Below, in pieces: positions 1 through 64,000 of a DNA stretch of 64,000 nucleotides. The DNA comes from Patescibacteria group bacterium (GTDB taxonomy: Bacteria > Patescibacteriota > Patescibacteriia > UBA9934 > GWF2-40-263). A model generated the notes under the pieces. The model ran no database searches. It was not told where the DNA came from and saw only the letters and a list, made by a program, of their open reading frames with translations. The stretch's first letter is position 1, and each line of letters begins with the position of its first letter. The stretch is taken from positions 186,471 to 250,470 of the forward strand of contig JBAZTR010000001.1 in NCBI GenBank assembly GCA_041661745.1, in the 5' to 3' direction. The position numbers and the translations under genes were made by a program.

Positions 1-65
1 CGCGGAGACGGCCGAATCAACGCCCCCGGAAAGTCCAACTAAAACCTTGGCTTTCTTTTTCATAA
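1..65 (-). CDS. N-terminal fragment of a PP-loop ATPase (MnmA-like tRNA 2-thiouridylase?), gene runs off the left edge
   Basis: The reverse complement of 1-65 translates MKKKAKVLVGLSGGVDSAVSA, which carries the SGGxDS PP-loop motif at the N-terminus. Only about 21 codons are visible. Confidence 0.4.
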
Positions 66-94
66 GTACCAAAGTCTAACTTAAATGACCCGGT

Positions 95-123
95 TTGACA
101 AATTAACGGATGACGAATAAATT
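95..123 (+). promoter_or_regulatory. candidate sigma70-type promoter (TTGACA, 17 nt spacer, TAAATT) upstream of the REC gene
   Basis: A TTGACA hexamer lies at about 95-100 and a TAAATT-like -10 at about 118-123. A GGAGG RBS lies 6 nt upstream of the GTG start at 150. Confidence 0.3.
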
Positions 124-149
124 ACTTTGGCCGGCACTGGAGGAATAAC

Positions 150-557
150 GTGAATGAAAGAAGACACTTCCACGTCCTTGTGGTCGAAGACGAAATTGCC
201 GTGAGACTGGTCATCGGTCGGTTCGTCCAGGCCGCGCTCAAGGGGCAAGTCAAGGTCAGCCTGGCCGACGGTTTAGTCGAGGCTGGGCGGCTTGACCTGA
301 AAGACGTCGACCTGATCATCTGCGACATGACCCTCGGCTACAACGAGAACGGTTTCGATCTGCTGCGCCACATGCGGGCCGCTGGCATCGAAACACCGTT
401 CATGCTCATGACCGGCTACTCACCGGAACGAGTGGCCGAAAACATGCGGCCCGGGGAGAAGTTCTCCAACTTCAACCTCATCTACAAGCCGCTCAAGAGC
501 ATCGCCGACTTCCGCGAGAAACTCGAAGCAGCTCTCGCCCTCACCGCGCTTTCCTAG
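150..557 (+). CDS. stand-alone response-regulator receiver (REC/CheY-like) protein, high-GC ORF
   Basis: The 135-aa product contains VLVVEDE...LIICDMTLGY...LMTGY and a K in YKPLK, matching the receiver fold. It has a GTG start after GGAGG. The ORF GC is well above flanking DNA. Confidence 0.65.
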   Translation: MNERRHFHVLVVEDEIAVRLVIGRFVQAALKGQVKVSLADGLVEAGRLDLKDVDLIICDMTLGYNENGFDLLRHMRAAGIETPFMLMTGYSPERVAENMRPGEKFSNFNLIYKPLKSIADFREKLEAALALTALS

Positions 558-582
558 TTCAGGGGCGCGCTTTTTTTATTTC

Positions 583-957
583 CTAAATACCAATAACATC
601 AATCTCGCCGGTAACCTTACTTATCTTTACACAAAAACTGTAATTATTTTTATTTTCTTTATCAGTATAAGTGGCCGCAAAATAAGCCGTATAGGTTTGA
701 GCGTTATCTTCTTCGTTTTCTAATTCTAAATCAGCCGACTGCTCCTTAAAAGTTTTAATTTTCTCCGTAAGAATCAGGGCTTTGACTATTTCCCGCGGCG
801 CTACGGCTAAAGGTAAAACCGCGAGGCCTAAATGTTTCATTTCTCCTTTACCGACAGTTATGGCATCAACTTGATTAATTTCTGAAAAATATCCTTCGGT
901 GTTGATAGTTGGTTTCTCCTCATGACTTTCAAGATGCATGGTTTCAAGAGCACTCAT
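583..957 (-). CDS. hypothetical protein
   Basis: The ORF is 583..1017. The start was moved to the Met of MSALETMHLE to avoid overlapping the uppP 3' end. No recognisable motif. Confidence 0.35.
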   Translation of the reverse strand: MSALETMHLESHEEKPTINTEGYFSEINQVDAITVGKGEMKHLGLAVLPLAVAPREIVKALILTEKIKTFKEQSADLELENEEDNAQTYTAYFAATYTDKENKNNYSFCVKISKVTGEIDVIGI

Positions 958-959
958 AA

Positions 960-1772
960 TTAAATAAATATTAAAATGATTATACCGGCCAAAATAATTC
1001 GATAAATGACAAACCATTTATAACTGGTGGCTTTCATTATTTTTAAAAGAAATTTGATGGCTAAAAAGCCGGAAAGAAACGCTGCAATGAAAGCAATAGC
1101 CAAAGACAACCAATCAAACGATTCCCCACCGGAAATAATTTTTAATAAAGAAAATCCGCCGGCCGCGGCGATTGAAGGAATTCCCACCAGAAAAGAAAAT
1201 CGGGCCGCTGCTTCGCGCGTCAATCCGCCGAACAGACCGGCAGTAATAGTGATACCTGAACGCGAAGAACCGGGAATAAAAGCAATGATTTGTGATAAGC
1301 CTATCGCCAGTGAACGTTTCCATCCGATCTTAACCAAATCGCCTCTTGCCACGCCGTAGCCCGGCGAAGGCGGGTCTGCATTCTTCCTGACCAAAGCATC
1401 GGCCACCCACAAAACCACGCCCCAAAAGGCCAGCGAGGCCGCTATGGCGAGCGGCGAACGGAAAGTGGCCTCCAACCAGTCGCTGGCGAAAAAACCAACT
1501 GCCAGGACCGGTACGGTCGCGGCGACAATGAACCAGCCGAGGCGACCATTTTCGTTTCGTTTAAAAACTCCGAGGGTGATTGCTTTGACATCTACCCATA
1601 AGGCAACAATCACCGCGGCTAGTGTTGCCAAGTGAATTGTGGCATCAAAAGCCAACCCCGGATCAGTCCAGCCAAATAATTTAGGAATTAAAACAAGATG
1701 TCCAGAGCTGGAAACCGGCAAGAACTCAGTTAGGCCCTGAACAAAACCGAGGATGATGGATTGAATTATCAT
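960..1772 (-). CDS. uppP: undecaprenyl-diphosphatase (BacA/UppP)
   Basis: The 270-aa multi-pass membrane protein has an N-terminus GFVQGLTEFLPVSSSGHL and a later PGSSRSGITI motif, both characteristic of UppP. Confidence 0.85.
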   Translation of the reverse strand: MIIQSIILGFVQGLTEFLPVSSSGHLVLIPKLFGWTDPGLAFDATIHLATLAAVIVALWVDVKAITLGVFKRNENGRLGWFIVAATVPVLAVGFFASDWLEATFRSPLAIAASLAFWGVVLWVADALVRKNADPPSPGYGVARGDLVKIGWKRSLAIGLSQIIAFIPGSSRSGITITAGLFGGLTREAAARFSFLVGIPSIAAAGGFSLLKIISGGESFDWLSLAIAFIAAFLSGFLAIKFLLKIMKATSYKWFVIYRIILAGIIILIFI

Positions 1773-1774
1773 AG

Positions 1775-1810
1775 GCTATAGTATGTAGTAGGTAGTATGT
1801 AGGCAAAAGT
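1775..1810. repeat. family-1 heptad repeat (TATGTAGTAGGTAGTATGTAGGCAAAAG), left TIR of the four-helix-bundle cassette
   Basis: GTAG-based 7-mers ending in GGCAAAAG, inverted relative to the copy at 2163-2200. Related copies lie at 3945-3975, 32958-33035 and 55258-55326. Confidence 0.7.
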
Positions 1811-1811
1811 T

Positions 1812-2162
1812 TTATTTTGTCATTGTGTTAAGAATCTTCATAATTTCATTTAAAATATTTTCCACGGCGTCATAATCAGCTGCTTCACCAAAACCCAATC
1901 TTTTGGAAATAAAGGTTTGTGTCTCTAACTCCGCTCCGGAGCCAAAAGCAATTCTAAGAAAATGTTGGAATTCAACCGAACGACCGCGTCTCCTACCCTC
2001 GGCTATATTAGATGGAATAGAAACCGAGCAACGTCTCATTTGACTTGTTAAACCATAAATTTCCGAGCGAGGAAACTTTTCGGTTAATTTATAAACGAGA
2101 ATAACCAGTTCAACTGACTTTTGCCAGACAATCAAATTTTTATAAGGAAAATTCTCCAACAT
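1812..2162 (-). CDS. four-helix-bundle protein (TIGR02436; formerly 23S rRNA intervening-sequence protein)
   Basis: The 116-aa product contains WQKS..L...Y..T..FP..E.YGLTSQ.RR...SI..NIAEG and a C-terminal part that matches the family. Confidence 0.8.
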   Translation of the reverse strand: MLENFPYKNLIVWQKSVELVILVYKLTEKFPRSEIYGLTSQMRRCSVSIPSNIAEGRRRGRSVEFQHFLRIAFGSGAELETQTFISKRLGFGEAADYDAVENILNEIMKILNTMTK

Positions 2163-2200
2163 AGTTTTTGCCTACCTACTACATACTACCTACTCAAACC
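2163..2200. repeat. family-1 heptad repeat, right TIR of the four-helix-bundle cassette
   Basis: TTTTTGCCTACCTACTACATACTACCTACTC is the inverted complement of the 1775-1810 copy. Confidence 0.7.
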
Positions 2201-3940
2201 TCAAGAAACTTCTTCAAAATATTTGTTAAAACAATCAATACAATAAACAGTTTTTTCCGGAAAAGTTTTGTTAATCGAAACGATCATCTCTTTACCGCAC
2301 TTGTCGCATTTTCGGTCGACAAAAACCGCGCTGTTCGTCTCTTGAATCATTTCAGCCATACGACGAATAAAATGTTTATTAGGTGGGGCAACACGAAGTT
2401 TCTTGTATAAAGCAATTTCCGGTTTTAAAAATGTAAAATAACGACCAGTTACTTCGTCCTTTATTGGTACACCGCACCAACTGTCATCAATCTCATCAAT
2501 GGAATCAGGAATATCATTAGACGATCTGGCTTTGTTAATATCAACGCGGGTTTCACCAATAGCGTCAGCCGAAGATGGATCATAAATGGCCGCGCCGAGT
2601 TGTTTGGCTTCCTTTTCCGTCGACAACCAGTACATGGCCGAAGCTGATTGTAAAAAGTAAATCGGCGAAAAAGACAATGGAAAAAACTTTCCGTATTCCC
2701 CACGTTCAAGCATGGTCACCTTTAATTCATCAACTCTCTTCCAATACTCTTCCTCGGAATACGGTTTATTGAAAATGTGAAATTTTTTGTGTTGCAAGCC
2801 AACACAACCAAAACAATTTTCGCAATTTTCACACTCAAAACTATATTCCATGTTTTGACACTTGTGCATGGAATAACAAAAACGACAATTATTTGTTTGC
2901 GACAAAAAGACGGAGCTGTAACAATTGGCAATCCCGCTGGCACTGGTAACAAAAGCGCTGTCCAAGGCCTCGTTAGCCGTAAAAGAAGTGTGAAAAAGGT
3001 TAATTGGTCGCTCCACACAAGCGTAACAATAATGACAGTCACGGGCCTTAACTAAATATTCACCAATGGAATTTTCGTCAGAAAAATTCATGTTTACCGG
3101 CCAAACGATTTCTTTCCTCAAAAAATTATAATATTTATTTTTCCACTCTTCGGCCGCCGAACGTTTCCCAAGATCGATCTTTAAAATTTTTTCTTTATAT
3201 TCATTTTCGGTTAACGGCTGATTAAAGAAAAGATTTTTCTTGTGTTTGCGAATGGCCACACCAAAACAATCAACACAGTCGGGAGCAATAAAAGCAAAAA
3301 CCGAATTCATGGTGCCACGAGTATCGGAAACATATTGCGAACGAAAAACATTAAAGGCATCGTTGACATGGTAACTTTCCACGGCCTGCAAAACATTATG
3401 AATTTCCACCGAGCGTTCGGTGTTGGCGGCAAAAAGACAAAACATTGATTCCCGTGTCTTTCCATCAATCACAAAATAACTGTCGATATCGCCGAACGAA
3501 CCCAAGGCCATTGATTTTTCCGGCTCAATCAAATTATTAGCCGCCTTTAAAGGAACTTGAACCTGCATTTCGCGGAACTGCTCAAAGAAAGATTTTTTGG
3601 CGTCGTATTCCCGGCCCTCACTGGAAAAATCTTTGGTCAACCACTCTTGATCGGGCAAAACCTTCAAGCCACTAGATGGGTGAACATACGACAAAACCGC
3701 AGCCCCGGTGGCCGGATGTTTTTGCCACCACCACTGGAAACCATTCATGAAACCGCCGATAATTCTTTTTCGAGATAACGGTGAAATGTCGGAAGGCGGC
3801 ACATTGAATTTTTTATACCAGCCGATCTCTTCGTCGGTCATCAGCCATTTCTCGCCAGTGAGCGCACAGGTATGCTCGCCCGGCACGAGGCCGTCGAGAA
3901 TAACTTTTATTTTAGCATCGTAATTTGGAGTTTTCGACAT
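2201..3940 (-). CDS. large Cys-rich protein (about 24 Cys; CxxCFG repeats) with a C-terminal CxxC..YCxxC zinc ribbon; paralog of 3982..5718
   Basis: The 579-aa product shares its N-terminus MSKTPNYDAKIKVILDGL with the next gene. It has repeated C.NC.NCFG...F.IFNK..EEY modules and a C-terminus KCDKCGKEMIV...VYCIDCF. No signal peptide and no family recognised. Confidence 0.6.
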   Translation of the reverse strand: MSKTPNYDAKIKVILDGLVPGEHTCALTGEKWLMTDEEIGWYKKFNVPPSDISPLSRKRIIGGFMNGFQWWWQKHPATGAAVLSYVHPSSGLKVLPDQEWLTKDFSSEGREYDAKKSFFEQFREMQVQVPLKAANNLIEPEKSMALGSFGDIDSYFVIDGKTRESMFCLFAANTERSVEIHNVLQAVESYHVNDAFNVFRSQYVSDTRGTMNSVFAFIAPDCVDCFGVAIRKHKKNLFFNQPLTENEYKEKILKIDLGKRSAAEEWKNKYYNFLRKEIVWPVNMNFSDENSIGEYLVKARDCHYCYACVERPINLFHTSFTANEALDSAFVTSASGIANCYSSVFLSQTNNCRFCYSMHKCQNMEYSFECENCENCFGCVGLQHKKFHIFNKPYSEEEYWKRVDELKVTMLERGEYGKFFPLSFSPIYFLQSASAMYWLSTEKEAKQLGAAIYDPSSADAIGETRVDINKARSSNDIPDSIDEIDDSWCGVPIKDEVTGRYFTFLKPEIALYKKLRVAPPNKHFIRRMAEMIQETNSAVFVDRKCDKCGKEMIVSINKTFPEKTVYCIDCFNKYFEEVS

Positions 3941-3944
3941 ATGT

Positions 3945-3975
3945 TTTTTGCCTACATACTACCTACTACTGGCCT
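3945..3975. repeat. family-1 heptad repeat, single copy upstream of the Cys-rich gene
   Basis: TTGCCTACATACTACCTACTACT. On the minus strand it reads ...GTAGTATGTAGGCAAAAAACATATG into the start codon. The 1812..2162 gene has the same start context. Confidence 0.65.
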
Positions 3976-3981
3976 ACCGGC

Positions 3982-5718
3982 CTAATTATTCTCTTCGAGA
4001 TACTTTAAATAACAGGATTGACAATAAATCTTACGGTTCGGATACTGAGGACATTTTGAGACCAAAACTTCTTTCTGACATTCGTAACACTGTTGTTTTT
4101 CTAGTGAACATATTTGTCCGCTGGCAGCCAAAGTATTAAGACGATGAATAAAATGTTCGGCTGGCGGAGCGATGCGTTTGGCCCGATAATAATCTAGTTC
4201 GGGTTTCAAAAAACTAAAAGTACGCTTAGCTTGTTCGTCATAAATCGGAACTCCTATCCAATCATCACCCAAGTCATCAATGGAATCAGGAATGTCTTTT
4301 AAACTTCTTGGTTCGTTTTTTAGACGTTCAGTGCCGGTTGCGCCTTCGGCATTAGGATCAAAAAACAAACCCCCGATCTTTTTTAGTTCTTCGTCAGTGG
4401 CTCCACAATAAATCGTGGCCCCGCCCTCGGGCACATAAGTCGAAGAAAGTTCCGGCGGTAAATAGTGTCCATACTCGCCACGTTCGAGCATAGCACACTT
4501 AAGTTCATCAAGGGTTTTCCAATATTCCTCTTCTTCGTACTGTTTATTTAAAATACAGAAACGCTTATTTTTCAAACCAATACAGCCAAAACAATCTCGA
4601 CAATCAGAAGACATGAGACAGTATTCGCAATTATCTAACCTGAAAGAACGATAACAAAATTTACTCTTGTTAGAATTTGGCGAGGAGACACACATGTAAA
4701 CCTCGGAATTATCGACCAGTCCCCAACCATAAGCGTTACCTTGATTATTACCGTATATCCAGGCGCTTCGCCAATTATCAACTGGATTATCACCGGAGGA
4801 AAAACATTCAGTACAACGAACAGCATTACTCAAATAATCGCCGGACGATTGCTCGGTTGAGACATTAAAATTTTCCGGCCAAATACCTTCGTTAAGCAAA
4901 AGCTCGTTAAATTTCTTTTGCCATTTTTCAACGACGCTTCTTTTGCCCAAATCAATTTCAGCTAAACGAGCCTCATATCCTTCTTTGGTCAGTTGTTTGT
5001 TAAAAAATAAGTATTCGGCGTTACGACGGTTAGTCGCACCAAAACAATTATTACAATTTCGACATTCAAACAAAAAGTTGGAATTTAAACAATCCAGCGA
5101 TTCGTGAACATAACGACAATTGTGGAGACGTTGGCTGTGAGTAATATGGTGTGAATCGGTGATGTTAAAAGCCAACCAGATCAACGAGGAATCGGCGATA
5201 CCAAAAGCCCCACCTGAAAAAAAAGATCTCTCCGACCTGCAGGCAAAAGTGAAATAACTGTCTTGGTCACCCATAGACATAAGCGCAATCGAATTTTTCG
5301 GCTCAACCCGATTAAAAGTCGCCAGAAGAGGCACGCGAAGTTCAAGTTTTCTTAATTGTTTAAAAAAGGGATCTGGAATTTCGAGGGTTTCAAAAATATT
5401 GGAAAAATCCTTGGTGTGCCACTCGACATCCGGCAAAACACGAATACCCGAAGCCGGATGATGAAAACTCAAGACCGGCTGACCGGTTTCAAAATGTTTG
5501 TTCCACCAAAACTGATAAGCACAATCATAATAAGCCATTTGTTTCCAAACAGTGTTAGGCGAAACATTGTGTGGTGGAACCATGAACTTTTTGTAAAGTT
5601 CGATTTCTTGAATCGGCATTTTCCATTTCTCGCCAGTCAAAACACAAGTCTGCTCGCCGGGGGTGAGTCCGTCGAGAATAACTTTTATTTTAGCGTCAAA
5701 ATTAGGAGTTTTACTCAT
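3982..5718 (-). CDS. large Cys-rich protein, tandem paralog of 2201..3940, with a C-terminal zinc ribbon
   Basis: The 578-aa product begins MSKTPNFDAKIKVILDGLTPGE, has C.NC.NCFG-type repeats and ends CYECQKEVLV...IYCQSCY. Confidence 0.6.
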   Translation of the reverse strand: MSKTPNFDAKIKVILDGLTPGEQTCVLTGEKWKMPIQEIELYKKFMVPPHNVSPNTVWKQMAYYDCAYQFWWNKHFETGQPVLSFHHPASGIRVLPDVEWHTKDFSNIFETLEIPDPFFKQLRKLELRVPLLATFNRVEPKNSIALMSMGDQDSYFTFACRSERSFFSGGAFGIADSSLIWLAFNITDSHHITHSQRLHNCRYVHESLDCLNSNFLFECRNCNNCFGATNRRNAEYLFFNKQLTKEGYEARLAEIDLGKRSVVEKWQKKFNELLLNEGIWPENFNVSTEQSSGDYLSNAVRCTECFSSGDNPVDNWRSAWIYGNNQGNAYGWGLVDNSEVYMCVSSPNSNKSKFCYRSFRLDNCEYCLMSSDCRDCFGCIGLKNKRFCILNKQYEEEEYWKTLDELKCAMLERGEYGHYLPPELSSTYVPEGGATIYCGATDEELKKIGGLFFDPNAEGATGTERLKNEPRSLKDIPDSIDDLGDDWIGVPIYDEQAKRTFSFLKPELDYYRAKRIAPPAEHFIHRLNTLAASGQICSLEKQQCYECQKEVLVSKCPQYPNRKIYCQSCYLKYLEENN

Positions 5719-5723
5719 ATCAA

Positions 5724-5748
5724 AAGGAGGCGCTTTTGGCGCCTCTTT
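5724..5748 (-). terminator. hairpin (AGGCGC TTTTG GCGCCT) between the ATPase gene and the Cys-rich gene
   Basis: An 8-bp GC stem lies directly downstream of the 5752 stop on the minus strand. The U-run is short (4), so this is a weak or partial terminator. Confidence 0.35.
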
Positions 5749-5751
5749 ACT

Positions 5752-7176
5752 TTATACGACTATTTCGCTTTCTTCCACCCTGGCCGCCGGGGCGTTGATT
5801 TCTTTATCGCCCTGCTCCAGCTCGGCCGTAACCTCGGCCCTGGTTTTGGCATAATTTTGCCGCGATTCCTCAACAATGTCTTGAGAAAAACTTTCGTGAT
5901 GCGACGGCGTGACCTCAAGAACATCAGCCGAGAACGGATCGAAACGTTTGCCATCAATGGTCATTTTAACATAAATCTCGCGCGCCCCGAGGTTAATGAT
6001 ATCGTGCATGTCAAAAATCGGGGCCAACTCATCTTTCAAAATCTTGGCATCATCGGCGCCAATTTGAAAAGTAATAACCGAAGCAACGTTACCAAAAAGC
6101 GAAGCTTTAAGACTATCGGAAAGCTGACTAAGATTTTGGTTGGCCACGGTCACGGCAATACCAAACTTACGCGATTCGGAAAGAAGATTTTCAAAAGTTT
6201 TAGTGGCAATATTTTGAAACTCATCAACATATAAATAAAACGGCTGACGCAGATGCTCTGGTAAACTAATACGTTTCATGGCCGACTGTTTTATTTTAGT
6301 AATAAGGGTGGCTCCGAAAAAAGCCGAAACATCATCACCAAGCAAACCCTTGGACAAATTAACCAAAACGATTTTGCGTTCCTGCATGAAATGATAAAAA
6401 TCGACTTTATTTTCTTTTTGGCCAAAAATGTTGCGCATCAACGGATCGGCCAGCAACTGCCCGAGTTTATTTAAAAGCGGCGAAACCGCTTCGGCATCAT
6501 ATCGTTGTGACCATTCAGGAAACTCGATCGCCCAAAAGCGACGAACCACACTGTCTTTTATAAACTCAATGACTTTACTGCGAAAGCGACCACTCGAAAG
6601 AAGCGAAACCATGCCGTTAATGGTACCGGCCGGATAATCAATCATGGCCAAGGTGGTCATGCGGAGCAGGTGCTCAACGCGTGGGGTCCAATCCGAACCG
6701 AATTGTTTTTTAAAAATTTCGATGAGCTCGTTGGTAACCGGAAAACGATCGGCTTCGACAACATTGGCAATTGGGTTAAAAGAAATGGGAAATTCGCGAT
6801 CACTGGGATTAATTAGCACCACATCATCAAGACGTTCTTCGGGAATAAAATCCATGATGCTTTGAACCAAATCACCGTGCGGATCAATAATACACACGCC
6901 GTGACCAAAAAAAACATCGGAACGAATCAACAGTTCCAACAATTTCGTTTTCCCCACCCCGCTTTTGCCAATAACGTACATGTGGCGGGTGCGATCTTTA
7001 CGTTTAATACCAAAAATCAAACGCTTGGCGGAAATTCCTTGACTAAAGTTGGATCGACCAAATAAAGAAATTTCTTCGGCCGGAGTATTATCTTTAGTTG
7101 GTAAAGCCGCCGGCGGTTCGTGCCGACGAGCAACAATTTGGTCTTCACCTTTCGGGTATTCCATATTAATTACCAC
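5752..7176 (-). CDS. P-loop NTPase of the TraG/TraD/VirD4 (type IV coupling-protein, DUF87-like) superfamily, copy 2, no TM segments
   Basis: The 474-aa product has Walker A GKSGVGKTKLLE, then IDPHGD, Walker B-like YLYVDEFQN and VTVANQNLSQL. It is paralogous to 7170..9077. Confidence 0.5.
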   Translation of the reverse strand: MVINMEYPKGEDQIVARRHEPPAALPTKDNTPAEEISLFGRSNFSQGISAKRLIFGIKRKDRTRHMYVIGKSGVGKTKLLELLIRSDVFFGHGVCIIDPHGDLVQSIMDFIPEERLDDVVLINPSDREFPISFNPIANVVEADRFPVTNELIEIFKKQFGSDWTPRVEHLLRMTTLAMIDYPAGTINGMVSLLSSGRFRSKVIEFIKDSVVRRFWAIEFPEWSQRYDAEAVSPLLNKLGQLLADPLMRNIFGQKENKVDFYHFMQERKIVLVNLSKGLLGDDVSAFFGATLITKIKQSAMKRISLPEHLRQPFYLYVDEFQNIATKTFENLLSESRKFGIAVTVANQNLSQLSDSLKASLFGNVASVITFQIGADDAKILKDELAPIFDMHDIINLGAREIYVKMTIDGKRFDPFSADVLEVTPSHHESFSQDIVEESRQNYAKTRAEVTAELEQGDKEINAPAARVEESEIVV

Positions 7177-9077
7177 GGGAAAATATCATCTTTTGATTTT
7201 GTTTGTGGGACAGGACGGCTTGGTTGATTTTGTTGCGGTTGACCGCCGCCGCCACTTGGCTTACGACGACGGCGACGTCTTTTTTGTCCTTCGCTGCTCG
7301 GCACGGCCAAGACAGGAGCAGCGGCTGGTTGAGTTTTCTTTAATTCTTGCGATAAAAAATCTCCCGGCATTTTAGGTAAGGCGGCCATTGGTTCAACCGA
7401 TGAACTTTCGTCATTTGTTTTTTCCTCTTTATTTTTTAACGAGGAAAGACTAACGGCTCCGGTTGTTTCTTTGGTAACTGGCGCGCCATCCTTAACCGCC
7501 GGCGGCAAGGCCGGTTTCCGATCATTAGCCCGTTCCTGACTGCGACCATTTCCCTTTTTTCGTTCTTCCCTAACCAACTCAATACAATCCTCACAATAAA
7601 TGGGACGTGATTTATCAAGTTCAACCGGCAAAATCATGTGTTTACCACACCGGGTACAATCGTATTCAAATAAAGGTTTCCCGCCAAATTTTTTGGCGGC
7701 CTTACGCACGGTTTCGGCATGCTCAAACTTTTCGACCACAGCTCCGGCCGCCACTGACGAGGTAACTTCCACCCCGCCACCTTCGGCCTCACTCCAACGC
7801 ATAATTTCGTCGGCCACAATGTCACGCGGCCGGGCGTAAAGAGCTCGAGAATTATCTATGACGATTTGTTCGGAATTGGTTTTTTGAACAATTGGCGGCA
7901 AAGTAACGGCGGAAAACGGTTCCGAAGCCACGCCGTCAATCATTAAACGAAGATAAATTTCAAATTTAGCCAAATTCACCAAATCTTCCGGAGTAAAACG
8001 GGGCATGAATTCAGTTTCCAGAAAAGCGGCATCCGGCGAACCGACTCGAAACATCATTATGGTTCCAACGTTGCCAAAAACCGCCGCTCGAACTTCTTCT
8101 GTTAACTGTTCAATGTACTGATGAGCCATGATTAAGGCCAAACGATATTTTCGAGCCTCAGACAAAATTGAAGCAAAACTTTCCGTGGCAAAGTTTTGGA
8201 ATTCGTCGATATACAGGTAAAAGTCACGACGCTCGATTTCCGGGGTGTCGACGCGTTCCATGGCGCAAAGCTGTAATTTGGTAATCAACATGCCGCCCAA
8301 AAGTTTCATGGCGTCTTCACCAATTCGCCCCTTGGAAAGGTTAACAATAAAAATCTTGCTGCTATCCATGATTTCTCGGGGCTTTATGGTCGAATCTACC
8401 TGAGCCACGATATTACGAATAACCGCGGTTGAAAGAAATTGTCCAACTTTGTTTTGAATAGGGGCAATCGCCTCAGTGCGGAACTTGGGCTCCCACTGTT
8501 CGAACTCGGTAATCCAATAAGATTTAACGACCGGGTCCTTAAGATTGGAAACCAGGCGCACCCGAAAGTCGCGATCAACCAACAAGCGATTGATGCCCAT
8601 TAAAGTATTGCCGGGATTTTCGAGCAAGGTCAAAATGCAGTTATTCAAAATATGCTCCATGCGCGGACTCCAAACATCAGGCCAGATTTTTTTAAAAACG
8701 CCCATGAGCCCCGAAGCAATAACGTGTCGGGTGTTAATATCGTGCGATTCCAAAATATTAAAACCCACAGGAAACTCAACATCGGACGGACAGAAATAAA
8801 CCACATCTTTCTGCCGCCATTCGGGGATATAATTGATAAGTTTTTCCGCGGTATCGCCGTGCGGATCAATATAAGCGCAACCATGCCCCAAATAAATGTC
8901 GGCCAAAATCATGTTTTCGAGCAAGGTTGTTTTACCCATGCCGGTTTTACCAATAACATAAGTATGCCGACGGCGATCGTCGGTTTTTATACCAAATTTC
9001 CGCATTTGATTGCGATAGTTGGTACGCGCGAAGTAAATTACATCGTGCTCGTGATCGTGATCTTCGTAAGCGGGCAT
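7170..9077 (-). CDS. P-loop NTPase of the TraG/TraD/VirD4-like superfamily, copy 1, with a C-terminal zinc ribbon and an Arg/Pro/Gln-rich tail
   Basis: The 635-aa product has GKTGMGKTTLLE, IDPHGD, YLYIDEFQN and MAHQYIEQL. Its C-terminus is CTRCGKHMILPVELDKSRPIYCEDC followed by ...KRRRRRRKPSGGGGQPQQ. It overlaps the next gene by 7 nt, which indicates an operon. Confidence 0.5.
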   Translation of the reverse strand: MPAYEDHDHEHDVIYFARTNYRNQMRKFGIKTDDRRRHTYVIGKTGMGKTTLLENMILADIYLGHGCAYIDPHGDTAEKLINYIPEWRQKDVVYFCPSDVEFPVGFNILESHDINTRHVIASGLMGVFKKIWPDVWSPRMEHILNNCILTLLENPGNTLMGINRLLVDRDFRVRLVSNLKDPVVKSYWITEFEQWEPKFRTEAIAPIQNKVGQFLSTAVIRNIVAQVDSTIKPREIMDSSKIFIVNLSKGRIGEDAMKLLGGMLITKLQLCAMERVDTPEIERRDFYLYIDEFQNFATESFASILSEARKYRLALIMAHQYIEQLTEEVRAAVFGNVGTIMMFRVGSPDAAFLETEFMPRFTPEDLVNLAKFEIYLRLMIDGVASEPFSAVTLPPIVQKTNSEQIVIDNSRALYARPRDIVADEIMRWSEAEGGGVEVTSSVAAGAVVEKFEHAETVRKAAKKFGGKPLFEYDCTRCGKHMILPVELDKSRPIYCEDCIELVREERKKGNGRSQERANDRKPALPPAVKDGAPVTKETTGAVSLSSLKNKEEKTNDESSSVEPMAALPKMPGDFLSQELKKTQPAAAPVLAVPSSEGQKRRRRRRKPSGGGGQPQQNQPSRPVPQTKSKDDIFPW

Positions 9078-9086
9078 AAGGTGAGG

Positions 9087-10733
9087 TTATAACGGAAGAT
9101 TCGGCGGAATAATTTTATCTTCCTCTTCCATTCCTTCCGTTGCTTCGTTGGGGGCTGGCGGAAGTTTTACATCTTCAAGCTCAACGCCCGGTTCAAACAA
9201 AACTCGCATAACATCGGGAACATTTTTTTGAACATTAGACGCAACGGCCGTGGGCTGAGATTTAGTCTTTTGAATTCTGTTTGGTTCAATCGGCGCGGCA
9301 AAAGAAATTTCCGGCTCTAAAGTCGGCGACGTGGCCAAACCAATCGGCGGCGCTTCTTTTTTAGTTGGAGTAACCGGTGGCGTGCGATAAAGCGGAACAT
9401 CCTCCCCGGCAATCGGCAAAGAAACCGGTGGTTCAGCGCGACGCGATTCGGTTTTCTTAATTAACGGCGCTTTTATGGTGATGGTTGGGAAATGCCAAAT
9501 AGTTGCCAGTTCTTCAGTACACAAAATTTTAGGGGCGGCTCCCAAACTAAAACTGCGCTTTTTAAATGCTTGGGCAACCCGGGACTGACGATGGGTGTAA
9601 GTCCACCTTTGCCAAAAATAATCGTTTTTTGGAATTTGCGGGCTATACATGCCGAATTCCTGAGAACCATGATTATTAAACGGCGAAAGAAAACCCTTAA
9701 TCATGGGAACGCGTTGCCCCTTGCTATAAACGCCTTTTTTAGCAAAATAAGCAATTCTGATTTTAGTTTCAAAACCGAGGTGGGAAATCTTGTTCAAAAC
9801 CCCCTCAACTTGGGCTTTTTCTTCCAAAGTAATTTTAAAAGCCCGCCAAGGATCTTCCGGCTTATCAGAAGCTCCGCCTTCTAGGCCAAACATGGCGTTA
9901 ACATCAACCCCGGTGACTTCGTTGACAAAACCGCCCGGCCAAGACATCAGCTGATCCAAAAAACCATTTCCCTTGGCATCATCTTTAAGGCCGTAAGTTT
10001 TTTTAATAAACTTTCGCCCCTGCTCTTTCCATTTTTTTTGTTCAGATAAACCAAGAAGTATTTGAAAAAAGAAACATTCCCCCGGCCGCATACGACTCAT
10101 TTGTTCCAAAAGAGCGGACAACGGATCTTTTAACTCTTGTGATAGACCATGTTCAAACATTGGCCAAGTGCGTACAGGAAGATACTGATCTTTTTTTAAA
10201 ACAAACTCCGTTCCCCACATATCCCATTCAGGATCAGGGTACCTGCCCGGCACAATTTGGGCATAATCTTCAACTTCGGCGATTTGCGCGTCGGGATACT
10301 GGGCATAAATAGCGGCTTCGACCAAATCACGAAAACGCTCTTCACAACGAACGTAATACTGAATATAGCCATCAATGGAGGCAATCTCAAAACTAAACCG
10401 TGGCTGCATTTTGCCCATGAACCAAATTTCTTTCCAAAGCAGAGTGGAAAAAGTACCCTGAAGCGTGACAAAAATATTCTCCACGGCTTTTGGACTTTGC
10501 TCGGTCATTTTAGGCACGTCAATCGCTAAAACAATATACTGCAGGCGACCTTGAAAAATACCTTGCCGATAATCCTTCCAAATTTCCATTAATCCTTCGA
10601 GTAAAATGGCGGCAATGGGAATCCAACCGACTAATAAAATAACTTCCAAAAGAGCAACATCGATTGGTTGATTAAGAAAGGCGTGTAGATACGCTTCGGG
10701 CTTCGAGGTAATGGCAATGGCGAAGAGGAACAT
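9087..10733 (-). CDS. membrane protein (two N-terminal TM helices, large soluble domain, Pro-rich C-terminus), first gene of the ATPase cluster
   Basis: The 548-aa product has hydrophobic segments in the first 50 aa (AIAITS..., LLVGWIPIAAILL). It lies 10 nt upstream of the ATPase gene. No family recognised. Confidence 0.5.
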   Translation of the reverse strand: MFLFAIAITSKPEAYLHAFLNQPIDVALLEVILLVGWIPIAAILLEGLMEIWKDYRQGIFQGRLQYIVLAIDVPKMTEQSPKAVENIFVTLQGTFSTLLWKEIWFMGKMQPRFSFEIASIDGYIQYYVRCEERFRDLVEAAIYAQYPDAQIAEVEDYAQIVPGRYPDPEWDMWGTEFVLKKDQYLPVRTWPMFEHGLSQELKDPLSALLEQMSRMRPGECFFFQILLGLSEQKKWKEQGRKFIKKTYGLKDDAKGNGFLDQLMSWPGGFVNEVTGVDVNAMFGLEGGASDKPEDPWRAFKITLEEKAQVEGVLNKISHLGFETKIRIAYFAKKGVYSKGQRVPMIKGFLSPFNNHGSQEFGMYSPQIPKNDYFWQRWTYTHRQSRVAQAFKKRSFSLGAAPKILCTEELATIWHFPTITIKAPLIKKTESRRAEPPVSLPIAGEDVPLYRTPPVTPTKKEAPPIGLATSPTLEPEISFAAPIEPNRIQKTKSQPTAVASNVQKNVPDVMRVLFEPGVELEDVKLPPAPNEATEGMEEEDKIIPPNLPL

Positions 10734-10850
10734 ATCGTTGTCTATTATAGCACAAAAGGGCTTTAAAGGGTCGAGAAGAGCCTTGAAGGGTTGGGAAGAG
10801 TTGTGGAAAACAAAAACTCGAGCCAGTAGACTCGAGTTTTTAAAAACATT

Positions 10851-11750
10851 TTAAGCGCGGCGACGATGATTCCATTCTTCCCAAGCCACAAGTAAGGGGC
10901 TGGCAATAAAGATCGAGGAATAAGTTCCAATACCAATACCAACAAACAAAGCCAAAGCAAATGGTCGAGTTGTTTCCCCGCCCCAAACAAAGATAGCCAC
11001 AAGTGCCAACATGGTGGTAAGACTTGAATAGACTGAGCGGAATAAAGTTTGCTGAATACTTTTATCAACAGTGTCGCCAAAGTGTTCGTCACCAAAACGA
11101 CCCAAGTTTTCACGAGTACGATCAAAAACGACAATTGTATCGTTAATAGAATAACCAAGAATGGTCAAAGCCGCGGCCACGAAAGCTGTATCAATTTGCC
11201 AGCCAAAGAAATGACCGAGAATGGCAAACAAACCAAGCGGAACTATGACATCGTGAAAACCAGCAAAAACAGTGATTAAGGCGTATTTCCAAGATTTAAC
11301 TGGATCAGACACCTTGCGGAAAGACCAAGCAATAAACAATCCGATTAAAAGCAGGGTGACAATAACACCGGTGGTGGTTTTTTTACGCAACTCTGAACCG
11401 ACTGAAGGACCGAATGAATTAAACTGTAATTCGGTAACGCCTGGATCTTTGACCTCAAAAGCGCTAAGAACGGCCTGGTGGGCGGTTTCATCAAGAGCTT
11501 CAAGGCGAATAATCATTTCTGTTTCACCGCTCGGTTGAATCACCGAATGGTCATATCCTGCGGCTGATAAAATCGTTTGGGTCTCTTCGACACTCGGACG
11601 ATTTTGGAAATTAAGCTCGATAATGCTGCCGCCGGTAAAATCAATTCCGAAATTGAAACCAAAGATCGCAATCGCCGCAATACTGCCGACGATTAAAATC
11701 CCCGACAAAACGAACCAAATTTTTCGATGTTTAACAAATGAGAAGGTCAT
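10851..11750 (-). CDS. secF: protein translocase subunit SecF
   Basis: The 299-aa product contains the SecF-type segments GIDFTGG, AAALTILGYSINDTIVVFDR and a C-terminal TM. Confidence 0.85.
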   Translation of the reverse strand: MTFSFVKHRKIWFVLSGILIVGSIAAIAIFGFNFGIDFTGGSIIELNFQNRPSVEETQTILSAAGYDHSVIQPSGETEMIIRLEALDETAHQAVLSAFEVKDPGVTELQFNSFGPSVGSELRKKTTTGVIVTLLLIGLFIAWSFRKVSDPVKSWKYALITVFAGFHDVIVPLGLFAILGHFFGWQIDTAFVAAALTILGYSINDTIVVFDRTRENLGRFGDEHFGDTVDKSIQQTLFRSVYSSLTTMLALVAIFVWGGETTRPFALALFVGIGIGTYSSIFIASPLLVAWEEWNHRRRA

Positions 11751-11753
11751 AGA

Positions 11754-13796
11754 TTATTTTTGTTCAGGAATATGTCGGGCGTAATGTTTAATTTTATTCA
11801 TCCATTTAACTTTCTGTGAAGCCAACAAGTAGGTATGGGTCACGGTCACGGCCGTAAACATGCTGAATAAAACACCAATCGACAAGGTTAAAGCAAAACC
11901 TTTAATAAAGCTGGAACTAAAAGTATACAAGACCACGGCAGCAATAAGCGTGGTCAAGTGACCATCGCGAATAGCCGGCCAGGCGCGGTGGTGTCCTTCA
12001 TCAATAGCCGAACGTAAGTCACGCCCAGCTCGCAATTCTTCTTTTACACGTTCAAAAATAAGCACGTTGGCGTCCACCGCCATACCAATAGACAGAACTA
12101 AACCAGCAATACCAGAAAGTGAAATAGTTACGCCGAAAATACGGTAAGTCAGTAAGTTAAGGGCAACATAAAACAACAAGGCCACAACTGCAACAAAACC
12201 CGGCACTTGATACATGACAAGCATGAATAAACCAACCAGACCGAAACCGGCCAAAGCCGCCGTAATACTGCGATCAAGTGAGGTTTGGCCAAGCATTGGG
12301 CCGACAGTTTGTTGTGAAAGTAAACTAACCGGCACTGGTAAAGCCCCGGCGTTTAAGCGTTGAGCCAAGGTTTTAGCTTCGTCCAAAGTAAAGCTGCCAG
12401 TAATAACTGCCTGTCCTCCAGCAATTTGATCTTGGACGGTCGGAACGGAAATCGGTGAACCATCTAAGAAAATAGCTACTTGTTGGCCGATGTTGCGTCC
12501 AGTAATTTCGGCAAACATATCAGCGCCTTCGGCGTTAAACTGCAGGGCTACGTGAGGTGAACCGGTAGTTTGATCGAATTCAACTGTGGCTGTTTTTAAC
12601 TGTTGACCGGTTAACCCAGTGGATTTCCATTGTTCATCAACCTGAGCAATGTCGTTCAAGGTAGTTAGTTTAAGAGCAATGTCTTCCAAATGATAAACCG
12701 TAATCGGCTCTTGAGCTTTTTTGTAAATAATGTGGTAACCAAATTCAGTTTCCACTACTTCAGAAATTCCACCAACCGGCGTATTCAACGCCGCCAGTTC
12801 AAAAGCCGCGACGGTTTGGCCTGGTTCGATCCAACCCAAATATCCGCCATCAGAAGCGCTACCCAGGTCAGTTGAAAACTCTTTAGCCTTTTCAGAAAAA
12901 TTTTCCGCTGTCAAACCATCTTTCAAGGCAATTAATTTTTGGTTGGCTTCGATAGCCGGAATCGGATTAGCACAACTGGTTTTACCTTCAAAACAAATTA
13001 AAATGTGGGAAAGCTGCATTTTTTGCGAATCCTTTTTTTCATCGTAACGAACAATATTCAACATTCCGTTGGTTTCGATAACACGAGAAACAACCGAACC
13101 TGGCTTGGTCCGGAAATTAAGCGCCTCCTGAACCAAATAACCGAAGTCTGTATTGTCGGCGCTGATCCAACCAAGATCATTGCCGTTTAATTCAGTTGAA
13201 AGAGCCACCCAATCTTCGCTTTTAGCCCGAGCCAAAACTTCACTGGCTTTTTGGCGTTCGGTTATATTAGCCGCATCGATTTGTGCCTGTTCTTCGGCTG
13301 TCGCGGCTCGACCAACTTCGGTGTTGGCTTCTTTAAATTCCAAAATAGGCGTTTCGCCAATTTGTTTAATAGCTTCGGTAACATCAAGTACACCAGCCAA
13401 ATCAACAATAATGCGGTTACCTTGAGCTGTGGTGACTAACGGTTCAGATACGCCGAAGGCATTAACACGACGTTCAATAACATCACGTACGCCTTCCAAA
13501 GCTGCTCCTTGTTCGGTTCCCTCAACCTTTGACATGTCGGCTTGGTACACCAGGTGTGTGCCGCCTTGCAGGTCAAGACCGAAGCGATAAGCTGATTCGT
13601 CCAGCTTTATGGCGTCGGTGCTGAAACCGGTTAAACCGCCAACCCACGTAACCCCTTTATTCCAATAGCCTGGAAAGTCGTAAGCCGCGGCCGCCAAGGT
13701 GGCAATTAAAAAGAAGGCGGTTAGGCCCGGAATTAGCCATTTTTTTCGCATTCCGGAAGCGCCCCCTTTTGGATAGTTTCTTTTCCAATTTTGCAT
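11754..13796 (-). CDS. secD: protein translocase subunit SecD with an inserted PpiC/parvulin-type PPIase domain
   Basis: The 680-aa product has a SecD N-terminus and the C-terminal TM core LSIGMAVDANVLIFERV. An internal segment LSHILICF...GGYLGWIEPGQTV...TEFGYHIIYK matches the rotamase signature. Confidence 0.8.
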   Translation of the reverse strand: MQNWKRNYPKGGASGMRKKWLIPGLTAFFLIATLAAAAYDFPGYWNKGVTWVGGLTGFSTDAIKLDESAYRFGLDLQGGTHLVYQADMSKVEGTEQGAALEGVRDVIERRVNAFGVSEPLVTTAQGNRIIVDLAGVLDVTEAIKQIGETPILEFKEANTEVGRAATAEEQAQIDAANITERQKASEVLARAKSEDWVALSTELNGNDLGWISADNTDFGYLVQEALNFRTKPGSVVSRVIETNGMLNIVRYDEKKDSQKMQLSHILICFEGKTSCANPIPAIEANQKLIALKDGLTAENFSEKAKEFSTDLGSASDGGYLGWIEPGQTVAAFELAALNTPVGGISEVVETEFGYHIIYKKAQEPITVYHLEDIALKLTTLNDIAQVDEQWKSTGLTGQQLKTATVEFDQTTGSPHVALQFNAEGADMFAEITGRNIGQQVAIFLDGSPISVPTVQDQIAGGQAVITGSFTLDEAKTLAQRLNAGALPVPVSLLSQQTVGPMLGQTSLDRSITAALAGFGLVGLFMLVMYQVPGFVAVVALLFYVALNLLTYRIFGVTISLSGIAGLVLSIGMAVDANVLIFERVKEELRAGRDLRSAIDEGHHRAWPAIRDGHLTTLIAAVVLYTFSSSFIKGFALTLSIGVLFSMFTAVTVTHTYLLASQKVKWMNKIKHYARHIPEQK

Positions 13797-13882
13797 AATA
13801 AAATCAAATAAAAGCGGCGTAATTGTATGACAAACGCCGTTTTTTTACAAGTTTTAAGGTGGAAAACCCAATTATCAAACTT

Positions 13883-15019
13883 TTAAATCCAAGCTAATAA
13901 TCCAGCCAAAACAATCACCACGATTGTGTGTGCAATGATTGTATGATGCTGAATTTCAAATTTAATCAAGATACTGGCGAGGAGAATGGCCGACAAAACA
14001 GCCATAGTTAATAAGAATAACTGTCGAACTGTATCTTCGATTCCGTTAATGTGTAAAAAACCGAGCAGGGTTAATTGTCGATTACCACCTTCGGCATAAA
14101 AAACATCGCGACTATCTGAGCTGCCAGCTACCCAACCGGCCTTTTGTATTTCACTTTCGCCGTCTTTCTTGGCTTGCACAAAAACATCGGCACCATCAGT
14201 ATCCGGAACTTCAGAAATAGTTGAAACCGTGCCCGTCCAAATATCCGTTCTTTCGTCTTTAACTAACTCAACACTGTTTTCGTTTAACGAAACTTCAACT
14301 TCATCAGCGGTTGGCGCGGTCACGGCAACCTCAACCCCCGTTGTTGTTAAAACAACATTGGTTATCGTAGCCAGCTTGGTTTCAGGTTCAGTTTCTTGCG
14401 CTAAAATTTCACTTGGTTTATTCCTTGGTTTACCAAACATTTGAACAACAACGATAGAATTCTCAAAATTATTAAAATTTCCACGAGCCACCCCAACACC
14501 AATATCGGCAAAACGTTCGTCCATTATGTTGGCGCGGTGAGTGGGGCTAGCCAACCAACCAGCCAGCGTGTCCTCGGCTTGAGTGTAATAAACCGCCAAA
14601 TTCTCCCCAGCCAATTCATAAGCGTAACCGTTGGAAAGAATCCACTGCCACGGCGTGACATTGGCGGGACTAGTGTGAGCGAAATACTGATTTAAAATCA
14701 TGTCTTCGGCCTTGGCTTGAGCCGCGGCATCAAGTTTGGTGTTATCGACCAGCTCCGTTAGCCCGGCCGAACGACGGCTGGCGTTGGTCAAATCAATAAT
14801 ATTTTCACGCGTCACCGCACTGGAATAAAGGCTGGCCGATGGTAAAAAAAGCTGGGCGCTAATTAGGGCCAATTTTATTATTATCAAAAAAAAGCTGTAC
14901 GCAAACAAGGCTTGATGACGAATTGCCTTAGGTTTGTGGTCATTCCCCTCGTGCGGAACAAAATAATCTTTAGAAATTCTTTTTGAGGCGTGAAAGAAAC
15001 GCGACAAGTGCTGTTTCAT
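13883..15019 (-). CDS. membrane-anchored CAP/SCP (cysteine-rich secretory protein-like) domain protein
   Basis: The segment NQYFAHTSP...LAGENLAVYY...WLASPTHRANIMDERFADIGVGVA matches CAP. It has an N-terminal TM. The start was moved to MKQHLSR to avoid overlapping the sortase gene. Confidence 0.6.
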   Translation of the reverse strand: MKQHLSRFFHASKRISKDYFVPHEGNDHKPKAIRHQALFAYSFFLIIIKLALISAQLFLPSASLYSSAVTRENIIDLTNASRRSAGLTELVDNTKLDAAAQAKAEDMILNQYFAHTSPANVTPWQWILSNGYAYELAGENLAVYYTQAEDTLAGWLASPTHRANIMDERFADIGVGVARGNFNNFENSIVVVQMFGKPRNKPSEILAQETEPETKLATITNVVLTTTGVEVAVTAPTADEVEVSLNENSVELVKDERTDIWTGTVSTISEVPDTDGADVFVQAKKDGESEIQKAGWVAGSSDSRDVFYAEGGNRQLTLLGFLHINGIEDTVRQLFLLTMAVLSAILLASILIKFEIQHHTIIAHTIVVIVLAGLLAWI

Positions 15020-15044
15020 AGATAAGTATATGATAGCAAGAACT

Positions 15045-15683
15045 TTACAGCTCGACCAATTCGGCCACCACAATAAAACGTGCCAGGGCTGTGCCAAATG
15101 GATAAGAAGTCTGAAGAGTCAAAACAATTTTACCATCAGTTTCTTGATTCAAGACTCTAAGATCAGAAGGAGAAATAACGAAGGTTTCTTTGACCTGAAA
15201 ATGAAAGAGGTGGCCAGCCTGATTGGTCGCGTAAATATCATCACCTAATTTAATATTCGGTAAAAGGGCAAAAATGTATCGATAAGAATTATCAACCCAA
15301 GTAAAATCACTAGAGTGACCAAAAATATAAGCATTGCCGACTGCTCCGACTTCGGCTGTGTCAGGATAATGAACGACCCCCTGTCTTAACAGTTCTTGGA
15401 AAACATCTTCGTCCACAGTTTCGGTAAAAAGAATAGGCGTACGAATATTAAGGGCAGGTATAGCCAATTCGTTAGCCGCCAATTCAGGCGGCCCGGTTGG
15501 TTCTGATGGTGCTTCGGAGGTAATTATTTGAGTTATTTGTGCTGTTTTGTATTTAGTTAAAATGGCAATGTAACCAAAATTCAAAATAAAATAAAAACCA
15601 AAGGCTACAAGCAAAATAAGCCCGGCTTTTTTCCAGTCAAAAAAATATTTAGTTTTGTGTATCGGCTTTTTTTTCTCCCCCAT
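15045..15683 (-). CDS. sortase-family transpeptidase homolog with Ser in place of the catalytic Cys (TLQTS instead of TLxTC)
   Basis: The 212-aa product has an N-terminal TM. It contains GNAYIFGHSS...GDDIY...ISPSDLRVL...DGKIVLTLQTSYP...ALARFIVVAELV, which aligns with the sortase core (His, TLxTC, Arg). It has no Cys at all. Confidence 0.7.
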   Translation of the reverse strand: MGEKKKPIHKTKYFFDWKKAGLILLVAFGFYFILNFGYIAILTKYKTAQITQIITSEAPSEPTGPPELAANELAIPALNIRTPILFTETVDEDVFQELLRQGVVHYPDTAEVGAVGNAYIFGHSSDFTWVDNSYRYIFALLPNIKLGDDIYATNQAGHLFHFQVKETFVISPSDLRVLNQETDGKIVLTLQTSYPFGTALARFIVVAELVEL

Positions 15684-15736
15684 AGAACACTCCTACTCAA
15701 AAACGCCAGCTCTGTTTAAGGCTGGCGTTTCATTCA

Positions 15737-18244
15737 TTAAGCTTTTTTCCTTCGACGAAACGCGAGTATAAATAAACTTGCAAAAGGCAACAGGAAAGAA
15801 ACCGGCAAGCCAGTACGCGGCAATTCATCAGTCGCCCCAAGAACCATTGGCTCCGGAGTAACAACGGCCGGATCAGCCACGACCTCGGCTTCGTCGGTTA
15901 CACCAAGAACCATTGGTTCTGGCGCAGTGACGGCCGGATCAGCTATATCTTCTTCGTCAGCTTCGTCGGTTACACCAAGGACTGTTGGTGTAGGGGTTGA
16001 GGAACCACTGGACGATGTTCCCCCATGACCGCCACCAGTGCCGATTTGGTGATCTTCGATCAGAATTGTAACTTCATAATTTTGATTGGCTGCCATAGTC
16101 ACCACACCAACATTATTACAATCACCACTTATGACAACACTATATCCATCTTCAGCCGAAGCCATAACCAAAGAATCGTCAATCACTGGTTCTTCTGAAC
16201 CTTCGTGACCGTCAAAAATTTCATAAATTTTATATTCGCCAGGAGAAAAATCAGTTTTTACATCTTGTGAAACCACGGTTTCCCCAGCGTATAAAGTGAA
16301 ATCGTAAGGTGTAAAATTATGTCCGTCGTTATTACTAATCTCAAGATGAACGGTTAAATGTCCGTTTCCATCAGAATCGTCACCCATAACATCTTCTAAA
16401 CCACCTGAATCAATTTCACCACCTGACTCGTCGCCACCCTCTCCACCCTCTCCACCCTCTCCACCCTCTCCACCCTCTCCACCCTCTCCAAAATCACCAT
16501 CAATACCACCGATTTCACCTTCAGAATCATCACCTGTTTCTTCTTCCTCTTCGGTTTCTTCGTCGCCACTCCCGTCATCTTCTATAATTTCATCATCACC
16601 CAATTCCTCATCTCCGGTTTCGTCGTCGCCTGTCTCGTCAACAATTTCATCACCGGATTCGTCGCCACCCTCTCCGCCCTCTCCAAAATCACCATCAATA
16701 CCACCGATTTCACCTCCAGAATCATCACCTGTTTCTTCTTCCTCTTCAGATTCATCATCGCCGGTTTCATCATCGACCTCTTCACCTGATTCGTCTTCGC
16801 CTTCACCGCCTTCGCCACCCTCTCCGCCCTCTCCAAAATCACCATCAATACCACCGATTTCACCTTCAGAATCATCACCTGTATCGCCGGTTTCTTCTTC
16901 TTGAGCAATATCATCGTTTATAATCGTACATTTTTTTTCATCACCAGGGCCAAGAGTAATCGAACCGTCGGCAGCACAATCACCATTAATTGTGGTTGTA
17001 TAAAGGCTTGATCCACCTTCAGAAACGGTATAAGTACCAAGAGCAAACTCGGTGGCCACATCATTGCTGACCGACACACCATCAACGAAAAGTGGAAAAT
17101 TTTCAGCAGTCATCGTTCCGCCATTGTCGTTGATAACTGTTTCAGTAACAGTTAATGTTGGCAAAATAGCACTATTTGTAAAACTACAAGTAGCATTAAC
17201 AGGTTCTGTCCCGGCTTCAACCGTGGTTTGGGCCGTCTCTCCATCGAATTCACAATTATCACCGCCCCAGGCAGTTAAAGAATAACCAGAAGGACCAGAT
17301 TCAACGATAGTATAAGTTCCGGCTGGGACATCTGTAATTATTACCGAGGACGAACCGTCTTCAATATCAAAAGTTGTTTGATCGTTAATGGCCGGCGAAA
17401 CAACAAATGACCATTCATCAGCCGAATCCGGCCCACTGGCCACAGTCTTCATTAAAGTTAAGGTTGGCAAAACTGTAGTTTCGTCTTCTTCAGCATCTAC
17501 TGGATTAATGGAAATTGTTTCTTTGGCAGTATCCAATTTGACACTCAAAGACGAACCAGGAAATTCGCTTGCTTCTGATCCAAGACGAGCACAAAGATAG
17601 ACATAAGCGGTTTGATTTCCTGGAATATCTTCAAGAGCAATATTGTAATATCTTTGTGCATCGGTTGATGTGGTTGAATCACCATCATCACTGGAAAATG
17701 GTCCGGTAACAACGGCCGAAACCGAACTCCCATCGCTAACCGGAAAAGTCATGGAAGAAAACGAGGTAGCCGGATATAAAAAATCACTCAAATCATCGGC
17801 ATCGTGTGGCGCGGTAAGCGAGGTGGAAATTCCTTCGAAATCTGTAATACCTAAATAGCCGCTTTTATAATAATCAAAAGAGAGACCAAATGTTACGTCA
17901 TCTGTTGAAGCGATTTTGTTCTCAACATCCACAAGAATAGGGACACAGGAGCCTTCGGGATAATTGGAAACATTTCCGTTATTAAAAGAACCGGATCCAC
18001 TTTGTCCAGAGCTAGAAATCGACACGGAGTCAGCATCAAAAACATACATGGATTCAGTTTTAACTGCCGCTCCGGCCAATGGAACAAGAAATGTTTGAGC
18101 GACAAGAAAGCACGAAAGGATGCAAAAGCTTAAAGAAGATTTTACAGAGGACGACCGAACTTTCGATATCCAAGATCGTCCTTTCTTAACCTTTTTCATA
18201 TCAAAAATATTAACTTTTTGATTAAAAATAATAATTTTCTCCAC
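15737..18244 (-). CDS. LPxTG-type cell-surface protein (LPRTG sorting signal) with acidic Gly/Glu low-complexity repeats
   Basis: The 835-aa product has an N-terminal signal/TM and a C-terminus ...ATDELPRTGLPVSFLLPFASLFILAFRRRKKA. The middle is GEGGEGGEG/DESGEE repeats. Confidence 0.75.
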   Translation of the reverse strand: MEKIIIFNQKVNIFDMKKVKKGRSWISKVRSSSVKSSLSFCILSCFLVAQTFLVPLAGAAVKTESMYVFDADSVSISSSGQSGSGSFNNGNVSNYPEGSCVPILVDVENKIASTDDVTFGLSFDYYKSGYLGITDFEGISTSLTAPHDADDLSDFLYPATSFSSMTFPVSDGSSVSAVVTGPFSSDDGDSTTSTDAQRYYNIALEDIPGNQTAYVYLCARLGSEASEFPGSSLSVKLDTAKETISINPVDAEEDETTVLPTLTLMKTVASGPDSADEWSFVVSPAINDQTTFDIEDGSSSVIITDVPAGTYTIVESGPSGYSLTAWGGDNCEFDGETAQTTVEAGTEPVNATCSFTNSAILPTLTVTETVINDNGGTMTAENFPLFVDGVSVSNDVATEFALGTYTVSEGGSSLYTTTINGDCAADGSITLGPGDEKKCTIINDDIAQEEETGDTGDDSEGEIGGIDGDFGEGGEGGEGGEGEDESGEEVDDETGDDESEEEEETGDDSGGEIGGIDGDFGEGGEGGDESGDEIVDETGDDETGDEELGDDEIIEDDGSGDEETEEEEETGDDSEGEIGGIDGDFGEGGEGGEGGEGGEGGEGGDESGGEIDSGGLEDVMGDDSDGNGHLTVHLEISNNDGHNFTPYDFTLYAGETVVSQDVKTDFSPGEYKIYEIFDGHEGSEEPVIDDSLVMASAEDGYSVVISGDCNNVGVVTMAANQNYEVTILIEDHQIGTGGGHGGTSSSGSSTPTPTVLGVTDEADEEDIADPAVTAPEPMVLGVTDEAEVVADPAVVTPEPMVLGATDELPRTGLPVSFLLPFASLFILAFRRRKKA
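16395..16905. repeat. tandem coding repeats (9-bp CCACCCTCT units and about 150-bp units x3) inside the LPRTG protein gene
   Basis: Visible direct repeats ccaccctctccaccctctcc... and three copies of ...tctccaaaatcaccatcaataccaccgatttcacc... Confidence 0.7.
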
Positions 18245-18265
18245 TTTAACCTATTTCTTTCAGTT

Positions 18266-18679
18266 TTACAAGTCCTTTTCGGTTAAAACATTAATATTGT
18301 TCTCTTTAAAAAGCTTAGTGGTCACGCCATCACTATCAATTAAATTTCCAGAAAAAGTGCCGTCAAAAACCTTACCACAACCGCAAGACGGCGATTTTGA
18401 TTTTAAAATCGCCTCCTTGCAATTAAACAGCTGGGCAATTTCCAAAGCCGCTTGCGCCCCTTTTTTAAATTGTTCAGTTACTTCTTGACCGTCTTTGGTA
18501 AAAACCCTGTCGCCTTTTTGTTCGGACGGCAGACGAGGAGTAGGTAAACCTCCTAATTGCTCGGGGCAAACCGGTATGGCTTTCCCTTCCCTAACCATTT
18601 CAACAATCTTGGGGCACGATTTATCATCACCATCACAACGACAATTTAGTCCAGCCAAACAAGCGCTGACGATTTTCAT
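18266..18679 (-). CDS. DUF523 domain protein
   Basis: The 137-aa product has the N-terminus MKIVSACLAGLNCRCDG and a later CPE..GGLPTPR motif characteristic of DUF523. Confidence 0.6.
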   Translation of the reverse strand: MKIVSACLAGLNCRCDGDDKSCPKIVEMVREGKAIPVCPEQLGGLPTPRLPSEQKGDRVFTKDGQEVTEQFKKGAQAALEIAQLFNCKEAILKSKSPSCGCGKVFDGTFSGNLIDSDGVTTKLFKENNINVLTEKDL

Positions 18680-18680
18680 A

Positions 18681-19139
18681 TTAAAGAATACCCGCTTCTC
18701 TGACTGCTTTAAAATGATTTAGGAATTGCGAATGGACTGGTTCTGGCATTTGATCAAAAGCGAACCAACCAAGCTCGTCGATTTTGTTTGGCTCGCCGTT
18801 TATAACTTGTGTCGGATCAACTTGCGCCACAAAAAGAAAAGCAATCCAATGGGTTGGCGTGCCATTATTATCGCGCAAAACATTTTTAACAGTGGCAAAT
18901 TTTAAATCGATCGTTTCAACACCGTATTCCTCACGAATTTCTCGTCGCACGGCGTCTTCGGGGGTTTCGCCGAATTCCATTGATCCACCACCGCAATCCC
19001 AATGACCTTGCTCGTCACGACAATTGCAACTTCGCTTGTGAAGAAGAAGGTTGCCCTTACCATCGTGACAATAGAAAACACAAGTTACGCCAATATAATC
19101 AACGCCGCGTTTTAAATCTTTTTGAATGTAGTCAGACAT
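18681..19139 (-). CDS. NUDIX hydrolase
   Basis: The Nudix box GGGSMEFGETPEDAVRREIREEYGVE is present. Confidence 0.8.
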   Translation of the reverse strand: MSDYIQKDLKRGVDYIGVTCVFYCHDGKGNLLLHKRSCNCRDEQGHWDCGGGSMEFGETPEDAVRREIREEYGVETIDLKFATVKNVLRDNNGTPTHWIAFLFVAQVDPTQVINGEPNKIDELGWFAFDQMPEPVHSQFLNHFKAVREAGIL

Positions 19140-19142
19140 AAA

Positions 19143-19667
19143 TTAAAGAAGTTTTAAATAATCCAAACCAAGGTAACCAGCTTCGACATCAGTCATTTCG
19201 CCTTGGCGAAGAATATTTCTAAATTCGTCTAGCGAAACTTCCATCACTTCACCATTTTCGTTTTCATTGTGTTGCGGCTCACAAACCTTTTTACAATCTC
19301 GCGCCACAAAACAGTAACGGTGCATGTCGGTATAGGCACAATCCCAACAGCGAGTAACAAATTCTATCTCACCTTTGTATCCTGTTTCTTCCAATAACTC
19401 CCTGGCGATTGCTTGTTCCGGAGTTTCATTCTTTTCCATCATACCACCAGGCATTTCCGCCAGAAGGCAGCCGGGGCCGGGACGAAATTGTTTAAACAAG
19501 ATGACTTTATTTTCCGAGGTTAGGGCAAGAACAACCACCGGGTGGCCGTCGCGACGCAAATAAAAATCAACCTGCCGACCGTCGGGCATTTCCAACATCA
19601 CCTTATCAATAGCCCGTCCGTATTTTTTAAAGACTTCCTCGCGAGAAATTTCTTTTGGCAAGTTCAT
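19143..19667 (-). CDS. NUDIX hydrolase (second copy)
   Basis: The Nudix box MPGGMMEKNETPEQAIARELLEETGY is present. Confidence 0.75.
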   Translation of the reverse strand: MNLPKEISREEVFKKYGRAIDKVMLEMPDGRQVDFYLRRDGHPVVVLALTSENKVILFKQFRPGPGCLLAEMPGGMMEKNETPEQAIARELLEETGYKGEIEFVTRCWDCAYTDMHRYCFVARDCKKVCEPQHNENENGEVMEVSLDEFRNILRQGEMTDVEAGYLGLDYLKLL

Positions 19668-19672
19668 AATCT

Positions 19673-20167
19673 TTAATCAACCTGTGCGAACAGAACAACG
19701 TAATTCTTTCCATACGCTTTGGCGCACTTCGGACAAGTGGTATAGGAAAAATACATTTTCTTAATTTCTTTTCCCTGCCCCTTCACGTAAGTTTCCATTT
19801 CCTTGGCCCACTTGCCAGCATCTTGATACGGTCCTTCAAAAACTTTTGTTAAAAATGTGCCGAAAATTTTGGCCATTTCCGCACCCGGAACATCTTTCGT
19901 CACATCAATGTAAATATCAGAACCCCAAAGTGATTTCTCATCGGTTAGCATGAGTTGATAAGGTGCCTTGGCCCCGGCTTTTTCAATCAAAGCCATGTTC
20001 TTGATGACTTTCTTTCCAAAATTAAGAGGAATATGAAGAAAGCTGGCGACATGATCTTTGACAAAAGTTTTGTCAGTCCAGACGATTTCTTTTTCTTGCC
20101 ACGGAGCTGGATCAAAAATATCGCAACAACCGGTTGGGGTTATTTGTTCGGACATAAAATTATTCAA
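19673..20167 (-). CDS. hypothetical protein
   Basis: 164-aa ORF, compact with its neighbours, no motif recognised. Confidence 0.4.
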   Translation of the reverse strand: MNNFMSEQITPTGCCDIFDPAPWQEKEIVWTDKTFVKDHVASFLHIPLNFGKKVIKNMALIEKAGAKAPYQLMLTDEKSLWGSDIYIDVTKDVPGAEMAKIFGTFLTKVFEGPYQDAGKWAKEMETYVKGQGKEIKKMYFSYTTCPKCAKAYGKNYVVLFAQVD

Positions 20168-20684
20168 ATTTTAAAGTTCCGAAAATATGCATGATTTCGG
20201 CTTCCTGGAAACCATCTTCGTCAGTAAAATAGGTCTTAAAGCCAACAAATCTTGTTCCGTTTTGTTTTACGTATTCAGTAACATCAAAATGTTCCTTCAT
20301 TCTCATCTTCCAGATTATTTCTTCGTCAATATGAATTCGTTCTATTTCAAAACCTTCTTGATCATCAGGCCACTCGGAAACTTTTGTATCAAACTCTTCT
20401 TCCAAAAATTCTTGAGCCGTGCCATTAAAAGTCGCGTTAACAAAAGCAATGTCAGGCAAAGTGGCAGTATCAGAACCGACCGGTGGGTTTAAAGACATTT
20501 CATATCGGTCGCTTTCCCACAAACCTTTTTCGCTAGCTGTGTATTCAGCCGGATATTCAAAAGAAAAATCAGAGCCACGATAGATTTTTACGGTATCACT
20601 ACCCGAAAAAGATCGGGCGACCCAGACAAGAATAATGAAAACTGCGACGATTGCTAGAATAGCAATGGGATATTTTAATTTCAT
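20160..20684 (-). CDS. hypothetical membrane-anchored protein
   Basis: 174-aa product with an N-terminal TM (IAILAIVAVFIILVWV). Confidence 0.4.
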   Translation of the reverse strand: MKLKYPIAILAIVAVFIILVWVARSFSGSDTVKIYRGSDFSFEYPAEYTASEKGLWESDRYEMSLNPPVGSDTATLPDIAFVNATFNGTAQEFLEEEFDTKVSEWPDDQEGFEIERIHIDEEIIWKMRMKEHFDVTEYVKQNGTRFVGFKTYFTDEDGFQEAEIMHIFGTLKFE

Positions 20685-20702
20685 AAAAAATTGGATTATT
20701 TT

Positions 20703-21191
20703 TTAAATTATGTGTTTATATTCGTATGATAAAAGGTTAAATTCGGCTGCCAGGTATTCGGCTATTCCCTCCTCGTGCCACAAAACGAATTTTTCAATCC
20801 CGACATCCAAAACCATGCGACTGCACACCGTGCACAACGGCTGACCGGATTTTTCCACTCCACCATTTTCATCAACTCGAGAAAAATAAATCGTTGCCCC
20901 TTTAACATCTTTTGAATTCCTTCTTAAGGCATCAAAAACCGCCCGCCATTCCGCATGTACACAACAGGTACGATCGTATTTTGGTTTGCCTGGCGGAAAA
21001 TCTTTTCCACAGACGCGATTTTCTTCTTTATCCAAAGGTGGGGCGGTATACCCTTCACCGATAATCTTACCTTCTTTAACAATAACCGCGCCACATTTTG
21101 CTTTTAAACAAAGAGCCTTCTTAGCGACTTCGGTAGCTTTCAACAGCCACCCCTTCGCTTCTTCTTCCCGCTGGCCTTTTAAAAATTCCAT
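20703..21191 (-). CDS. CMP/dCMP deaminase family zinc-binding protein
   Basis: The product has the C(V)HAE...PCxxC zinc signature (CCVHAEWRAV ... PLCTVCSRMV). The start was moved to MEFLKG. Confidence 0.7.
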   Translation of the reverse strand: MEFLKGQREEEAKGWLLKATEVAKKALCLKAKCGAVIVKEGKIIGEGYTAPPLDKEENRVCGKDFPPGKPKYDRTCCVHAEWRAVFDALRRNSKDVKGATIYFSRVDENGGVEKSGQPLCTVCSRMVLDVGIEKFVLWHEEGIAEYLAAEFNLLSYEYKHII

Positions 21192-21202
21192 AAATTCTGA
21201 AA

Positions 21203-21544
21203 TTACTCCACTTCTTTGTACTGCTCCGGATTCCAGGCTGGGGCACACGGCACAAACAAAGTTAAATTACCGTCCCAAAAATATTTTTCTCCCGGTTGAA
21301 TTAATATCAAATCACCTTCTTTGAGATTAGTCTCTTTGTCGTCAACCGCAACTTTCCCGGAGCCTTTAATCACATAAGCTAATTCTTTACACTTCAAATT
21401 TACCACTCTTCCTTTTTCCGGATACCTGCCGGTCAATTCAATAATAGCACCATTTAAATCTTTGTCCTCCATGGAATATTCAAGTGCCGCACAAAATTTA
21501 CCGTTATTAAATTTCTCTGCTTGGTCTTTGTAAACGACTTTCAT
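21203..21544 (-). CDS. cupin-domain protein
   Basis: The beta-barrel cupin segment G..E.H.H....E..YVIKG.G.V.V is recognisable. The ORF is 21203..21688. The start was moved to MKVVYKD to remove the 136-nt overlap. Confidence 0.5.
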   Translation of the reverse strand: MKVVYKDQAEKFNNGKFCAALEYSMEDKDLNGAIIELTGRYPEKGRVVNLKCKELAYVIKGSGKVAVDDKETNLKEGDLILIQPGEKYFWDGNLTLFVPCAPAWNPEQYKEVE

Positions 21545-21551
21545 ACTTTTT

Positions 21552-21980
21552 TTATACTTCTCGAAAAAGTTCGACTTCGCTATTAAGAACGATCGGCTTA
21601 AAAGAAGCCACCTCATGTGCCCATCTGTGGACATTAGGATCAGGATGAGGATACATGAGATAAATCTTTTTACCGAGATAATAGGCAAGCCCCATTTCCA
21701 TTAACGAAGAGGTTCCGATATATCCTTCAATTCCGTTTTTTGGCAGGTTGAGAAAAACTACAGCATCGCTTCCAGCAAGAAGATCAAAACATTTTTTTAT
21801 AATATTATTTTCAATCAGATGCTGACGATCGTTATCTAAATCGTCAATGAGGTCGGGTTTTCCTACATGCAATTCGGCATCACACGGCACAGCTACGTCG
21901 TGTCCAAAACCTCTCAGTTGGTTTTGAAGTTCAACCATTTCTTTTGCGAAACTCATACTGCCACAAATCATGATTTTCAT
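21552..21980 (-). CDS. nucleoside 2-deoxyribosyltransferase-like (Rcl/DNPH1-like) protein
   Basis: 142-aa product MKIMICGSMSF...VVFLNLP...GTSSLMEMGLAYYLGKKIY. The resemblance to the family is by eye only. Confidence 0.4.
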   Translation of the reverse strand: MKIMICGSMSFAKEMVELQNQLRGFGHDVAVPCDAELHVGKPDLIDDLDNDRQHLIENNIIKKCFDLLAGSDAVVFLNLPKNGIEGYIGTSSLMEMGLAYYLGKKIYLMYPHPDPNVHRWAHEVASFKPIVLNSEVELFREV

Positions 21981-22426
21981 ACTTGCAAAAATTTTTCTAT
22001 AATTTCAATGTCCTTCAGGTCTTTTTCTCGCCCCTTCATTCTCTTCCATTCAAGCACGGTTTCCAATCTTACGAAAGGAAGACCATCGATTGTTTCCGCC
22101 TCTTCGATTAATTGTTTAAGATCCCATTGTCCCGGTTTCCAATTTTTCCACAATTCAATTTCACCATTACAAAGATAAGGACTGCCATCAGGCATTGTCT
22201 TTATCTCCCAATTTTTGTCTTTGTATTCGTTCCACAAATCTTCCGTTACAATTATATCCACATCGTGACAATCCCTCAGTTTTCTTATTCCCAAAGGAGC
22301 GCTTCCAAATAAAGCGTATTTACCTACTGGTAATTTCAGTTCTCTTACTTTTTGGAACAAATCTTCGTTGCTCATATTATTTTCGTAACACTTTTTACAC
22401 TTCTTTTTTTCCAATGATTCGTATTT
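21977..22426 (-). CDS. putative minimal nucleotidyltransferase-fold protein
   Basis: The segment FGSAPLGIRKLRDCHDVDIIV fits the GS...D.D NTase motif. Assignment is weak. Confidence 0.35.
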   Translation of the reverse strand, partial: KYESLEKKKCKKCYENNMSNEDLFQKVRELKLPVGKYALFGSAPLGIRKLRDCHDVDIIVTEDLWNEYKDKNWEIKTMPDGSPYLCNGEIELWKNWKPGQWDLKQLIEEAETIDGLPFVRLETVLEWKRMKGREKDLKDIEIIEKFLQV

Positions 22427-22973
22427 CATCCCCTTCAACAAGAATTGCCTGATTGTCTGTTAACTTAACAACCTCGTCTTTATTCGAACCGCTTTCACAA
22501 TGGACATCGATAATCAGATCAACCAGTCCCATCCCCGAATAATCCGTCATATTTATCTCGTTCAAATCGGCCCCTTCAGCGAATTTGATACTGCGGCCCG
22601 CGACAAGTGTTCCGGCGCTAACCCCAATATATCTTCCGCCATTGTTCAAGAATTCCCGAAGCGCCTTTTCGAAGCCACTTTTTCTAATCGCATCAATAAG
22701 ATAAAAAGTGTTACCACCCTGAACATATACGACGTCAATATTTTTCAAAAGGTTTCGTAAATCTTCTTCGTTTTTACCATCGAGATCGATATCGGTAACT
22801 TGCCACTCCAGTTCTTTCATCACTTTTATATCATCGCGCACAAAGTCGATAACCTTCTCACGCTTGGCGGCCGTTAACACATGCAAAACACGCACAGGAG
22901 GTTTAACTTCCGAAACAAATTCTTCGATCTCTTTTCTTAAATGCATTCCGGCGGAGGTTAGGAGAAGTTTCAT
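22395..22973 (-). CDS. peptidase S51 (peptidase E/cyanophycinase-like, class-I glutamine amidotransferase-like fold)
   Basis: MKLLLTSAG...VYVQGGNTFYL...GVSAGTLVAG matches the S51 Ser-His-Glu family. Confidence 0.6.
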   Translation of the reverse strand: MKLLLTSAGMHLRKEIEEFVSEVKPPVRVLHVLTAAKREKVIDFVRDDIKVMKELEWQVTDIDLDGKNEEDLRNLLKNIDVVYVQGGNTFYLIDAIRKSGFEKALREFLNNGGRYIGVSAGTLVAGRSIKFAEGADLNEINMTDYSGMGLVDLIIDVHCESGSNKDEVVKLTDNQAILVEGDEIRIIGKKEV

Positions 22974-22975
22974 AT

Positions 22976-23329
22976 TTAAGCCCCGTGGCACTTTTTAAAC
23001 TTTTTACCACTGCCGCAAAAACAATTCGAAAGTTCGCGTTCTAACAAATAGATCTCGCCCGGCACGCCGGACATGGTTGACGCCTCTCGCAACTGTGCCA
23101 AGCGATGATACTTTCCTTCTTCTGTGCCAGATTTCGTTATCTCCCTACTTTCATCTAAGATTTTCTTCCAATCTTCTTGCGACAACAACGGGTCGTCCAA
23201 TCTTCTCTCCCATTCAGCACGACGCTCAATAATCTCTTTTGGAATTTCAACAGGGTGAGTTTTAAGCCATTCTTCCATGGCGTCAAAAGATTTCTCTAAA
23301 GATTCCGCTGAAGATGATTGTTCGGGCAT
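22976..23329 (-). CDS. small SEC-C motif (CxCGSGKK..KCHG) protein
   Basis: The C-terminus is CFCGSGKKFKKCHGA. It lies immediately downstream of secA, whose own C-terminus is CPCGSGKKYKKCHGK. Confidence 0.55.
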   Translation of the reverse strand: MPEQSSSAESLEKSFDAMEEWLKTHPVEIPKEIIERRAEWERRLDDPLLSQEDWKKILDESREITKSGTEEGKYHRLAQLREASTMSGVPGEIYLLERELSNCFCGSGKKFKKCHGA

Positions 23330-23337
23330 ATTAAAAA

Positions 23338-26079
23338 TTATTTTCCATGACACTTTTTGTATTTTTTTCCACTTCCACAAGGACATGGCTCGTTGCGACC
23401 AACTTGTTTTTGAGCAACCCCGGGGGCGCCCCCGGAAGTTGCGATCGCGGCCGCGGCGCCGGGTTTGCTGGAAGCAAGAACCGCACCGGCACGTTCGAAC
23501 AAAGTTCGGCCGCCTAAAGTAGCCTGGCGAACTTGAACGGCATGCACAGCAACTTTGAAGAAAGAGTTGGCAATTTCAATATTAACCCCACCAAGCAAAC
23601 GATTGAACATGCCGAAAGCTTCTTTTTTGTATTCAACCAACGGATCCATTTGTCCGTAACCGCGGAGGCCGATGCCGGTGCGCAGTTGCGTCATGGCCGA
23701 AAGGTGGTCTATCCACAAGCGATCGATCGAACGTAAAATAACATTACGCTCAAGCTCCTTAAGTTTATTTCGGTCGCCCATTTTTTCCTCAACCGTCTTG
23801 TAAGCTTCGCGAGCCGCTTCGACAATAGTTTCGATAATTTTGGTTCGGCCAGTGGCCAAAACTAATTTCTCTTTACCTTCGCCAAGTGTGCAAGCCTCAA
23901 GTTTTTTCCGCGCTTCAGCGGAAAGCGGAATCATGGTTTGCACCACTTCGATAATTTCTTTGGGATTAAAATCACCGGGTTTCTTTTCCACTGTCTCGCC
24001 AGTGTGAAACATAACCACCTGCTCAATTTCGTCTTCAACAATTTCTAAAATTTTATTTTTAAGAGCTTCGGGGTCATCTTTTTCAAAAGCTTCGACGATT
24101 TCACGGCGACGGGAGTACATGAGCTCGCGGTGTTTATTTAAAACGTCATCGTAATCAATTAAATGTTTACGAATGTCAAAGTGATGGCCCTCAACGCGAT
24201 GTTGGGCTTTTTCAATAGACGAAGTGACCATACCGTTTTCGATTGGCTGATCGTCGGGAATGCCAAGTTTATCCATCATGCCTTTAACTCTATCGGAACC
24301 GAAAATGCGCATGAGATCATCTTCCATGGAAACATAGAACTGTGTCGCCCCCGGATCGCCCTGACGACCGGCGCGACCACGAAGCTGATTATCAATGCGG
24401 CGCGATTCATGGCGCTCGGTACCAATAACAATAAGACCACCAAGAGCTTTAACCTTCTCGGCTTCTTCTTTATCTGGCGGATTACCACCAAGCACAATGT
24501 CAACGCCGCGACCGGCCATGTTAGTGGCCAAAGTTACTCCACCGGTTCGACCGGCTTGGGCGATAATTTCGGCTTCACGCTCGTGGTTTTTAGCGTTCAA
24601 AATGTTGTGCGGCACGCCTTCACGAGTAAGAAGCTGACTTAACATTTCATTTTTTTCAATCGAAATGGTGCCAAGCAAAACCGGCTGGCCTTTTTCGTGA
24701 AGTTTTTTAACTTCACGGGCCACGGCTGTAAACTTACCGACTTCGTTTTTGTAAACACGATCGGTTAAATCATCTCTTTGCGAAATTTTATTGGGTGGAA
24801 TAGTGGTAACTTCCAAACTGTAAATCTTACCGAATTCTTCGGCTTCGGTGGCGGCCGTACCAGTCATACCAGCCAGCTTGTCGTACATGCGGAAATAATT
24901 TTGGAAAGTAATGGTGGCCAAGGTTTCACTTTCGTTTTGAACCTTAACACCTTCTTTCGCCTCAATGGCTTGGTGCAGACCTTCGGAATAGCGACGGCCT
25001 TCCATTAAACGACCAGTGAATTCGTCGACAATAATCACTTCGTTGTTTTTAACCACGTAATCTTTGTCGAGTTTATATAAAGCGTGAGCTCGCAAAGCTT
25101 CTTCGGCATGATGAGCTTCGGCCCCGGTGCCGGCGTAAATATTTTCGATGCTTAACGCTTTTTCGAGTTTAGCAATGCCCTCAGCGGTTAAAGCCGCGGA
25201 ACGCATCTTTTCGTCGATGTTGTAATCTTCGCCTTCTTTCAAAAACTTAACAGCTGCAGCGAAACGCGTGTACATGTCAGTCGATTCCTCGGCTGGCGCG
25301 GAAATGATAAGCGGCGTGCGAGCTTCGTCGATTAAAATCGAGTCAACTTCGTCGACAATGGCGTAATGAAGCGGCCGCTGAGCCATTTGTTTGGTGGTGT
25401 AAACCATGTTGTCACGCAAAAAGTCGAAACCGTATTCATTATTTGTGCCGTAAGTAATATCGGCTTCGTAGGCTTCACGACGCGAGCATGGACGCAAATA
25501 ATCCGTATGGACGCGGAACGAGCCGGTTGAGTCGCGCTCTTTATCGTGTTCGCCCTCGGTCTCTTCGGTATGTTTAAAAGTTGGATCGTAAATAAAAGCC
25601 TGGTCGTGTTGAATACAACCAACCGTAAGACCAAGAGCGTGATAAACCTGACCCATCCACACCGAATCGCGCTTGGCCAGATAATCGTTGACCGTAACCA
25701 AGTGACAACCCTTCCCTTCCAAAGCGTTTAAATAAAGTGGTGCGGTTGCGGTAAGAGTTTTACCTTCACCGGTTCTCATTTCAGCAATGTTGCCTTCGTG
25801 CAAAACAATGCCACCCATAAGCTGGACATCGTAATAGCGCTGACCCAAAACACGCTTGGAGGTTTCGCGAGCCACAGCAAAAGCTTCGGGCAATAAATCA
25901 TCAAGAGTGGTACCGTTTTTTAAACGTTCACGAAACTCAACAGTTTTGTTTTTGAGTTGCTCGTCGGAAAGCGAAATAAGGCTTGGTTCAAACGAGTTGA
26001 TTTGATCAACTTGTTTATGGAGCTTAGCCAAAACCTTTTTATTAGGATCGCCGAAAATAAGATTAACAAAGTTAGACAT
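23338..26079 (-). CDS. secA: preprotein translocase ATPase SecA
   Basis: The 913-aa product has a DEAD-like motor (MRTGEGKTLTATAP, VDEVDSILIDEARTPLIIS) and a C-terminal SEC-C zinc motif. Confidence 0.95.
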   Translation of the reverse strand: MSNFVNLIFGDPNKKVLAKLHKQVDQINSFEPSLISLSDEQLKNKTVEFRERLKNGTTLDDLLPEAFAVARETSKRVLGQRYYDVQLMGGIVLHEGNIAEMRTGEGKTLTATAPLYLNALEGKGCHLVTVNDYLAKRDSVWMGQVYHALGLTVGCIQHDQAFIYDPTFKHTEETEGEHDKERDSTGSFRVHTDYLRPCSRREAYEADITYGTNNEYGFDFLRDNMVYTTKQMAQRPLHYAIVDEVDSILIDEARTPLIISAPAEESTDMYTRFAAAVKFLKEGEDYNIDEKMRSAALTAEGIAKLEKALSIENIYAGTGAEAHHAEEALRAHALYKLDKDYVVKNNEVIIVDEFTGRLMEGRRYSEGLHQAIEAKEGVKVQNESETLATITFQNYFRMYDKLAGMTGTAATEAEEFGKIYSLEVTTIPPNKISQRDDLTDRVYKNEVGKFTAVAREVKKLHEKGQPVLLGTISIEKNEMLSQLLTREGVPHNILNAKNHEREAEIIAQAGRTGGVTLATNMAGRGVDIVLGGNPPDKEEAEKVKALGGLIVIGTERHESRRIDNQLRGRAGRQGDPGATQFYVSMEDDLMRIFGSDRVKGMMDKLGIPDDQPIENGMVTSSIEKAQHRVEGHHFDIRKHLIDYDDVLNKHRELMYSRRREIVEAFEKDDPEALKNKILEIVEDEIEQVVMFHTGETVEKKPGDFNPKEIIEVVQTMIPLSAEARKKLEACTLGEGKEKLVLATGRTKIIETIVEAAREAYKTVEEKMGDRNKLKELERNVILRSIDRLWIDHLSAMTQLRTGIGLRGYGQMDPLVEYKKEAFGMFNRLLGGVNIEIANSFFKVAVHAVQVRQATLGGRTLFERAGAVLASSKPGAAAAIATSGGAPGVAQKQVGRNEPCPCGSGKKYKKCHGK

Positions 26080-26617
26080 AACGCACCTATTATGGAGTTT
26101 TGTGAAGAAAAAAGCAAGAATCGTTTCTTTCCTCTTCCCCTCTATCCCCCTCTCCAGAGGAGAGGGGGAAGTTTCGCCCCGTGTCTCCGCTCCTCGGACA
26201 GCTAACCGCCTTCAGCGGCCTGGCTCGCTAACTCGCTGGCCAACTGCGCCGAGTAAGTGGCACTCACCCCTCGGCTTGTTGGCTGCACTCGAACAGAGGC
26301 TCGCCTTCCGACCTACGGAACCGGCCGCTTCAGCCGGGCTGTCCTCCGGGGCTCGACGCGGGGCGGTCTTTTTTGAAACACCTAACCCACCCTTTAGTTC
26401 GCGCATGAGACCGTTGTTAGTAAACACGAAAAGGTAGCCGATTGCTTTATCTTCTTGAAGTATCGTGCAAAGGCGATGTTTAAGAGAACCACCAAGAGGA
26501 GAAAAGAAAAGCTTGGGCGACGAACAAAGGGTGGTTTAAAAAAGCCCTTTCTTTTCCCACTTTTCTTTGGGCTAGCAAAGAAAAGTGGAAGAGGAAGAAG
26601 ATTAAAGAGAATCTAAA

Positions 26618-26652
26618 AAACAGTTGAGTTTTAATTCAACTGTTTTCCTTCT
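26618..26652 (-). terminator. rho-independent terminator after hpf (bidirectional hairpin AAAACAGTTGA..TCAACTGTTTT)
   Basis: An 11-bp inverted repeat with flanking A/T runs lies 10 nt downstream of the hpf stop. Confidence 0.6.
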
Positions 26653-26660
26653 CAGACAAA

Positions 26661-27005
26661 TTATACCTTATCTGGTCGTGGTTCGTGTTTTCCATCAACT
26701 AATCTATCTTTGAAATCCACCACCTGCCGACGCAAATCATCTTTCATCAAATCAACAGCTTCATATAAATCTTCGGCTTCAGTACGGGCGCGAAGAACCA
26801 CACCTGGCACGGTCAAATTGGCTTCAGCAAAAAAGAATGGACCTTTAGCATGATGCTCGGAAGTTTTACCAATTTCAAGCGACACTTCCGGTTCCGGTCG
26901 AAAATCAACGGTTAGTTTTTCCAAAGACAGCAACTTTTCTTCAACGTAGCTCTTAATAGCCTCGGTCATTTCCATATTGGTCGCCTTGTTCGAAACGATT
27001 CTCAT
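26661..27005 (-). CDS. hpf: ribosome hibernation-promoting factor (HPF/RaiA, short form)
   Basis: The 114-aa product has the N-terminus MEMTEAIKSYVEEKL typical of HPF/YfiA. Its position upstream of secA matches the conserved hpf-secA pairing. Confidence 0.75.
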   Translation of the reverse strand: MRIVSNKATNMEMTEAIKSYVEEKLLSLEKLTVDFRPEPEVSLEIGKTSEHHAKGPFFFAEANLTVPGVVLRARTEAEDLYEAVDLMKDDLRRQVVDFKDRLVDGKHEPRPDKV

Positions 27006-27129
27006 ATAGTAAAAATTAGTTCTTCTAATAATAGTTTATTAAAAAATTCGGTTCTTGACAAATGGGCTAAAAAGAGGTAATTAATTCACACCCCCTTCTA
27101 CCCAAATGACTTTCGTTCGAGGAGACGTA

Positions 27130-27381
27130 ATGGAAGTCGGGAACGTTCAGCGACAGGTTGCCAGAATTCTATGTCTTGTTACAGGAGTAGAGGAAAACAG
27201 GATCCTTGGTGACCTCGGACAACACCTGATCGACGATTTCAATGCCGACAGTTTTGATTTCGTCAATCTAGTTATCAAGTTAGAAAGCCGGTTCGATTTA
27301 GAGATTCCCGACGAGATCGTGGAGGAGAGGTTCACGACCGTGGGGAGCATTGTTGAATACATTACGGCCCGTCTCGCTTAA
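27130..27381 (+). CDS. acpP: acyl carrier protein
   Basis: DSFDFVNLVIKLESRF...IPDE matches the ACP phosphopantetheine-attachment motif DSL(D/F). GGAG lies 8 nt upstream of the ATG at 27130. The ORF track starts at 27106. Confidence 0.6.
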   Translation: MEVGNVQRQVARILCLVTGVEENRILGDLGQHLIDDFNADSFDFVNLVIKLESRFDLEIPDEIVEERFTTVGSIVEYITARLA

Positions 27382-27418
27382 AAAGAGGAGAGCACTCACC
27401 GTCGATAACACGACGGTT

Positions 27419-28381
27419 TTAAAAACCCAAATATTCAACTTCTTCTTCCAATTGAATCCCGAAACGATCGCGGGCGTTCATTTTGACAATGGAAATAAGT
27501 TGCATTACGTCATCAGCCCTGGCATCACCAGTGTTAACAATAAAATTTCCGTGTTCTTCACTAATTTTTGCTCCATCAATTTGTTTGCCTTTCAAATCCA
27601 TTTGTTCAATTAGCCAACCGGCAGAAATTTGCCCCTTAGCCAACATCTCCGGCGGAATATCAGCGTCTTGTTTAATACGATCGATTTCGCCATCCCTTAT
27701 TTTATAATTTTTAAAGACACAACCAGCCGAACCACCGTAAAAGGGTTGTGAGGCTTTGCGCTTGGCAATAAGTTCTTCTATTTTGGTTTTAAGAACAATT
27801 GGATCACCGGGCTTTAGTTCAAGTGTTACTGAAATGACAATGTCTCTGGAATGTTTAATGGCTGAATCGCGATAGCCAAAATTCATTTCATGATTATTTA
27901 AAGTAACCGGTTTACCATCGCGCAATACCGCCACCTCTTTTATAGTATCTTTCATTTCTCCCCCGAAACACCCAGCGTTACCACGAACTGCACCACCAAT
28001 GGTACCCGGCAAAGTCACCGCCCATTCAAAACCAGCCAAGCCGGCTTCGGCCGTGGCCCGAGCCAAAGCACCAGTCGGCACCCCGGCTTCGGCCATAACC
28101 GTTGTTCCCTCAATTTTATAATTACGCATGGCCAATTGAACCACCAAACCATCGAAGCCGGTGTCGCTGGCTAAAGTATTCGAACCGCCGCCCATGACAA
28201 ACCATTTGATACCGCTTTGTCCAGCCAATTGAATAGCTTTAAAAACCTCGTCGCTATTTTTTGCTTCGATAAACCAACGCGCCGGCCCGCCAATACGAAA
28301 ATTAGTGTGTTTGGATAAAAGCTCGTTTTCTTTTAAACGCTCTTGAAAAAGATTTTTTAATTCATCTGAAAAGTTGTTCAT
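27419..28381 (-). CDS. murB: UDP-N-acetylenolpyruvoylglucosamine reductase MurB
   Basis: The 320-aa product has the FAD-binding and MurB C-terminal pattern (GGGSNTL, RNYKIEG, SAGCVFKN). Confidence 0.85.
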   Translation of the reverse strand: MNNFSDELKNLFQERLKENELLSKHTNFRIGGPARWFIEAKNSDEVFKAIQLAGQSGIKWFVMGGGSNTLASDTGFDGLVVQLAMRNYKIEGTTVMAEAGVPTGALARATAEAGLAGFEWAVTLPGTIGGAVRGNAGCFGGEMKDTIKEVAVLRDGKPVTLNNHEMNFGYRDSAIKHSRDIVISVTLELKPGDPIVLKTKIEELIAKRKASQPFYGGSAGCVFKNYKIRDGEIDRIKQDADIPPEMLAKGQISAGWLIEQMDLKGKQIDGAKISEEHGNFIVNTGDARADDVMQLISIVKMNARDRFGIQLEEEVEYLGF

Positions 28382-29757
28382 AAAACAATTCTTCTGGCTA
28401 AGTTATCAATATCACCGGCCCCTTGAATAATTAGGACATCATTTTCTTGAATAATTGTTTTTAACAAAAGTTCGGTGGCTGATAAATCAGAAGTAAACAT
28501 AACTTCTTTGGCAGGATATTTTTCTTTAATCGCGGCCACCAAGTCGCGTGAGGAAATGTTCATATCCTCGGTCCGGCCGGCCACTTCGAAAATTTCCGGT
28601 AAAATCAGGACGTCAGCACCGTCAAACGAATCGACAAACTCATTAAACAAACTTTTTGTTCGTTCGTGTTGATGTGGTTGGAAGCACAAGACAATGCGAC
28701 GACCGGGAAAAAATTCACGGGCGGCCTCAAGGGTTCCTTTGATGGCCGTGGGGTGGTGACCATAATCAGAGAAAACGTCAGCCCCTTGAAAATTTCCAAC
28801 TCGTTCAAAACGTCGCCAAACACCAAAAAACTTTTCTAAACCTGCTTGCACCGCGCCAAATGGGACACCGACGGCTAAAGCGGCTGTAGCCGCGGCCATG
28901 GCGTTCATGACATTAAAATTACCAGGCACTTGCAAGACAATATTGCCAAGATTGTTGTTATCAAGCCAAAATTCAAAAGTTTGTTGGCCTAAACCGGAAA
29001 TACGATTGGCCGCTCGATACTCGCCATTGTTTTCGCCAAACGAGACACTGTTTTTATAAGTTAGTGAATGACAAGTGATATCATCGGCATTAAAAACAAC
29101 TTGGCCAATTTCCGGCACCTTATCAACAAACTTCTGAAAGGCTTCGCGAATATGATCAAGATCACGATAATAATCCAAATGGTCCTCTTCAATATTCGTA
29201 ATCACGGCAAACTCGGGATTAAGATTTAAAAAGTGTTCACGGTACTCGCAAGCTTCAACAACTAACCAAGAGCCACTTTTACCAACACGTAAATTACCGT
29301 GCTTAAAAGTTGGAACTTTGGTGCCGACAATAACCGTTGGGTCAAAACCGGCTTCTTCCAAAATAAGTCCAAGCATGGCCGTGGTAGTACTTTTACCGTT
29401 AGTGCCAGCCACGGCAATGGTGCGAAACTCTTTAGTCAATTCGCCCAAAGCTTCGGGGTACGACATTTCGGGAATGCCCAGCTCACGAGCAGCCGCCCGT
29501 TCAGGATTGGTTGGCAAAACCGCCGGAGAATAAATAATAAGATCACAGTCTTCGGGCAAGTTAGCAGAATCGTGTCCGATAAAAACGCGGCGGCCATCAA
29601 ACTCAAGATCTTTGGTAACACTTGATTCCAACAAATCCGAGCCGCTGACTACGGCCCCACGGCGCGCCAAAAGTTTGGCCAAGGCTGAAACGCCAATGCC
29701 GCCGATGCCAATAATATGAATTTTTTTAGCAGTTTGAAGCATATTGGTATTCATCAT
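28378..29757 (-). CDS. murC: UDP-N-acetylmuramate--L-alanine ligase MurC
   Basis: The 459-aa product has the Mur ligase motifs GIGGIGVSALA and VAGTNGKSTTTAM. It overlaps murB by 4 nt. Confidence 0.85.
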   Translation of the reverse strand: MMNTNMLQTAKKIHIIGIGGIGVSALAKLLARRGAVVSGSDLLESSVTKDLEFDGRRVFIGHDSANLPEDCDLIIYSPAVLPTNPERAAARELGIPEMSYPEALGELTKEFRTIAVAGTNGKSTTTAMLGLILEEAGFDPTVIVGTKVPTFKHGNLRVGKSGSWLVVEACEYREHFLNLNPEFAVITNIEEDHLDYYRDLDHIREAFQKFVDKVPEIGQVVFNADDITCHSLTYKNSVSFGENNGEYRAANRISGLGQQTFEFWLDNNNLGNIVLQVPGNFNVMNAMAAATAALAVGVPFGAVQAGLEKFFGVWRRFERVGNFQGADVFSDYGHHPTAIKGTLEAAREFFPGRRIVLCFQPHQHERTKSLFNEFVDSFDGADVLILPEIFEVAGRTEDMNISSRDLVAAIKEKYPAKEVMFTSDLSATELLLKTIIQENDVLIIQGAGDIDNLARRIVL

Positions 29758-29829
29758 TTAAGCTATCATGTTTTTTGGTTTTAAGCCACATTTGTCAATC
29801 TTCGCCAACTCCAATACAATATCAATATT

Positions 29830-31074
29830 ATGTCTATCTTAAACAACTACGATCCGGACATTGCTGCGGCCTTACAAAAGGAACTGATTCGCCAGCGCGA
29901 AGGACTGGAAATGATTCCGTCGGAAAACTTTGTTTCCCCAGCCGTGCTTGAGGCCCTGGGCAGTGTGGCCACCAATAAGTATTCCGAGGGCTACCCGGGC
30001 AAGCGCTATTATGGCGGTTGTGAAAACATCGATACTATCGAAACACTTTGCATTGAACGCGCCAAACAACTTTTCGGGGCAGAACACGTTAACGTCCAAC
30101 CGCTTTCCGGAGCCCCGGCTAACATGGCGGTTTATTCAGCCTTGCTTAAACCTGGCGACACGGTGCTTGGTATGGACTTGTCGCATGGCGGACATTTAAC
30201 CCATGGTCACCCGGTAACTTTCATGGCCAAAATTTATAATTTCGTTCGCTACAAAACCGATGCCGCCGGAAAAATTGATCTTGATAATTTGCGAGCCATG
30301 GCCCAGGAGCATAAACCAAAAATGATTTTGGTTGGCTACAGTGCCTATTCCCGAGAAATCGAATACGAAAAAATTAAAGCGATTGCCGATGAGGTCGGTG
30401 CCATCACCATGGCCGACGTTGCTCATATTGCCGGCCTGATCGCCGGCGGGGTCATGAACAACCCTGTCCCATACTTTGACGTGGTCACCACCACCACTCA
30501 CAAAACCTTGCGCGGACCTCGCGGTGGCATGATCATGTGCAAGGAAAAATTTGCCAAGGATATTGATAAAGCAGTTTTCCCGGGCATGCAGGGCGGCCCA
30601 CACGAAAACAATATTGCCGCCAAAGCCGTGGCTTTTAAAGAAGCTCTTGAACCAGCTTTCAAAGAGTACGTCACGCAAATTCTTAAAAACGCCAAAATCC
30701 TGGAAACCGAGCTCACGGCTCGCGGTTACAAGCTCTGTTTTGGTGGAACCGATAACCATCTTTTGCTCATCGACCTAACCAACAAAAACATTTCCGGCAA
30801 AGAAGCACAGATTGCCCTCGATAAAGCCGGTATCACTGTTAACAAAAACATGATTCCCGATGATCCACGTTCACCAATGGATCCTTCGGGTATTCGCCTC
30901 GGCACACCAGCCCTAACCACCCGCGGCATGAAAGATGAGGAAATGAAAACTATTGCCGGTTGGATTGACGAAGCAATTATGTCAAAAGACGACGAGGCTA
31001 AACTGGCCGATATTCGCCGAAGGGTAAAAGAATTAACCGATCGCTTTCCGCTTTACCAAGACCTGTCCTATTAA
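29830..31074 (+). CDS. glyA: serine hydroxymethyltransferase
   Basis: The 414-aa product contains the PLP site ...[14 protein letters not shown] and the [12 protein letters not shown] motifs. Confidence 0.95.
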
Positions 31075-31083
31075 ACAACAAAA

Positions 31084-31115
31084 AATCACGGAAATTATTC
31101 CGTGATTTTTATTTT
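31084..31115. terminator. bidirectional hairpin terminator between glyA and the TatD gene (ATCACGGAA..TTCCGTGAT plus T-run)
   Basis: A 9-bp perfect inverted repeat is followed by TTTTTATTTT. Confidence 0.55.
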
Positions 31116-31964
31116 GAAAAAATTTTCGGCGTTCCTTGTGGTCATCTCTATTACCTCTTCCAAGCTTTTTCCGTGAAGCTCGGCCAACTTTCGTGCCACT
31201 TCGATGACATATCTCGGCTCATTGCGCTTGCCACGGTAAGGTGGCGGCGCCAAATACGGCGCATCGGTTTCAATTAAAACCTTTTCCAGTGGCACAGCTT
31301 TGGCCACCCGCTGTACATTCGAGAGTTCGCCTTCACTTTTTTTTGGTGGAAAGGTAACAATACCGGTAAAAGAAATCAAAAAACCAAGATTAAAATAATC
31401 ATTGGCTTGGTCCAAAGTGCCGGAAAAACAATGAACCACACCACGTCGGGACAGCTTCCCTGCCTCGACATATTCGCGTAAAAGAGCGACTTGCTCTTCG
31501 TGAGCATTGCGTGAATGAATAACCAACGGCAAATTTAATTCATCAGCCAAATCGAACTGGGCCCGCAACGCAGTCTTCTGTTTTTCTTTTACCTCGTCGA
31601 TGGAGATATCTTCCGGTAAATGATAAAAATCCAAACCGCATTCACCAATGGCTATAACTTTTTTACTTTTAGCGAGCTCACGATAAAAAGCCGGATCAAA
31701 TTCTTCGCTTCTGGTTTTAATTGTAGCTGTCGGGATTTCATCATCGTCCTCAAACGACTGCTTGGAAGTGTGCGAAGGATGTAAACCGATGGTAGCCCAA
31801 ACCCCATCGTATTTTTCGGCCACCTCCACCCCGCGGCGTGAGGTATCTTGTTGTGTTCCAACAGTAATCATAAAGACGTTCTCGGAAAGAGAACGTTTTA
31901 TAACTTCATCCATGTCTTCTTTGTAAGCGTTGAAATGGATGTGACAGTGGGTGTCGATCAACAT
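31095..31964 (-). CDS. TatD-family metal-dependent hydrolase
   Basis: MLIDTHCHIH at the N-terminus and later HCFSG/ETDAPYL motifs match TatD. The start was moved to MLIDTH. The upstream 14 codons of the ORF track lie inside the repeat element. Confidence 0.8.
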   Translation of the reverse strand: MLIDTHCHIHFNAYKEDMDEVIKRSLSENVFMITVGTQQDTSRRGVEVAEKYDGVWATIGLHPSHTSKQSFEDDDEIPTATIKTRSEEFDPAFYRELAKSKKVIAIGECGLDFYHLPEDISIDEVKEKQKTALRAQFDLADELNLPLVIHSRNAHEEQVALLREYVEAGKLSRRGVVHCFSGTLDQANDYFNLGFLISFTGIVTFPPKKSEGELSNVQRVAKAVPLEKVLIETDAPYLAPPPYRGKRNEPRYVIEVARKLAELHGKSLEEVIEMTTRNAENFFKIKITE

Positions 31965-31967
31965 AAA

Positions 31968-32462
31968 GCCCTCACCCCCTTTCCCCCTCCCCCGTATACA
32001 AAACAAAAGATTATACGAAGGAGGGGGAGTAAAACTATTTAATTAATTTTTTTATTTTTTCTAGAACTAAATTCAAATCTTCAAAAATTTCTTTATTAGT
32101 AAATCTAACCACCTTATACCCAAATCCTTCTAATCGTTCTGTTCTCTCGGCGTCGCCTTCTTTCGAAACGGTCTCGTTATGGATTTCGCCATCTATTTCT
32201 ATTATCAGTCTTTTAGTTCGACAGCAGAAATCGGCGATATAATTTTCGATTCCGTATTGCCTGGAAAATTTTATTCCGAGATTATTGTCTCGCAAGTGTT
32301 CCCATAAAATTTTTTCAGTCTCAGTTTGATTAACTCTAAGAAACTGTCGGGTATTTTTTTGTTTAACTTTATTAACCAAACATTTATTCCGCATAATTCT
32401 TTCCCCTCCTTCGTATGCTTATTGCCTTCCGGCATACGGGGGAGGGGTTAGGGGTGAGGGCC
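31968..32462. mobile_element. MITE-like cassette: DUF559 gene bounded by roughly 65-bp G-rich imperfect terminal inverted repeats
   Basis: The left end is GCCCTCACCCCCTTTCCCCCTCCCCCGTATAC...TATACGAAGGAGGGGGAG. The right end reverse-complements to GGCCCTCACCCCTAACCCCTCCCCCGTATGC...CATACGAAGGAGGGGA. The element exactly fills the tatD-cvpA spacer. Confidence 0.6.
32035..32394 (-). CDS. DUF559 (Vsr/restriction-endonuclease-like fold) protein
   Basis: The 119-aa product has ...ILW..LR.NNLGIKFSRQYGIENYIADFCCRTKRLIIEIDGEIH...R...L...GYKVVRF, typical of DUF559. It is paralogous to 35257..35640. Confidence 0.75.
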   Translation of the reverse strand: MRNKCLVNKVKQKNTRQFLRVNQTETEKILWEHLRDNNLGIKFSRQYGIENYIADFCCRTKRLIIEIDGEIHNETVSKEGDAERTERLEGFGYKVVRFTNKEIFEDLNLVLEKIKKLIK

Positions 32463-32948
32463 TTAAATCCAAGGAATCATCGTCTGGATCGCTGAAGTGA
32501 CAGAATTTATATAAGAAACAACTTGTGAACCGCTAAACCAACCACCGATCAAAGTTGGAAACATGAGTTGTGCAAAATAAACGGCCGCTCCCACCAAAAC
32601 CAAACCTTCAATCAAACCCAAAATTCCACCAAGTAATTTATTTACAAAACCAACAAACGGCAGCCAACGCAGAAAACCAAATAATCTGTCGACAATCCAA
32701 AAAACAAAACCAACCAAACGCTGAGTGACAATAAGAATAAGAATGAAAAGGACAATTCCGGCCACGGTTGTATTGTTGGCAAATAAGAAACCTAGATAAT
32801 CAATCGCTAGCCCGGTATATTGACTGGCAACGATTGCTCCAACAATAAGGCCGACCCCATTACCAAGGATTCGGATAAAACCGAACCACAAGCCGTAAAA
32901 GGCAAAGGCTCCGACAAGGACGAGAAGGATTATGTCGACAAGAGACAT
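32463..32948 (-). CDS. CvpA-family (colicin V production-like) membrane protein
   Basis: 161-aa product with four TM helices. The N-terminus DIILLVLVGAFAFYGLWFGFIR is typical of CvpA. Confidence 0.65.
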   Translation of the reverse strand: MSLVDIILLVLVGAFAFYGLWFGFIRILGNGVGLIVGAIVASQYTGLAIDYLGFLFANNTTVAGIVLFILILIVTQRLVGFVFWIVDRLFGFLRWLPFVGFVNKLLGGILGLIEGLVLVGAAVYFAQLMFPTLIGGWFSGSQVVSYINSVTSAIQTMIPWI

Positions 32949-32957
32949 ATTTTAGGC

Positions 32958-33035
32958 TCAAGTATGTAGTGGGTAGTATGTAGGCAAAAGTTCTAATTAG
33001 AACTCCTGCCTACCTACTACATACTACCTACTAAA
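32958..33035. repeat. family-1 heptad repeats as an inverted pair without cargo (about 75-nt hairpin) between cvpA and metG
   Basis: AGTATGTAGTGGGTAGTATGTAGGCAAAAG, then a palindromic spacer GTTCTAATTAGAAC, then CTCCTGCCTACCTACTACATACTACCTACT. Confidence 0.7.
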
Positions 33036-33037
33036 AG

Positions 33038-34546
33038 CTAATTATTTTTAGGAAAAAGCGGCTCGCCTTTGGCGATTTTGTGGCCCGGAGTCAGTTCACC
33101 CCACACCCAAGCTGATTCAAACGATTGATTAAATTCTTTCGGGGCTTCAAGACCGAGTTGAACAAAAAGTTTCTCGGCTGTCTCGGGCATAAATGGAACC
33201 AACATCCAAGCAATGTGGCGCAGGGTTTCGAGCAAAACGTAAAGGGTGTCGTTCAACATTTTCTTTTCCTCCATTTTGGCCAACTGCCACGGTTGTTGTT
33301 GCTCAACAAATTGATTGGCTTGACGAATCAAATTCCAAATAATATCCAAGGCATCACTCAAACGATTTTCTTCAAGAGCTAAATGGTAGGCTTGCCATGC
33401 CCCGGCAAGAAACCCGTCAGCTTTTTCCGGAACAACACCGTCGGTGTATTTCTCAGTCATGGCCAGAACGCGATTTACCAAGTTGCCAAATTCGTTGGCT
33501 AACTCGTTATCATAACGGGCCACCAAACGGCTTTCCGAAAAATCACCATCCCCACCAAACGGAATTTCACGAAAAAGAAAATAACGAAGGACGTCGTTGC
33601 CGTATTTTTGGGTCATTTCAATTGGGTCAACAACATTACCAATGGACTTAGACATTTTTTGTCCATCAATAGTGAAAAAACCATGAGCAAAAACCTGCTT
33701 GGGCAATGGTAAACCGGCTGACATTAACATGGCCGGCCACAAGGCACAGTGAAATTTAATAATATCTTTACCAACCAAATGCAAATCAACCGGCCACCAT
33801 TTTTCAAAAGCCGTCGGATCATCAGCATAACCCACGCCGGAAAGATAATTGATCAGGGCATCGAACCAAACGTAAATGCGATGTTTTTCATCGCCAGGCA
33901 CGGAAATGCCCCACTCCACGGTTTCGCGAGAAATGGAAATATCCGTCATGAAGTTACGAATATAACTCAAGACTTCGTTCCGTTTGGCCTCGGGCTGAAT
34001 AAAATCAGGATGTTCACCAATGTAAGCCAACAAATCATCACGATATTTTGTTAAACGGAAAAAATAATTATTTTCTTTCAGAGCTGTTGGAGCTTTTTGA
34101 TGATCGGGACACAAACCGTTAACCAAATCAGTTTCATTTTTAAAAGCCTCACAGCCTTGGCAATACAAACCTTCATAAGAACCAAGATAAATATCACCTT
34201 TGGCTTCGACGGCTTTCCAAAACTTTTCCACGGACTGGTGATGAACTTTTTCCGTGGTGCGGATAAAACGATTATGCGTTAAACCCAACGAATCAAAAGT
34301 TCGCTCCCACAACGCCGCCATTTCGTCCAAATAACCTTGAACATCGGCGGCGCGACCAACCTTGGCCGCGGCCTCAACGTTTTTTTGGCTGTTTTCATCA
34401 GTGCCGGTTTGAAACATTACTTCCTCGCCCAGCATGCGGTGATAACGGGCCAAAATATCCGCGGCAATTGCCGTGTAAGCGTGGCCAATCGACGGCTTAC
34501 CGTTGATGTAATAAATCGGGGTGGTTATGTAAAACTTTTTGGGCAT
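33038..34546 (-). CDS. metG: methionine--tRNA ligase
   Basis: The 502-aa product has the HIGH motif PSIGHAYT, KMSKS, and the zinc knuckle CPDH...CQGC. Confidence 0.95.
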   Translation of the reverse strand: MPKKFYITTPIYYINGKPSIGHAYTAIAADILARYHRMLGEEVMFQTGTDENSQKNVEAAAKVGRAADVQGYLDEMAALWERTFDSLGLTHNRFIRTTEKVHHQSVEKFWKAVEAKGDIYLGSYEGLYCQGCEAFKNETDLVNGLCPDHQKAPTALKENNYFFRLTKYRDDLLAYIGEHPDFIQPEAKRNEVLSYIRNFMTDISISRETVEWGISVPGDEKHRIYVWFDALINYLSGVGYADDPTAFEKWWPVDLHLVGKDIIKFHCALWPAMLMSAGLPLPKQVFAHGFFTIDGQKMSKSIGNVVDPIEMTQKYGNDVLRYFLFREIPFGGDGDFSESRLVARYDNELANEFGNLVNRVLAMTEKYTDGVVPEKADGFLAGAWQAYHLALEENRLSDALDIIWNLIRQANQFVEQQQPWQLAKMEEKKMLNDTLYVLLETLRHIAWMLVPFMPETAEKLFVQLGLEAPKEFNQSFESAWVWGELTPGHKIAKGEPLFPKNN

Positions 34547-35205
34547 ACGACAATTACAAATTCGCCTTTTATACTACCTTCTTTTAATCGTTTTGTCACC
34601 TCGGAGGATGTGCCGCGATAAATGGTTTCGTGAAGTTTAGTCAGCTCGCGACCGACAACCAGTTTTCGCTCGCCGATAAGGTCCCCAAGTTCTTCCAAAG
34701 TTTTTAAGATGCGGTGCGTTGATTCGTAAAAACAAACGGTTTCTTCGGTCGCGGCGATTTTGGCAAAATACGCTTTGCGACCATTTTTGTGTGGTGGAAA
34801 GCCAAGAAACAAAAATTTGTCGGCCGGCCAACCGGAAATCGACAAAGCAGCAATGGCCGCGCACGCTCCCGGAATCGGAATAATTTGCAGTTCATCGCCT
34901 AAAGCTTTAATAGCGGCTTCAACAAACTTACCACCCGGATCAGAAATCGCCGGTGTGCCGGCATCAGTCGTTAAAGCCAACGACTTCCCTTCCTTCAACA
35001 TTTTTAATGCCTCGGCAATTCTTGCTTCGCTGGCATGTTGATTAATGGCAATCATGGGCTTTTTAATTCCCAAATGTTGGAGAATTTTTCCAGTCACCCG
35101 AGTGTCTTCACAGACAATCGCATCAACGGTTCCAAGGGTCTCGGCCGCACGGGTCGTTAAATCGGATAAGTTTCCAATTGGCGTGGCGACGATAAATAGT
35201 TTCAT
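34525..35205 (-). CDS. rsmI: 16S rRNA (cytidine1402-2'-O)-methyltransferase RsmI
   Basis: The 226-aa product has the tetrapyrrole-methylase-fold N-terminus LFIVATPIGNLSDLT...VDAIVCEDTR typical of RsmI. Confidence 0.85.
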   Translation of the reverse strand: MKLFIVATPIGNLSDLTTRAAETLGTVDAIVCEDTRVTGKILQHLGIKKPMIAINQHASEARIAEALKMLKEGKSLALTTDAGTPAISDPGGKFVEAAIKALGDELQIIPIPGACAAIAALSISGWPADKFLFLGFPPHKNGRKAYFAKIAATEETVCFYESTHRILKTLEELGDLIGERKLVVGRELTKLHETIYRGTSSEVTKRLKEGSIKGEFVIVVCPKSFT

Positions 35206-35725
35206 AGATTCCCTCTCCCCTTACCCTCCCCCGTCGTGGCAACGAGGGAGGGAGAATTATTTAAGATAAGTTTTAATTTTAATTAAAATTTTCTGCGGAT
35301 CTTCCAATACTTCTTGGTTTTTAAACCTAATAATCTTGTAGCCAAGTCTTTCTAAATTTTCTGTTCTCTCTCGATCACTTACTTTTGCTTCATAGCAATT
35401 GTGGATGTCTCCGTCTATCTCAATGATTAACTTCTTACTCCGGCAACAGAAATCGGCTATATAATTTTCTATTCCGTGCTGCCTAACAAATCTTATTCCA
35501 AGTTCGTTTCTTCGCAAATGTTGCCATAATACTGTTTCGGCATCAGTTTGGTTTTTCCGTAAAAACTGTCTGGTTACTTTTTGTTTTAGTTTATTGACTA
35601 AATGTTTTTCGAACATAACAAATAGTTCTTCCTCCCTCACTGCCGCAGTGGGGGAGGATTACCCGCCTTCGCCAAGGCTACGGCGGGTCCTCCGTAGCTT
35701 TAGCGAAGGAGGAGAGGAGAGGGCC
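35206..35725. mobile_element. second MITE-like DUF559 cassette with G-rich terminal inverted repeats
   Basis: The left end CCCTCTCCCCTTACCCTCCCCCGTCGTGGCAACGAGGGAGGGAG and the right end ...GGGGGAGG...GAAGGAGGAGAGGAGAGGGCC match the ends of the 31968-32462 element. It exactly fills the rsmI-DUF3179 spacer. Confidence 0.55.
35257..35640 (-). CDS. DUF559 (Vsr-like endonuclease fold) protein, second copy
   Basis: The 127-aa product has ...VLWQHLRRNELGIRFVRQHGIENYIADFCCRSKKLIIEIDGDIH...LGYKIIRF. Confidence 0.75.
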   Translation of the reverse strand: MREEELFVMFEKHLVNKLKQKVTRQFLRKNQTDAETVLWQHLRRNELGIRFVRQHGIENYIADFCCRSKKLIIEIDGDIHNCYEAKVSDRERTENLERLGYKIIRFKNQEVLEDPQKILIKIKTYLK

Positions 35726-36610
35726 TCAATGATTAGCCGCCCAACAAAACCAATAAGCCGTGGTCAGGGCCACTTCGTTTTCGTTCTTGTCATATCCTTT
35801 CACAGTTTCCAATTCCTCATCCCAAACAAAATCAACTTCCGTGCCACTAATAGTTTTGGCACTTTTAATATTATCTAGCGGAAAAACCTCCGAACCGTAA
35901 CTGTAGACAATGGTTTTGGCCGGATAACTCGAATCGTATTTATTCAACGGATACCAAACCGCCGGCGTGGCTGCGTAATTGCCGTATGGATTATGCGAAT
36001 AATCGCGAGCTGAACCGGTTTCGCGCGACAACACATAACCATTGGGAAAATTTTCTTTGAACGATTGCCAGGTCATGACATAAGAAGGAATGGCCGAAAG
36101 GTTATCGCCGGTCTCGGGAAGAGTTTGACCGTCAAACGAACGCCAAAGTAAATCTGTTTCTTCGGCCGTAAACAACATGGAGTTGTTATAAATTTTTCCG
36201 GAATTTTTAAAAAGCCTTTCGCTTTCGAAAACGGCCGCACTGCCACACAACGGATCATAAGAAACTAAAATCGACGAACCGTTCCAAACATCATTAACCA
36301 AATTGTGCCAAACCAAAATCTGAAAAGGATAAAACCTCGCCTGTCCCCTGCCCCCTATCCCCTCCAAAACAAGACCAAGCCCTTCATTTAACAAATAAGT
36401 GTCGGCCAACGGAACTGATTCGAAATCAGAATCATTAAGAGCAGGACGCGAGTCGTTGTCTGAACCTGTATCTATTATCGAATCTTCCAATCCTGGCTGA
36501 ACCAGATTTCGTGGCGGCAAGTGATTAAAATACTCAAAAACAAAAAAGCCGACAAAAATCGCTAAAATAACAAAAATGATCAATTTTCTCTTGTTTAAGA
36601 ATTCCTTCAC
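35726..36610 (-). CDS. hypothetical protein (DUF3179-like?), N-terminal TM
   Basis: 294-aa product. The family assignment is by vague recollection only. An internal G-tract encodes GIGGRGQARF. Confidence 0.4.
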   Translation of the reverse strand: MKEFLNKRKLIIFVILAIFVGFFVFEYFNHLPPRNLVQPGLEDSIIDTGSDNDSRPALNDSDFESVPLADTYLLNEGLGLVLEGIGGRGQARFYPFQILVWHNLVNDVWNGSSILVSYDPLCGSAAVFESERLFKNSGKIYNNSMLFTAEETDLLWRSFDGQTLPETGDNLSAIPSYVMTWQSFKENFPNGYVLSRETGSARDYSHNPYGNYAATPAVWYPLNKYDSSYPAKTIVYSYGSEVFPLDNIKSAKTISGTEVDFVWDEELETVKGYDKNENEVALTTAYWFCWAANH

Positions 36611-36617
36611 ACAAAAA

Positions 36618-36671
36618 TAGAATATCAGAAAAAAATAATACCGGCCACCTGGGGTTGAACCAGATGGCCGG
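36618..36671 (-). terminator. rho-independent terminator of the high-GC IPT/TIG gene
   Basis: On the minus strand CCGGCCATCTGGTTCAACCCCAGGTGGCCGG forms a hairpin, followed by TATTATTTTTTTTCT. Confidence 0.65.
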
Positions 36672-36680
36672 AGAGGTGCC

Positions 36681-37757
36681 CTAGCGGTGGCCGGGGGCGG
36701 CGACGATCCCGTTGATCGGAGCGGGCGGAGCGAGTCCCTCCTCGATCGAGTTGGCCACCATAGTAAGTCTGCCGGCGATCAAGGCAGCAGCCAGGAGGAT
36801 CGCCAGGACCACGCTCCCGATGACCGCCGGAACCACCCACGGCTTCATGGGGGCCGGCGGGACGGCCGGGGCAGGAGGCTCGGGCGGCGGGGGCGGCTTG
36901 GCCATGTGCGGCGTCAGCTGGTCGACCACCTCCTTAACGGCCTTGCCGACCATCTCGCCATTCCGGATCATCAGGTCGCCGACGATCTTCGGATCAACGC
37001 CGGGCGGGATCGCGATGACCGGAGCGGCGACTCGCGAGGCCGAGCCCGCGGGCGGGGTCGAGCTGCGCGGAGGAGGCGACGGCGGCGGGGCGGCGACCTT
37101 GGTCTTGAACGTGAAGGCGTCCGCCAGGAAGACGGACTCGCCACCGTTGTTCTTGACCTCGACGCTCGCCACTCCGACCGGGAAGGCGGGAGTCTTGGCC
37201 AGGATCTTGGTGTCGGACACGAACCGGATGTCCGTGCCGACGACCTTGGTCGCGGGCGTGAAGAAGAACACCTGGCAGTCGGCCGTGAAGCCGCTGCCGG
37301 TCACCTCGACCTCGAGGCCACCAGTCTCCTCGCCCTCGGTGGGCGTGATGGAGGTGACGGCGAGAACGGGAGGCGGTGGGGGCGGAGGCGGCGGTGGGCT
37401 GCTGATCGCGACGACCCAGCCGACCGCTCGGGCGTGGGCGAGCGCCCGATCCTTGAAGTCGGGCCGCCAGTCCCGGATGGCCTCGAGCTCGGTCATGATC
37501 TCGGCCTCGGAGCGGTTGGCCGAAGCCACGACCAGCTCCTCGACCTTGCAGATGATGTCGATGACCGTGGTGTCATCGTTGCCCAGCGCGGCCGCTTTCG
37601 TGAACTTGTCCGCGACATCGACCGAGACGTTGTCCCACTCGGTGAACTTCCAGGCCATGAGCGAGCTGAAGTCGCCGGCCGGGCTGGGGGCAGACCAGAT
37701 GGCCACGGCCGCATGGAACGCGGCCTGCTGTTCTGGGGTGAGGGTAGTGATGTCCAT
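36681..37757 (-). CDS. high-GC surface-type protein with an IPT/TIG-like Ig domain, poly-Pro linkers and a C-terminal TM anchor
   Basis: The 358-aa product has PPPPPPPPPP; an Ig-like segment VTSITPTEGEETGGLEVEVTGSGF...VFFF...IRFVSDTKILAKTP...VEVKNNGG..SV..D.FTF; and a C-terminal hydrophobic stretch AVIGSVVLAILLAAALIAG. GGAGA lies before the ATG. The long + strand ORFs here are Arg-rich antisense artefacts. Confidence 0.6.
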   Translation of the reverse strand: MDITTLTPEQQAAFHAAVAIWSAPSPAGDFSSLMAWKFTEWDNVSVDVADKFTKAAALGNDDTTVIDIICKVEELVVASANRSEAEIMTELEAIRDWRPDFKDRALAHARAVGWVVAISSPPPPPPPPPPVLAVTSITPTEGEETGGLEVEVTGSGFTADCQVFFFTPATKVVGTDIRFVSDTKILAKTPAFPVGVASVEVKNNGGESVFLADAFTFKTKVAAPPPSPPPRSSTPPAGSASRVAAPVIAIPPGVDPKIVGDLMIRNGEMVGKAVKEVVDQLTPHMAKPPPPPEPPAPAVPPAPMKPWVVPAVIGSVVLAILLAAALIAGRLTMVANSIEEGLAPPAPINGIVAAPGHR

Positions 37758-37908
37758 GGTATCTCCGGGGTCAGGGAGGGTGGGAGAAGGTGCATCAAAC
37801 AGCCGAAAAACCGGCCGAATGAACAGAGAAAAATATCACATTTTCCAAAAAAAGTCAAGAATCTTATCAAAAACAAAAATTTATCAAAAAAAGAATTTCC
37901 TTCTAATC

Positions 37909-37938
37909 TTGACAAAAACCAAAAAATGGGCTATTTTA
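37909..37938 (+). promoter_or_regulatory. sigma70-like promoter (TTGACA, 17 nt spacer, TATTTT) in the AT-rich divergent spacer, driving the 38065 gene
   Basis: cTTGACAaaaaccaaaaaatgggcTATTTTact. A strong SD GGGAGGA lies 6 nt before the ATG at 38065. Confidence 0.45.
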
Positions 37939-38064
37939 CTTAGCTCGAATTGAGCACAAGGTAGTTAGCTCCCTAAACAATTCACCCAATTCGTTCGTAA
38001 GTTTTTTTGTCGTAATTCTTCGCCAGAACGCTGAACACACCCGAACCCCGAAAGGGAGGACAAA

Positions 38065-39222
38065 ATGAGCGAGATCAACATCCTGGATCTCTGGGCAGCA
38101 ACCGGCATCATGGAGGCGCTCCTGCCCCTGATCCGAGAGGTCGACAAAAGGTTCGTCCCCGAGGACCACAACCTGACCTACAACCAGGTCGAGTGGAGCC
38201 GTCACGGCGACGGATGCATCGGAAGCATCATGCTCGTCGACGAGGACGGCAAGGATCAGGAGATCGCCTGCTACCCGATCTCGACCAGGTGGAACGTGGA
38301 CATCACCACCCCCCACATGGTACTGGCCTTCCAGGTCACCAGAAGCAACAACGAACCCGAAACCGAGGACGACCTGAGCGACGGTCGCTGGTACGCCATT
38401 CCGGTCGGTCTGGCACCAACCTCGATCCGGACCAAAGTCGAGAGGGCCTTCCAGGAAGTCGGCCTCCTCAACGGTCGTCTCCCCGGCCTCAAGCCGCACG
38501 AGTGGGACGACTCTCCGGAACGCCGGTTCAACCTGGTCTTCCAGCGCCGGCGCGGCGACATGATCGCCTGGTACCAGGGGAAGGTCTGCGTCCTGGTCGA
38601 AGGTTCGCCAATCCCCAAGCCCGGCAAGGAGGTCATCTGCGAAGTGGTGACCGAGCGCCTGAGCAAGGTCGTCGTCCGCTGGACGGGCATGACCGTCGAG
38701 CAGGCCAGGAAGAGGATCGACGAACAGCGACGCCTGGCCGGTCTCCGAAGCAGCATCCGCCGGGCCGCGCGCGTGGAGCGACCCGAGCTCAAGGATCCCG
38801 TGGCCGCCATGGGGCTCGAGCCGGACAAGCTGAGCGGCGGACGCCTCAACAGCGCCTACCGCCGGCTGCGCCAGCAGGTCCCGACGACCGAGGAGGAGGC
38901 CGGCGCCAACCCGCTGGCCAAGGCCATGGTCGAAGTCGGCCTGCCCTTCCAGGCCGACAACCTAGACTGGCCGGTGTTCTACGCCGAGTACCTCGACCGG
39001 GCCGACCGGGCCGCGGTCCAGGTCCTCAAGGACAAGCGCACGAAGGAGCGCGAGGAGGCCGAACGCACGGCCACCCCGCCGCCCGTCGAGCCCGCCACCG
39101 AAGGCGAGGGCCACGAGGAAGCGGTCGCCGACCTCGACACCGCCGACGAAGACCTCCTGGTCGAGGAGTCGACCGACGACGGCTCCGCCCAGCCCCGCGA
39201 GGAGGGCGCGAACGCGAAGTAG
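38065..39222 (+). CDS. high-GC hypothetical protein (385 aa, acidic C-terminal tail)
   Basis: A long ORF with a strong RBS and its own promoter and terminator. No motif recognised. The C-terminus is Glu/Asp-rich. Confidence 0.55.
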   Translation: MSEINILDLWAATGIMEALLPLIREVDKRFVPEDHNLTYNQVEWSRHGDGCIGSIMLVDEDGKDQEIACYPISTRWNVDITTPHMVLAFQVTRSNNEPETEDDLSDGRWYAIPVGLAPTSIRTKVERAFQEVGLLNGRLPGLKPHEWDDSPERRFNLVFQRRRGDMIAWYQGKVCVLVEGSPIPKPGKEVICEVVTERLSKVVVRWTGMTVEQARKRIDEQRRLAGLRSSIRRAARVERPELKDPVAAMGLEPDKLSGGRLNSAYRRLRQQVPTTEEEAGANPLAKAMVEVGLPFQADNLDWPVFYAEYLDRADRAAVQVLKDKRTKEREEAERTATPPPVEPATEGEGHEEAVADLDTADEDLLVEESTDDGSAQPREEGANAK

Positions 39223-39254
39223 ACGGACTTCCCCGTCAACTTCACGTCCCACAC

Positions 39255-39293
39255 GGCCGCTGTGCACCTAGTGCATGGCGGCCTTTTTCTTTT
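39255..39293 (+). terminator. rho-independent terminator (GGCCGC..GCGGCC hairpin plus TTTTTCTTTT)
   Basis: A GC hairpin lies 33 nt after the 39222 stop, followed by a T-run. Confidence 0.6.
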
Positions 39294-39363
39294 ACAAAAA
39301 TTTATGACTATCGACCGTGACTGTGGTATAATATTTAAAACAAAAGAAAATAAAAAAACTTTT

Positions 39364-40143
39364 ATGTCTATTTATCCAAATTGGAAAGGCGAAAGAGTGT
39401 ACGCTATCGCCGTTTTCGTACTCATTGTGAGCGCGATTATTTATCTCGGCGTAAAAATTGACAACATTGTCCGACAATCAAAAGAAGTCGGTCAACCCAC
39501 GCCCTATGAACATACAATCATGATTGAAGGCGAAGGCACGGTTACTGGTAAGCCAGATATTGCCACTTTTGTCATGGGCACGGAAAGCCATGGGGTCGAT
39601 GCGGCCGCGGCACAAACCGCCAATAGCACCATCATGAATAAAATTATTGAAGATACTAAGGGCTTAGGAATTTCTGAAGACGATATTCAAACTTCCGGCT
39701 ACAATATTTACGAAGATCTTCAATGGAATTCGGACACTGGTGATTATGATTCAAAAGGATGGATCGTTTCCAACTATGTCACGGTTAAAGTCCGCGATGT
39801 TTCCAAACTTTCAACCGTCTTAGCTATGGCCGGTCAAAATGGCATTACTGATATTTCCGGTCCAACTTTCACAATTGATGACACCACTAATTTAAAGGCC
39901 GAGGCCAGAACCGAAGCTATTCAACAAGCGCAAACCAAAGCGCAAGCTATTGCCACAGCCCTTGGTATGAGAATTGAAAAAGTTGTTGGTTACAGCGAAT
40001 GGTCCCCTTCGATTTATGACTACTCATATGCTTATGGTATGGGTGGGTCAGACGAAAAATTAAGTTCAGCCATGCCATCTATCGAGGCCGGTTCAACCGA
40101 AGTTTCACTAACCGTTTCCATCACTTACAAATTGGCCGAATAA
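39364..40143 (+). CDS. SIMPL/DUF541 domain protein (26 kDa periplasmic immunogenic protein-like)
   Basis: The product has an N-terminal TM, then IEGEGTVTGKPDIATF...GWIVSNYVTVKV...GPTF.IDD....AR.EAI..A..KA in the SIMPL pattern. The start was moved to MSIYPNW. The ORF track's earlier start lies in the high-GC terminator. Confidence 0.65.
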   Translation: MSIYPNWKGERVYAIAVFVLIVSAIIYLGVKIDNIVRQSKEVGQPTPYEHTIMIEGEGTVTGKPDIATFVMGTESHGVDAAAAQTANSTIMNKIIEDTKGLGISEDDIQTSGYNIYEDLQWNSDTGDYDSKGWIVSNYVTVKVRDVSKLSTVLAMAGQNGITDISGPTFTIDDTTNLKAEARTEAIQQAQTKAQAIATALGMRIEKVVGYSEWSPSIYDYSYAYGMGGSDEKLSSAMPSIEAGSTEVSLTVSITYKLAE

Positions 40144-40184
40144 TTACAAAAATAAAAATCGCCCTGTTCAACAGAGCGATTTTT

Positions 40185-41402
40185 TTATTTTTTCTTTAAT
40201 ACATCGACAATCAGTTTTGCCACCCCCAGGGCGGTACCATCAAAAACTATTTGCGAACGAATCGGAACACCAGAAATCTTTTGCTGCTCTTCAATAATTA
40301 TTCCATCACGAGTCACCCCACCATCGACAATAATCAGTTTTGGTTTATTTGGTAATTTTTTGATAAGAATATCAACTTTCTTGGCAATACCAGTCAGAAC
40401 CTGTCGCAACTTTTTTGGATCTTTCAAAACCGGTTCAACCGCCGCGGCACAGTTTTCCACTTTAGCTTCAAAACAGAAGATCGGTTTTCCACCAACAGTC
40501 GGAAGAAGCGTGGTAAAAAAATCCGCATGAAGTTTAAATTTATTACCAAGCGATTGATCAACAAAAGCCCCAGTTCCGTAGGTCACTTTGGTTGCGCCGA
40601 CTTTTGTTCCGGCCGCATAGGCACTGGCTTGCTGATCACCGGCCACAGCCAAAACTGGAAGTTTGGCTCCGATAATCTCTTTCTTTAAAAAACCAAACTT
40701 AGCTCCGGAAGAAAAAACATCAGGCAGTATTTCCCGCGGCACTCCGAAAAGCTCCAATAGCTCTTCGTCCCAATCTTTTTTCTTTAAATTAAACAATAAT
40801 GTCCTAGACGCATTTGTTTCATCAGTCAGAAAAGGTTCGTCTTCACACAAATTCCAAAGAAACCAAGTATCAACCGTGCCAACCAAAAGTCTTTCAGCCG
40901 CCAAAAGTTGGCGGGCTTTTGGAACATTCTCCAAAATCCATTGAATCTTAGTCGCGGAAAAATACGGATCAAGTCGAAGGCCGGTTTTTTCTGATATCAA
41001 GCCCTCACAAAAACCCTTAGTGCCCTTTAATGCCTTAACGCCCTTTAGCGTCCTTTTATCTTCCCAAACAATCGCCGGATAAATAGGCTGACCGGTTATA
41101 CGATCCCAAGCGATAACTGTTTCGCGTTGATTGGTTAAACCAAAACCGGAAAAATGATTAAGTTTAACTCGACTGGCTCGAACCGCCTCTTTTAAAACTT
41201 GCTTGGCGGCTGACAAAATTTCCAAAGGATCTTGTTCAACCCAATCTTTTTTAAGGCGGCGTTTTTTAACCGGTCGATTGACTCGCGCCTCAATTTTAAA
41301 TTCCGCATTAAAAACAAAAGCTTTAATGCCAGTGGTTCCAACATCCAAAACCAGTGTGTGATCAACCTTGTTGTAGGTATTTTTCGAAAAGTTTTTTAGC
41401 AT
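40185..41402 (-). CDS. FGGY-family carbohydrate kinase (glycerol-kinase-like)
   Basis: The segment HTLVLDVGTTGIKAFVF...TNQRETVIAWD...IVWEDKRT resembles GlpK (AIDQGTTSSRAV...TNQRETTIVW...AIVWQDRRT). Confidence 0.7.
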   Translation of the reverse strand: MLKNFSKNTYNKVDHTLVLDVGTTGIKAFVFNAEFKIEARVNRPVKKRRLKKDWVEQDPLEILSAAKQVLKEAVRASRVKLNHFSGFGLTNQRETVIAWDRITGQPIYPAIVWEDKRTLKGVKALKGTKGFCEGLISEKTGLRLDPYFSATKIQWILENVPKARQLLAAERLLVGTVDTWFLWNLCEDEPFLTDETNASRTLLFNLKKKDWDEELLELFGVPREILPDVFSSGAKFGFLKKEIIGAKLPVLAVAGDQQASAYAAGTKVGATKVTYGTGAFVDQSLGNKFKLHADFFTTLLPTVGGKPIFCFEAKVENCAAAVEPVLKDPKKLRQVLTGIAKKVDILIKKLPNKPKLIIVDGGVTRDGIIIEEQQKISGVPIRSQIVFDGTALGVAKLIVDVLKKK

Positions 41403-42258
41403 TCTTTTTACTGATTAAAATATTTTGTAAAATTACCAGAAGCGGATAATTTTTTGTTGAGGGACCGAGACGTTTCCAAACCGCCGGAAAAGAAATCACA
41501 CCTTCACCGACAACAGAAAATTTACCCGTTTTGGCAATGGCCACGCCAGTAGCCCGATTTTTAGAATAAGAACTAAAACCAGTGGCAATAAAATCACTCA
41601 AACCGGCGGTGTAACAAACGGTTTCCGTTTTTCCACCAAGCTTAACGGTAATTTTTTCCATTTCCGACAAACTCTGGCTAACCAACCACGCCTCGGCGTT
41701 TGCTCCCCAACCAAGCTCATCAACCAGTCCCAGGGCAACAGCATAAATATTCTTTAAAACACCGGCCGCGGCTACGCCAATTAAATCATTAGTCGTTTCA
41801 AAACGAATGGCGCTACCGGAACACAAACTGACAAGTTTTTTAAAAGCCGCTGAATTTTTTGTGGCCAAAACTGAAACTCCCGGTTTGCCCTGCATTATTT
41901 CTTCGGCCAGCATTGGCCCGCCGCAAAGAGCAAAAGGCTGTCCGACCGGCAAAATTTCCGACAAAACCTCGGACATGAATTTATTCGTTTTTAATTCAAC
42001 ACCTTTTGACAAACAAACGAGACCGGTTTTCTTTTTCAAAAAAGGAAGAATAGCATTAACAGCCGGCCGCACGGCTTGTGATGGAACACAAAGAAATAAA
42101 TAATCGGCTTTCGGCACAGTTAACTCTAGTGACTTTTGTTTGGGCACACGCGACAAATCTCTGTCCCACAATTCAATGTGTGCGCCTTGTTTTTTTAAAA
42201 CAAAAGCCAGAGCCTGGCCGATTTCTCCAGCACCGATGATAACGATATTAAGAGGCAT
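41362..42258 (-). CDS. gpsA: NAD(P)H-dependent glycerol-3-phosphate dehydrogenase
   Basis: The 298-aa product has the Rossmann N-terminus IVIIGAGEIGQALA and the GpsA C-terminal domain. Confidence 0.8.
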   Translation of the reverse strand: MPLNIVIIGAGEIGQALAFVLKKQGAHIELWDRDLSRVPKQKSLELTVPKADYLFLCVPSQAVRPAVNAILPFLKKKTGLVCLSKGVELKTNKFMSEVLSEILPVGQPFALCGGPMLAEEIMQGKPGVSVLATKNSAAFKKLVSLCSGSAIRFETTNDLIGVAAAGVLKNIYAVALGLVDELGWGANAEAWLVSQSLSEMEKITVKLGGKTETVCYTAGLSDFIATGFSSYSKNRATGVAIAKTGKFSVVGEGVISFPAVWKRLGPSTKNYPLLVILQNILISKKNAKKLFEKYLQQG

Positions 42259-42838
42259 AAGGGGTCGAAGGGGTTAAAAGGGTTAAAGGGGACAAAGGGT
42301 TTTTTCGCTCAATTGTTTGAAAGTAGCTTCTCCCAAAATTTCTGAACCATCGACAAACTGCCAGGTGGGATAACCCTTAATGCCGGCTGTAGCACAAACC
42401 TCGGCTTGGCCGGATTCGTTATCAGCGGCGCATTCAATGTAATTAATATACTGAACGCTTTCACCAAAAGCTTTCTTTTGCTTTTGGCAGTGCGGACACC
42501 AAGAAGCACCGTATAAAGCCGCTCCCTTTTCGGTTAGACATTTGGCAAAAGCATCCATGTCCGTTGGAGCAGTTGGTTCGGAAGGAACCGAAACGTCGGA
42601 AGCGGAATTTGTGGTAGCCGATTCATTAGCATCGGTTTTTGCTTCGCTTTTATTATTGATAAAGACAAAACCACAGACAATAATTAAGACAAAAATTCCA
42701 AATATCACCAAAAGAATTGGGTGAGTTTTATGCAGATTAAATTTCATAGCTGTTTTATTGTAGCAAAAAAAGACTAAAAGGCCAAAACCCTTTAGTCCCC
42801 TTAACGCCCCATAATGCCCTTTAAGGCCCGAACGCCGC
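42259..42838. repeat. family-4 G-tract inverted repeats (TTAAAGGGGACAAAGGGTTTT) bracketing the thioredoxin-like gene
   Basis: 42259-42300 reads AAGGGGTCGAAGGGGTTAAAAGGGTTAAAGGGGACAAAGGGTTTTTT. The reverse complement of 42788-42838 reads ...GGGCGTTAAGGGGACTAAAGGGTTTTGG. The element fills the gpsA-typA spacer exactly. Confidence 0.5.
42283..42747 (-). CDS. membrane-anchored thioredoxin-fold protein (WCPHC active site)
   Basis: The product has an N-terminal TM and ...LYGASWCPHCQKQK.... The start was moved to MKFNLHK. Confidence 0.6.
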   Translation of the reverse strand: MKFNLHKTHPILLVIFGIFVLIIVCGFVFINNKSEAKTDANESATTNSASDVSVPSEPTAPTDMDAFAKCLTEKGAALYGASWCPHCQKQKKAFGESVQYINYIECAADNESGQAEVCATAGIKGYPTWQFVDGSEILGEATFKQLSEKTLCPL

Positions 42839-44665
42839 TTACAAACCCAAACGTTTGGCCTGATCCCGATGACGCGCATTCAAATCAAGGATTGTCTTTC
42901 TAATACGTAAATTTTTTGGAGTGACTTCCAACAGCTCATCATCGCCCAAATATTCGAGGCAAGCTTCCAAAGTCATAATTCGTGGAGCTTCCAAGGCCGC
43001 GCTAACACCGTCACCTTTACTGCGCATGTTGGAAAGACGTTTTTCTTTACAAGGATTAACTTCCACATCCTCAGTGCGAGAATACTGACCAACGACCATA
43101 CCGGCGTAAACCTCGACCCCGGTATCGACGAACAACGTGCCACGCAGCTGTAAGTTGCGTAAAGCGTAACCAACGGTCTCGCCGTTTTCCATGGAAACGA
43201 GCGAACCGTGAGCCCCGGCGGACATTTCACCGGCAAAGGGCCGATAACCCAAAAGTAAGCTGTTGATAATACCCTGCCCTTTAGTATCAGTTAAAAACTC
43301 GCTGCGATAACCAATAAGACCGCGGGTTGGAATCTCAAATTCAAGAAATGAAGTTCCGTTTTCAACTTTCATGTCCTTCATTTCACCGCGACGCTGACCC
43401 ATTTTTTCAATAACAATACCACCGAAACTTTCCGGACATTCTAAAAAGACGGATTCGTAAGGCTCGGTTCTGACCCCGTTTTCCTCGTGGAAAATAACCT
43501 GCGGGCGCGAGACTTCCATTTCATAACCCTCACGACGCATTTTTTCAATCAAAATAGCCAAGTGCAATTCACCACGACCGGAAACCACAAAACCGCTGTC
43601 ATTTTCGCCTTGTTCAACTCGCAAAGCCACGTCGTTCAAAAGTTCACGATCCAAACGTTCTTTCAAATTACGGGAGGTGGAATAAATTCCCTCATTACCG
43701 GCAAAAGGCGAGGTGTTAACGGCAAAAGTCATTTTAACTGTCGGCTCTTCGATTTTTGTTACCGGCAACGCAATAGGATTAGCTGTATCAGCAATAGTTT
43801 CACCAATCTGAACATCTTCCACACCGGAAACAGCGACAATTTCACCGGCGGGAATTTCATCAGCTTCAACACGGCTCAAGCCATCAAAAATTTGAACGCT
43901 GGTTAATCTAACTTGTTTGGAAACACCATCACGATTGATATGAGTAACCATTTGGCCATTACGAACCACGCCACCAATAACTCGGCCAATAGCAATGCGA
44001 CCCTTGTAGTTGTCGTACTGAAGGTTAACCACGGAAATCTGTAACGGTTTTGTAGCATCACCAGTTGGCGCAGGAATTTTTTCCACAATCACATCAAGCA
44101 AAGCGGAAACATCTTTCATGGAAGACAAATCCGGTTCAACGCCAGCCACGCCATTAACCGCCGAAGCGTAGATAACTGGGAAATCAGTCTGCTCATCGGT
44201 CGCCCCGAGCTCCACAAACAAATCAAAAGTCTTATTCAACACCCAATCTGGCCGTGCATCCTTTTTGTCGATCTTATTGATGACAACAATAATCTTGTGT
44301 CCGGCCTCCAAGGCCTTGCGAAGAACGAAACGAGTCTGTGGCATGGGACCTTCCTTGGCATCAACAAGCAAAAGACAGCCATCGACAAGATTCATGATGC
44401 GCTCCACCTCACCGCCAAAGTCCGCGTGTCCCGGAGTATCGACAATATTGATTTTAATACCCTTCCATTTAATGGAAGCGTTTTTGGAAAAAATAGTAAT
44501 ACCACGTTCACGTTCAAGCTCGTTTGAGTCCATGATGGTGGTGCCCATGGCCGCGGCATCACGGAAGGTATTTGACTGTTTCAAAAGCGCGTCGACCAAA
44601 GTGGTTTTACCATGGTCAACGTGGGCAATAATGGCAACGTTTCGGATTTGGTCAGGGGAAATCAT
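42839..44665 (-). CDS. typA: translational GTPase TypA/BipA
   Basis: The product has [32 protein letters not shown] and the EF-G-like domains. The ORF track start is 44704. The likely start is MISPDQ. Confidence 0.9.
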
Positions 44666-44822
44666 AAGCGCGGTGATGATAACTGGTTTTTGGCTAATTG
44701 TCAATAATTTATTTTACGAGAAGAGCCTTTAAACGTCTTTTACGGTTGACATTTGTTCTTTTTCATAGTATCGTTATGGGCCGTCAAAATGACGAAGTTC
44801 CTTCAATCCCCTTTCTTATCGA

Positions 44823-46027
44823 TGGAGAAACCCATGCCCACGGAACGTATCGAACAAGCCCTGGCCTATTGGGAAGACATCTGCGTGCTGGAACGTCATC
44901 TGGCCATGCTAGAGGCCTTGCGTAAAAAGAAAAAATTCGAGCCCAAAGGGCCACTCAAGTACCTCGGATTCAGACAGGTCCTTGAAGAAGGCCTGGGGTG
45001 GAGCTTCGAATTCCTCTACGAGGGTGACCGAAAATCGTTGCAGGCAATGAAGCTGCTTCCGTTGATGATCTACGCCTGGATGTACTCATCCAAACGTGTC
45101 TTCCGAATGTCGTCTAAAACGATCGACGAACTGCTTCGCGAAGACCATCGACCGCCACCGTGCACCTGGGGAGAATTCCCCTGGCCGTTCGAGGCCTTCG
45201 TCGTGTCGTTCGAAACACCGCTACACCTACGACCAGAAGCCGATGGGTCTTACGACACCCTGATTGTCGTGAGTATCGTGCGCGATGGACACATGACTCT
45301 GTTGCTGCAGTGGTTGCCGGTTTTTCTCACCGAGTATCAACCGCTGACAGGCAAGGAGACGAGCGAAATGCTCATCGATCTTGGCGAAGAGGTTCGCCGA
45401 GGTCGCGAAGAGGTTCGCCAGGCCGGCGATGCAATCTTGGCCAAACTGCCCCGCAAAGTGCGTCGCCTACTAAAACGACAAAACCTGACGGCCGCCGCCG
45501 AGAAAACGGTCGGGTATACGGACGAAGAAATCGATCAATTGATAAACAACGACAAAGAGTACCTCCATTTGATCAGCTTTCCGGCCTTCCTGATTGATCG
45601 GGGCCTCTTCAGCGTAATCGGAGATCTGAACGAAAAGATAAGCGAAGGACCGCTTATGCGGCTCATCTATTCCTTCTGCAATCTCATCGCCAACGGAACA
45701 CGCGTAACTGAGGTTGTCGGAAGATCGAAACATCCAAAGACCGGCTCGTCGCGTAGCAACGACTTCACCGACGGGGCAAATATCTTCGAAGTCGGCTCGC
45801 AAACTGAATTCGCAAGTGGTGTGCGAACCAGGCATGCCTCCGACGAGCCGTCGGGTCGTACGGTGCGTCCGCACCCGCGACGCGGCTTTTACCGTCGCCC
45901 GCACGGCAGTGACCTCGAAGCGCCCAAGTCTGAGTGGGTAAACTCCACGTGGATCCACAGAGACGAAGCCACAAACAGGGGTCTACTCCCTGTATGCGAA
46001 ATCGTCGTGGATACGTCCAAGACTTGA
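44823..46027 (+). CDS. high-GC hypothetical protein (about 400 aa)
   Basis: A long ORF in a 60%+ GC segment that begins abruptly about 70 nt after typA. The precise start is uncertain. No motif recognised. Confidence 0.5.
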
Positions 46028-46037
46028 CCCTACCCTA

Positions 46038-46100
46038 CCCAGTCCGCCAAGACTGGGATTTTTTTATAAACAAAAAACAACCCTCCACGAAGGAAAGTTA
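46038..46100 (+). repeat. direct repeat A: terminator module CCCAGTC-CGCCAA-GACTGGG plus T7, then AAACAAAAAACAACCCTCCACGAAGGA(A/G)AGTT
   Basis: The 62 nt are identical to 47139-47201 except 1 nt. The first hairpin with its U-run looks like an intrinsic terminator. Confidence 0.75.
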
Positions 46101-46188
46101 TCTTTGATGACTCAATTGACGGTTTGTTTTAAAACATTTATACTCGATCAGCCGTAGAATTAAACGGCAAACAAAGAGAGGCTCCTTC

Positions 46189-46443
46189 ATGAAGATCAAA
46201 CGGTTCTTGTTGGGAGGGCTCGTCTTCCTCTGCATCCCCTTCCTCGCGGGCATCGACTGCAAGAAGCGGCTCGACTGCGCCGAAGAACACGTGGCCTGCG
46301 ACCAGCGCTGTGCCGAGGCGGCCAGCACCACCGGTCAGAACATCGTCACCACCTACTTCTACTGCAACGAGTTCACCGGCGATGTCGTCTGCGAGTGCGG
46401 GCTCGGCCTGGACTACGGCAGCTTCGAAACCTGTGAAGGCTAG
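46189..46443 (+). CDS. small secreted cysteine-rich peptide (signal peptide plus 8 Cys), high GC
   Basis: MKIKRFLLGGLVFLCIPFLAGIDC... has a lipobox-like LAGIDC. The mature part has 8 Cys in about 60 aa. AGAGAGG lies before the ATG. Confidence 0.55.
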   Translation: MKIKRFLLGGLVFLCIPFLAGIDCKKRLDCAEEHVACDQRCAEAASTTGQNIVTTYFYCNEFTGDVVCECGLGLDYGSFETCEG

Positions 46444-46457
46444 GAGGAAGAACCACC

Positions 46458-47087
46458 ATGCTCATGCTTCTCGCCATCACCATCAGTGCCCTCGCGGGTA
46501 CCTACCACGTGAACTTCCCGATCGTCAGCGGAGCTCCGACCAATCCGCTCGATGACGTCTTCGTCCTCACGGTCTCGGCGTGGGACCTCGACCAGAACCA
46601 GCAGAACGGGATCTACGACTCGAGCTGGCGCTTCATCAAGTGCGAGGCCAAGGACGGCGACCTCTACGTCCACTTCACCGGGAAGAAGACGGACTGGCCG
46701 ACCAGCTGGCCCCAGCAGGTCACCTGCTCGGGCTATGGCAACACCCTGGTCGTACACCCGGTGTCTCCGAGTGTGTACGAGCCGAGCATGATCGAGATCA
46801 CCGGCGACGACGAGATCTACTTCACGATGGCCACGGGGATCACCAAGCTCCGGACCATCAAGATCCCGGACGGCGACTACGACGTCGAGAGCTGCTTCGC
46901 GGCCCACGACGACAACGACGATCTGTGGAGCGGCGTCACCTGTGACCCGATCGCGAGCGACGACGACAACTTCGTGCGCGTCTACATCACCGGCGATGCG
47001 GCCGCGGGAACCGGAACCTGCGTCATCCCGGGGTTCAACAACACCCCGGACCTGACCATCACCATCAACCTCGACGGGCGTCCCTAG
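46458..47087 (+). CDS. secreted hypothetical protein, high GC, immediately after the Cys-rich peptide
   Basis: The 209-aa product has an N-terminal hydrophobic signal MLMLLAITISALAG. It starts 14 nt after the previous gene behind GGAGGA. No motif recognised. Confidence 0.5.
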   Translation: MLMLLAITISALAGTYHVNFPIVSGAPTNPLDDVFVLTVSAWDLDQNQQNGIYDSSWRFIKCEAKDGDLYVHFTGKKTDWPTSWPQQVTCSGYGNTLVVHPVSPSVYEPSMIEITGDDEIYFTMATGITKLRTIKIPDGDYDVESCFAAHDDNDDLWSGVTCDPIASDDDNFVRVYITGDAAAGTGTCVIPGFNNTPDLTITINLDGRP

Positions 47088-47138
47088 GTAGCCCCTCACC
47101 TCCTCACGCTACACATCGCAAGACGGTGTAGCGCTGAG

Positions 47139-47201
47139 CCCCCAGTCCGCCAAGACTGGGATTTTTTTATAAACAAAAAACAACCCTCCACGAAGGAGAG
47201 T
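47139..47201 (+). repeat. direct repeat B (copy of the terminator module at 46038-46100)
   Basis: See repeat A. Further hairpins follow (GCCAGTTTAACTGGC, AGAAAAAGCTTAGCTTTTTCT) and a 12-bp inverted repeat CACCAAGCTGAG/CTCAGCTTGGTG ends at the tRNA. Confidence 0.75.
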
Positions 47202-47320
47202 TGTTTTTAGTGAGCCAGTTTAACTGGCTTCACCAAGCTGAGTCTGAATTTTATTCTAGGTGCACCAGAGAAAAAGCTTAGCTTTTTCTCTTACAACAGA
47301 ATAAGAAACCAAGCTCAGCT

Positions 47321-47395
47321 TGGTGACCCCACCGGGAATCGAACCCGGATTTGCGCCGTGAGAGGGCGCCGTCCTAACCGTTAGACGATAGGGCC
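47321..47395 (-). tRNA. tRNA-Glu (anticodon CUC), CCA encoded
   Basis: The minus strand reads GGCCCTA-TC-GTCT-AACGGTTA-GGAC-G-GCGCC-CTCTCAC-GGCGC-AAAT-CCGGG-TTCGATT-CCCGG-TGGGGTC-A-CCA. The cloverleaf is complete, with U33, A37 and a canonical T-loop. Confidence 0.85.
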
Positions 47396-47638
47396 ATTAT
47401 AATTGCCATCTTTTAATTGTTTACGAATGAACCCTGAATTTTTTATTTGTTTTTCCCTTTGCAAAGCCTCTGTTTTACTCTGAAATTCCTCAGTATAAAT
47501 TAACTTATAAGGTCGATATGGTTTTGTTGATTTTGTTTTTCCACTATTGTGTTGTTTCAATCTTTTGTCAAGGTCAGCAGATGAACCTATATATAATCGT
47601 TCATCTTTTTCACTTTGTAAAACATAGACAAAATACAT
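47381..47638 (-). CDS. GIY-YIG nuclease (small UPF0213-type, homing-endonuclease-like), 3' end overlaps the tRNA 5' end
   Basis: The product MYFVYVLQSEKDERLYIGSSADLDKRLKQHNSG...PYKLIYTEEF.SKTEALQREKQIK is the classic GIY-YIG module. Its last 5 codons (GPIV plus stop) are encoded by tRNA positions 1-15. Confidence 0.8.
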   Translation of the reverse strand: MYFVYVLQSEKDERLYIGSSADLDKRLKQHNSGKTKSTKPYRPYKLIYTEEFQSKTEALQREKQIKNSGFIRKQLKDGNYNGPIV

Positions 47639-47648
47639 AGTTTTCAAA

Positions 47649-47709
47649 GGCGCCGTCCTAACCGCCCGGCGGAGCCGGGTCCGGCTTCGCCGGATTAGAC
47701 GATAGGGCC
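47649..47709 (-). pseudogene. duplicated tRNA-Glu 5' half (acceptor/D-arm/anticodon-stem 5' strand) with a 30-nt GC-rich hairpin insertion in the D-loop
   Basis: The minus strand reads GGCCCTATCGTCTAA[TCCGGCGAAGCCGGACCCGGCTCCGCCGGG]CGGTTAGGACGGCGCC. This equals positions 1-31 of the downstream tRNA and stops at the anticodon stem, directly abutting the GIY-YIG start. Confidence 0.6.
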
Positions 47710-47824
47710 GTTTTGACGCTGACTAAGATAACACAAAAAAAGTTTTTTGTCGAGGATTGACACAAAGCCAATTTTGTTATATTTTCATTTGTCGACACTT
47801 TTCCTCTCCAACCTGGAGGTATCG

Positions 47825-48100
47825 ATGAATCGCCACAAGTTTCTGGTCACAAGTGCACTCTTGGGGTCTCTGGCCGGCATCTCGTGGTTCGCGATGCTGG
47901 TCACAGCACCCGTGTCCATAGTTCTGCTCGTCTCCTCCACTCAGCTCATCGAGAAGTACCTGGGCGAGTGGTGGTCCTGCACCATCCTGCCCTTCGCCCT
48001 CGTGTACCTCGCGTACAACATCGTGATCGGGGGAACGGCCGCCTTCTGCTACCGGCGCTACATGCGACACACCCGCAGTGCCAATGCGGTCGCCTCCTAG
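47825..48100 (+). CDS. small high-GC membrane protein (two or three TM helices)
   Basis: MNRHKFLVTSALLGSLAGISWFAMLVTAPVSIVLLV... follows GGAGGT 6 nt upstream. The ORF track starts at 47747. Confidence 0.5.
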   Translation: MNRHKFLVTSALLGSLAGISWFAMLVTAPVSIVLLVSSTQLIEKYLGEWWSCTILPFALVYLAYNIVIGGTAAFCYRRYMRHTRSANAVAS

Positions 48101-48254
48101 CCTCCCGCACACCCGCTCGGTTGAGCCAACCATTGGCTCCCGACGGGTGCGCTTTTGTTTTAATTTGGTTTATTGACTTTTTTACTTTCTTACTCTATAA
48201 TTTTTTGTCCGATGTTCCTTCACATCATAGCCTCACAGATTAACCGAGGTCCAC

Positions 48255-49676
48255 TTGTCACAAAAGCACATCCTCACGCCATGGAATGTGCTGGTGGCAA
48301 TCATCGGTTCATTCCTTGGGTCAATCGCGTTGGTAAGCATTAACTCCGACATCGGATCTGATGCGGAAAAAATTGGCAGCTCGGCCTGGTTCATCATGCA
48401 AGGCATGCTGCCATACAAGGAGATCATCGAAGTTAACCAGCCCGGAACACTTTTATACCTGATGGGGCTCAAGTCGATTAGCCAATCAGACATGTGTTTC
48501 CGTCTGGCAGATCTGCTGATGCTTGCGATAATTGTAGGTCTACTGTGGCGTCTCGGCAAAACAACTGGGACCTTCGCCGCCGCGCCGGCCGTGTTCTATT
48601 CCGGGTTTCATCTAATCATGCTCGGACACAACGGCACTGTGCAGCGCGATGCAGTTATTACCGCGTTTGTGCTTGGTGCTGCAGTACTGGTCGTACAATG
48701 GGAAAAAGAACACCAGGACTGGCAACTCGCCGTGGCTGGGTTACTTATTGGCTGTGCCTCGACCATCAAGGTTGACGCTGTCCTGTTTGCTATACCCCTC
48801 GGCACCCTCGTACTGAAAAACGAGTGGCGTAAGCTGTCCCTTCCAATCGACGGCGCAATTCTACCGTTGATGGCCGTTGTTTTCTGGGTGGACTACTACG
48901 ATGCTCTCCCGGATCTGTGGTGGGTCATGACAACATTGATCCCCATAGCTAACGGCCCGGAGACGTACGGCCTCATGCCACAAATCCCCATCTGGATGCG
49001 CTTCGTGGTGACGATCGTCGCGGTGGTAATTTCCAGTGCCGCCGTCTATCGAAACCCGGGTCGTAATCTCATGTGGGCAATGACCATTATGGGTGCCCTG
49101 CACTTGATTGTGCAAAATAAGGGTTTCTGGTACCACTTCCTGCCAATCTTGGCTTTCGGCAGTGTGGCCATCATGCAGATGAAAAAACCAACGCGTTACC
49201 CTGTTGCCGTCGCGCTGGTTTGCACGTGGCCACTCATGTGGTTCATTCCGGACGATCAACAGAGCACGACGCATTCGGACGTTATTCCTGTCGAAACCGC
49301 GCTTCGGAACCTACCAACCGAGGCAAGAATACAACCTCTCACCTACGTGGACTCGGTGTCAGGCGCCATGGTCAAGGCTGGGCGACTGCCGGCAACTGGC
49401 ATGGTGTACGACCTGTTCCTTTTCATGGGGAAAGATACCCCGGCAAGGAACGAAATACGTCACCGTTTCCTCACGGATGTACAAAACGATCCGCCAGACT
49501 ACTTTGTCACAAGTCGCGACAGCGACCCAAGGGGCTTTGACAAACTGTTGGCCTGGCCGGAATTCAAGACTTGGCTTGAACAAAACTACATCATCGAAAT
49601 CGACAACGGCGTCTATCGGATCTACTGTTACAAATTCGCCAACAACCTAGTTTCTTCACGTACTTCCACCCCCTGA
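48255..49676 (+). CDS. high-GC polytopic membrane protein, possibly a GT-C-fold glycosyltransferase (DUF2029/PMT-like)
   Basis: The 473-aa product has 10 or more hydrophobic helices. The family call is a guess from overall architecture only. Confidence 0.4.
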   Translation: MSQKHILTPWNVLVAIIGSFLGSIALVSINSDIGSDAEKIGSSAWFIMQGMLPYKEIIEVNQPGTLLYLMGLKSISQSDMCFRLADLLMLAIIVGLLWRLGKTTGTFAAAPAVFYSGFHLIMLGHNGTVQRDAVITAFVLGAAVLVVQWEKEHQDWQLAVAGLLIGCASTIKVDAVLFAIPLGTLVLKNEWRKLSLPIDGAILPLMAVVFWVDYYDALPDLWWVMTTLIPIANGPETYGLMPQIPIWMRFVVTIVAVVISSAAVYRNPGRNLMWAMTIMGALHLIVQNKGFWYHFLPILAFGSVAIMQMKKPTRYPVAVALVCTWPLMWFIPDDQQSTTHSDVIPVETALRNLPTEARIQPLTYVDSVSGAMVKAGRLPATGMVYDLFLFMGKDTPARNEIRHRFLTDVQNDPPDYFVTSRDSDPRGFDKLLAWPEFKTWLEQNYIIEIDNGVYRIYCYKFANNLVSSRTSTP

Positions 49677-49753
49677 CTGGTAACACCAGACAGTGTGGTG
49701 GATTTTTTTATTAAAAAAATCGCGGCTGAACGCGATTACGAGAGTGAGCAAAA

Positions 49754-50140
49754 CTATTTCGTAAAGTAACCGGCATTTACTCGTTTGCCGGCTTCGGTGA
49801 GGGAAAACGTGAAGAAAAAGGAACTATCTTTTTTATAAGGCGGATGGCCGATGATCCCGACGTTCTCGATCAGCCCATCATCGATCATCTTCCCAATCCA
49901 AAACTTGAACGGAATGACCCAGTGGAAACGGTCGGCGTCAGCGGCCATCATCTGCTGAATGGTCATGGGCTTATCGGCAGCTTCCAGAATACCGAGGATG
50001 ATCGACCTAGCCCAGCGGTAACGCCACAGTGTCCAGTAGTAGGCACAGTGGAAAAGGACGAAGACCGTAACGACCACGGACACGCAACCGCACAAAAAAA
50101 CCACAAACGTGCTGGATAAATCCATGAGTACCTCCGACAA
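49754..50140 (-). CDS. hypothetical small membrane protein
   Basis: 128-aa product with an N-terminal TM FVVFLCGCVSVVVTVFVLF. Confidence 0.35.
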   Translation of the reverse strand: MSEVLMDLSSTFVVFLCGCVSVVVTVFVLFHCAYYWTLWRYRWARSIILGILEAADKPMTIQQMMAADADRFHWVIPFKFWIGKMIDDGLIENVGIIGHPPYKKDSSFFFTFSLTEAGKRVNAGYFTK

Positions 50141-50225
50141 AAAATTTAACCGAAAAACCCAAAAAAGTCAAGATAAAACCATCGAATAAATCGATGGTTT
50201 TCTTGAACAAAAACTTTAATAAATC

Positions 50226-52606
<2,381 letters not shown>

Positions 52607-52716
52607 TTAAACCAAAACCCTCGGGATTTCCAGAGGGTTTGGGTATTTCGTTTTATTTTGGTCTTTTCATAACGTTCGCTCAAGGCGAGCCCAGAACAAA
52701 CGTTTGTTCGGTTAAG

Positions 52717-53070
52717 TTAGCGATTCATGGAAACTGTGGACGGTGAGCCGGAAATGTACTGCGGGGTCGTCGCTTGAACCATGCCAAGCATTGGCACTTT
52801 GGCGGCGATATTTTCCATGGAACGAGTTTCGGCGATTTTTACCTGCATGGCTTGATTATCAAGCTCGAGTTGGTTGATAGCAGTTTCTAATTCGCGAATT
52901 TGATAGCCTTTGGTGGCTGAACCATTAACTTGAACAACGAAGGTCAAGGCAGTGGCAGCGGTTATAACAAAGACGATCAGATTCACGGCCGAAAGGTGAC
53001 GCGACAGAAAGGCCATGAAGCTGCGAGTTTTTCTGACGGATGTAAAGATAGTTTGGCTGAAGCGGGACAT
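52717..53070 (-). CDS. ftsL: cell-division protein FtsL-like (septum-formation initiator family)
   Basis: 117-aa single-TM protein with a coiled-coil segment. It lies directly downstream of rsmH in the mra cluster. Confidence 0.55.
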   Translation of the reverse strand: MSRFSQTIFTSVRKTRSFMAFLSRHLSAVNLIVFVITAATALTFVVQVNGSATKGYQIRELETAINQLELDNQAMQVKIAETRSMENIAAKVPMLGMVQATTPQYISGSPSTVSMNR

Positions 53071-53072
53071 AA

Positions 53073-53954
53073 TCAGATTTTTTCGGCCACCCGGAGTTTG
53101 GCGCTCCTTGAGCGCGGATTGCTTTCCATTTCCTCCTCCGATGGAACGATCACGTGTTTATTTATTATGTTTAAGGTTTTTTTATCGTTTCTTTTAAAGA
53201 AAGTTTTGACGATGCGGTCTTCCAAAGAATGGAAGGAGATAATCGCCAAGCGGCCGCCCGGTTTCATGATCTCGATAATTTTCGGCAGAGCTCGTTCCAA
53301 TTCACCCAACTCGTCATTTACAGTAATGCGCAGGGCTTGGAAAACTTTGGTGGCCGGATGGACCTTGCCGTGACGCGGCACAACCGTGGCAATCAGTTCG
53401 GCTAATTCAGTGGTTGTTGTAAACTTTTTTTCTCGACGGGCTTCGCGAATTGCTCGAGCAATCTTTTTGGCATTCCTATCTTCCCCGTAAACCAGAAAGA
53501 TGCGAGCTAATTCTTCTTCCGACCAAGTGTTGACTATTGTGTCTGCGGTCAATTCACCGGCCGGATCGTATCTCATATCAAGTGGTCCTTCAGTCTGGAA
53601 AGAAAATCCGCGTTCGGGATTATCAACGTGTACTGAACTGTAACCCAGGTCCAGAAGCACGGCAGCAGGAGAAACAAATCCTTGAGCATAGGCGTGTTGT
53701 GCCAGGTTGGCGTAGGAATCGTTAATGAATGTGATGTGGGCGACGTCTTTAGCCAAGTTGGCGCGAGACGCTTCGATTTGGCGCGGGTCGCGATCGAGAG
53801 CTAAAAGCAGACCAGATGGAGAAATCTTCTCCAGGATAGCTTTAGCGTGTCCGCCCAGACCAACCGTGCCATCAATGGCTTGGTCGCCCGGCCGGAGATT
53901 GAGGAGCTCGATCGTCTCCTTCAGCAAAACCGGAATGTGCTGAGTCGGTGCCAT
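53073..53954 (-). CDS. rsmH: 16S rRNA (cytosine1402-N4)-methyltransferase RsmH (MraW)
   Basis: The product has HIPVLL.E....L......DGT.G.GGH and D.GYSS. The start was moved to MAPTQHIPVLL. Confidence 0.85.
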   Translation of the reverse strand: MAPTQHIPVLLKETIELLNLRPGDQAIDGTVGLGGHAKAILEKISPSGLLLALDRDPRQIEASRANLAKDVAHITFINDSYANLAQHAYAQGFVSPAAVLLDLGYSSVHVDNPERGFSFQTEGPLDMRYDPAGELTADTIVNTWSEEELARIFLVYGEDRNAKKIARAIREARREKKFTTTTELAELIATVVPRHGKVHPATKVFQALRITVNDELGELERALPKIIEIMKPGGRLAIISFHSLEDRIVKTFFKRNDKKTLNIINKHVIVPSEEEMESNPRSRSAKLRVAEKI

Positions 53955-53955
53955 A

Positions 53956-54387
53956 CTAGACTCCGAGCTCCCCCAGCTGTTCGGCGATGCGCGAAGCATC
54001 GGCTTCGGTGGATTTTTTATATTCTTCCCACTTACCCGCGTCCCAAATTTCCATTCTGGTGTACAAACCGGCAACCACTACACTTTTCCCAAGTGCCGCG
54101 TACTGCCGGAGGTATTCCGGCAAAATCACCCTTCCCTGTTTGTCCAACTCCACGTCCATGGCACCAGCAAGCATGAGTCTGGCGAAGGCCCGAGAATTAG
54201 ACTGCCCCAGGGGCAAACCGGCCAACTTTGTGGCCAGCTTATCCCACTCCTCCTTGGGGAACAGGAAAAGAGAAGAATCAAGTCCGCGTGTAACCACTGC
54301 GCCTTGGGCTAATTCAGAACGAAATTTAACTGGCACGGCCAGTCGTCCTTTTTCATCGATAGTGTGATGATACTCGCCTATGAACAT
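53956..54387 (-). CDS. mraZ: transcriptional regulator MraZ
   Basis: MFIGEYHHTIDEKGRLAVP..FR and a second DKQGRVILP repeat match MraZ. The start was moved to MFIGEY. Confidence 0.85.
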   Translation of the reverse strand: MFIGEYHHTIDEKGRLAVPVKFRSELAQGAVVTRGLDSSLFLFPKEEWDKLATKLAGLPLGQSNSRAFARLMLAGAMDVELDKQGRVILPEYLRQYAALGKSVVVAGLYTRMEIWDAGKWEEYKKSTEADASRIAEQLGELGV

Positions 54388-54741
54388 AATAGTTAACACT
54401 TGGGAAGTCTCCCGAAGAGAAGGGGGCAAGTGCCCCCTGAACGAAGTCGAGCTGAGCTCGACGAAGTTCTTGTTAGTGGTGCCCTTTTTTGCTAAATAAA
54501 ATGTGAGCATCGGACATTTCAATCCAATCCCCACTTTTTTCCACCTGCACCCATTTTATTCCACTTTGATATTAGCGTCAAGAAAAACTTATCAACAAAA
54601 AAACCCTTTTTTCATTAAGGATTTTTTCACTTTTTAAATTTTCTGTGGATAACCCCGATTCCCCACTTTCACAAAAACCAAAACCCCACTAATTAATTTA
54701 ATCAGCAGGGTTGGTTGGTCTCGGTTAGAACCCTTAGGCTG

Positions 54742-54817
54742 TGGTGGACCCGACGGGAATCAAACCCGTATCTCTGGGTACCAAGCTCAGCGAGGTTATC
54801 GTTACCTCCACGGGCCC
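54742..54817 (-). tRNA. tRNA-like gene, probably tRNA-Pro (UGG), with atypical D- and T-loops; CCA encoded
   Basis: The minus strand reads GGGCCCG-TG-GAGG-TAACGATAA-CCTC-G-CTGAG-CTTGGTA-CCCAG-AGAT-ACGGG-TTTGATT-CCCGT-CGGGTCC-A-CCA. The acceptor and T stems are good. The D-loop lacks GG. The T-loop is TTTGATT. There is one A-C mismatch in the anticodon stem and U at 37. Confidence 0.45.
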
Positions 54818-55003
54818 AAATTAACCGAGGTCTTATAAAACAAAACAACTCCCAAAAACCGCTTGCGCGATTTATTAGGGGAGCTGTTATGTTGGCACCC
54901 AGAGACAAGATCCTTTTCAGAACCTCGCTGAGATATTTTTATTCCACCATAAAATCGACATTTTGTCAATCCTGGTATTGTGGAAAACAATCATTTTTTA
55001 AAA

Positions 55004-55246
55004 TTAAAAAACAAAACTCAAAATCGCAAAGATGGCGATAGCTGCCCAAACGACATTCAGAACAGTAAATGGATAATCTTTACGCCAAGCGGACTCGATA
55101 ATCAAACAAAGCGCACCGAAACCGTTCATTAACTGATAAGAAAGATCATGTACGGCCAAACGATCGAAAGAAACCAGCCCATAACCGCCAAGAACCAGAG
55201 CCACGCCGACCCAACCGAAAATGTTGATGATTAATTTTTTGTTCAT
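55004..55246 (-). CDS. small membrane protein
   Basis: 80-aa product with two hydrophobic helices. Confidence 0.35.
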   Translation of the reverse strand: MNKKLIINIFGWVGVALVLGGYGLVSFDRLAVHDLSYQLMNGFGALCLIIESAWRKDYPFTVLNVVWAAIAIFAILSFVF

Positions 55247-55257
55247 ATTTATTTTAG

Positions 55258-55326
55258 GTTAGTAGTATGTAGTATGTAGTGGGTAGGCAATAGATTTAAT
55301 CGGGAACTTTTGCCTACATACTACCT
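55258..55326. repeat. family-1 heptad repeats as an inverted pair without cargo
   Basis: AGTAGTATGTAGTATGTAGTGGGTAGGCAA, then a spacer, then TTGCCTACATACTACCTACTAC. Confidence 0.7.
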
Positions 55327-55327
55327 A

Positions 55328-56668
55328 CTACAAACTCGAACCAATCAATCCTCGGCCACGAACCACACGATGATATTTTACCGCAAAACGATGGGCTTCG
55401 TCACGGGCTCGTTGAAAAACCTCTTTACCCATGGCTGCCAGGCGTGCCAGTTCGCGATCATTAACATTATAAACCAACCGATCTTGTTTGCGATCAAAAC
55501 CCTTGGCAATACCGATCAGTGGTGTTTTCACCCCGGCCTCGCGCAAAACGCGAGCCACGCGATTTATCTGTCCTTCCCCACCGTCGATAATAAAGACTTC
55601 CGGCAAGGGCCATTCAGTATGTTTAAGACGACGACGCAGCACTTCCTCCAACATTGCCACGTCATTGGCACCTTTAACGCTTTTAATTTTAAATTTGCGA
55701 TAAAGATTCTTGGCCGGCTCGCCTGATTCAAAAACCACCATCGAGCCAACGGACGAAGTGCCGGAAATATTGCTGATATCGTAGGCCTCAAGGCGACCCA
55801 TCAAATCCAACCCTTCCTTTTCTGTTTTGGTTAGCGGCAAGGCAAAATCTTCGCGGGAAATCACGGCTACATCCTGAATGTGTTCCAGAGCGAAAATTTT
55901 GTTGCGTAATTTGGCAGCCGCCTCAAATTTCATTTCCTTGGACAACTGCTTCATGTCTTTTTTCATTTGGCTGACCAGACGCGATTTTTTCCCTTCAAAA
56001 AACAAAATCAACTGTTTAACGATGTTGTGATAATCTTTTTTAGAAATAGCCCCGGAACAAACGCCCGGACAACGGCCGATATGAACGTTAAAGCATGGTT
56101 TACTTCGACCAGTAACGGCTGGCGGCTGGCAATCGCTCCACTGAATAATTTTGCGAATCAAATCAAGGGCCTTGCGTAATGAAGCGCCGCTGGTGTACGG
56201 ACCAAAAACCGCCAAAAATTGTTTTTTGGCTTTTGGTGAAAGGGTGCGGCTAAACGGATTGATACCAAAACGTTCCAGTTCCAAACCACGATACAAAATC
56301 GGCCTGGGAAAATCTTCGTTGGTAATAGTAAGGTAAAGAAAACTTTTGTCATCGCGCTCCAAAATATTGTATTTGGGCCGGCGGGCTTTAATTTGGTTGG
56401 CTTCCAAAACCAGAGCTTCGATTACTGTTGGTGTCTCCGAATAATCAATTCTGGCGATTTGCGCCACCATTTCGGCAATCCGACGATCATGGGCTTTTGT
56501 AAAATACGAGCCAACGCGCTTTTTAAGCGAGGTGGCCTTGCCAACGTACATCAAAACTCCGGCCGTGTTGTAAAAGAAGTACACGCCCGGCGAATCAGGC
56601 AGCGCCTTGTTTTTAATTTTAATTTTTTTCGGGATCATATCTTTATTTGATTCTTCCACGCTTGACAA
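55328..56668 (-). CDS. uvrC: excinuclease ABC subunit C (short form)
   Basis: The product has the N-terminal GIY-YIG PGVYFFYN...LMYVGKATSLKKRV, a UvrBC-interaction region, and a C-terminal RNase-H-like/HhH domain. Confidence 0.85.
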   Translation of the reverse strand: MSSVEESNKDMIPKKIKIKNKALPDSPGVYFFYNTAGVLMYVGKATSLKKRVGSYFTKAHDRRIAEMVAQIARIDYSETPTVIEALVLEANQIKARRPKYNILERDDKSFLYLTITNEDFPRPILYRGLELERFGINPFSRTLSPKAKKQFLAVFGPYTSGASLRKALDLIRKIIQWSDCQPPAVTGRSKPCFNVHIGRCPGVCSGAISKKDYHNIVKQLILFFEGKKSRLVSQMKKDMKQLSKEMKFEAAAKLRNKIFALEHIQDVAVISREDFALPLTKTEKEGLDLMGRLEAYDISNISGTSSVGSMVVFESGEPAKNLYRKFKIKSVKGANDVAMLEEVLRRRLKHTEWPLPEVFIIDGGEGQINRVARVLREAGVKTPLIGIAKGFDRKQDRLVYNVNDRELARLAAMGKEVFQRARDEAHRFAVKYHRVVRGRGLIGSSL

Positions 56669-56726
56669 AAACCTTAAAAAATTTTAGTTTAATAGACCAC
56701 ACGTTCCTTCCAAGGGAGAACGAGAC

Positions 56727-57440
56727 ATGGCCAATGGCCTTGAAAAGGAAAAAGCTCTCATTGCTGCACTACGTCGGTACCTGGACATCCTCACTAATGA
56801 TGTTTGGGACCAAAGGCACTGCATCGATGGTGTGGTGCAATGGCCGCGTGAAGACTTGATCGGCACGCCGTTTTTTCGAAGACCAATCGCCCTCCAGATC
56901 ACATGGAACCGCGACAACTGGGATAAACGCACTGGAGCTATTGAAAAAGTCTCCCAGATTGCGAACAACTTGACTCTCTTGGAGATTAACTCCGAGGAAG
57001 TCACGCCACTGATTGTTTTCGGAGTTTTCACGGCTCTCTCGAGTCTCTGGCTCAACTCGGACTCTCCGGATTTTGTCCTGATCGAAGTCACGGCTGATGG
57101 AAACTATCGCATCAGTGATTTGTTGGAACGTTGGGAATCTTTCACAAGGAGAATCAAGACCAGTCTCCTTGGTCGAGAATTCCGCGGCCGCCTGGTCTGC
57201 TGGAACGGCACACATGGTTTCATTGACGCTGACATCCCAACGGAAAGCGGCAGTGGATCGGAACTCTTTACTTTCTTCTGTAGTGATCGTCATGTCGAAT
57301 CGGTAATCGTCGAACGTTTTGCTGGAGCCGGCCACATCGACGAGGCAAGGCAACCAACAGTCGCCTTTATCAACAATGGCCTCGGTTTCAACAAATTTCG
57401 AGGCCAGGCCACCAGAGTCCGACTCCTGTCAAACCCTTAG
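56727..57440 (+). CDS. hypothetical protein, moderately GC-enriched, on the opposite strand between uvrC and uvrA
   Basis: 237-aa ORF followed by CCCGGGC plus a T9 terminator-like run. No motif recognised. Confidence 0.45.
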   Translation: MANGLEKEKALIAALRRYLDILTNDVWDQRHCIDGVVQWPREDLIGTPFFRRPIALQITWNRDNWDKRTGAIEKVSQIANNLTLLEINSEEVTPLIVFGVFTALSSLWLNSDSPDFVLIEVTADGNYRISDLLERWESFTRRIKTSLLGREFRGRLVCWNGTHGFIDADIPTESGSGSELFTFFCSDRHVESVIVERFAGAGHIDEARQPTVAFINNGLGFNKFRGQATRVRLLSNP

Positions 57441-57463
57441 CCCCTACCCGGGCTTCTTTTTTT

Positions 57464-59983
57464 TTATTTTAACACTTTCCTCAAATACTCCCCGGTATAA
57501 CTTCCTTTATGTCGAGCCACCTCTTCCGGCGTGCCGACGCAAACAATTTCCCCACCTTTATCTCCGCCTTCCGGACCAAGATCAATAATCCAATCAGCTG
57601 TTTTAATCACATCAAGATTATGTTCAATCACCACCACAGTATTACCTTTATCAACAAGAGCATGAAGAACTTTCAAAAGTTGTTCAACATCGGCAAAATG
57701 AAGACCAGTCGTTGGTTCGTCAAAAAGATAAAGAGTCTTGCCAGTGGCCCGCTTGGCCAGCTCGGCCGAGAGTTTGACGCGTTGGGCTTCACCACCGGAA
57801 AGAGTCGGGGCCGGTTGACCAACTTTTAAATAGCCTAAACCGACTTGGCACAACGTTTCCAATTTGTCCGAAACAAACGGAACGTCTTTAAAGAACACGG
57901 CTGCTTCTTCCACGGTCATTTCCAAAATATCAAAAACATTTTTGTCTTTAAAAGTAATCTCCAATGTTTCGCGATCAAAGCGGCGGCCTTTGCAAACATC
58001 ACAAGTCACATAAACCGTTGGTAGGAAATGCATTTCAATGGCCAAAGTACCGTGCCCTTCACAATGTTCACAACGACCACCCGGAACATTAAAACTAAAG
58101 CGACCGGGTTTGTAACCACGAAAGCGCGCTTCAGCCGTGGCCGCGAAAAGATCGCGAATCGGACCCCAAGCACCGGTGTAAGTAGCCGGATTAGAGCGCG
58201 GGGTGCGACCAATGGGTGACTGGTCAATCAAAATAGCCTTATCAATGTATTCGGTGCCAAGAAGGGCCTTGTGGGCCCCAGGTGTGGCCGAGGAATGGTA
58301 AAGTCGGCGCGACAATTCTTTATACATGGTGTCATAGGCCAAAGTTGATTTACCAGAGCCGGAAACCCCGGTAACACAAACAAAACGACGCAGGGGAATT
58401 TCAACATCAATATTTTTTAAATTGTTTTCGTGTGCTCCCTTAATTTTTATTTTATCAAGACCGACCGTGCGACGACTGGCCGGAACGGGGATCTTTTTGT
58501 CACCGCGAAGATAAGCCGCGGTTAAAGAATTTTTATCATTAAAAACTTCCGGCACCGGGCCTTGGGCTACAACGTAACCTCCATGTACTCCGGCCCCCGG
58601 ACCAACCTCGACCATGTAGTCGGAAGCACGAATGGTTTCCTCGTCATGTTCGACCACCAAAACCGTGTTGCCAAGATCACGCAAGTCACAAAGGGTTTTG
58701 ATAAGACGTTCGTTATCACGCTGATGAAGGCCGATGGTCGGTTCGTCGAGAACGTACAAAGCGCCGACCAAACGCGAACCAACTTGGCTGGCCAAACGAA
58801 TACGTTGGGCTTCCCCGCCCGAGAGTGTGCCGGCGATACGATTCAGTGTTAAATAATGAAGACCGACATCGAGCATGAATTGCAAACGATTCAAAATTTC
58901 CCGCATGGCCGTGCCGGCAATTTCATTTTCTTTTTCCGTCCAAGCCAGATTCAAAAAATAATCGCGAGCTTCTTCGATCGACATTTTGGTAACATCAACG
59001 ATCGACTTTTTGCCGGGCAAGTAAACATACAACGCTTCATCGCGCAAACGATTACCATGACAAGTGGCGCAAATTTCTTCGCTAAACAAATCAGCCGTGC
59101 CCAAACCATGACAAGCCTGGCAGGCGCCGTAAGGTGAGTTAAAAGAAAATAAACGCGGCTCAATTTCCGGAAAGGAAAAACCATCGTCAGGACAACTGAA
59201 CTTGGCTGAAAGAGTTTGTTCGGTTTTATCAGGATAAATAATTGTCGCCGTGTCATTACCTTTTTGCACGGCGATTTCCAAAGCATCGGCCAAACGCGCT
59301 CGCGCTCCTTTTTCGTCGGACAACAACGAAACCGCCGGCACCGCGTCGATAACCACTTCAATCGTGTGTTGCTGATAACGGCTAAGTTTAATTTGCTGGC
59401 TTAAATCGTATTCTTTTCCATCAATCCGCACCCGAGCAAAACCGGAATTGTACAAATCATAAAGCAACTGGTAGTACTCGCCTTTTCGACCGAGAACAAC
59501 CGGGGCCAAAATTTTGACCGATCCGTGTACGGGCACAAAATTTTGTGCCCCTACGGTTCGGACAACCACATCCACCATCTCCTCATTCGTTAACTTCTGA
59601 ATCTCTTTCCCACACTTGGGACAATGCGGCCGGCCGACACGGGCAAAAATAACTCGAAGATAATCATAAATTTCCGTAATTGTGGCCACAGTGGAGCGCG
59701 GATTAGAAGAATGGGCTTTTTGATCAATGGAAATAGCTGGTGATAACCCTTCGATTTCATCCACATCCGGTTTTTCCATTTGCCCCAAAAATTGTCGAGC
59801 GTAAGCTGACAATGATTCAATATAACGGCGCTGCCCTTCGGCAAAAATTGTGTCGAATGCCAAAGACGACTTGCCCGAGCCGGAAACCCCGGTTAAGCAA
59901 ACCAATTTATTGCGCGGCAACTCGAGGTTGATATTTTTCAAGTTGTGCTCGCGCGCGCCTTTTATTTTGATGTAGTCGGGCAT
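57464..59983 (-). CDS. uvrA: excinuclease ABC subunit A
   Basis: The product has two ABC modules ([22 protein letters not shown] twice), and zinc fingers C..C/C..C. Confidence 0.95.
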
Positions 59984-59992
59984 ATGGGTTTA

Positions 59993-60077
59993 TAGGACAC
60001 TAGGAGGGTAGGAGACTAGGAAGCTAGGCAGATGTAAGTTCAAGACTAGTTTCCTAGCCTCCTAGTTTCCTAGCCTC
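59993..60077. repeat. family-2 heptad repeats (CTAGGAGG/CTAGGAAACTAG) as an inverted pair; the right arm encodes the last 7 codons of uvrB
   Basis: CTAGGAGGGTAGGAGACTAGGAAGCTAGGCAG ... ACTAGTTTCCTAGCCTCCTAGTTTCCTAGCCTCC. The UvrB C-terminus KEARKLGG is read from the repeat. Confidence 0.65.
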
Positions 60078-62045
60078 CTTTAACTGTTTCTTTAACAACA
60101 CAATTTCATCACGAACAATCGCCGCGGTTTCAAAATCTAAATCAAAAGCTGCCTGGCGCATTTCTTTTTCTTTTTCGCGAATCACTTCTTCGATTTCGTG
60201 TGGCTCGGCCGTTAATTCCAATTTCAGAATATCTTTTACTTCCTGTTCTTGTTCGCCGAACATGGCGCGGATGTCACCAATCTTTTTATGAATGGTTTGC
60301 GGAGTAATGCCGTGCTTTTCGTTGTAAGCCAATTGAATGGCCCGACGGCGATTAGTTTCTTTCATGGCACGCTCGAGTGAACCGGTCACTTCATCAGCGT
60401 ACAAAATAACTTTTCCTTCGACATTGCGAGCCGCCCGACCAATAGTTTGAATAAGCGAAGTTTCGGAACGCAAGAAACCTTCCTTATCAGCATCAAGGAT
60501 GGCAACCAAGGTCACTTCAGGCAGATCAAGACCTTCGCGGAGCAAGTTCACGCCAACCAAAACATCATAATTACCTTTACGAAAATCAGTCAGGGTGGTG
60601 ATGCGATCAAGCGTTTCCACATCGGAGTGAAGATATTGCGTCTTAATTCCCTTTTCTGTTAAAAATTCTGAAAGATCTTCGGCCATCTTTTTGGTTAAGG
60701 TCGTTACCAAAACCCGCTCATGTTTTTCAGCGCGGACAACTATTTCTTTCATCAAGTCGTCAATCTGACCGGTGATGGCGCGAATTTCTACCTCTGGATC
60801 AATCAAACCAGTCGGACGGATGATTTGCTCAACCACCTGCGTACTGTGAGCGTTTTCAAACTTACCGGGGGTGGCACTAGTGAAAACAACTTGACCAATC
60901 TTTTTTTCAAATTCATCAAACTTCAACGGGCGATTGTCCTTGGCCGAAGGCAAACGGAAACCATGCTCAACCAAAATATTCTTGCGGGCACGGTCGCCTT
61001 CAAACATCCCGCCAATTTGCGGCACGGCCACATGTGATTCGTCGATAATCAACAAAAAATCTTTTGGAAAATAATCAAGCAAAGTATATGGTGGTTCGCC
61101 AGGCGAGCGACCGTCAAAATGACGCGAATAGTTTTCAATGCCGTTGCAATAACCAACTTCCTCAATCATTTCCAAATCATAGCGCGTGCGACGCGACAAA
61201 CGTTCAACTTCCAAAGGTTTTCCTTCTTTTTCCAATTCGGCCAAACGATCAGCCAATTCTTTTTTAATTTGTTTCAAAGCTGTTTCCTTTCCTTCGGGCG
61301 AAACCACATAGTGCTTGGCCGGAAAAAGCCAAACTTCTTTTGATTCTTCCAAAAGTCGGCGGGTAACATGATCCAAAATTTCGATTCCGGTCAAAGTTTC
61401 GTCATCACCAAAATGAAGACGATAAATTTTTTCCTCATTAATCGGCATGATCTCCACCACATTGCCACGGGCCCGAAAGGAACCGCGAGTTAAATCGGAA
61501 TTGGTCCGCTCAAACTGCATATCGATCAGATGGCGCAACAATTCATCACGACCGGTATTTTTTCCAACCACCACGTGCAAAACCGTCTTTTTATATTCCA
61601 CCGGCGAACCCAAACCATAAATACAAGAAACCGAGGAGACAACAATCACATCTTGTCGCGAAAGCAACGACTGCGTGGCCGCATGGCGCAAACGATCAAT
61701 CTCTTGGTTAATCATGGCTTCTTTTTCAATATAAGTATCAGTACGCGGCAAATACGCTTCCGGCTGATAGTAATCGTAGTAGCTGACAAAATATTCCACG
61801 GCATTTTCCGGAAAAAATTCGCGGAACTCGTTGCACAGCTGGGCAGCCAGGGTTTTGTTTGGCGCAATAATCAAAGTCGGCTTCTGAACCTTTTGAATAA
61901 CATTGGCCATGGTAAAAGTTTTACCCGAACCAGTGACGCCAAGGAGGGTTTGAAACTTTTCGCCATTTTCAAGACCGGCGATTAATTTCTTAATCGCCTC
62001 GGGCTGGTCGCCGGCGGGTTGGTATGGCGCTTTGAGTTTAAACAT
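60054..62045 (-). CDS. uvrB: excinuclease ABC subunit B
   Basis: The product has [18 protein letters not shown], the helicase motifs [10 protein letters not shown] and DESH, and a C-terminal UVR domain. The start was moved to the ATG at 62045. The ORF track's TTG at 62081 lies in a hairpin repeat. Confidence 0.95.
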
Positions 62046-62050
62046 ATTTT

Positions 62051-62160
62051 TAGTATCTCCCCCTATCCCCCTCTTTAGCAAAGAGGGGGCAAAACTATTT
62101 CTCCCTCCCTTTACTAAAGGGAGGGGTGGGGAGAGATTTTAAATTAACACACAAATCCCC
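62051..62160. repeat. pair of G/C-rich hairpins (CCCCCTC-TTTAGCAAAG-AGGGGG; CTCCCTCCC-TTTACTAAAG-GGAGGGG) of the family-3 type
   Basis: They have the same CCCCTC/GAGGGG flavour as the DUF559-element TIRs and the hairpin at 26137-26175. Confidence 0.55.
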
Positions 62161-62308
62161 CACAAGAGCGGTCACTCTAGGGGGTAATAAGATAAGTTGT
62201 GATTAGAATTTAACAGAAAACACGGCAATTGGCAAGATTATTGACTTTTGGGAAATGCTGGGCTAAATTAATCGGTCCGCGAATACCTCGCGGCTTCTGG
62301 AGGCTCCC

Positions 62309-62602
62309 GTGTCCGAGACTCGTCCGTATCACGAAACCCTTCCGGGGTTGATCCGTTCCGTTGAAACGAGCGACTCCGCCATCTCGCTCGCGGCGTTCAT
62401 CGTCGAGACCACCCTCCCCGGCAACTTCGACAAGGTGGCCGAAGCCTGGCGCAATCTCATGACCAGCCTGGACTTCAAGGACGTCAACGAGTTCGGCGTC
62501 CTCGACTTCGTCGAGGAGCAGCGGAAGGTGGCCGAGGAGAAGGCCAAGAACCCCGAGCGCCTGCGCGAGATCTTCGACGTCGGCTCTGGACACGGGTGCT
62601 AA
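62309..62602 (+). CDS. high-GC small protein, paralog A (97 aa), GTG start
   Basis: MSETRPYHETLPGLI... It has a GGAGG RBS, a conserved upstream hairpin CCGCGAATACCTCGCGG and a weak terminator. It is homologous to the N-terminal 95 aa of the next gene. Confidence 0.55.
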   Translation: MSETRPYHETLPGLIRSVETSDSAISLAAFIVETTLPGNFDKVAEAWRNLMTSLDFKDVNEFGVLDFVEEQRKVAEEKAKNPERLREIFDVGSGHGC

Positions 62603-62749
62603 CTACCCTTCTCGCTTCGACTTTCACCACAAGGTGGAGGTCTTTTTTTATTTAGGAATTAAAACATTTTTAAAACCATTGACGCCTAATTTCAAAAGTG
62701 TTAACTTGTTCTGTCCGCAAATACCTTGCGGCTTCCAGAGGAGGCTTCC

Positions 62750-63238
62750 ATGCTCGAGACCCGCCCGTACCACAAATCCCTTCCCTGGCTGATCCAGTAT
62801 TCCGAAGGGACGATCGACTCCACCGTCTCGCTCGGAACGTTCATCCGCCACACCACCCTGCCCGACAACTTCGACGAGGTGGCCGAGGCCTGGAGCAACC
62901 GCCTGCGCGACCAAGGTCTCGACGACACCGAGTTCGGAGTCCTCGCCTTCATCGAGGAGCAGCGGAAGGTGGCCGAGGACAAGAAGAGGCAGCAGCTCCT
63001 GGACACCAAGCTCGAGGACCTCCACAAGTCGCCGGTCCTCAGCACGAGCCACCGGGTCGACCTCGGAATCAAGACCTTGGGTGGCATCGTGGCGAGGACC
63101 GAAGCCGAACTCCTCGAGATCTACGGCCGGGAGTCCTTCGACATGATCATGGACGAGCTCCGCTCGCTCGGCCTCGAGCCGCGCAAGCCCGAGCGCCGGC
63201 GCGAGCTCTTCGACACCGAGTTCGCCCACGACTCCTAG
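62750..63238 (+). CDS. high-GC small protein, paralog B (163 aa) with a C-terminal RNAP alpha-CTD-like helix-hairpin-helix
   Basis: MLETRPYHKSLPWLI... It has a GAGGAGG RBS. The C-terminus LSTSHRVDLGIKTLGGIVARTEAELLEIYGRESFDMIMDELRSLGL resembles the RpoA alpha-CTD. The terminator has a UUCG tetraloop hairpin plus T-run (63266-63295). Confidence 0.55.
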   Translation: MLETRPYHKSLPWLIQYSEGTIDSTVSLGTFIRHTTLPDNFDEVAEAWSNRLRDQGLDDTEFGVLAFIEEQRKVAEDKKRQQLLDTKLEDLHKSPVLSTSHRVDLGIKTLGGIVARTEAELLEIYGRESFDMIMDELRSLGLEPRKPERRRELFDTEFAHDS

Positions 63239-63339
63239 CCGCCCCTCGCGGCAACGTCACGACCCCCACTTCGGTGGAGGTCTTTTTAAATCAAAACCCC
63301 GCCTGCCATGCATATAAAATGCACTGAGCGGCGGGGTAT

Positions 63340-63385
63340 TATATTTTCTGCCTACCCTCCTAGCCTCCTAGTTTCCTAGTCTCCT
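63340..63385. repeat. family-2 heptad repeat, single arm
   Basis: CTGCCTACCCTCCTAGCCTCCTAGTTTCCTAGTCTCC lies just downstream of the ABC ATPase gene. Confidence 0.6.
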
Positions 63386-64000
63386 TCACTCCCCAATAAA
63401 CCCACCAGCCTGAATATGCCAAAGCTTTTGATAAATTCCCTCTTCTTCCAACAAATCATTGTGCGTACCAGAAGCCACAACACGACCCTTGTCCATTACC
63501 ACAATTCTATCCATCATCATAATAGTTGAAAGACGATGAGCAATGACGATAACTGTCTTATCAAGCATAAGCTCGCGCAAAGCGGCTTGAATAAACTGCT
63601 CGGACTCGGAATCCAAACTGGAAGTGGCCTCATCAAGAACAAGAATCGGCGCGTTTTTTAGAATAGCTCGAGCAATGGCCACACGCTGGCGCTCGCCGCC
63701 GGAAAGTTTAATGCCACGTTCACCAACATAAGTATTGTAACCATTTGGCAAGTTTTCGATAAACTCATGACAATAGGCTTTCTTGGCGGCCTCGATAACC
63801 TCTTCATCGGTAGCACCACGTCGACCGTAACGAATGTTATCCATGATGGTGCGGTGAAACAAAACCGATTCCTGCGGCACCAGGGAAATAGCCTCACGTA
63901 AACTTTCTTGCGTTGCTTTGGAAATGTCATGACCATCGATCAAGATACGACCGCCTTTAATGTCAAACAAACGAAGCAAAAGTTTTGTAACCGTCGTCTT
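63386..64000 (-). CDS. ABC transporter ATP-binding domain (exporter-type), partial, runs off the right edge
   Basis: [16 protein letters not shown], Walker [13 protein letters not shown] and the H-loop IVIAHRLST are present. The N-terminal part lies beyond the window. Confidence 0.8.

Follow-up and report, generated by a model that had tools for sequence, protein, structure and literature searches.

The GC-rich block in the spacer between hpf and secA appears to be a discrete inserted element, and probably a mobile one, because a copy with 98% identity lies at an unrelated locus and a relative of the genome carrying that copy has an empty site. Our preferred explanation is that the core of the block is a small structured element that is non-autonomous, spreads horizontally and inserts into terminator T-runs, and we regard this as about evenly balanced between right and wrong. 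The block is probably neither a housekeeping RNA nor a secA leader.

The window (the whole stretch of 64,000 nucleotides that was analysed) carries most of its genes on the minus strand, hpf and secA among them (Table 1). Its SecA matched proteins at 79-91% identity, several of them from named Uhrbacteria, and on this sequence evidence the window genome appears to be a Candidatus Uhrbacteria-like member of Patescibacteria. The hpf-secA spacer spans 26080-26660 and measured 581 nt, in line with the ~580 nt initially given for it, and is among the longest non-coding gaps of a densely packed window. The GC content was 0.63-0.66 across 26150-26399 (taken in 100-nt windows) and 0.672 for 26170-26370, compared with a mean of 0.461 for the whole window, and was already 0.50 at 26350-26449. 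The GC-rich block of the original prediction was thus present, with a length of ~200-220 nt and not 250 nt, and the genome that had been called AT-rich is only moderately so.

The block showed no sign of being coding. Its GC content by codon position was flat (0.63/0.69/0.70), whereas the GC-rich coding islands elsewhere in the window had a GC3 of 0.87-0.92, which made the block the sole GC-rich stretch of the window lacking a coding signal. A Pfam search with both ORFs overlapping the block gave no match, and a six-frame concatenated protein query of the block against 5.8 billion sequences returned no protein at E ≤ 10. These results agreed with the claim that the block holds no credible ORF. 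The idea of a remnant of a high-GC protein gene, for which a BLASTX-type check had been proposed, was rejected, since no protein was matched in any frame and real genes here have a GC3 of ~0.9. The minus-strand ORF stays open in both copies of the element, with all three substitutions within it being non-synonymous and the start codons differing between copies.

The spacer is strongly structured. Fold z-scores were -6.9 on the minus and -8.5 on the plus strand for the spacer as a whole, and -5.2 (minus) and -5.5 (plus) for 26170-26385, and in both cases none of 100-200 shuffles matched the stability of the native fold. This confirmed that the block is both non-coding and strongly structured. 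The core folded into a multi-branched structure of 63-66 base pairs (z about -5.3), with a folding energy of -107.7 kcal/mol on the minus strand versus -101.4 kcal/mol on the plus strand. Its two ends pair with each other, CGCCCCGTGTC at 26175-26185 with GACGCGGGGCG at 26355-26365 (10/11), giving a terminal inverted repeat CGCCCCGYGTC (10/11). The pairings originally read from the letters were recovered: the hairpin at the start of the block is TCCCCCTCTCC-AGA-GGAGAGGGGGA, with a perfect 11-bp stem (26145-26169); GGACAGC (26196-26202) pairs with the distant GCTGTCC (26339-26345) in the minimum-energy fold of both strands; the local hairpin CCGGC-CGCTTCA-GCCGG lies at 26321-26337; and the plus-strand T-run was found at 26369-26374.

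At the sequence level, complementarity between the two halves of the core is weak, since 10 of 300 shuffles scored equally well. Hence, the fold consists of several helices in a complex arrangement, as is seen more often in functional RNAs than in simple palindromic miniature elements (MITEs). A simple long palindrome or an internal duplication was discarded as a description of the core, the direct repeat being not significant and the inverted repeat marginal. The asymmetry between G-U and A-C pairs and the four substitutions between copies were uninformative as to the strand.

Table 1. Features of the hpf-secA spacer, its flanking genes and the hairpin modules compared with it (positions of the window, except where L091 or L095 is named)
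Feature	Position	Strand	Description
secA	23338-26079	-	
secA promoter-like element	26089-26117	-	TTGCTT-17 nt-CATAAT; ends 9 nt before the ATG; kept in relatives
Purine-rich tail of hairpin module	26121-26144	-	AUAGAGGGGAAGAGGAAAGAAAC; similar tail in the second copy, UUUGGGGGAGAGGAAAAAAGAC
"Hairpin C", C-tract/G-tract hairpin	26145-26169	-	Perfect 11-bp stem; second copy has another stem at the same place, CCCCCTCCC/GGGAGGGGG
GC-rich core element	26175-26366		192 nt, 68-69% GC, closed multi-helix domain; 188/192 identical to L091 11919-12110
T-run (T CTTTTTT GA)	26367-26376		Plus-strand reading (A-run on the minus strand); abuts the core; diverged equivalent in the second copy, GGTTTTATTTTTT
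"Domain 2"	26387-26535		149 nt, native GC; 14-bp closing stem CCACCCTTT.GTTCG / CGAAC.AAAGGGTGG
"Hairpin B"	26549-26596	-	21-bp imperfect hairpin; pyrimidine run before, purine run after
Intrinsic terminator of hpf	26615-26648	-	13-bp stem, then U6
hpf	26661-27005	-	Pfam Ribosomal_S30AE
Hairpin modules compared with 26121-26169	31975-32030, 35200-35260, 35617-35725, 62059-62135; L091 18410-18505, 18866-18930; L095		

No known RNA family accounted for the block. A search of the whole window against Rfam at the gathering threshold gave no match for it, and cmscan of 25900-26800 (901 nt, permissive filters, E ≤ 10) detected no SRP, 6S, RNase P, tmRNA, raiA or Intron_gpII model. The sole Rfam matches at E ≤ 10 were chance-level ones of miRNA/snoRNA type, all of them on the AT-rich hairpin at 26549-26596. 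The contig carrying the second copy (L090) likewise had no family match in Rfam at E ≤ 10, and ARAGORN found no tmRNA. The absence of RNase P, tmRNA and 6S matches that had been noted by eye was thereby borne out. Membership of an Rfam family, for which cmscan had been put forward, received no support, and neither did the resemblance of GUAGGUC-GGAA-GGCGAGCC to domain IV of SRP RNA, as no SRP model was reported at E ≤ 10 in the 901 nt. Bridge-RNA/IS110 elements, IS200/IS605 PATE, retron msr-msd, integron attC, group I introns and plasmid single-strand origins were also set aside, on the grounds of no associated gene, no family match or unfit boundaries at the Rfam/Pfam level.

Comparison with relatives that keep the murB-acp-hpf-secA order showed that most of the spacer was gained by insertion. 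Their hpf-secA spacers are 121 nt (L083/L084, SecA 89%), 75 nt (L085, 86%) and 118 nt (L089, 81%) long, with no similarity to the block, and those of L001 and L004 are about 100-200 nt. In the relatives, the hpf terminator is followed directly by TTCTTGC-(T-run)-...CATAAT-...ATG (alignable in L083, L085 and L086; CATAAT/CATACT). The TTGCTT-17-CATAAT element of the window was recognised through this alignment, the consensus promoter scanner not having listed it. The ~490 nt between the hpf terminator and this promoter-like element have no counterpart in the relatives. Because the nearest Uhrbacteria relatives (SecA 81-89%) have spacers of 75-121 nt, these ~490 nt represent a lineage-specific insertion between the hpf terminator and the conserved secA promoter.

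The insert has four parts, namely an AT-rich hairpin (26549-26596), a 149-nt domain (26387-26535), the GC-rich domain, and a C/G-tract hairpin with its purine tail (26121-26169). Domain 2 belongs to the lineage-specific insertion and is absent from the second copy. Hairpin B resembles the C/G hairpin modules in architecture, with a higher AT content, and may form the opposite end of a composite insertion. The motif GATTCT is present at each edge of the insert (26117-26122 and 26607-26612) and may be a target duplication of the whole 490 nt, although the motif is short, lies in T-rich flanks and is suggestive only. A GC-rich stretch upstream of secA in L088 was dismissed as a copy, its sequence being unrelated. 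Based on these comparisons, the block cannot be counted as an ncRNA or leader conserved in the hpf-secA spacer, as syntenic spacers lack it, and it is poorly placed for a secA leader, since it lies upstream of the promoter-like element that relatives keep. The original prediction had also allowed for a degraded remnant of a high-GC insertion. The insertion part of that proposal agreed with the absence of the block from the spacers of relatives, while the degraded gene fragment found no support in protein similarity.

When JGI metagenomes were scanned with a 21-mer taken from the block, a single contig matched (L090). By blastn, the window and this contig aligned only over 26125-26374 (91.6% identity over 250 nt). 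Within that alignment, the core differs from the second copy at four of its 192 positions (26209, 26257, 26262 and 26268) and has sharp boundaries. Three of the four differences fall in one apical hairpin (26257-26268) and none is compensatory. The shared unit coincides exactly with the domain that the terminal helix CGCCCCGTGTC/GACGCGGGGCG closes. The host of the second copy is a Patescibacteria MAG contig with 44.5% GC, and the neighbouring genes are unrelated to hpf or secA (an alpha/beta hydrolase-like gene, a 620-aa orphan, Nramp, radical SAM and PGA_cap). No orthologue was shared between the regions compared around the window and the second copy.

Outside the core, the two loci have a common architecture, with a T-run on one side and a C/G-tract hairpin plus purine tail on the other, but the sequence differs. 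The hairpin stems are TCCCCCTCTCC/GGAGAGGGGGA in the window and CCCCCTCCC/GGGAGGGGG in the second copy, with pairing kept, and the hairpin module and tail show ~70% identity with indels versus 98% for the core. In both copies the core starts 5-6 nt past the hairpin stem, and the T-run comes after it; when the core was removed in silico, the flanks joined as a hairpin plus T-run in both genomes. At both loci the element also sits between two co-directional genes. It follows the terminator T-run of the first gene and precedes the promoter of the second, with 50-100 nt left to the start of that second gene, and its orientation relative to the two genes is the same in each case.

The site of the second copy was found in three states. 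L094 has orthologues of both flanking genes (72% and 63% identity) separated by a spacer of 72 nt, which consists of a terminator, T7 and then a promoter-like TTTATGTTACAG...ATG; L091 has 341 nt at the same place. L094 thus carries the empty site for the second copy, from which it follows that the L091 lineage gained ~270 nt (A-run, core, hairpin and tail) in or beside the T-run of the terminator. In L095 (66%), this spacer is occupied by a DUF559/MTES_1575 gene of 138 aa with C/G-tract hairpins on either side. Candidates for a target duplication around the core are TTTA (in L090) and T-runs; the flanks are T-rich, and no candidate is unambiguous.

The hairpin beside the core has counterparts elsewhere. 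The modules listed in Table 1 follow a common design, in which a pyrimidine run, a hairpin of C-tract, loop and G-tract, and a second G-rich tract succeed each other in the orientation of the genes. The module at 26121-26169 fits this design with its C-tract hairpin, G-tract and purine tail, oriented with the flanking genes and lying beside cargo. In the window, both DUF559 genes (32035-32394 and 35257-35640) have such modules on either side, as does the DUF559 gene of L091, and two gene-less hairpins of the family lie upstream of uvrB (62059-62135). The window, L091 and L095 have both the hairpins and DUF559 genes, and neither is present in ~70 kb of L081-L089, which are closer SecA relatives. 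The shared design and this co-occurrence indicate that the hairpin beside the core belongs to a family that is dispersed and associated with a small nuclease gene, DUF559, which itself behaves like an insertion. A tblastn search for a decayed DUF559 gene in the hpf-secA spacer found none. The literature searched on DUF559 and mobility held no account of mobility of DUF559 genes or of cleavage at hairpin/T-run sites, and that searched on Patescibacteria and miniature inverted-repeat elements held nothing relevant.

The element is sporadic in its distribution, with one match in JGI although several close relatives stem from JGI samples. Viral contigs scanned with 21- and 24-mers from the core gave zero matches. 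Distant-mode blastn against plasmids and phages gave no match to the core, the only hit being a 43-nt low-complexity Pseudoalteromonas match to the AT-rich part. No third copy emerged from a self-BLAST of the window and BLAST against all compared loci. The covariance model R1 recovered only the known copies in ~0.49 Mb of Patescibacteria loci plus the window; being built from two nearly identical sequences, it detects close relatives only. The copy number is thus one per 64 kb in the window and one per 22 kb in L091.

Taken together, the absence of the block from orthologous sites, its near-identical copy at an unrelated locus, the empty site, its fixed position relative to a hairpin and T-run, its non-coding nature and its sporadic occurrence favour a mobile element. 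It would circulate among Uhrbacteria-like Patescibacteria as a MITE-like, ORF-less cassette, for which we see about as much in favour as against. The core and the adjacent C-tract/G-tract hairpin module would have inserted in the T-rich stretch between the hpf terminator and the secA promoter. The element would move as DNA, with an enzyme supplied in trans. The DUF559 nuclease is the sole candidate for this enzyme in view and might act by break-and-copy, in the manner of homing, at targets made of a hairpin plus T-run. That machinery, or a single-stranded intermediate, would recognise the compact fold. The site would be tolerated because neither terminator nor promoter is interrupted. On the plus strand, the terminal helix followed by a U-run could also stop antisense transcription.

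Several observations fit this mobile-element reading less well. MITEs are usually multi-copy, yet two independent copies are known here, one per sampled region, and the T-rich flanks allow no confident reading of a target-site duplication. A scan of the 54 ORFs of the window found no transposase, integrase, reverse transcriptase or TnpB. The connection with DUF559 is one of co-occurrence and a shared site, not of adjacency, and the hpf-secA spacer contains no DUF559 gene or remnant. The fold is multi-helical, unlike that of a simple palindromic MITE. The ~70% identity of the module against 98% for the core is unexplained by one recently moving unit without modular recombination. Either the core alone moves, targeting T-runs by pre-existing hairpins, or cores and modules recombine in a modular way.

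The main rival to mobility in its own right is a horizontally transferred small-RNA gene, in which the core would be a trans-acting or protein-binding ncRNA with its own promoter, perhaps on the plus strand, carried as an accessory gene. We consider this possible, if somewhat unlikely. The very stable and complex fold (z about -5.3, 63-66 pairs), which is no plain palindrome, would suit such a gene, as would the sharp end of the high identity at the terminal helix and the plus-strand T-run kept right after that helix in both copies. With three of the four substitutions in the apical hairpin and the fourth unpaired, constraint on the rest of the fold is hinted at, and in general practice a GC-rich island in a GC-poorer genome would be taken as the classic signature of a structured RNA. 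Against it, consensus scans gave no sigma-70-like promoter beside either copy on either strand, the U-run is preceded by the long-range closing helix only and not by a local terminator hairpin, and the G-U pairs show no strand asymmetry. The copies are also too similar to yield covariation, Rfam offers no match, and most close relatives lack the element. A divergent housekeeping RNA (SRP RNA, 6S RNA, RNase P RNA or tmRNA) or a raiA-motif RNA is effectively refuted. What spoke for one was the loose GGAA-tetraloop resemblance, a rod-like fold of ~190 nt on the minus strand and the nearby hpf, raiA-motif RNAs being associated with hpf/raiA genes in other phyla. Apart from the negative Rfam and ARAGORN results for these families in the window and L090, the element is missing from syntenic spacers and from nearly all relatives, and its second copy is not near hpf.

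A cis-acting role on the minus strand, in which read-through from the upstream gene would transcribe the element and let it serve the downstream gene (secA) as a structured leader, an RNA stabiliser or an insulator, is improbable. Relative to its co-directional flanks, the element is oriented alike in the two genomes and lies 50-100 nt upstream of the next start codon, but two agreeing cases arise by chance half of the time. Elsewhere, hairpin modules finish with a G-rich tract that resembles a Shine-Dalgarno sequence and lies 4-13 nt before a start codon, and the minus-strand fold is slightly the more stable one. The downstream genes, however, are unrelated (secA versus an alpha/beta hydrolase-like protein), and orthologous genes in relatives do without the element, which moreover sits between an intrinsic terminator and a conserved promoter-like element and so need not be on the secA mRNA at all. 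Regulation of secA in cis is unlikely, given that relatives keep the same promoter-like element without the insert and that the gene following the second copy is unrelated. We find it highly improbable that the block is an inert scar of foreign high-GC DNA, such as a decayed piece of a high-GC gene or of its GC-rich terminator, of the kind that this genome gains time and again, with neither function nor mobility of its own. Such DNA is clearly around, with at least five high-GC coding islands in the window (GC3 ~0.9), each ending in a GC-rich terminator and one flanked by direct repeats of ~68 nt that include a terminator, and with high-GC orphan genes in L091 and L081 too. The block, however, is unlike these islands, has neither codon periodicity nor protein similarity in any frame, and folds far more stably than its composition predicts; identical boundaries and 98% identity at an unrelated locus would not be expected from random decay.

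Returning to the mobile element, a wider version of it would cast the 192-nt core as non-coding cargo, and possibly as an RNA cofactor or recognition module, in an undescribed mobile-cassette system of Patescibacteria. C/G hairpin modules would form the ends of the cassettes, DUF559 PD-(D/E)XK nucleases would home into terminator T-runs, and the cargo would be a nuclease gene, structured non-coding DNA or possibly high-GC orphan genes. We consider this extension clearly unlikely.

CPR/Patescibacteria genomes are small and densely packed, and to our knowledge little is known of their mobile DNA and non-coding RNAs. If mobile, the element would be a first example, within the literature searched, of a small structured non-coding element that moves between Patescibacteria genomes and chooses the gap between terminator and promoter. 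It would tie DUF559, a widespread and uncharacterised nuclease family, and the C/G-tract hairpins to insertion hotspots, and it may connect to the unexplained high-GC orphan genes of these genomes. The case also illustrates that an intergenic GC spike alone is no evidence for a conserved regulatory RNA.

Among known systems, the element shares with the GC-island ncRNAs (raiA motif, 6S, OLE-type) an intergenic GC spike, a highly significant fold and the lack of an ORF. It departs from them in matching no family, in its non-conserved locus and in its sporadic distribution, and it is known here from sequence alone. With MITEs and other small non-autonomous elements (Correia, ERIC, RUP) it has in common a size of ~200-250 nt, a non-coding intergenic nature, a short terminal inverted repeat and a stable fold if transcribed, as well as presence or absence with an empty site (L094 versus L091) and near-identical copies in different contexts. 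Unlike them, it is much GC-richer than its host, its interior is a multi-helix fold and not a long palindrome, and it comes with one copy per sampled region, no clear target-site duplication and no cognate transposase with matching ends.

Insertion a few bases past a stem-loop, within the T-run and in a fixed orientation, recalls class C group II introns and the IS elements found at terminator or REP hairpins. In contrast to those introns, which have at least 600 nt, its 192 nt are far too few, it has no domain V/VI or Rfam intron match, and its boundaries do not fit (5' GUGYG / 3' AY); there is no reverse transcriptase or IS110/IS200-type gene nearby, and the target hairpin is antisense to the flanking genes. 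Homing-endonuclease gene cassettes differ from the element in that it has no nuclease gene of its own. They resemble it in the occupancy of one intergenic site, which is empty in L094, holds the core plus hairpin in L091 and holds a hairpin-bracketed PD-(D/E)XK DUF559 gene in L095, and these three states of a single site are the pattern expected of break-and-copy insertion.

The same orthologous intergenic site was found in three different states in three related genomes: empty in L094, occupied by the GC core (the GC-rich structured element of the hpf-secA spacer) plus a hairpin in L091, and occupied by a DUF559 gene plus hairpins in L095. This site marks an insertion hotspot located directly behind a terminator T-run. 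The coordinates of the three states and of the other features are listed in the table.

The small DUF559 (PD-(D/E)XK) nuclease genes were flanked on either side by members of a family of C-tract/G-tract hairpin modules, which were also present upstream of uvrB without such a gene. The end of the 3' G-rich tract was separated from the next start codon by 4-13 nt. This tract looks like a Shine-Dalgarno sequence, and the C-tract of the module could be the partner that masks it.

The lineage-specific insert of the hpf-secA spacer also included a stem-closed domain and a 21-bp hairpin, and no counterpart of either piece was found in the second copy of the GC core or in any comparison locus. On the secA side, a conserved promoter-like element (TTGCTT-17-CATAAT, window 26089-26117, - strand) ended only 9 nt upstream of the secA ATG (secA start at 26079), with a similar spacing in three relatives (L083, L085 and L086). 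Based on this arrangement, the secA mRNA may be leaderless or nearly so.

Coordinates of the inserted, repeated and high-GC features
Feature	Locus	Coordinates	Strand	Remarks
Intergenic site, empty	L094	2821-2892		72 nt
Intergenic site, GC core + hairpin	L091	11864-12203		341 nt
Intergenic site, DUF559 gene + hairpins	L095	4882-5498		~620 nt
Hairpin modules	window	31975-32030; 32395-32470; 35200-35260; 35617-35725; 62059-62135
Hairpin modules	L091	18410-18505; 18866-18930
Hairpin modules	L095	4960-5003; 5355-5440
Stem-closed domain	window	26387-26535		149 nt; native GC content
21-bp hairpin	window	26549-26596		native GC content
High-GC ORF	window	36681-37757	-
High-GC ORF	window	38065-39222	+
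High-GC ORF	window	46189-46443	+
High-GC ORF	window	46458-47087	+
High-GC ORF	window	62309-62602	+
High-GC ORF	window	62726-63238	+
High-GC coding island	L091	15279-17175
High-GC coding island	L081	674-2333
Two-gene island	window	46107-47141
Direct repeats	window	46039-46106; 47142-47209		~68 nt

Several protein-coding islands had a GC content of 62-69% (GC3 of 0.87-0.92) versus 46% in the host genome, each with promoter-like AT-rich flanks and a GC-rich terminator. Islands of this kind were also present in related genomes (L091 and L081). Their proteins matched no Pfam or PHROGs family, with the sole exception of one TIG/IPT domain. The islands look like foreign genes acquired repeatedly. The last two ORFs in the table, neighbouring orphans, were mutual paralogues (common pattern ETRPYH..LP.LI...TTLP.NFD.VAEAW...FGVL.F.EEQRKVAE); this pair is a tandem duplication within an acquired island.

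Small GIY-YIG and 23S_rRNA_IVP genes are of kinds that frequently occur as selfish or accessory insertions. The window held a free-standing GIY-YIG nuclease gene (88 aa, 47381-47647, - strand), overlapping the end of a tRNA-Glu gene (47321-47395, - strand), and a gene for a 23S_rRNA_IVP (four-helix-bundle) protein (1812-2162, - strand).

The island with two high-GC genes was bracketed by direct repeats differing by 3 mismatches, both containing the terminator CCCAGTC..GACTGGG and T7, followed by AAACAAAAAACAACCCTCCACGAAGGA. This repeat-island-repeat layout resembles that of an inserted cassette with duplicated attachment sites.

Follow-up and report, generated by a model that had tools for sequence, protein, structure and literature searches.

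Among described systems, the repeats examined here come closest to the BoxC/PIT/TM_ECO elements of E. coli and many other bacteria. These have been known since the 1990s without a function, and the published work gives them neither an associated gene nor a role in mobility (Holder et al. 2015, PMC4666352). E. coli K-12 carries 23 copies of this triplex-motif class, including copies that occur alone. In vitro, the E. coli motif adopts an intrastrand triplex fold as DNA, and RNA is stated to form no triplexes of the purine motif. Earlier work found the E. coli elements active neither as promoters nor as terminators, and TM loci are unusually rearranged between strains (PMC4666352).

Two other systems resemble the units in organization. 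In REP/REPIN sequences associated with RAYT (TnpA_REP), as here, one small nuclease-type gene lies inside an inverted pair of dispersed hairpin repeats, ORF-less inverted doublets exist, and residence is long and vertically inherited. Whereas RAYTs are HUH Y1 transposases accompanied by GTAG-headed REPs, the genes described below encode a hydrolytic PD-(D/E)XK nuclease of the Vsr clan, of predicted activity, present in several copies per genome and accompanied by G/C-tract repeats of triplex type. Free-standing homing endonucleases (phage T4 seg/mob; I-Bth0305I, PDB 3R3P) likewise have small genes that sit between conserved genes without disrupting them and are present or absent among relatives. 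The DUF559 catalytic domain is akin to that of I-Bth0305I in sequence and fold, but DUF559 proteins have no counterpart of that enzyme's additional DNA-binding domain. Their genes are chromosomal, nearly absent from phages and located outside introns and inteins, and structured repeats surround them, an arrangement that homing can do without.

Architecture of the two DUF559 units

In the 64-kb window (the whole stretch of DNA that was analysed), both DUF559 genes fill an intergenic gap between imperfect inverted repeats of about 50–110 nt. Each end consists of a C-tract arm, a loop, and a G-tract arm forming a hairpin, followed by a third mirror block of G-tracts; as single-stranded DNA, the end hairpins are more stable than shuffled sequences (z -2.4 to -4.9). 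All features below lie on the minus strand. Unit 1 (31965-32462) occupies the tatD|cvpA gap, with inverted repeats at 31964-31997 and 32434-32465 that each contribute a hairpin (31982-32028 and 32403-32447, respectively). Its 5' repeat (32395..32462; strict three-block match 32403-32458, folding z -3.3) reads, on the gene strand, C-tail GCCCTCACCCC, TAA, and hairpin A, the latter composed of CCCCTCCCCCGTATGC, a 13-nt loop, and GCATACGAAGGAGGGG. A Shine-Dalgarno-like AAGGAGG lies within the G arm of this hairpin, 9 nt upstream of the ATG of DUF559 gene 1 (32035..32394, 119 aa). The 3' repeat (31965..32034; strict match 31971-32027, folding z -4.2) comprises hairpin B (CCCCCTCCTTCGTATA, loop, TATACGGGGGAGGGGG), AAA, and the G-tail GGGGGTGAGGGC, which stops 3 nt ahead of the tatD ATG.

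Unit 2 (35206-35725) lies in the rsmI|DUF3179 gap and has arms at 35225-35262 and 35620-35657 and outer arms at 35202-35221 and 35713-35732. Its 5' end (35617..35725), delimited by the inverted-repeat arms and with a folding z of -4.9, begins with the C-tail GCCCTCTCC (35713-35725), continues with a nested palindrome with a 24-bp stem (35663-35712), and ends with TAA and hairpin A (35630-35658, TCCTCCCCCACTGC-G-GCAGTGAGGGAGGA). DUF559 gene 2 had been placed at 35257..35640. The ORF is real, but its listed start, GTG 35640, falls within the 5' hairpin; the likely start is ATG 35616, giving 35257..35616 and the 119 aa found in all homologues. The 3' repeat (35206..35256; strict match 35211-35253, and covered by the folding test) consists of hairpin B (CTCCCTCCCTCGTTG-CCA-CGACGGGGGAGGG), TAA, and the G-tail GGGGAGAGGG, ending 5 nt ahead of the rsmI ATG. 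No clear target-site duplication was found at either unit, the best candidate being a 7/9 match, TCATAGATT / TCAATGATT, at unit 2.

The ends of both units belong to the BoxC/PIT/TM_ECO "intrastrand triplex" repeat class, although the strict TM_ECO regular expression does not match their blocks. The order of C-arm, loop, G-arm, short loop, and mirror G-tail is the same, and both kinds of repeat are intergenic and are found singly as well as in inverted doublets. The window blocks read GGG(G)AGGGG-TTA-GGGGTGAGGG, compared with GGGNGAGGG-TTA-GGGNGAGGG in E. coli, and a related unit between pheS and pheT has the 'type B' CCG loop of the known class. By contrast, loop 1 of the window hairpins is 5–13 nt long with an extra stem, against 3–6 nt, and the window pairs frame a gene.

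A strict three-block detector found only five sites in the 64 kb, all at the units or at cargo-free copies; beyond these, a looser scan for C/G-motif clusters recovered just the site at 26136 and unit 2's weaker end. The cargo-free hairpins that had been noted at 26137-26175 and 62051-62160 both exist, but 62136-62160 falls outside the repeat. In the uvrB 5' leader, an ORF-less inverted doublet (62051..62135, strict detector, folding z -4.8) has two hairpins with outer C and G tails; its spacer, AAATAGTTTTG, matches unit 1 from the final codon of the gene through the stop codon to TTTT (AAATAGTTTTAC), and the doublet still holds AAATAGTTTT, a remnant of a DUF559 unit. Upstream of secA, a slightly degenerate single repeat (26136..26170, found by the cluster scan and below the strict threshold) reads CCCCCTCTCC-TCT-GGAGAGGGGG-AT-AGAGGGGAAG.

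Both ORFs match Pfam DUF559 (PF04480; E 8e-34 and 4e-33) and are, as the estimate of about 60% had suggested, similar paralogs (64% identity over 119 aa). Gene 1 encodes a nuclease of the Vsr/PD-(D/E)XK clan related to N. gonorrhoeae NGO0050 (PDB 3HRL, E 2e-31) and to the proven homing endonuclease I-Bth0305I (E 8e-6); its predicted structure (pLDDT 82) has 3HRL, 3R3P, and Vsr as top Foldseek matches. Residues D55, E66, D68, and H72 are invariant. E. coli YcjD, with NGO0050 a type member of DUF559, is of the same family and size as NGO0050 and the window protein, which matches NCBIfam PRK09767 at E 2e-18 but below the equivalog cut-off (67 vs 218 bits). Identity of YcjD and NGO0050 to the window protein is about 40%, and triplex-type repeats adjoin their genes as well, E. 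coli having one repeat plus remnants in place of the tidy inverted pair of the window.

Presence, absence, and age among relatives

The repeats and the gene are gained or lost as one block at intergenic sites. Six syntenic Uhrbacteria (L004-L009) retain the order DUF3179-rsmI-metG-cvpA-tatD without DUF559 at either site, their cvpA|tatD gaps measuring 27–130 nt, whereas the closest relative fetched (L074) carries unit 1 at the same cvpA|tatD site. Related units occupy other gaps, one in pheS|pheT and others upstream of ruvA and of a gene for a secreted protein. Units are co-oriented with the operon, and the G-tail ends 2–5 nt before the next start codon in four of five cases and 26 nt before it in pheS|pheT; insertion therefore leaves both neighbours intact. 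As had been noted, the neighbours are undisrupted: TatD, CvpA (Colicin_V), RsmI (TP_methylase), and DUF3179, as well as MetRS, were confirmed and are intact.

The window copies are old: identity between the two is 64%, and gene 1 is 71% identical to its same-site counterpart in L074 (dN 0.19, dS 1.14). The resulting dN/dS of about 0.17 indicates purifying selection on the DUF559 protein. The window and L074 have the same hairpin A stems but diverged loops, and a G-C to A-T change in the unit 2 3' repeat relative to L164, read directly from the sequences, is compensatory; both gene and repeat stems are under purifying selection. The repeats of the window units are distinct from one another and from those of the ORF-less copies, which gives no indication of recent copying, and within-species polymorphism of the units was not found. 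Given this age, the lack of a clear target-site duplication, and the lack of such polymorphism, the original terms 'MITE' and self-mobilisation by the nuclease are inferences. An insertable block, further occupied gaps, cargo-free copies, and a proven homing endonuclease in the protein family support the original interpretation in part, but the terminal inverted repeats are not specific to the element.

Gene-repeat pairing across phyla

The same pairing of gene and repeat holds across phyla. In a set of 80 metagenomic DUF559 loci that are unrelated, the non-ORF DNA at 0–100 nt from the gene holds 9.75 repeats per kb, against 0.16 per kb at 800–1600 nt and 0.19 per kb in control loci (557 kb). 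The strict triplex motif lies within <=200 nt of 34 of 82 metagenomic DUF559 genes, on both sides in 17, and flanking pairs are nearly always mutually inverted; flank-to-flank inverted repeats reach z > 5 at 28 of 67 loci. Repeat polarity relative to the gene is variable (tails outward at six loci, inward at nine), and tandem repeat arrays adjoin DUF559 in L086 and L107. All six named taxa inspected have the pairing (Picosynechococcus, Synechocystis, Neisseria gonorrhoeae, Deinococcus, Sinorhizobium meliloti, and Sphingomonas). Two Microcoleus loci are 94% identical over the gene and both repeats, with a common block running about 115 nt past the upstream repeat, and 5'-truncated gene copies that retain the 3' repeat occur in E. 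coli and Microcoleus. A literature search found no paper describing this link. This recurrence across phyla, which extends to ycjD of E. coli, makes the nuclease a possible enzymatic partner of the repeats. The original prediction would have failed had the ends been ordinary palindromes spread equally around unrelated genes. Half of this holds, because the ends belong to a widespread repeat class that also occurs alone, but the spread is far from equal, with an approximately 50–60-fold enrichment near DUF559.

In E. coli, a canonical TM_ECO lies 167 nt downstream of ycjD and is also given in Table S2 of PMC4666352. Repeat-matched places number 11–27 in genomes with ycjD, or only 11–13 in two that have a divergent allele, and 1–14 in genomes without it, a correlation that tracks the phylogeny and represents no more than one or two independent contrasts. 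The majority of repeats lie far from ycjD, and lineages without the gene still hold 10–14 places. Published per-strain repeat counts and the phylogroup distribution of ycjD agree with these counts.

A proposed nuclease-plus-repeat element and its alternatives

We favour, with a probability of about 0.5, the reading that the cassettes are copies of a nuclease-plus-repeat element, a DUF559 gene between an inverted pair of BoxC/PIT/TM-type repeats that spreads in a homing-like manner. According to the predicted mechanism, the nuclease would recognise repeats of its own type, in folded or mismatched form, and cut them, and the break would be repaired by copying from a gene-bearing repeat pair. Such gene conversion, which would resemble homing and start from the 3' repeat, would allow the gene to spread or persist among repeat pairs, and 5'-truncated genes or ORF-less doublets would be its leftovers. 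In favour of the proposal are the presence or absence of whole units, the purifying selection, the enrichment near DUF559, the pairing in the named taxa and at E. coli ycjD, the gene remnants, the homing endonuclease in the family, and the E. coli repeat counts. Against it count the fact that a hydrolytic PD-(D/E)XK nuclease alone cannot join DNA, the age of the window copies, the lack of a convincing target-site duplication, the variable repeat polarity, and, in E. coli, the repeats far from ycjD or in lineages without it, the low counts in the two genomes with a divergent allele, and the few independent contrasts. By analogy, the element is best read as a long-resident one comparable to REP-RAYT or a free-standing homing endonuclease, and the window copies as old residents that would resemble a domesticated partnership of the REP-RAYT kind more than a burst of active MITEs.

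Selection could instead act on RNA, the repeats pairing in the transcript or sequestering Shine-Dalgarno sites while DUF559 does an unrelated job in repair or defence. With such a bracket, RNase III could cut out the nuclease cistron, or translation of the cistron could be held down, and the host operon would thereby be insulated. Folded as RNA, unit 1 is predicted to form a terminal duplex of about 55 bp around the ORF (z -8.4), so RNA-level selection may contribute. Consistent with this are the AAGGAGG inside hairpin A, the G-tails abutting the next start codon, the solo repeats 8 nt before the metG ATG in L009, the bracketing of metG in L074 by inverted C-tract and G-tract runs, and the hairpin mismatches, with C.A at the 5' side and U.G wobbles at the 3' side of the sense strand. 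We nevertheless consider it unlikely, as it leaves unexplained the conserved third mirror block, given that purine-motif triplexes do not form in RNA, together with the ORF-less doublets, solo copies, truncated gene remnants, tandem arrays, and recurrence of one gene family as cargo; the absence of promoter or terminator activity in E. coli also speaks against it. Slightly less probable is a passive association of independent selfish or structural repeats with a host repair nuclease or captured gene that mobilises nothing. The repeats may be recombination hot spots, as the rearranged TM loci suggest, they are much more numerous than DUF559 genes in E. coli and remain in genomes lacking ycjD, solo repeats stand at orthologous intergenic sites lacking any DUF559 in L009, and DUF559 is nearly absent from phage (12/50,697) and plasmid records (38/72,556). 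A trans-acting repair enzyme, however, needs no inverted pair within <=100 nt, yet the gene is framed in all phyla examined; insertion or loss affects the block together with its repeats; and across some 190 kb of DUF559 loci and the 557 kb of control loci no other recurrent cargo was found.

Restriction-fold nucleases can take part in transposition, as TnsA does, and DUF559 might thus be the transposase of a classical cut-and-paste transposon, with the ORF-less doublets as true MITEs moved in trans. Terminal inverted repeats around a single small ORF, ORF-less derivatives, and units in many different intergenic sites would fit, but a 119-aa hydrolytic nuclease without a strand-transfer domain, variable repeat polarity, a Microcoleus block extending beyond the upstream repeat, and the lack of both a clear target-site duplication and near-identical copies in the window make this improbable. 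Intergenic hairpins are common, and ordinary GC-rich terminators might by coincidence surround two paralogous genes; this we regard as highly implausible, because the motif is confined to these loci in the 64 kb, the enrichment near DUF559 holds across unrelated loci, and the CCCTCACCC(C)-TAA-CCC(C)TC block with its loop is common to this candidate-phyla bacterium, E. coli, and S. meliloti.

Organization of the DUF559 units and their ends

In this Patescibacteria (Candidatus Uhrbacteria-like) genome, the genes of the minus strand are ordered DUF3179, the second DUF559 gene, rsmI-metG-cvpA, the first DUF559 gene, and tatD, with unit 1 (31965-32462) and unit 2 (35206-35725) each comprising one DUF559 gene and both of its flanking repeats. 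Both products belong to the Pfam family DUF559 (PF04480), with scores of 116 and 114 bits for a cut-off of 20.6 (E about 1e-33). They had been noted as paralogs of about 60% identity, which is borne out by a value of 64% at the protein level. The neighbours were also described as undisturbed, and all five (tatD, cvpA, metG, rsmI, and DUF3179) are indeed intact according to Pfam. The second gene had been placed at 35257..35640; the gene itself stands but its start does not, since initiation at ATG 35616 is most likely: it yields a protein of 119 aa, as in every homologue, and GTG 35640 sits within the 5' hairpin.

Read on the gene strand, the 5' end of unit 1 is composed of a C-tail (GCCCTCACCCC), TAA, and hairpin A (CCCCTCCCCCGTATGC, loop, GCATACGAAGGAGGGG), whose G arm includes AAGGAGG 9 nt 5' of the DUF559 ATG. 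The 3' end is composed of the stop codon, hairpin B (CCCCCTCCTTCGTATA, loop, TATACGGGGGAGGGGG), a 3-nt linker, and a G-tail (GGGGGTGAGGGC) that ends 3 nt from the tatD ATG. Unit 2 follows the same plan, with its G-tail ending 5 nt from the rsmI ATG, and harbors a nested palindrome with a 24-bp stem (CCGCCTTCGCCAAGGCTACGGCGG / CCTCCGTAGCTTTAGCGAAGGAGG) at 35663-35712, between the C-tail and hairpin A. We infer that the G-tail may act as ribosome-binding site of the downstream gene, and the cassette appears to supply putative ribosome-binding sequences both for itself and for that gene. The terminal inverted repeats, each with internal hairpins as originally described, were recovered for both units by an inverted-repeat search, and as single-stranded DNA the unit ends fold more strongly than shuffled sequences (z -2.4 to -4.9). 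A 90-nt palindrome unrelated in sequence to these G/C-tract repeats fills the cvpA/metG gap (32952-33041), with two abutting 45-nt arms that are 78% complementary.

An ORF-less doublet is located at 62 kb, in the uvrB leader. The spacer between its halves (AAATAGTTTTG) is identical at 11 of 12 positions to the last codon of the unit 1 gene, its stop codon, and the bases after it; the doublet looks, given this resemblance, like a unit whose ORF was either lost or never acquired. No further DUF559 copies or fragments were found in the 64-kb window. A GC-rich stretch at 26175-26300, directly after the solo repeat upstream of secA, has no Rfam match.

Relationship of the ends to the BoxC/PIT/TM_ECO repeats

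The DUF559 gene of E. coli is ycjD, located between sapF and fabI. On its 3' side lies CCCTCGCCCCTCTGGGGAGAGGGTTAGGGTGAGGGG, a known repeat called BoxC, PIT element (potential intrastrand triplex), or TM_ECO, and this copy is identical to TM_ECO #22 of the published Table S8. Such repeats have been known in E. coli since the 1990s, have been studied biophysically, and have been linked to genome instability. Their published pattern is CCCTCNCCC N3-6 GGGNGAGGG N3 GGGNGAGGG (PMC4666352), and 23 copies are present in K-12, five inverted doublets among them (Holder et al. 2015, PMC4666352). Triplex formation in vitro was demonstrated for the E. coli sequence only, an association with local genome rearrangement was reported, and the function was given as unknown (Holder et al. 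2015, PMC4666352). According to the same authors, no mobility or processing gene had ever been found near these repeats; in their Table S2, motif 9 is placed without comment in the interval from fabI to ycjD (PMC4666352).

A home-made three-block detector, whose thresholds were set after seeing the window, works with 8-nt blocks and tolerates up to 1 mismatch in the hairpin and up to 2 in the mirror block. It matches 5 sites in the window and no others: unit 1 at both ends, unit 2 at its 3' end, and the 62-kb doublet in each of its halves, this doublet having been noted as a cargo-free hairpin. It also recovers the known TM_ECO next to ycjD. The three-block architecture, in which a C-arm and a G-arm form a hairpin followed by a mirror G-block, with short loops, is thereby found in the window. 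The window ends have this plan in common with TM_ECO, as well as block and loop sequence (GGAGGGG-TTA-GGGGTGAGGG), and the CCG loop of a related unit located between pheS and pheT corresponds to the published 'type B' of TM_ECO. By contrast, when the sequences are compared by eye, none of the window copies fits the strict TM_ECO pattern, because loop 1 is longer; their blocks also differ. Among the metagenomic DUF559 loci, 5 of 81 motifs fit it. To judge from sequence, the window ends are best placed as relatives of the BoxC/PIT/TM class and not in the E. coli family proper, and their four G-tracts would also fit a quadruplex motif, alongside the published triplex model. An Rfam scan of the whole window at the gathering threshold returned two tRNAs only, with no match at the repeats.

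Distribution of the gene-repeat pairing

The pairing was surveyed in the best 80 of 581 loci of metagenomic relatives (37-56% identical), with 1.5-kb flanks. An inverted repeat common to the upstream and downstream flanks was detected at z > 5 in 28 of the 67 loci with usable flanks, and a strict motif lies no more than 200 nt from 34 of 82 DUF559 genes, with one on both sides in 17 of them. Per kb of non-ORF DNA, motif density is 9.75 within 0-100 nt of DUF559, 1.94 at 100-200 nt, 1.46 at 200-400 nt, 1.97 at 400-800 nt, and 0.16 at 800-1600 nt, compared with 0.19 in 557 kb of MetRS control loci. The strict-motif counts, together with the density near DUF559, exclude chance as an explanation. 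The original prediction had named two observations that would speak against it: the ends being as frequent around unrelated genes, which is contradicted by the densities, and a lack of polymorphic presence or absence of the units. Within the species no polymorphism was seen, unit 1 being present in all 3 other samples.

The two motifs flanking a metagenomic DUF559 gene are nearly always mutually inverted; a fixed polarity relative to the gene was considered and rejected, since 6 loci have outward-pointing tails and 9 have inward-pointing ones. Tandem motif arrays adjoin some of the genes (L086 and L107). Flanking repeats are present in all six named examples, from Picosynechococcus PCC 7002, Synechocystis, N. 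gonorrhoeae (of the 3HRL type), Deinococcus, S. meliloti (with almost the E. coli sequence), and Sphingomonas. Two Microcoleus loci are 94% identical at the nucleotide level across the gene and both repeats, and an additional 5'-truncated copy of the gene retains the 3' repeat.

Of 5426 complete E. coli genomes, 3378 carry ycjD. When 60 evenly spaced genomes were searched with a composite of ycjD and TM_ECO, 11-27 places matched in the 37 genomes with ycjD versus 1-14 in the 23 without. The two ycjD places of one genome reflect an IS1 disruption. With strains assigned to phylogroups as we take them to belong, published TM_ECO counts amount to 1-2 copies in B2, 6-7 in F, 10-11 in E, 12-15 in D, 13-24 in A, and 26-30 in B1. 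The gene has been reported in phylogroups A, B1, and C and in ST69 and ST182, its site elsewhere being held by eefRABCD (PMC12817139). The trend agrees with a link between ycjD and repeat number but follows phylogeny, and lineages devoid of ycjD still hold 10-14 places, so that the support is weak. In K-12, the stretch that separates ycjD from the canonical TM_ECO contains a second copy of the final ~50 nt of the gene, truncated at its 5' side and continuing into a partial repeat (AAAGGGTTAGGGGCTG; 1351250-1351400, or 4250-4400 of the fetched locus L161).

Empty sites, which the original prediction proposed to look for, were found in all six syntenic Uhrbacteria relatives (L004-L009) retrieved by a MetRS scan, with 70-76% identity in MetRS. 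DUF559 is absent from all six loci; their cvpA/tatD gaps measure 27-130 nt, and five of them (L005-L009) extend as far as DUF3179, with DUF3179/rsmI gaps of 29-283 nt. In L074, the closest relative fetched (MetRS 83%), the site is filled, with a DUF559 gene 71% identical to that of unit 1 and the same ends in the same cvpA/tatD gap. Repeats and gene are thus gained or lost as a whole block, and presence or absence at a conserved site between intact genes is seen at genus or family depth. Between unit 1 and L074, the gene has a dN of 0.19 and a dS of 1.14 (dN/dS 0.17), and the hairpin A stems are identical with a diverged loop; the protein and the repeat stems are therefore both under constraint, and the insertion is old. 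A compensatory G-C to A-T change, read directly from the sequences, distinguishes hairpin B of unit 2 from that of the L164 relative (CGTTG..CGACG vs CATTG..CAATG). Related units occupy other gaps: the one between pheS and pheT in L075-L080, the one ahead of ruvA in L166, and the one ahead of a gene for a putative secreted protein in L165. Each is oriented like its downstream gene. In L165, 4 nt separate the G-tail from the start of that gene, and in L166 the ORF continues across the 3' repeat to overlap the start of ruvA.

Several further observations concern these relatives. A common structured insert of about 150 nt (CCCCTTCGAGAGGCC...GTCGAAGGG) is found in the hairpin A loop of two different DUF559 units of one sample (L164, ~100-290; L165, ~2280-2470), and has the appearance of another small element lodged within the unit. 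In L074 (190-245, 1755-1800, and 1900-1945), inverted C-tract and G-tract runs ending ATCGAGCTTCC / GGAAGCTCGAT bracket metG, and CCCTTTCCCCTTTCCCCTATCCCC lies ahead of cvpA, so housekeeping genes are framed too in this genome. L009, which has DUF559 at neither place, harbors a solo triplex-type repeat in the DUF3179/rsmI gap (3160-3195), where the window has unit 2, and a second one 8 nt 5' of the metG ATG (3957-3992). Small PF05635 genes ('23S rRNA intervening sequence protein') lie near DUF559 units in L074 (1-183) and L164 (1781-2158).

The DUF559 protein and its possible relation to the repeats

The Vsr-like fold proposed for DUF559 is supported by several lines of evidence. A profile of 22 homologues matches PDB 3HRL (DUF559; E 2e-31) and 3R3P (E 8e-6), a structure of the I-Bth0305I homing endonuclease's catalytic domain. 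An AlphaFold model (pLDDT 82) has the same two structures as top Foldseek matches (9e-7 and 1e-4), with PvuRts1I/AbaSI and Vsr (1VSR/1CW0, probability 0.99-1.0) lower in the list, and D55, E66, D68, and H72 are invariant in the 22 sequences. The protein is thus predicted to adopt a PD-(D/E)XK nuclease fold of the Vsr clan. No report of biochemical activity of any stand-alone DUF559 protein was found in the literature. It is not Vsr proper, the T:G mismatch repair partner of Dcm: Pfam gives DUF559 and MTES_1575 only, and no DNA methyltransferase is found among the neighbours tatD/cvpA and rsmI/DUF3179. A T:G mismatch target was nevertheless considered, as Uhrbacteria hairpins with T.G or C.A mismatches would suit a Vsr-type enzyme; it is weakened by the perfect stems of most metagenomic copies and the G.A mismatch of E. 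coli copies. Membership of a known defence system was also rejected, PADLOC matches being marginal and at the domain level only. The family counts 21,724 cluster representatives (50% identity, E <= 1e-3) and is rare in phages (12 of 50,697 records) and plasmids (38 of 72,556 records), making a phage-type homing endonuclease lifestyle unlikely.

A conserved gene of nuclease fold lies between triplex-type repeats in inverted orientation, and ORF-less and 5'-truncated derivatives occur. This arrangement resembles REP-RAYT, the known partnership of a repeat with an HUH transposase: the window gene lies between an inverted pair of a dispersed repeat type that also occurs as ORF-less doublets, and the same likeness extends to E. 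coli and the metagenomic loci. The resemblance is by analogy only, since REP-RAYT relies on an HUH Y1 transposase whereas DUF559 has a predicted PD-(D/E)XK fold. At a probability of about 0.5, the nuclease would act on its own repeat type, and repair of the break would copy the gene from one repeat pair to another in a homing-like manner; in this genome, the association would be long-term and largely vertical, as for REP-RAYT. The 5'-truncated remnants would follow from copying that starts at the 3' repeat.

Other explanations compete with this action on the repeats. The inverted repeats could work in the transcript as a bracket, in keeping with the folding of the whole unit into a 55-bp terminal duplex (z -8.4) and with the similar bracketing of metG in L074. 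Alternatively, independent repeats and a host repair nuclease could be passively associated. A classical transposon would account for the terminal inverted repeats, and the cassettes had been called MITE-like; the inverted repeats of that description are present, but near-identical copies are lacking within the 64 kb, where the two genes share 64% identity and their repeats are not the same. As for a target-site duplication, the direct repeats at the borders are imperfect (7/9 for unit 2, 5/7 for unit 1), and the empty sites are too diverged to place the junctions.

More tentatively, with odds somewhat against it, DUF559 nucleases could be the missing partner enzymes of the BoxC/PIT/triplex repeats throughout Bacteria, E. 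coli YcjD included; this would amount to a REP-RAYT-like symbiosis in which a Vsr-fold nuclease reads folded G/C-tract DNA, and would explain why these repeats are reported as places of genomic instability. Both components are already known, and no paper describing their pairing was found in the openly accessible literature. The association, which is tight, physical, and phylum-spanning, links two old unknowns, the BoxC/PIT/TM repeats and a very large orphan family without known role. As E. coli K-12 carries both gene and repeats, the link is readily testable by biochemistry and genetics, and it would show how the operons of a candidate-phyla bacterium with a minimal genome can accommodate a nuclease cassette.

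Two other features of the window can be mentioned. The block at 36600-39500 has 61-64% GC, against about 45% for the genome; its minus strand encodes a proline-rich TIG-domain ORF (36681-37757) with very long antisense ORFs, and the block is possibly foreign or hypervariable DNA. At 15737-18244, an LPRTG-anchored surface protein of 835 aa with long acidic GEGGEGG repeats is encoded, and this gene explains why GC skew reaches -0.45 at 16-17 kb.

Follow-up and report, generated by a model that had tools for sequence, protein, structure and literature searches.

The divergent gene pair analyzed here (island B) is probably a hyper-divergent module that is inherited vertically and actively kept GC-rich in its transcribed part. 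It lies in a 64,000-nucleotide stretch of DNA, the whole of which is called the window below. The pair would represent a self-contained, lineage-specific accessory module of Uhrbacteria-like Patescibacteria, situated between a DUF3179 and a SIMPL gene and comprising two divergent sigma-70-type promoters, a leader hairpin, two coding sequences (three elsewhere) and two intrinsic terminators. Such a module would travel with the chromosome by inheritance rather than by fresh import, and its elevated GC content, limited to the transcribed and coding part, would be upheld against the AT-biased substitution regime of the genome. We observed that the module occurs as a unit, at a shared locus in three lineages and with conserved non-coding signals; that the GC content of the spacer tracks the host while that of the coding sequences does not; that synonymous divergence is similar to that of the flanks; and that our searches returned no outside donor.

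Composition, signals and products of the gene pair

The features of island B are as follows.

36641-36671, minus strand: TIG-gene intrinsic terminator (stem of 12 bp, 9 of them GC pairs, then TATTATTTTT)
36681-37757, minus strand: partner gene, 358 aa, TIG-domain protein (Pfam PF01833)
37795-37822, minus strand: leader hairpin of the partner (TIG) gene, a conserved 5' leader (GUUCAUUC-RGCCR-loop-YGGCUG-UUUGAU)
37830-37858, minus strand: partner-gene promoter (TTGACT-17-TATTTT, with TG upstream)
37909-37937, plus strand: promoter of the 385-aa gene (TTGACA-17-TATTTT)
38065-39222, plus strand: gene of the 385-aa protein, a new small family (GC 0.67, GC3 0.89)
39255-39283, plus strand: 385-aa-gene intrinsic terminator (stem of 13 bp, 9 of them GC pairs, then TTTTTCTTTT)

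We computed the composition of both genes and compared it with that of the 39 host-like genes of the window. The GC content was 0.688 (GC3 0.889) for the partner gene and 0.671 (GC3 0.894) for the 385-aa gene, compared with 0.440 ± 0.024 (GC3 0.410 ± 0.045, maximum 0.52) for the host-like genes, a difference of z ~10. In a 100-nt profile, GC rises from 0.29-0.31 at 36500-36650 to 0.62-0.82 over 36650-37750, drops to 0.25-0.29 in the spacer (37800-37950), returns to 0.56-0.77 over 38050-39250 and falls to 0.28 by 39300, and no strong GC skew is present at island B. As a mean over 17 such genes, high GC begins ~60 nt 5' of the start codon and stops at the terminator stem. The third codon positions of the island genes contain C, G, A and T at 0.55, 0.34, 0.055 and 0.06, respectively (T is 0.36 in host genes), and GC1 and GC2 are likewise elevated; this codon usage resembles a high-GC mutational regime, unlike translational optimization. 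A preliminary description of this DNA had reported a pair at ~65% GC beside neighbors at ~42%, separated by an AT-rich spacer. The measured values (0.69 and 0.67 versus 0.44, with a dip to 0.25 between the genes) agree with both statements, and the profile and codon usage show a real jump in composition rather than uniform GC. Long antisense ORFs, such as 36687-37943 on the plus strand (418 aa), which was picked by the gene caller of one assembly, were rejected as GC-rich shadow ORFs because GC1 exceeds GC3 there and because the TIG match and the conserved homologues lie on the opposite strand.

Six promoter-like sites were found where 0.5 were expected. The –35 box of the partner-gene promoter (GTCAAG on the plus strand) is invariant in four of four genomes, and the block CTTGACAAAAnCGAAAAAATGnGCTAnTTTA at the promoter of the 385-aa gene is kept in the same proportion (4/4). 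The leader hairpin has nine predicted pairs, one of them compensatory (GC/GU/AU) among the three genomes compared; a comparison of the spacer with Rfam, this hairpin included, returned no known RNA motif (E ≤ 1). In the closest relative (L018), the terminator and junction region at 36610-36684 is 83-85% identical to positions 8563-8633, and the 3' UTR motif CCGTCAACT and hairpin of the 385-aa gene are kept. Both divergent promoters, the leader hairpin and the terminator regions are thus conserved in relatives together with the coding sequences, including in one genome that carries the module at another locus, which indicates that they are not the host's own signals. The earlier description was right about the TTGACA-17-TATTTT promoter (37909-37937, plus strand) and about strong Shine-Dalgarno sequences, which are visible as GGGAGG and GGAGA. 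Its terminator hairpins exist at both gene ends, but are not of the 'AT-style' proposed, since each stem has 9 GC pairs; and its view of the promoters as resident conflicts with their conservation with the module across genomes and loci.

The partner protein begins with a conserved helical N-domain (~1-115), followed by a Pro run and an IPT/TIG domain (134-216); beyond this lie a Pro-rich linker, a helix and, C-terminally, a membrane helix. Residues 134-216 match PF01833 at 38.7 bits (gathering cutoff 20.9, E 1e-9), whereas the helical N-domain, the Pro-rich linkers and the tail anchor belong to no described family. The hydrophobic C-terminal helix (~305-330) is visible in the sequence and also appears, at 308-340, in a single-sequence structure model (pLDDT 48). 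These results bear out the earlier account of a Pro-rich, C-terminally anchored IPT/TIG protein. The architecture is identical in L018, and the N-domain shares 40-60% identity with those of L005/L018 and L010 and 29% with that of L008. In L008 and L010 two separate proteins take the place of the partner: one consists of the N-domain, and the other has a beta-rich domain (Ig-like by eye), a Pro-rich part and a membrane helix. Since the N-terminus, judged by eye, carries no apparent signal peptide and the only membrane helix is C-terminal, most of the TIG protein may face the cytoplasm, and the label 'surface or secreted' given to the island products is uncertain.

For the 385-aa protein, N-terminal helices, two beta-barrel regions (~37-113 and ~154-210) and a long helix are predicted, followed by a J-like helical segment and a disordered acidic tail (residues 342-385, pLDDT <50), the latter in line with the 'acidic-tailed' protein described before. 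The HPD motif between helices II and III, our criterion for a J-domain (DnaJ), is absent from the J-like segment. A membrane-tethered Ig-like protein might conceivably act with a soluble protein having putative OB/S1-like domains, as a first guess at the function of the module.

Relatives, shared locus and age of the module

A word-indexed search of 5.8 billion protein clusters returned only self-matches for both island B proteins and for the protein encoded at 150-557. By a full HMMER search of 1.84 billion representatives, we detected four relatives of the 385-aa protein, all of them GC-rich. Source name or synteny places two of them among Uhrbacteria-type Patescibacteria, the genome context of a third is AT-rich and like that of the window, and the fourth (L009) is on a 1.4-kb contig without context. 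The family is new and very rare (five clusters among 15 billion proteins) and is carried by only four or five lineages, all metagenome-assembled. A literature search turned up no description of a GC-rich gene class in Uhrbacteria or CPR.

The gene order CvpA-MetRS-RsmI-like-DUF3179-module-SIMPL is common to the window, L018 and L008. Identity to the window is 94% for BipA, 91% for MetRS and 80% for SIMPL in L018, and 75% for MetRS and 49% for SIMPL in L008. The module proteins of the window and L018 are only 40-41% identical, compared with 66-94% for the flanking proteins. However, the site is empty in L004, although this genome is nearer to the window than L008; vertical inheritance therefore requires one loss, unless the site is a hotspot at which insertions recur. 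The L010 copy lies elsewhere, beside tRNA-Asp and accompanied by a duplicated tRNA fragment; the module must therefore have moved at least once. Between strains L006 and L010, 29 unpolarized substitutions lie in 1.1 kb within the module and none in the 9.5 kb alongside, and this restriction to the module points to recombination at the locus.

A fixed site, conserved flanks and highly divergent alleles also characterize replacement or flexible genomic islands, for which O-antigen and surface-protein loci, hypervariable but fixed in chromosomal position, are examples. Island B resembles them in its site amid core genes, extreme allele divergence (40% versus 80-94% identity), local strain variation and membrane-associated product. 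It differs in that its synonymous divergence is no greater than that of the flanks, in that its coding sequences diverge next to conserved regulatory DNA, and in being strongly GC-rich. Two other known arrangements were rejected. A diversity-generating retroelement target does not fit, as no template/variable repeat pair was found in the window and no reverse-transcriptase domain among the called neighbors; an integron-type promoterless cassette does not fit either, as each gene has its own conserved promoter, no border repeat occurs at island B and no integrase lies nearby.

We compared rates between the window and L018 codon-wise; global nucleotide identity of the coding sequences is uninformative (over-gapping). 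The flanking genes showed dS values of 0.96-1.87, near synonymous saturation, and dN values of 0.04-0.18, compared with a dS of 0.77-1.19 and a dN of 0.55-0.57 for the module, with NG86 dS being unreliable near saturation and under strong codon bias. The module dN is 4-10 times that of its neighbors. The residual synonymous signal was 0.10-0.13 for the module and 0.15-0.29 for the flanks, and module alleles showed no excess synonymous divergence over the flanks, which is a weak test near saturation. Since both dS and the residual signal are close to the flank values, the module is about as old as its flanks, with an omega of ~0.5-0.7.

Across genomes, module GC3 was 0.75-0.85 in L018, 0.89 in the window, 0.72-0.91 in L010 and 0.86-0.96 in L008, whereas host GC3 was ~0.2-0.33, 0.41, 0.4 and 0.65, respectively. 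For the spacer, GC content was 0.38 at the L018 locus (L005 copy) and 0.55 in L008, with the dip to 0.25 in the window; unlike coding composition, spacer composition therefore tracks each host. Under a two-state decay model starting at a GC3 of 0.95, values of 0.56-0.73 in the window and 0.42-0.64 in L018 would be expected, well below the observed 0.89 and 0.75-0.85. GC-richness has thus outlasted that expected of a recently transferred gene, and something appears to keep these genes GC-rich. This persistence beyond synonymous saturation supports an idea that the preliminary description had offered second, namely that a mechanism maintains the composition of these genes.

Alternative origins

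The same compositional class occurs elsewhere in the window.

150-557, plus strand: response-regulator-receiver-like orphan (GC3 0.78), with its own TTGACA-17-TAAATT promoter
44834-46027: island gene (GC3 0.64)
46038-47220, plus strand: unit of two GC-rich genes bracketed by an 80-bp direct repeat (90% identical)
46189-46443, plus strand: 84-aa Cys-rich protein (GC3 0.88)
46458-47087, plus strand: 209-aa protein (GC3 0.92)
47321-47395, minus strand: tRNA-Glu(CTC), adjoining the unit at 46038-47220
47747-48100: island gene (GC3 0.78)
48255-49676: island gene (GC3 0.63)
49754-50140, minus strand: island gene (GC3 0.67)
56727-57440: island gene (GC3 0.56)
62309-62602 and 62726-63238, plus strand: paralogues, 59% identical (GC3 0.87 and 0.91), each with a TTGAC-type promoter and a terminator

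All islands listed in the earlier description proved real, with corrected gene coordinates (a start at 44823 is out of frame). A precomputed 'AcrVA2-like (faint)' label on 44834-46027 was not reproduced by Pfam at E <0.1. Codon usage is similar in all islands, and those other than island B, which may be of horizontal origin, have no counterpart in the closest relative; the ones downstream of BipA are absent from L018. This class makes up ~13% of the window, and the effect is therefore not marginal for the organism.

It is rather unlikely that island B is a mobile cassette that includes its promoters. Its home would be an unsampled GC-rich reservoir (a virus, a plasmid or a GC-rich relative), from which it would time and again be re-delivered to a hotspot between DUF3179 and SIMPL and to sites beside tRNA genes, and its GC content would reflect that reservoir. 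Such an origin would accommodate accessory, orphan genes, the empty site in L004, the L010 copy beside tRNA-Asp with its duplicated tRNA fragment, the direct repeat beside tRNA-Glu around another island, the lack of the islands downstream of BipA in L018, the codon usage shared by all islands and a strain-level replacement seemingly restricted to the module. However, no reservoir was found in 15 billion proteins and no relatives in 2.9 million viral contigs; IMG/VR protein and motif scans for the module, tblastn against phage and plasmid records, and PHROGs and PADLOC likewise gave no match. Island B itself (36400-39500) has no flanking repeats, att sites or border repeats, and no integrase occurs among its neighboring genes. 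Moreover, spacer composition follows each host, the non-coding parts and synonymous sites are about as diverged as the flanks, and coding GC is 0.71-0.73 even in a host with 54% GC.

Island B resembles acquired genomic islands in its composition and codon usage, which are atypical for the host, in its accessory orphan genes and in its absence from one close relative (L004; it occupies the shared site in L018 and L008). It differs in being GC-richer rather than AT-richer than the host, in having no integrase, flanking repeats or identifiable donor, and in composition shifts that coincide with transcription-unit boundaries and leave host-like spacers inside. In the model of Lawrence and Ochman, a horizontally acquired island is said to ameliorate with time, whereas island B is not ameliorated despite synonymous saturation.

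Could a resident module instead be kept GC-rich by GC-biased gene conversion, in which frequent recombination at a hypervariable locus and GC-biased mismatch repair would fix AT-to-GC changes, with dN/dS inflated as a consequence? We consider this improbable. Fast protein evolution together with GC enrichment at all three codon positions is its classic signature, the L006/L010 tract over the module with identity alongside would suit it, and Vsr-like DUF559 genes lie nearby. Recombining bacterial genes reportedly have higher GC3 (Lassalle et al. 2015), and island B likewise combines raised GC3 with apparent recombination and fast evolution. Nevertheless, the sharp boundaries match transcription units, adjacent core genes remain at background GC, and poorly conserved spacer positions are still AT-rich. 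The effect, a GC3 offset of +0.3 to +0.55, is several-fold larger than that of bacterial biased conversion, for which reported effects lie far below this value; it is also confined to transcription units and leaves the core genes beside them unaffected. The tract itself comes from a single strain pair and is perhaps due to chance or to a mixed-strain consensus. The vls antigenic-variation locus of Borrelia is also GC-rich in an AT-rich genome and, like island B, encodes a variable membrane-associated protein; island B differs in having no silent cassettes or paralogous copies, no strong GC skew and unrelated proteins.

The preliminary description had proposed that a high-GC donor, plausibly an actinobacterial host, repeatedly supplied coding sequences that came to lie behind resident AT-rich promoters. 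GC3 and codon usage do resemble those of high-GC bacteria, and Patescibacteria are thought to be naturally competent. We nevertheless judge this origin very improbable for island B. The three island proteins searched have no actinobacterial or other outside homologues, none of the closest homologues was placed in a compositionally matching donor lineage, and those of island B, as far as they can be placed, are only of CPR type and likewise GC-rich. Furthermore, promoters and leader are kept alongside the coding sequences in other genomes, also where the module lies at a different locus, and the module has stayed at the same locus past synonymous saturation. Abrupt composition shifts are the usual warning sign of an assembly or binning chimera, but island B and both junctions are 100% identical in three independent assemblies (one from ENA and two from Logan) and at least 10 further assemblies of relatives have this structure too, so that the chance of a chimera is negligible.

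Proposed maintenance of GC-richness and its implications

For the inherited module, candidate sources of its composition would be selection on coding RNA, biased conversion and an unsampled reservoir. Granting that it is resident and maintained, we tentatively suggest that the maintaining force might be a mutation-selection balance favoring G/C-ending codons and GC-rich, A/U-poor coding RNA. Such selection would act on independently transcribed accessory genes, mostly antisense to core gene arrays, and it might be for coding RNA that resists A/U-targeting RNases, for fewer spurious AT-rich signals or for control of translation through tRNAs. The raised GC1 and GC2 are not predicted by pure codon selection and count against it.

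More generally, we regard it as a realistic prospect, short of probable, that small Patescibacteria genomes contain two stable gene classes: an AT-rich core and a fast-evolving, independently transcribed and mostly antisense accessory set at a GC3 of ~0.8-0.95, held there beyond synonymous saturation by a force delimited by transcription units. Such a force could be a targeted process of repair or conversion with a GC bias, or else selection acting on coding RNA. If so, atypical GC would mark a maintained gene class and not recent transfer.

Atypical composition is routinely taken as a sign of recent transfer, and amelioration as a clock. Here a module at +25 GC points (+0.3 to +0.55 in GC3) has kept this composition at one chromosomal site in lineages with synonymously saturated neighboring genes, and the composition of its spacer has meanwhile moved with each host. 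The conserved promoters and leader hairpin that accompany this new family are open to direct testing. If the explanation is upheld, calling transfer from composition would mislead in Patescibacteria (CPR) genomes, and whole transcription units of these bacteria, tiny as their genomes are, would be subject to an unrecognized selective or repair-based force.

Base composition of island B and the window

We computed GC profiles of the window and found that, over a background of ~0.36–0.49 (500-nt profile), peaks occur at 36.5–39.5 kb (maximum 0.71), 45–47 kb, 48–49.5 kb, 62–63.5 kb and in the first 500 nt. The first of these is island B, a module of two divergent GC-rich genes, for which the 100-nt profile rises from 0.29 to 0.70 over ~100 nt at the left edge (36.6 kb), stays at 0.62–0.82 until 37.75 kb, falls to 0.25–0.29 at 37.80–37.95 kb, and is 0.56–0.77 at 38.05–39.25 kb before reaching 0.28 by 39.3 kb.

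Genes and promoters of island B
36681-37757, minus strand: partner (TIG) gene, 358 aa, GC 0.688, GC3 0.889
37858-37830, minus strand: promoter of the partner gene, TTGACT-17-TATTTT
37909-37937, plus strand: promoter of the 385-aa gene, TTGACA-17-TATTTT
38065-39222, plus strand: 385-aa gene, 385 aa, GC 0.671, GC3 0.894

Relative to host-like genes (n = 39; mean GC 0.440 ± 0.024, GC3 0.410 ± 0.045), both genes have z ~10, and codon usage in the island genes is extreme (TTC 100%, ATC 97%, AAG 90%; third positions C 0.55, G 0.34, A 0.055, T 0.06). The preliminary description of GC-rich coding sequence around an AT-rich spacer was thus borne out by the z values and the 100-nt profile, and the other islands listed there are all real, with some coordinates corrected; genes whose GC3 is 0.55 or higher make up 13% of the window. 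Chimeric assembly was excluded because three independent assemblies give exactly the same sequence (100% identity) for island B and its two junctions. In one public assembly, a 418-aa antisense shadow ORF (36687-37943, plus strand) is annotated instead of the TIG gene, which is called in two Logan assemblies; wrong-strand calls are a risk for GC-rich genes in these genomes.

Averaging across the boundaries of 17 GC-rich genes, taken from four genomes, gave a mean GC of 0.42 at positions –120 to –61, 0.52 at –60 to –1 and 0.59–0.67 within coding sequence. The 40 nt that follow the stop codon, where the terminator stem lies, average 0.62, and the DNA further out 0.40. This profile indicates that the GC-rich state belongs to the transcript body, not to a broad chromosomal region. 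In the window, no GC-rich gene lacks a near-consensus TTGAC-type promoter sequence, or a hairpin and T-run, of its own. The plus strand carries ten of the 12 genes whose GC3 is 0.55 or higher, and the minus strand 46 of 48 host-like genes (Fisher P = 5e-8), and cumulative GC skew declines steadily over the whole window; relative to the core gene arrays, most GC-rich genes are therefore antisense and may be head-on. Further elements of the window are listed below.

Other islands and repeats
1767-1817, 2166-2201, 3946-3969, 32948-33041, 55251-55345: intergenic REP-like palindromes (GTAGTAGGTAGTATGTAGGCAAAA and complement)
1812-2162: small ORF between one REP-like pair, 41–54% identical to two ORFs of the related contig L018; by eye it resembles four-helix-bundle proteins of 23S rRNA intervening sequences
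2201-3940 and 3982-5718: tandem paralogous genes, ~579 aa each
15737-18244, minus strand: 835-aa ORF with 9-nt-period and 113-nt tandem repeats at 16384-16924, where the plus strand is strongly C-rich
46038-46117 and 47141-47220: 80-bp direct repeat, 90% identical (terminator hairpin, T7, ~50 nt), enclosing GC-rich genes 46189-46443 (84-aa Cys-rich protein) and 46458-47087
47321-47395, minus strand: tRNA-Glu(CTC), adjoining the 80-bp repeat; its anticodon CUC reads GAG, the codon preferred by island genes
62309-62602 and 62726-63238: tandem GC-rich paralogues, 59% identical, with common leader motif GTCCGCRAATACCT; the longer has a weak likeness to the RNA polymerase alpha C-terminal domain (NCBIfam E 5e-4, far below cutoff)
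60044-60080 and 63350-63394: intergenic CCTAGCCTCCTAGTTTCCTAG-type short repeats, either side of the UvrB gene and the 62.3-63.2 kb island

Relatives, chromosomal site and regulatory DNA

A 5.8-billion-cluster search with the 385-aa, TIG and 150-557 response-regulator-like proteins returned self-matches only, and in an exhaustive HMMER search of 1.84 billion representatives the 385-aa protein has no more than four relatives (30–45% identity). For one of these, represented by two near-identical cluster members, the source name is Candidatus Uhrbacteria, and the window's protein comes from a metagenome-assembled genome named 'Patescibacteria group bacterium'; all such names are those supplied by the sources, and the lineages with the module are few and all metagenome-derived. 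No module relatives were found in IMG/VR, phage or plasmid records, PHROGs or PADLOC. Island B is a new, rare gene module, which in its relatives also lies inside a less GC-rich genome wherever host GC is given.

GC content of the module and its hosts
L005/L018 (L018, a 93-kb JGI contig, includes L005): genes 0.61-0.65, spacer 0.38, host ~0.38-0.41
L006/L010 (two strains of a Uhrbacteria relative): genes 0.66-0.72, host ~0.40-0.45
L008 (related genome): genes 0.71-0.73, GC3 0.86-0.96, host ~0.54
L009 (related sequence): gene 0.70

The partner protein comprises a helical N-domain, a TIG domain, Pro-rich linkers and a single C-terminal membrane helix, confirming the IPT/TIG-domain, C-terminally anchored protein first described. 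Since a signal peptide was not apparent in a by-eye reading of the N-terminus, the label 'surface protein' is unproven. Identity in the N-domain (~115 aa) is 40–60% for L005/L018 and L010 and 29% for L008; the remaining part is fused to it in the window and L018, and is a separate GC-rich gene in L008 and L010.

Gene order in L018 is that of the window (CvpA-MetRS-RsmI-like-DUF559-DUF3179-[module]-SIMPL-GlpK-GpsA-Trx-BipA), with protein identities of 94% for BipA, 91% for MetRS, 80% for SIMPL and 66% for DUF3179, and only 40–41% for the module. L008 has CvpA-MetRS-RsmI-like-DUF3179-[three GC-rich genes]-537-aa gene-SIMPL (MetRS 75%, SIMPL 49%, DUF3179 37%, module 31%). In L004 (Candidatus Uhrbacteria; SIMPL 66% identical) the site is empty, DUF3179 and SIMPL being directly divergent across a 60-bp spacer, and in L010 the module lies at another locus, just 3΄ of tRNA-Asp (7214-7291). 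The data are consistent with residence and vertical inheritance of the module, with loss in one lineage and relocation in another.

Beside the relocated module, a 31-nt tRNA-Asp 5΄-end fragment is duplicated (7037-7067 and 7208-7238), 171 bp upstream of the tRNA, and looks like an integration scar. A structured ~150-bp element (core GGGTCCTCCGTAGCTTTAGCGAAGGAGG), resembling a miniature transposable element, flanks the L018 module in direct orientation (~8330-8490 and 11190-11320) and is single-copy in the window (35641-35725, between DUF559 and DUF3179).

Three blocks are invariant in an alignment of four spacers: the 385-aa gene's promoter (CTTGACAAAAnCGAAAAAATGnGCTAnTTTA), the partner gene's –35 box (AAAAAGTCAAG) and a leader segment predicted to fold as a hairpin, one pair of which is compensatory. 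Between the window and L018, identity in the terminator and junction regions is 83–85%, comparable to the flanking core genes (77–85%). The TTGACA-17-TATTTT promoter and both terminators of the preliminary description were found as sequences. Because these blocks, terminators and junctions are conserved together with the module, the promoters are not resident host ones driving captured foreign genes. Spacer GC tracks the host (0.38 in AT-rich L005/L018, 0.55 in L008, down to 0.25 in the window); over the module's time in each lineage, which must have been long, non-coding positions under less constraint have acquired host composition.

Divergence and missing amelioration

In codon-based comparisons of the window with L018, flanking genes (n = 8) gave dS 0.96–1.87 and dN 0.04–0.18, and the module dS 0.77–1.19, dN 0.55–0.57 and omega ~0.5–0.7, although dS values are unreliable near saturation and with strong codon bias. 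The residual synonymous signal (scaled surplus of matching codons at conserved residues above codon-usage expectation) was 0.10–0.13 for the module and 0.15–0.29 for the flanks, and about zero between the window and L010. By both measures, silent sites of the module have diverged to about the same extent as those of the flanks, and they are neither hypermutated nor the product of an ancient split; module proteins evolve 4–10 times faster than flanking proteins.

A two-state relaxation model, with host equilibrium GC3 and flanking dS as inputs and a starting GC3 of 0.95, predicted GC3 of 0.56–0.73 for the window and 0.42–0.64 for L018, compared with observed values of 0.89 and 0.75–0.85. At the L008 split, silent sites are fully saturated, yet module GC3 is 0.86–0.96. 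Simple amelioration is not occurring. The GC-maintaining mechanism initially offered as the alternative is supported.

Proposed maintenance of the GC-rich state

A persistent force would keep the transcribed part of the module GC-rich. We favor mutation-selection balance on coding RNA composition, because boundaries track transcription units, poorly conserved spacer positions are AT-rich and the module's GC3 follows that of the host to a modest degree. Raised GC1 and GC2 and high omega count against this balance, and are classic marks of GC-biased conversion, which may instead maintain the module. Conversion is also favored by a substitution tract confined to the module: L006 and L010 differ by 29 substitutions (26 transitions), all within 1.1 kb (L010 9546-10694); those in the gene comprise 11 non-synonymous and 10 synonymous changes, and there are zero differences over the adjoining 9.5 kb. 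This difference between the strains may be a mixed-strain consensus. Small DUF559 genes (Vsr-like endonuclease fold) lie between core genes (window 32035-32394 and 35257-35640, both minus strand; L018 6966-7325), one ~1 kb left of island B, past the DUF3179 gene; they may bear on GC-biased mismatch repair.

An unsampled GC-rich reservoir may supply islands, especially the other islands, which are without counterparts in L018 and of which one pair is bracketed by the 80-bp direct repeat beside tRNA-Glu(CTC). Capture from a high-GC donor, the main interpretation in the preliminary description, is unsupported, as the cluster and HMMER searches revealed no outside donor. Island B is the opposite of what is expected of a 'compositional island': its high GC has persisted and is confined to transcription units.
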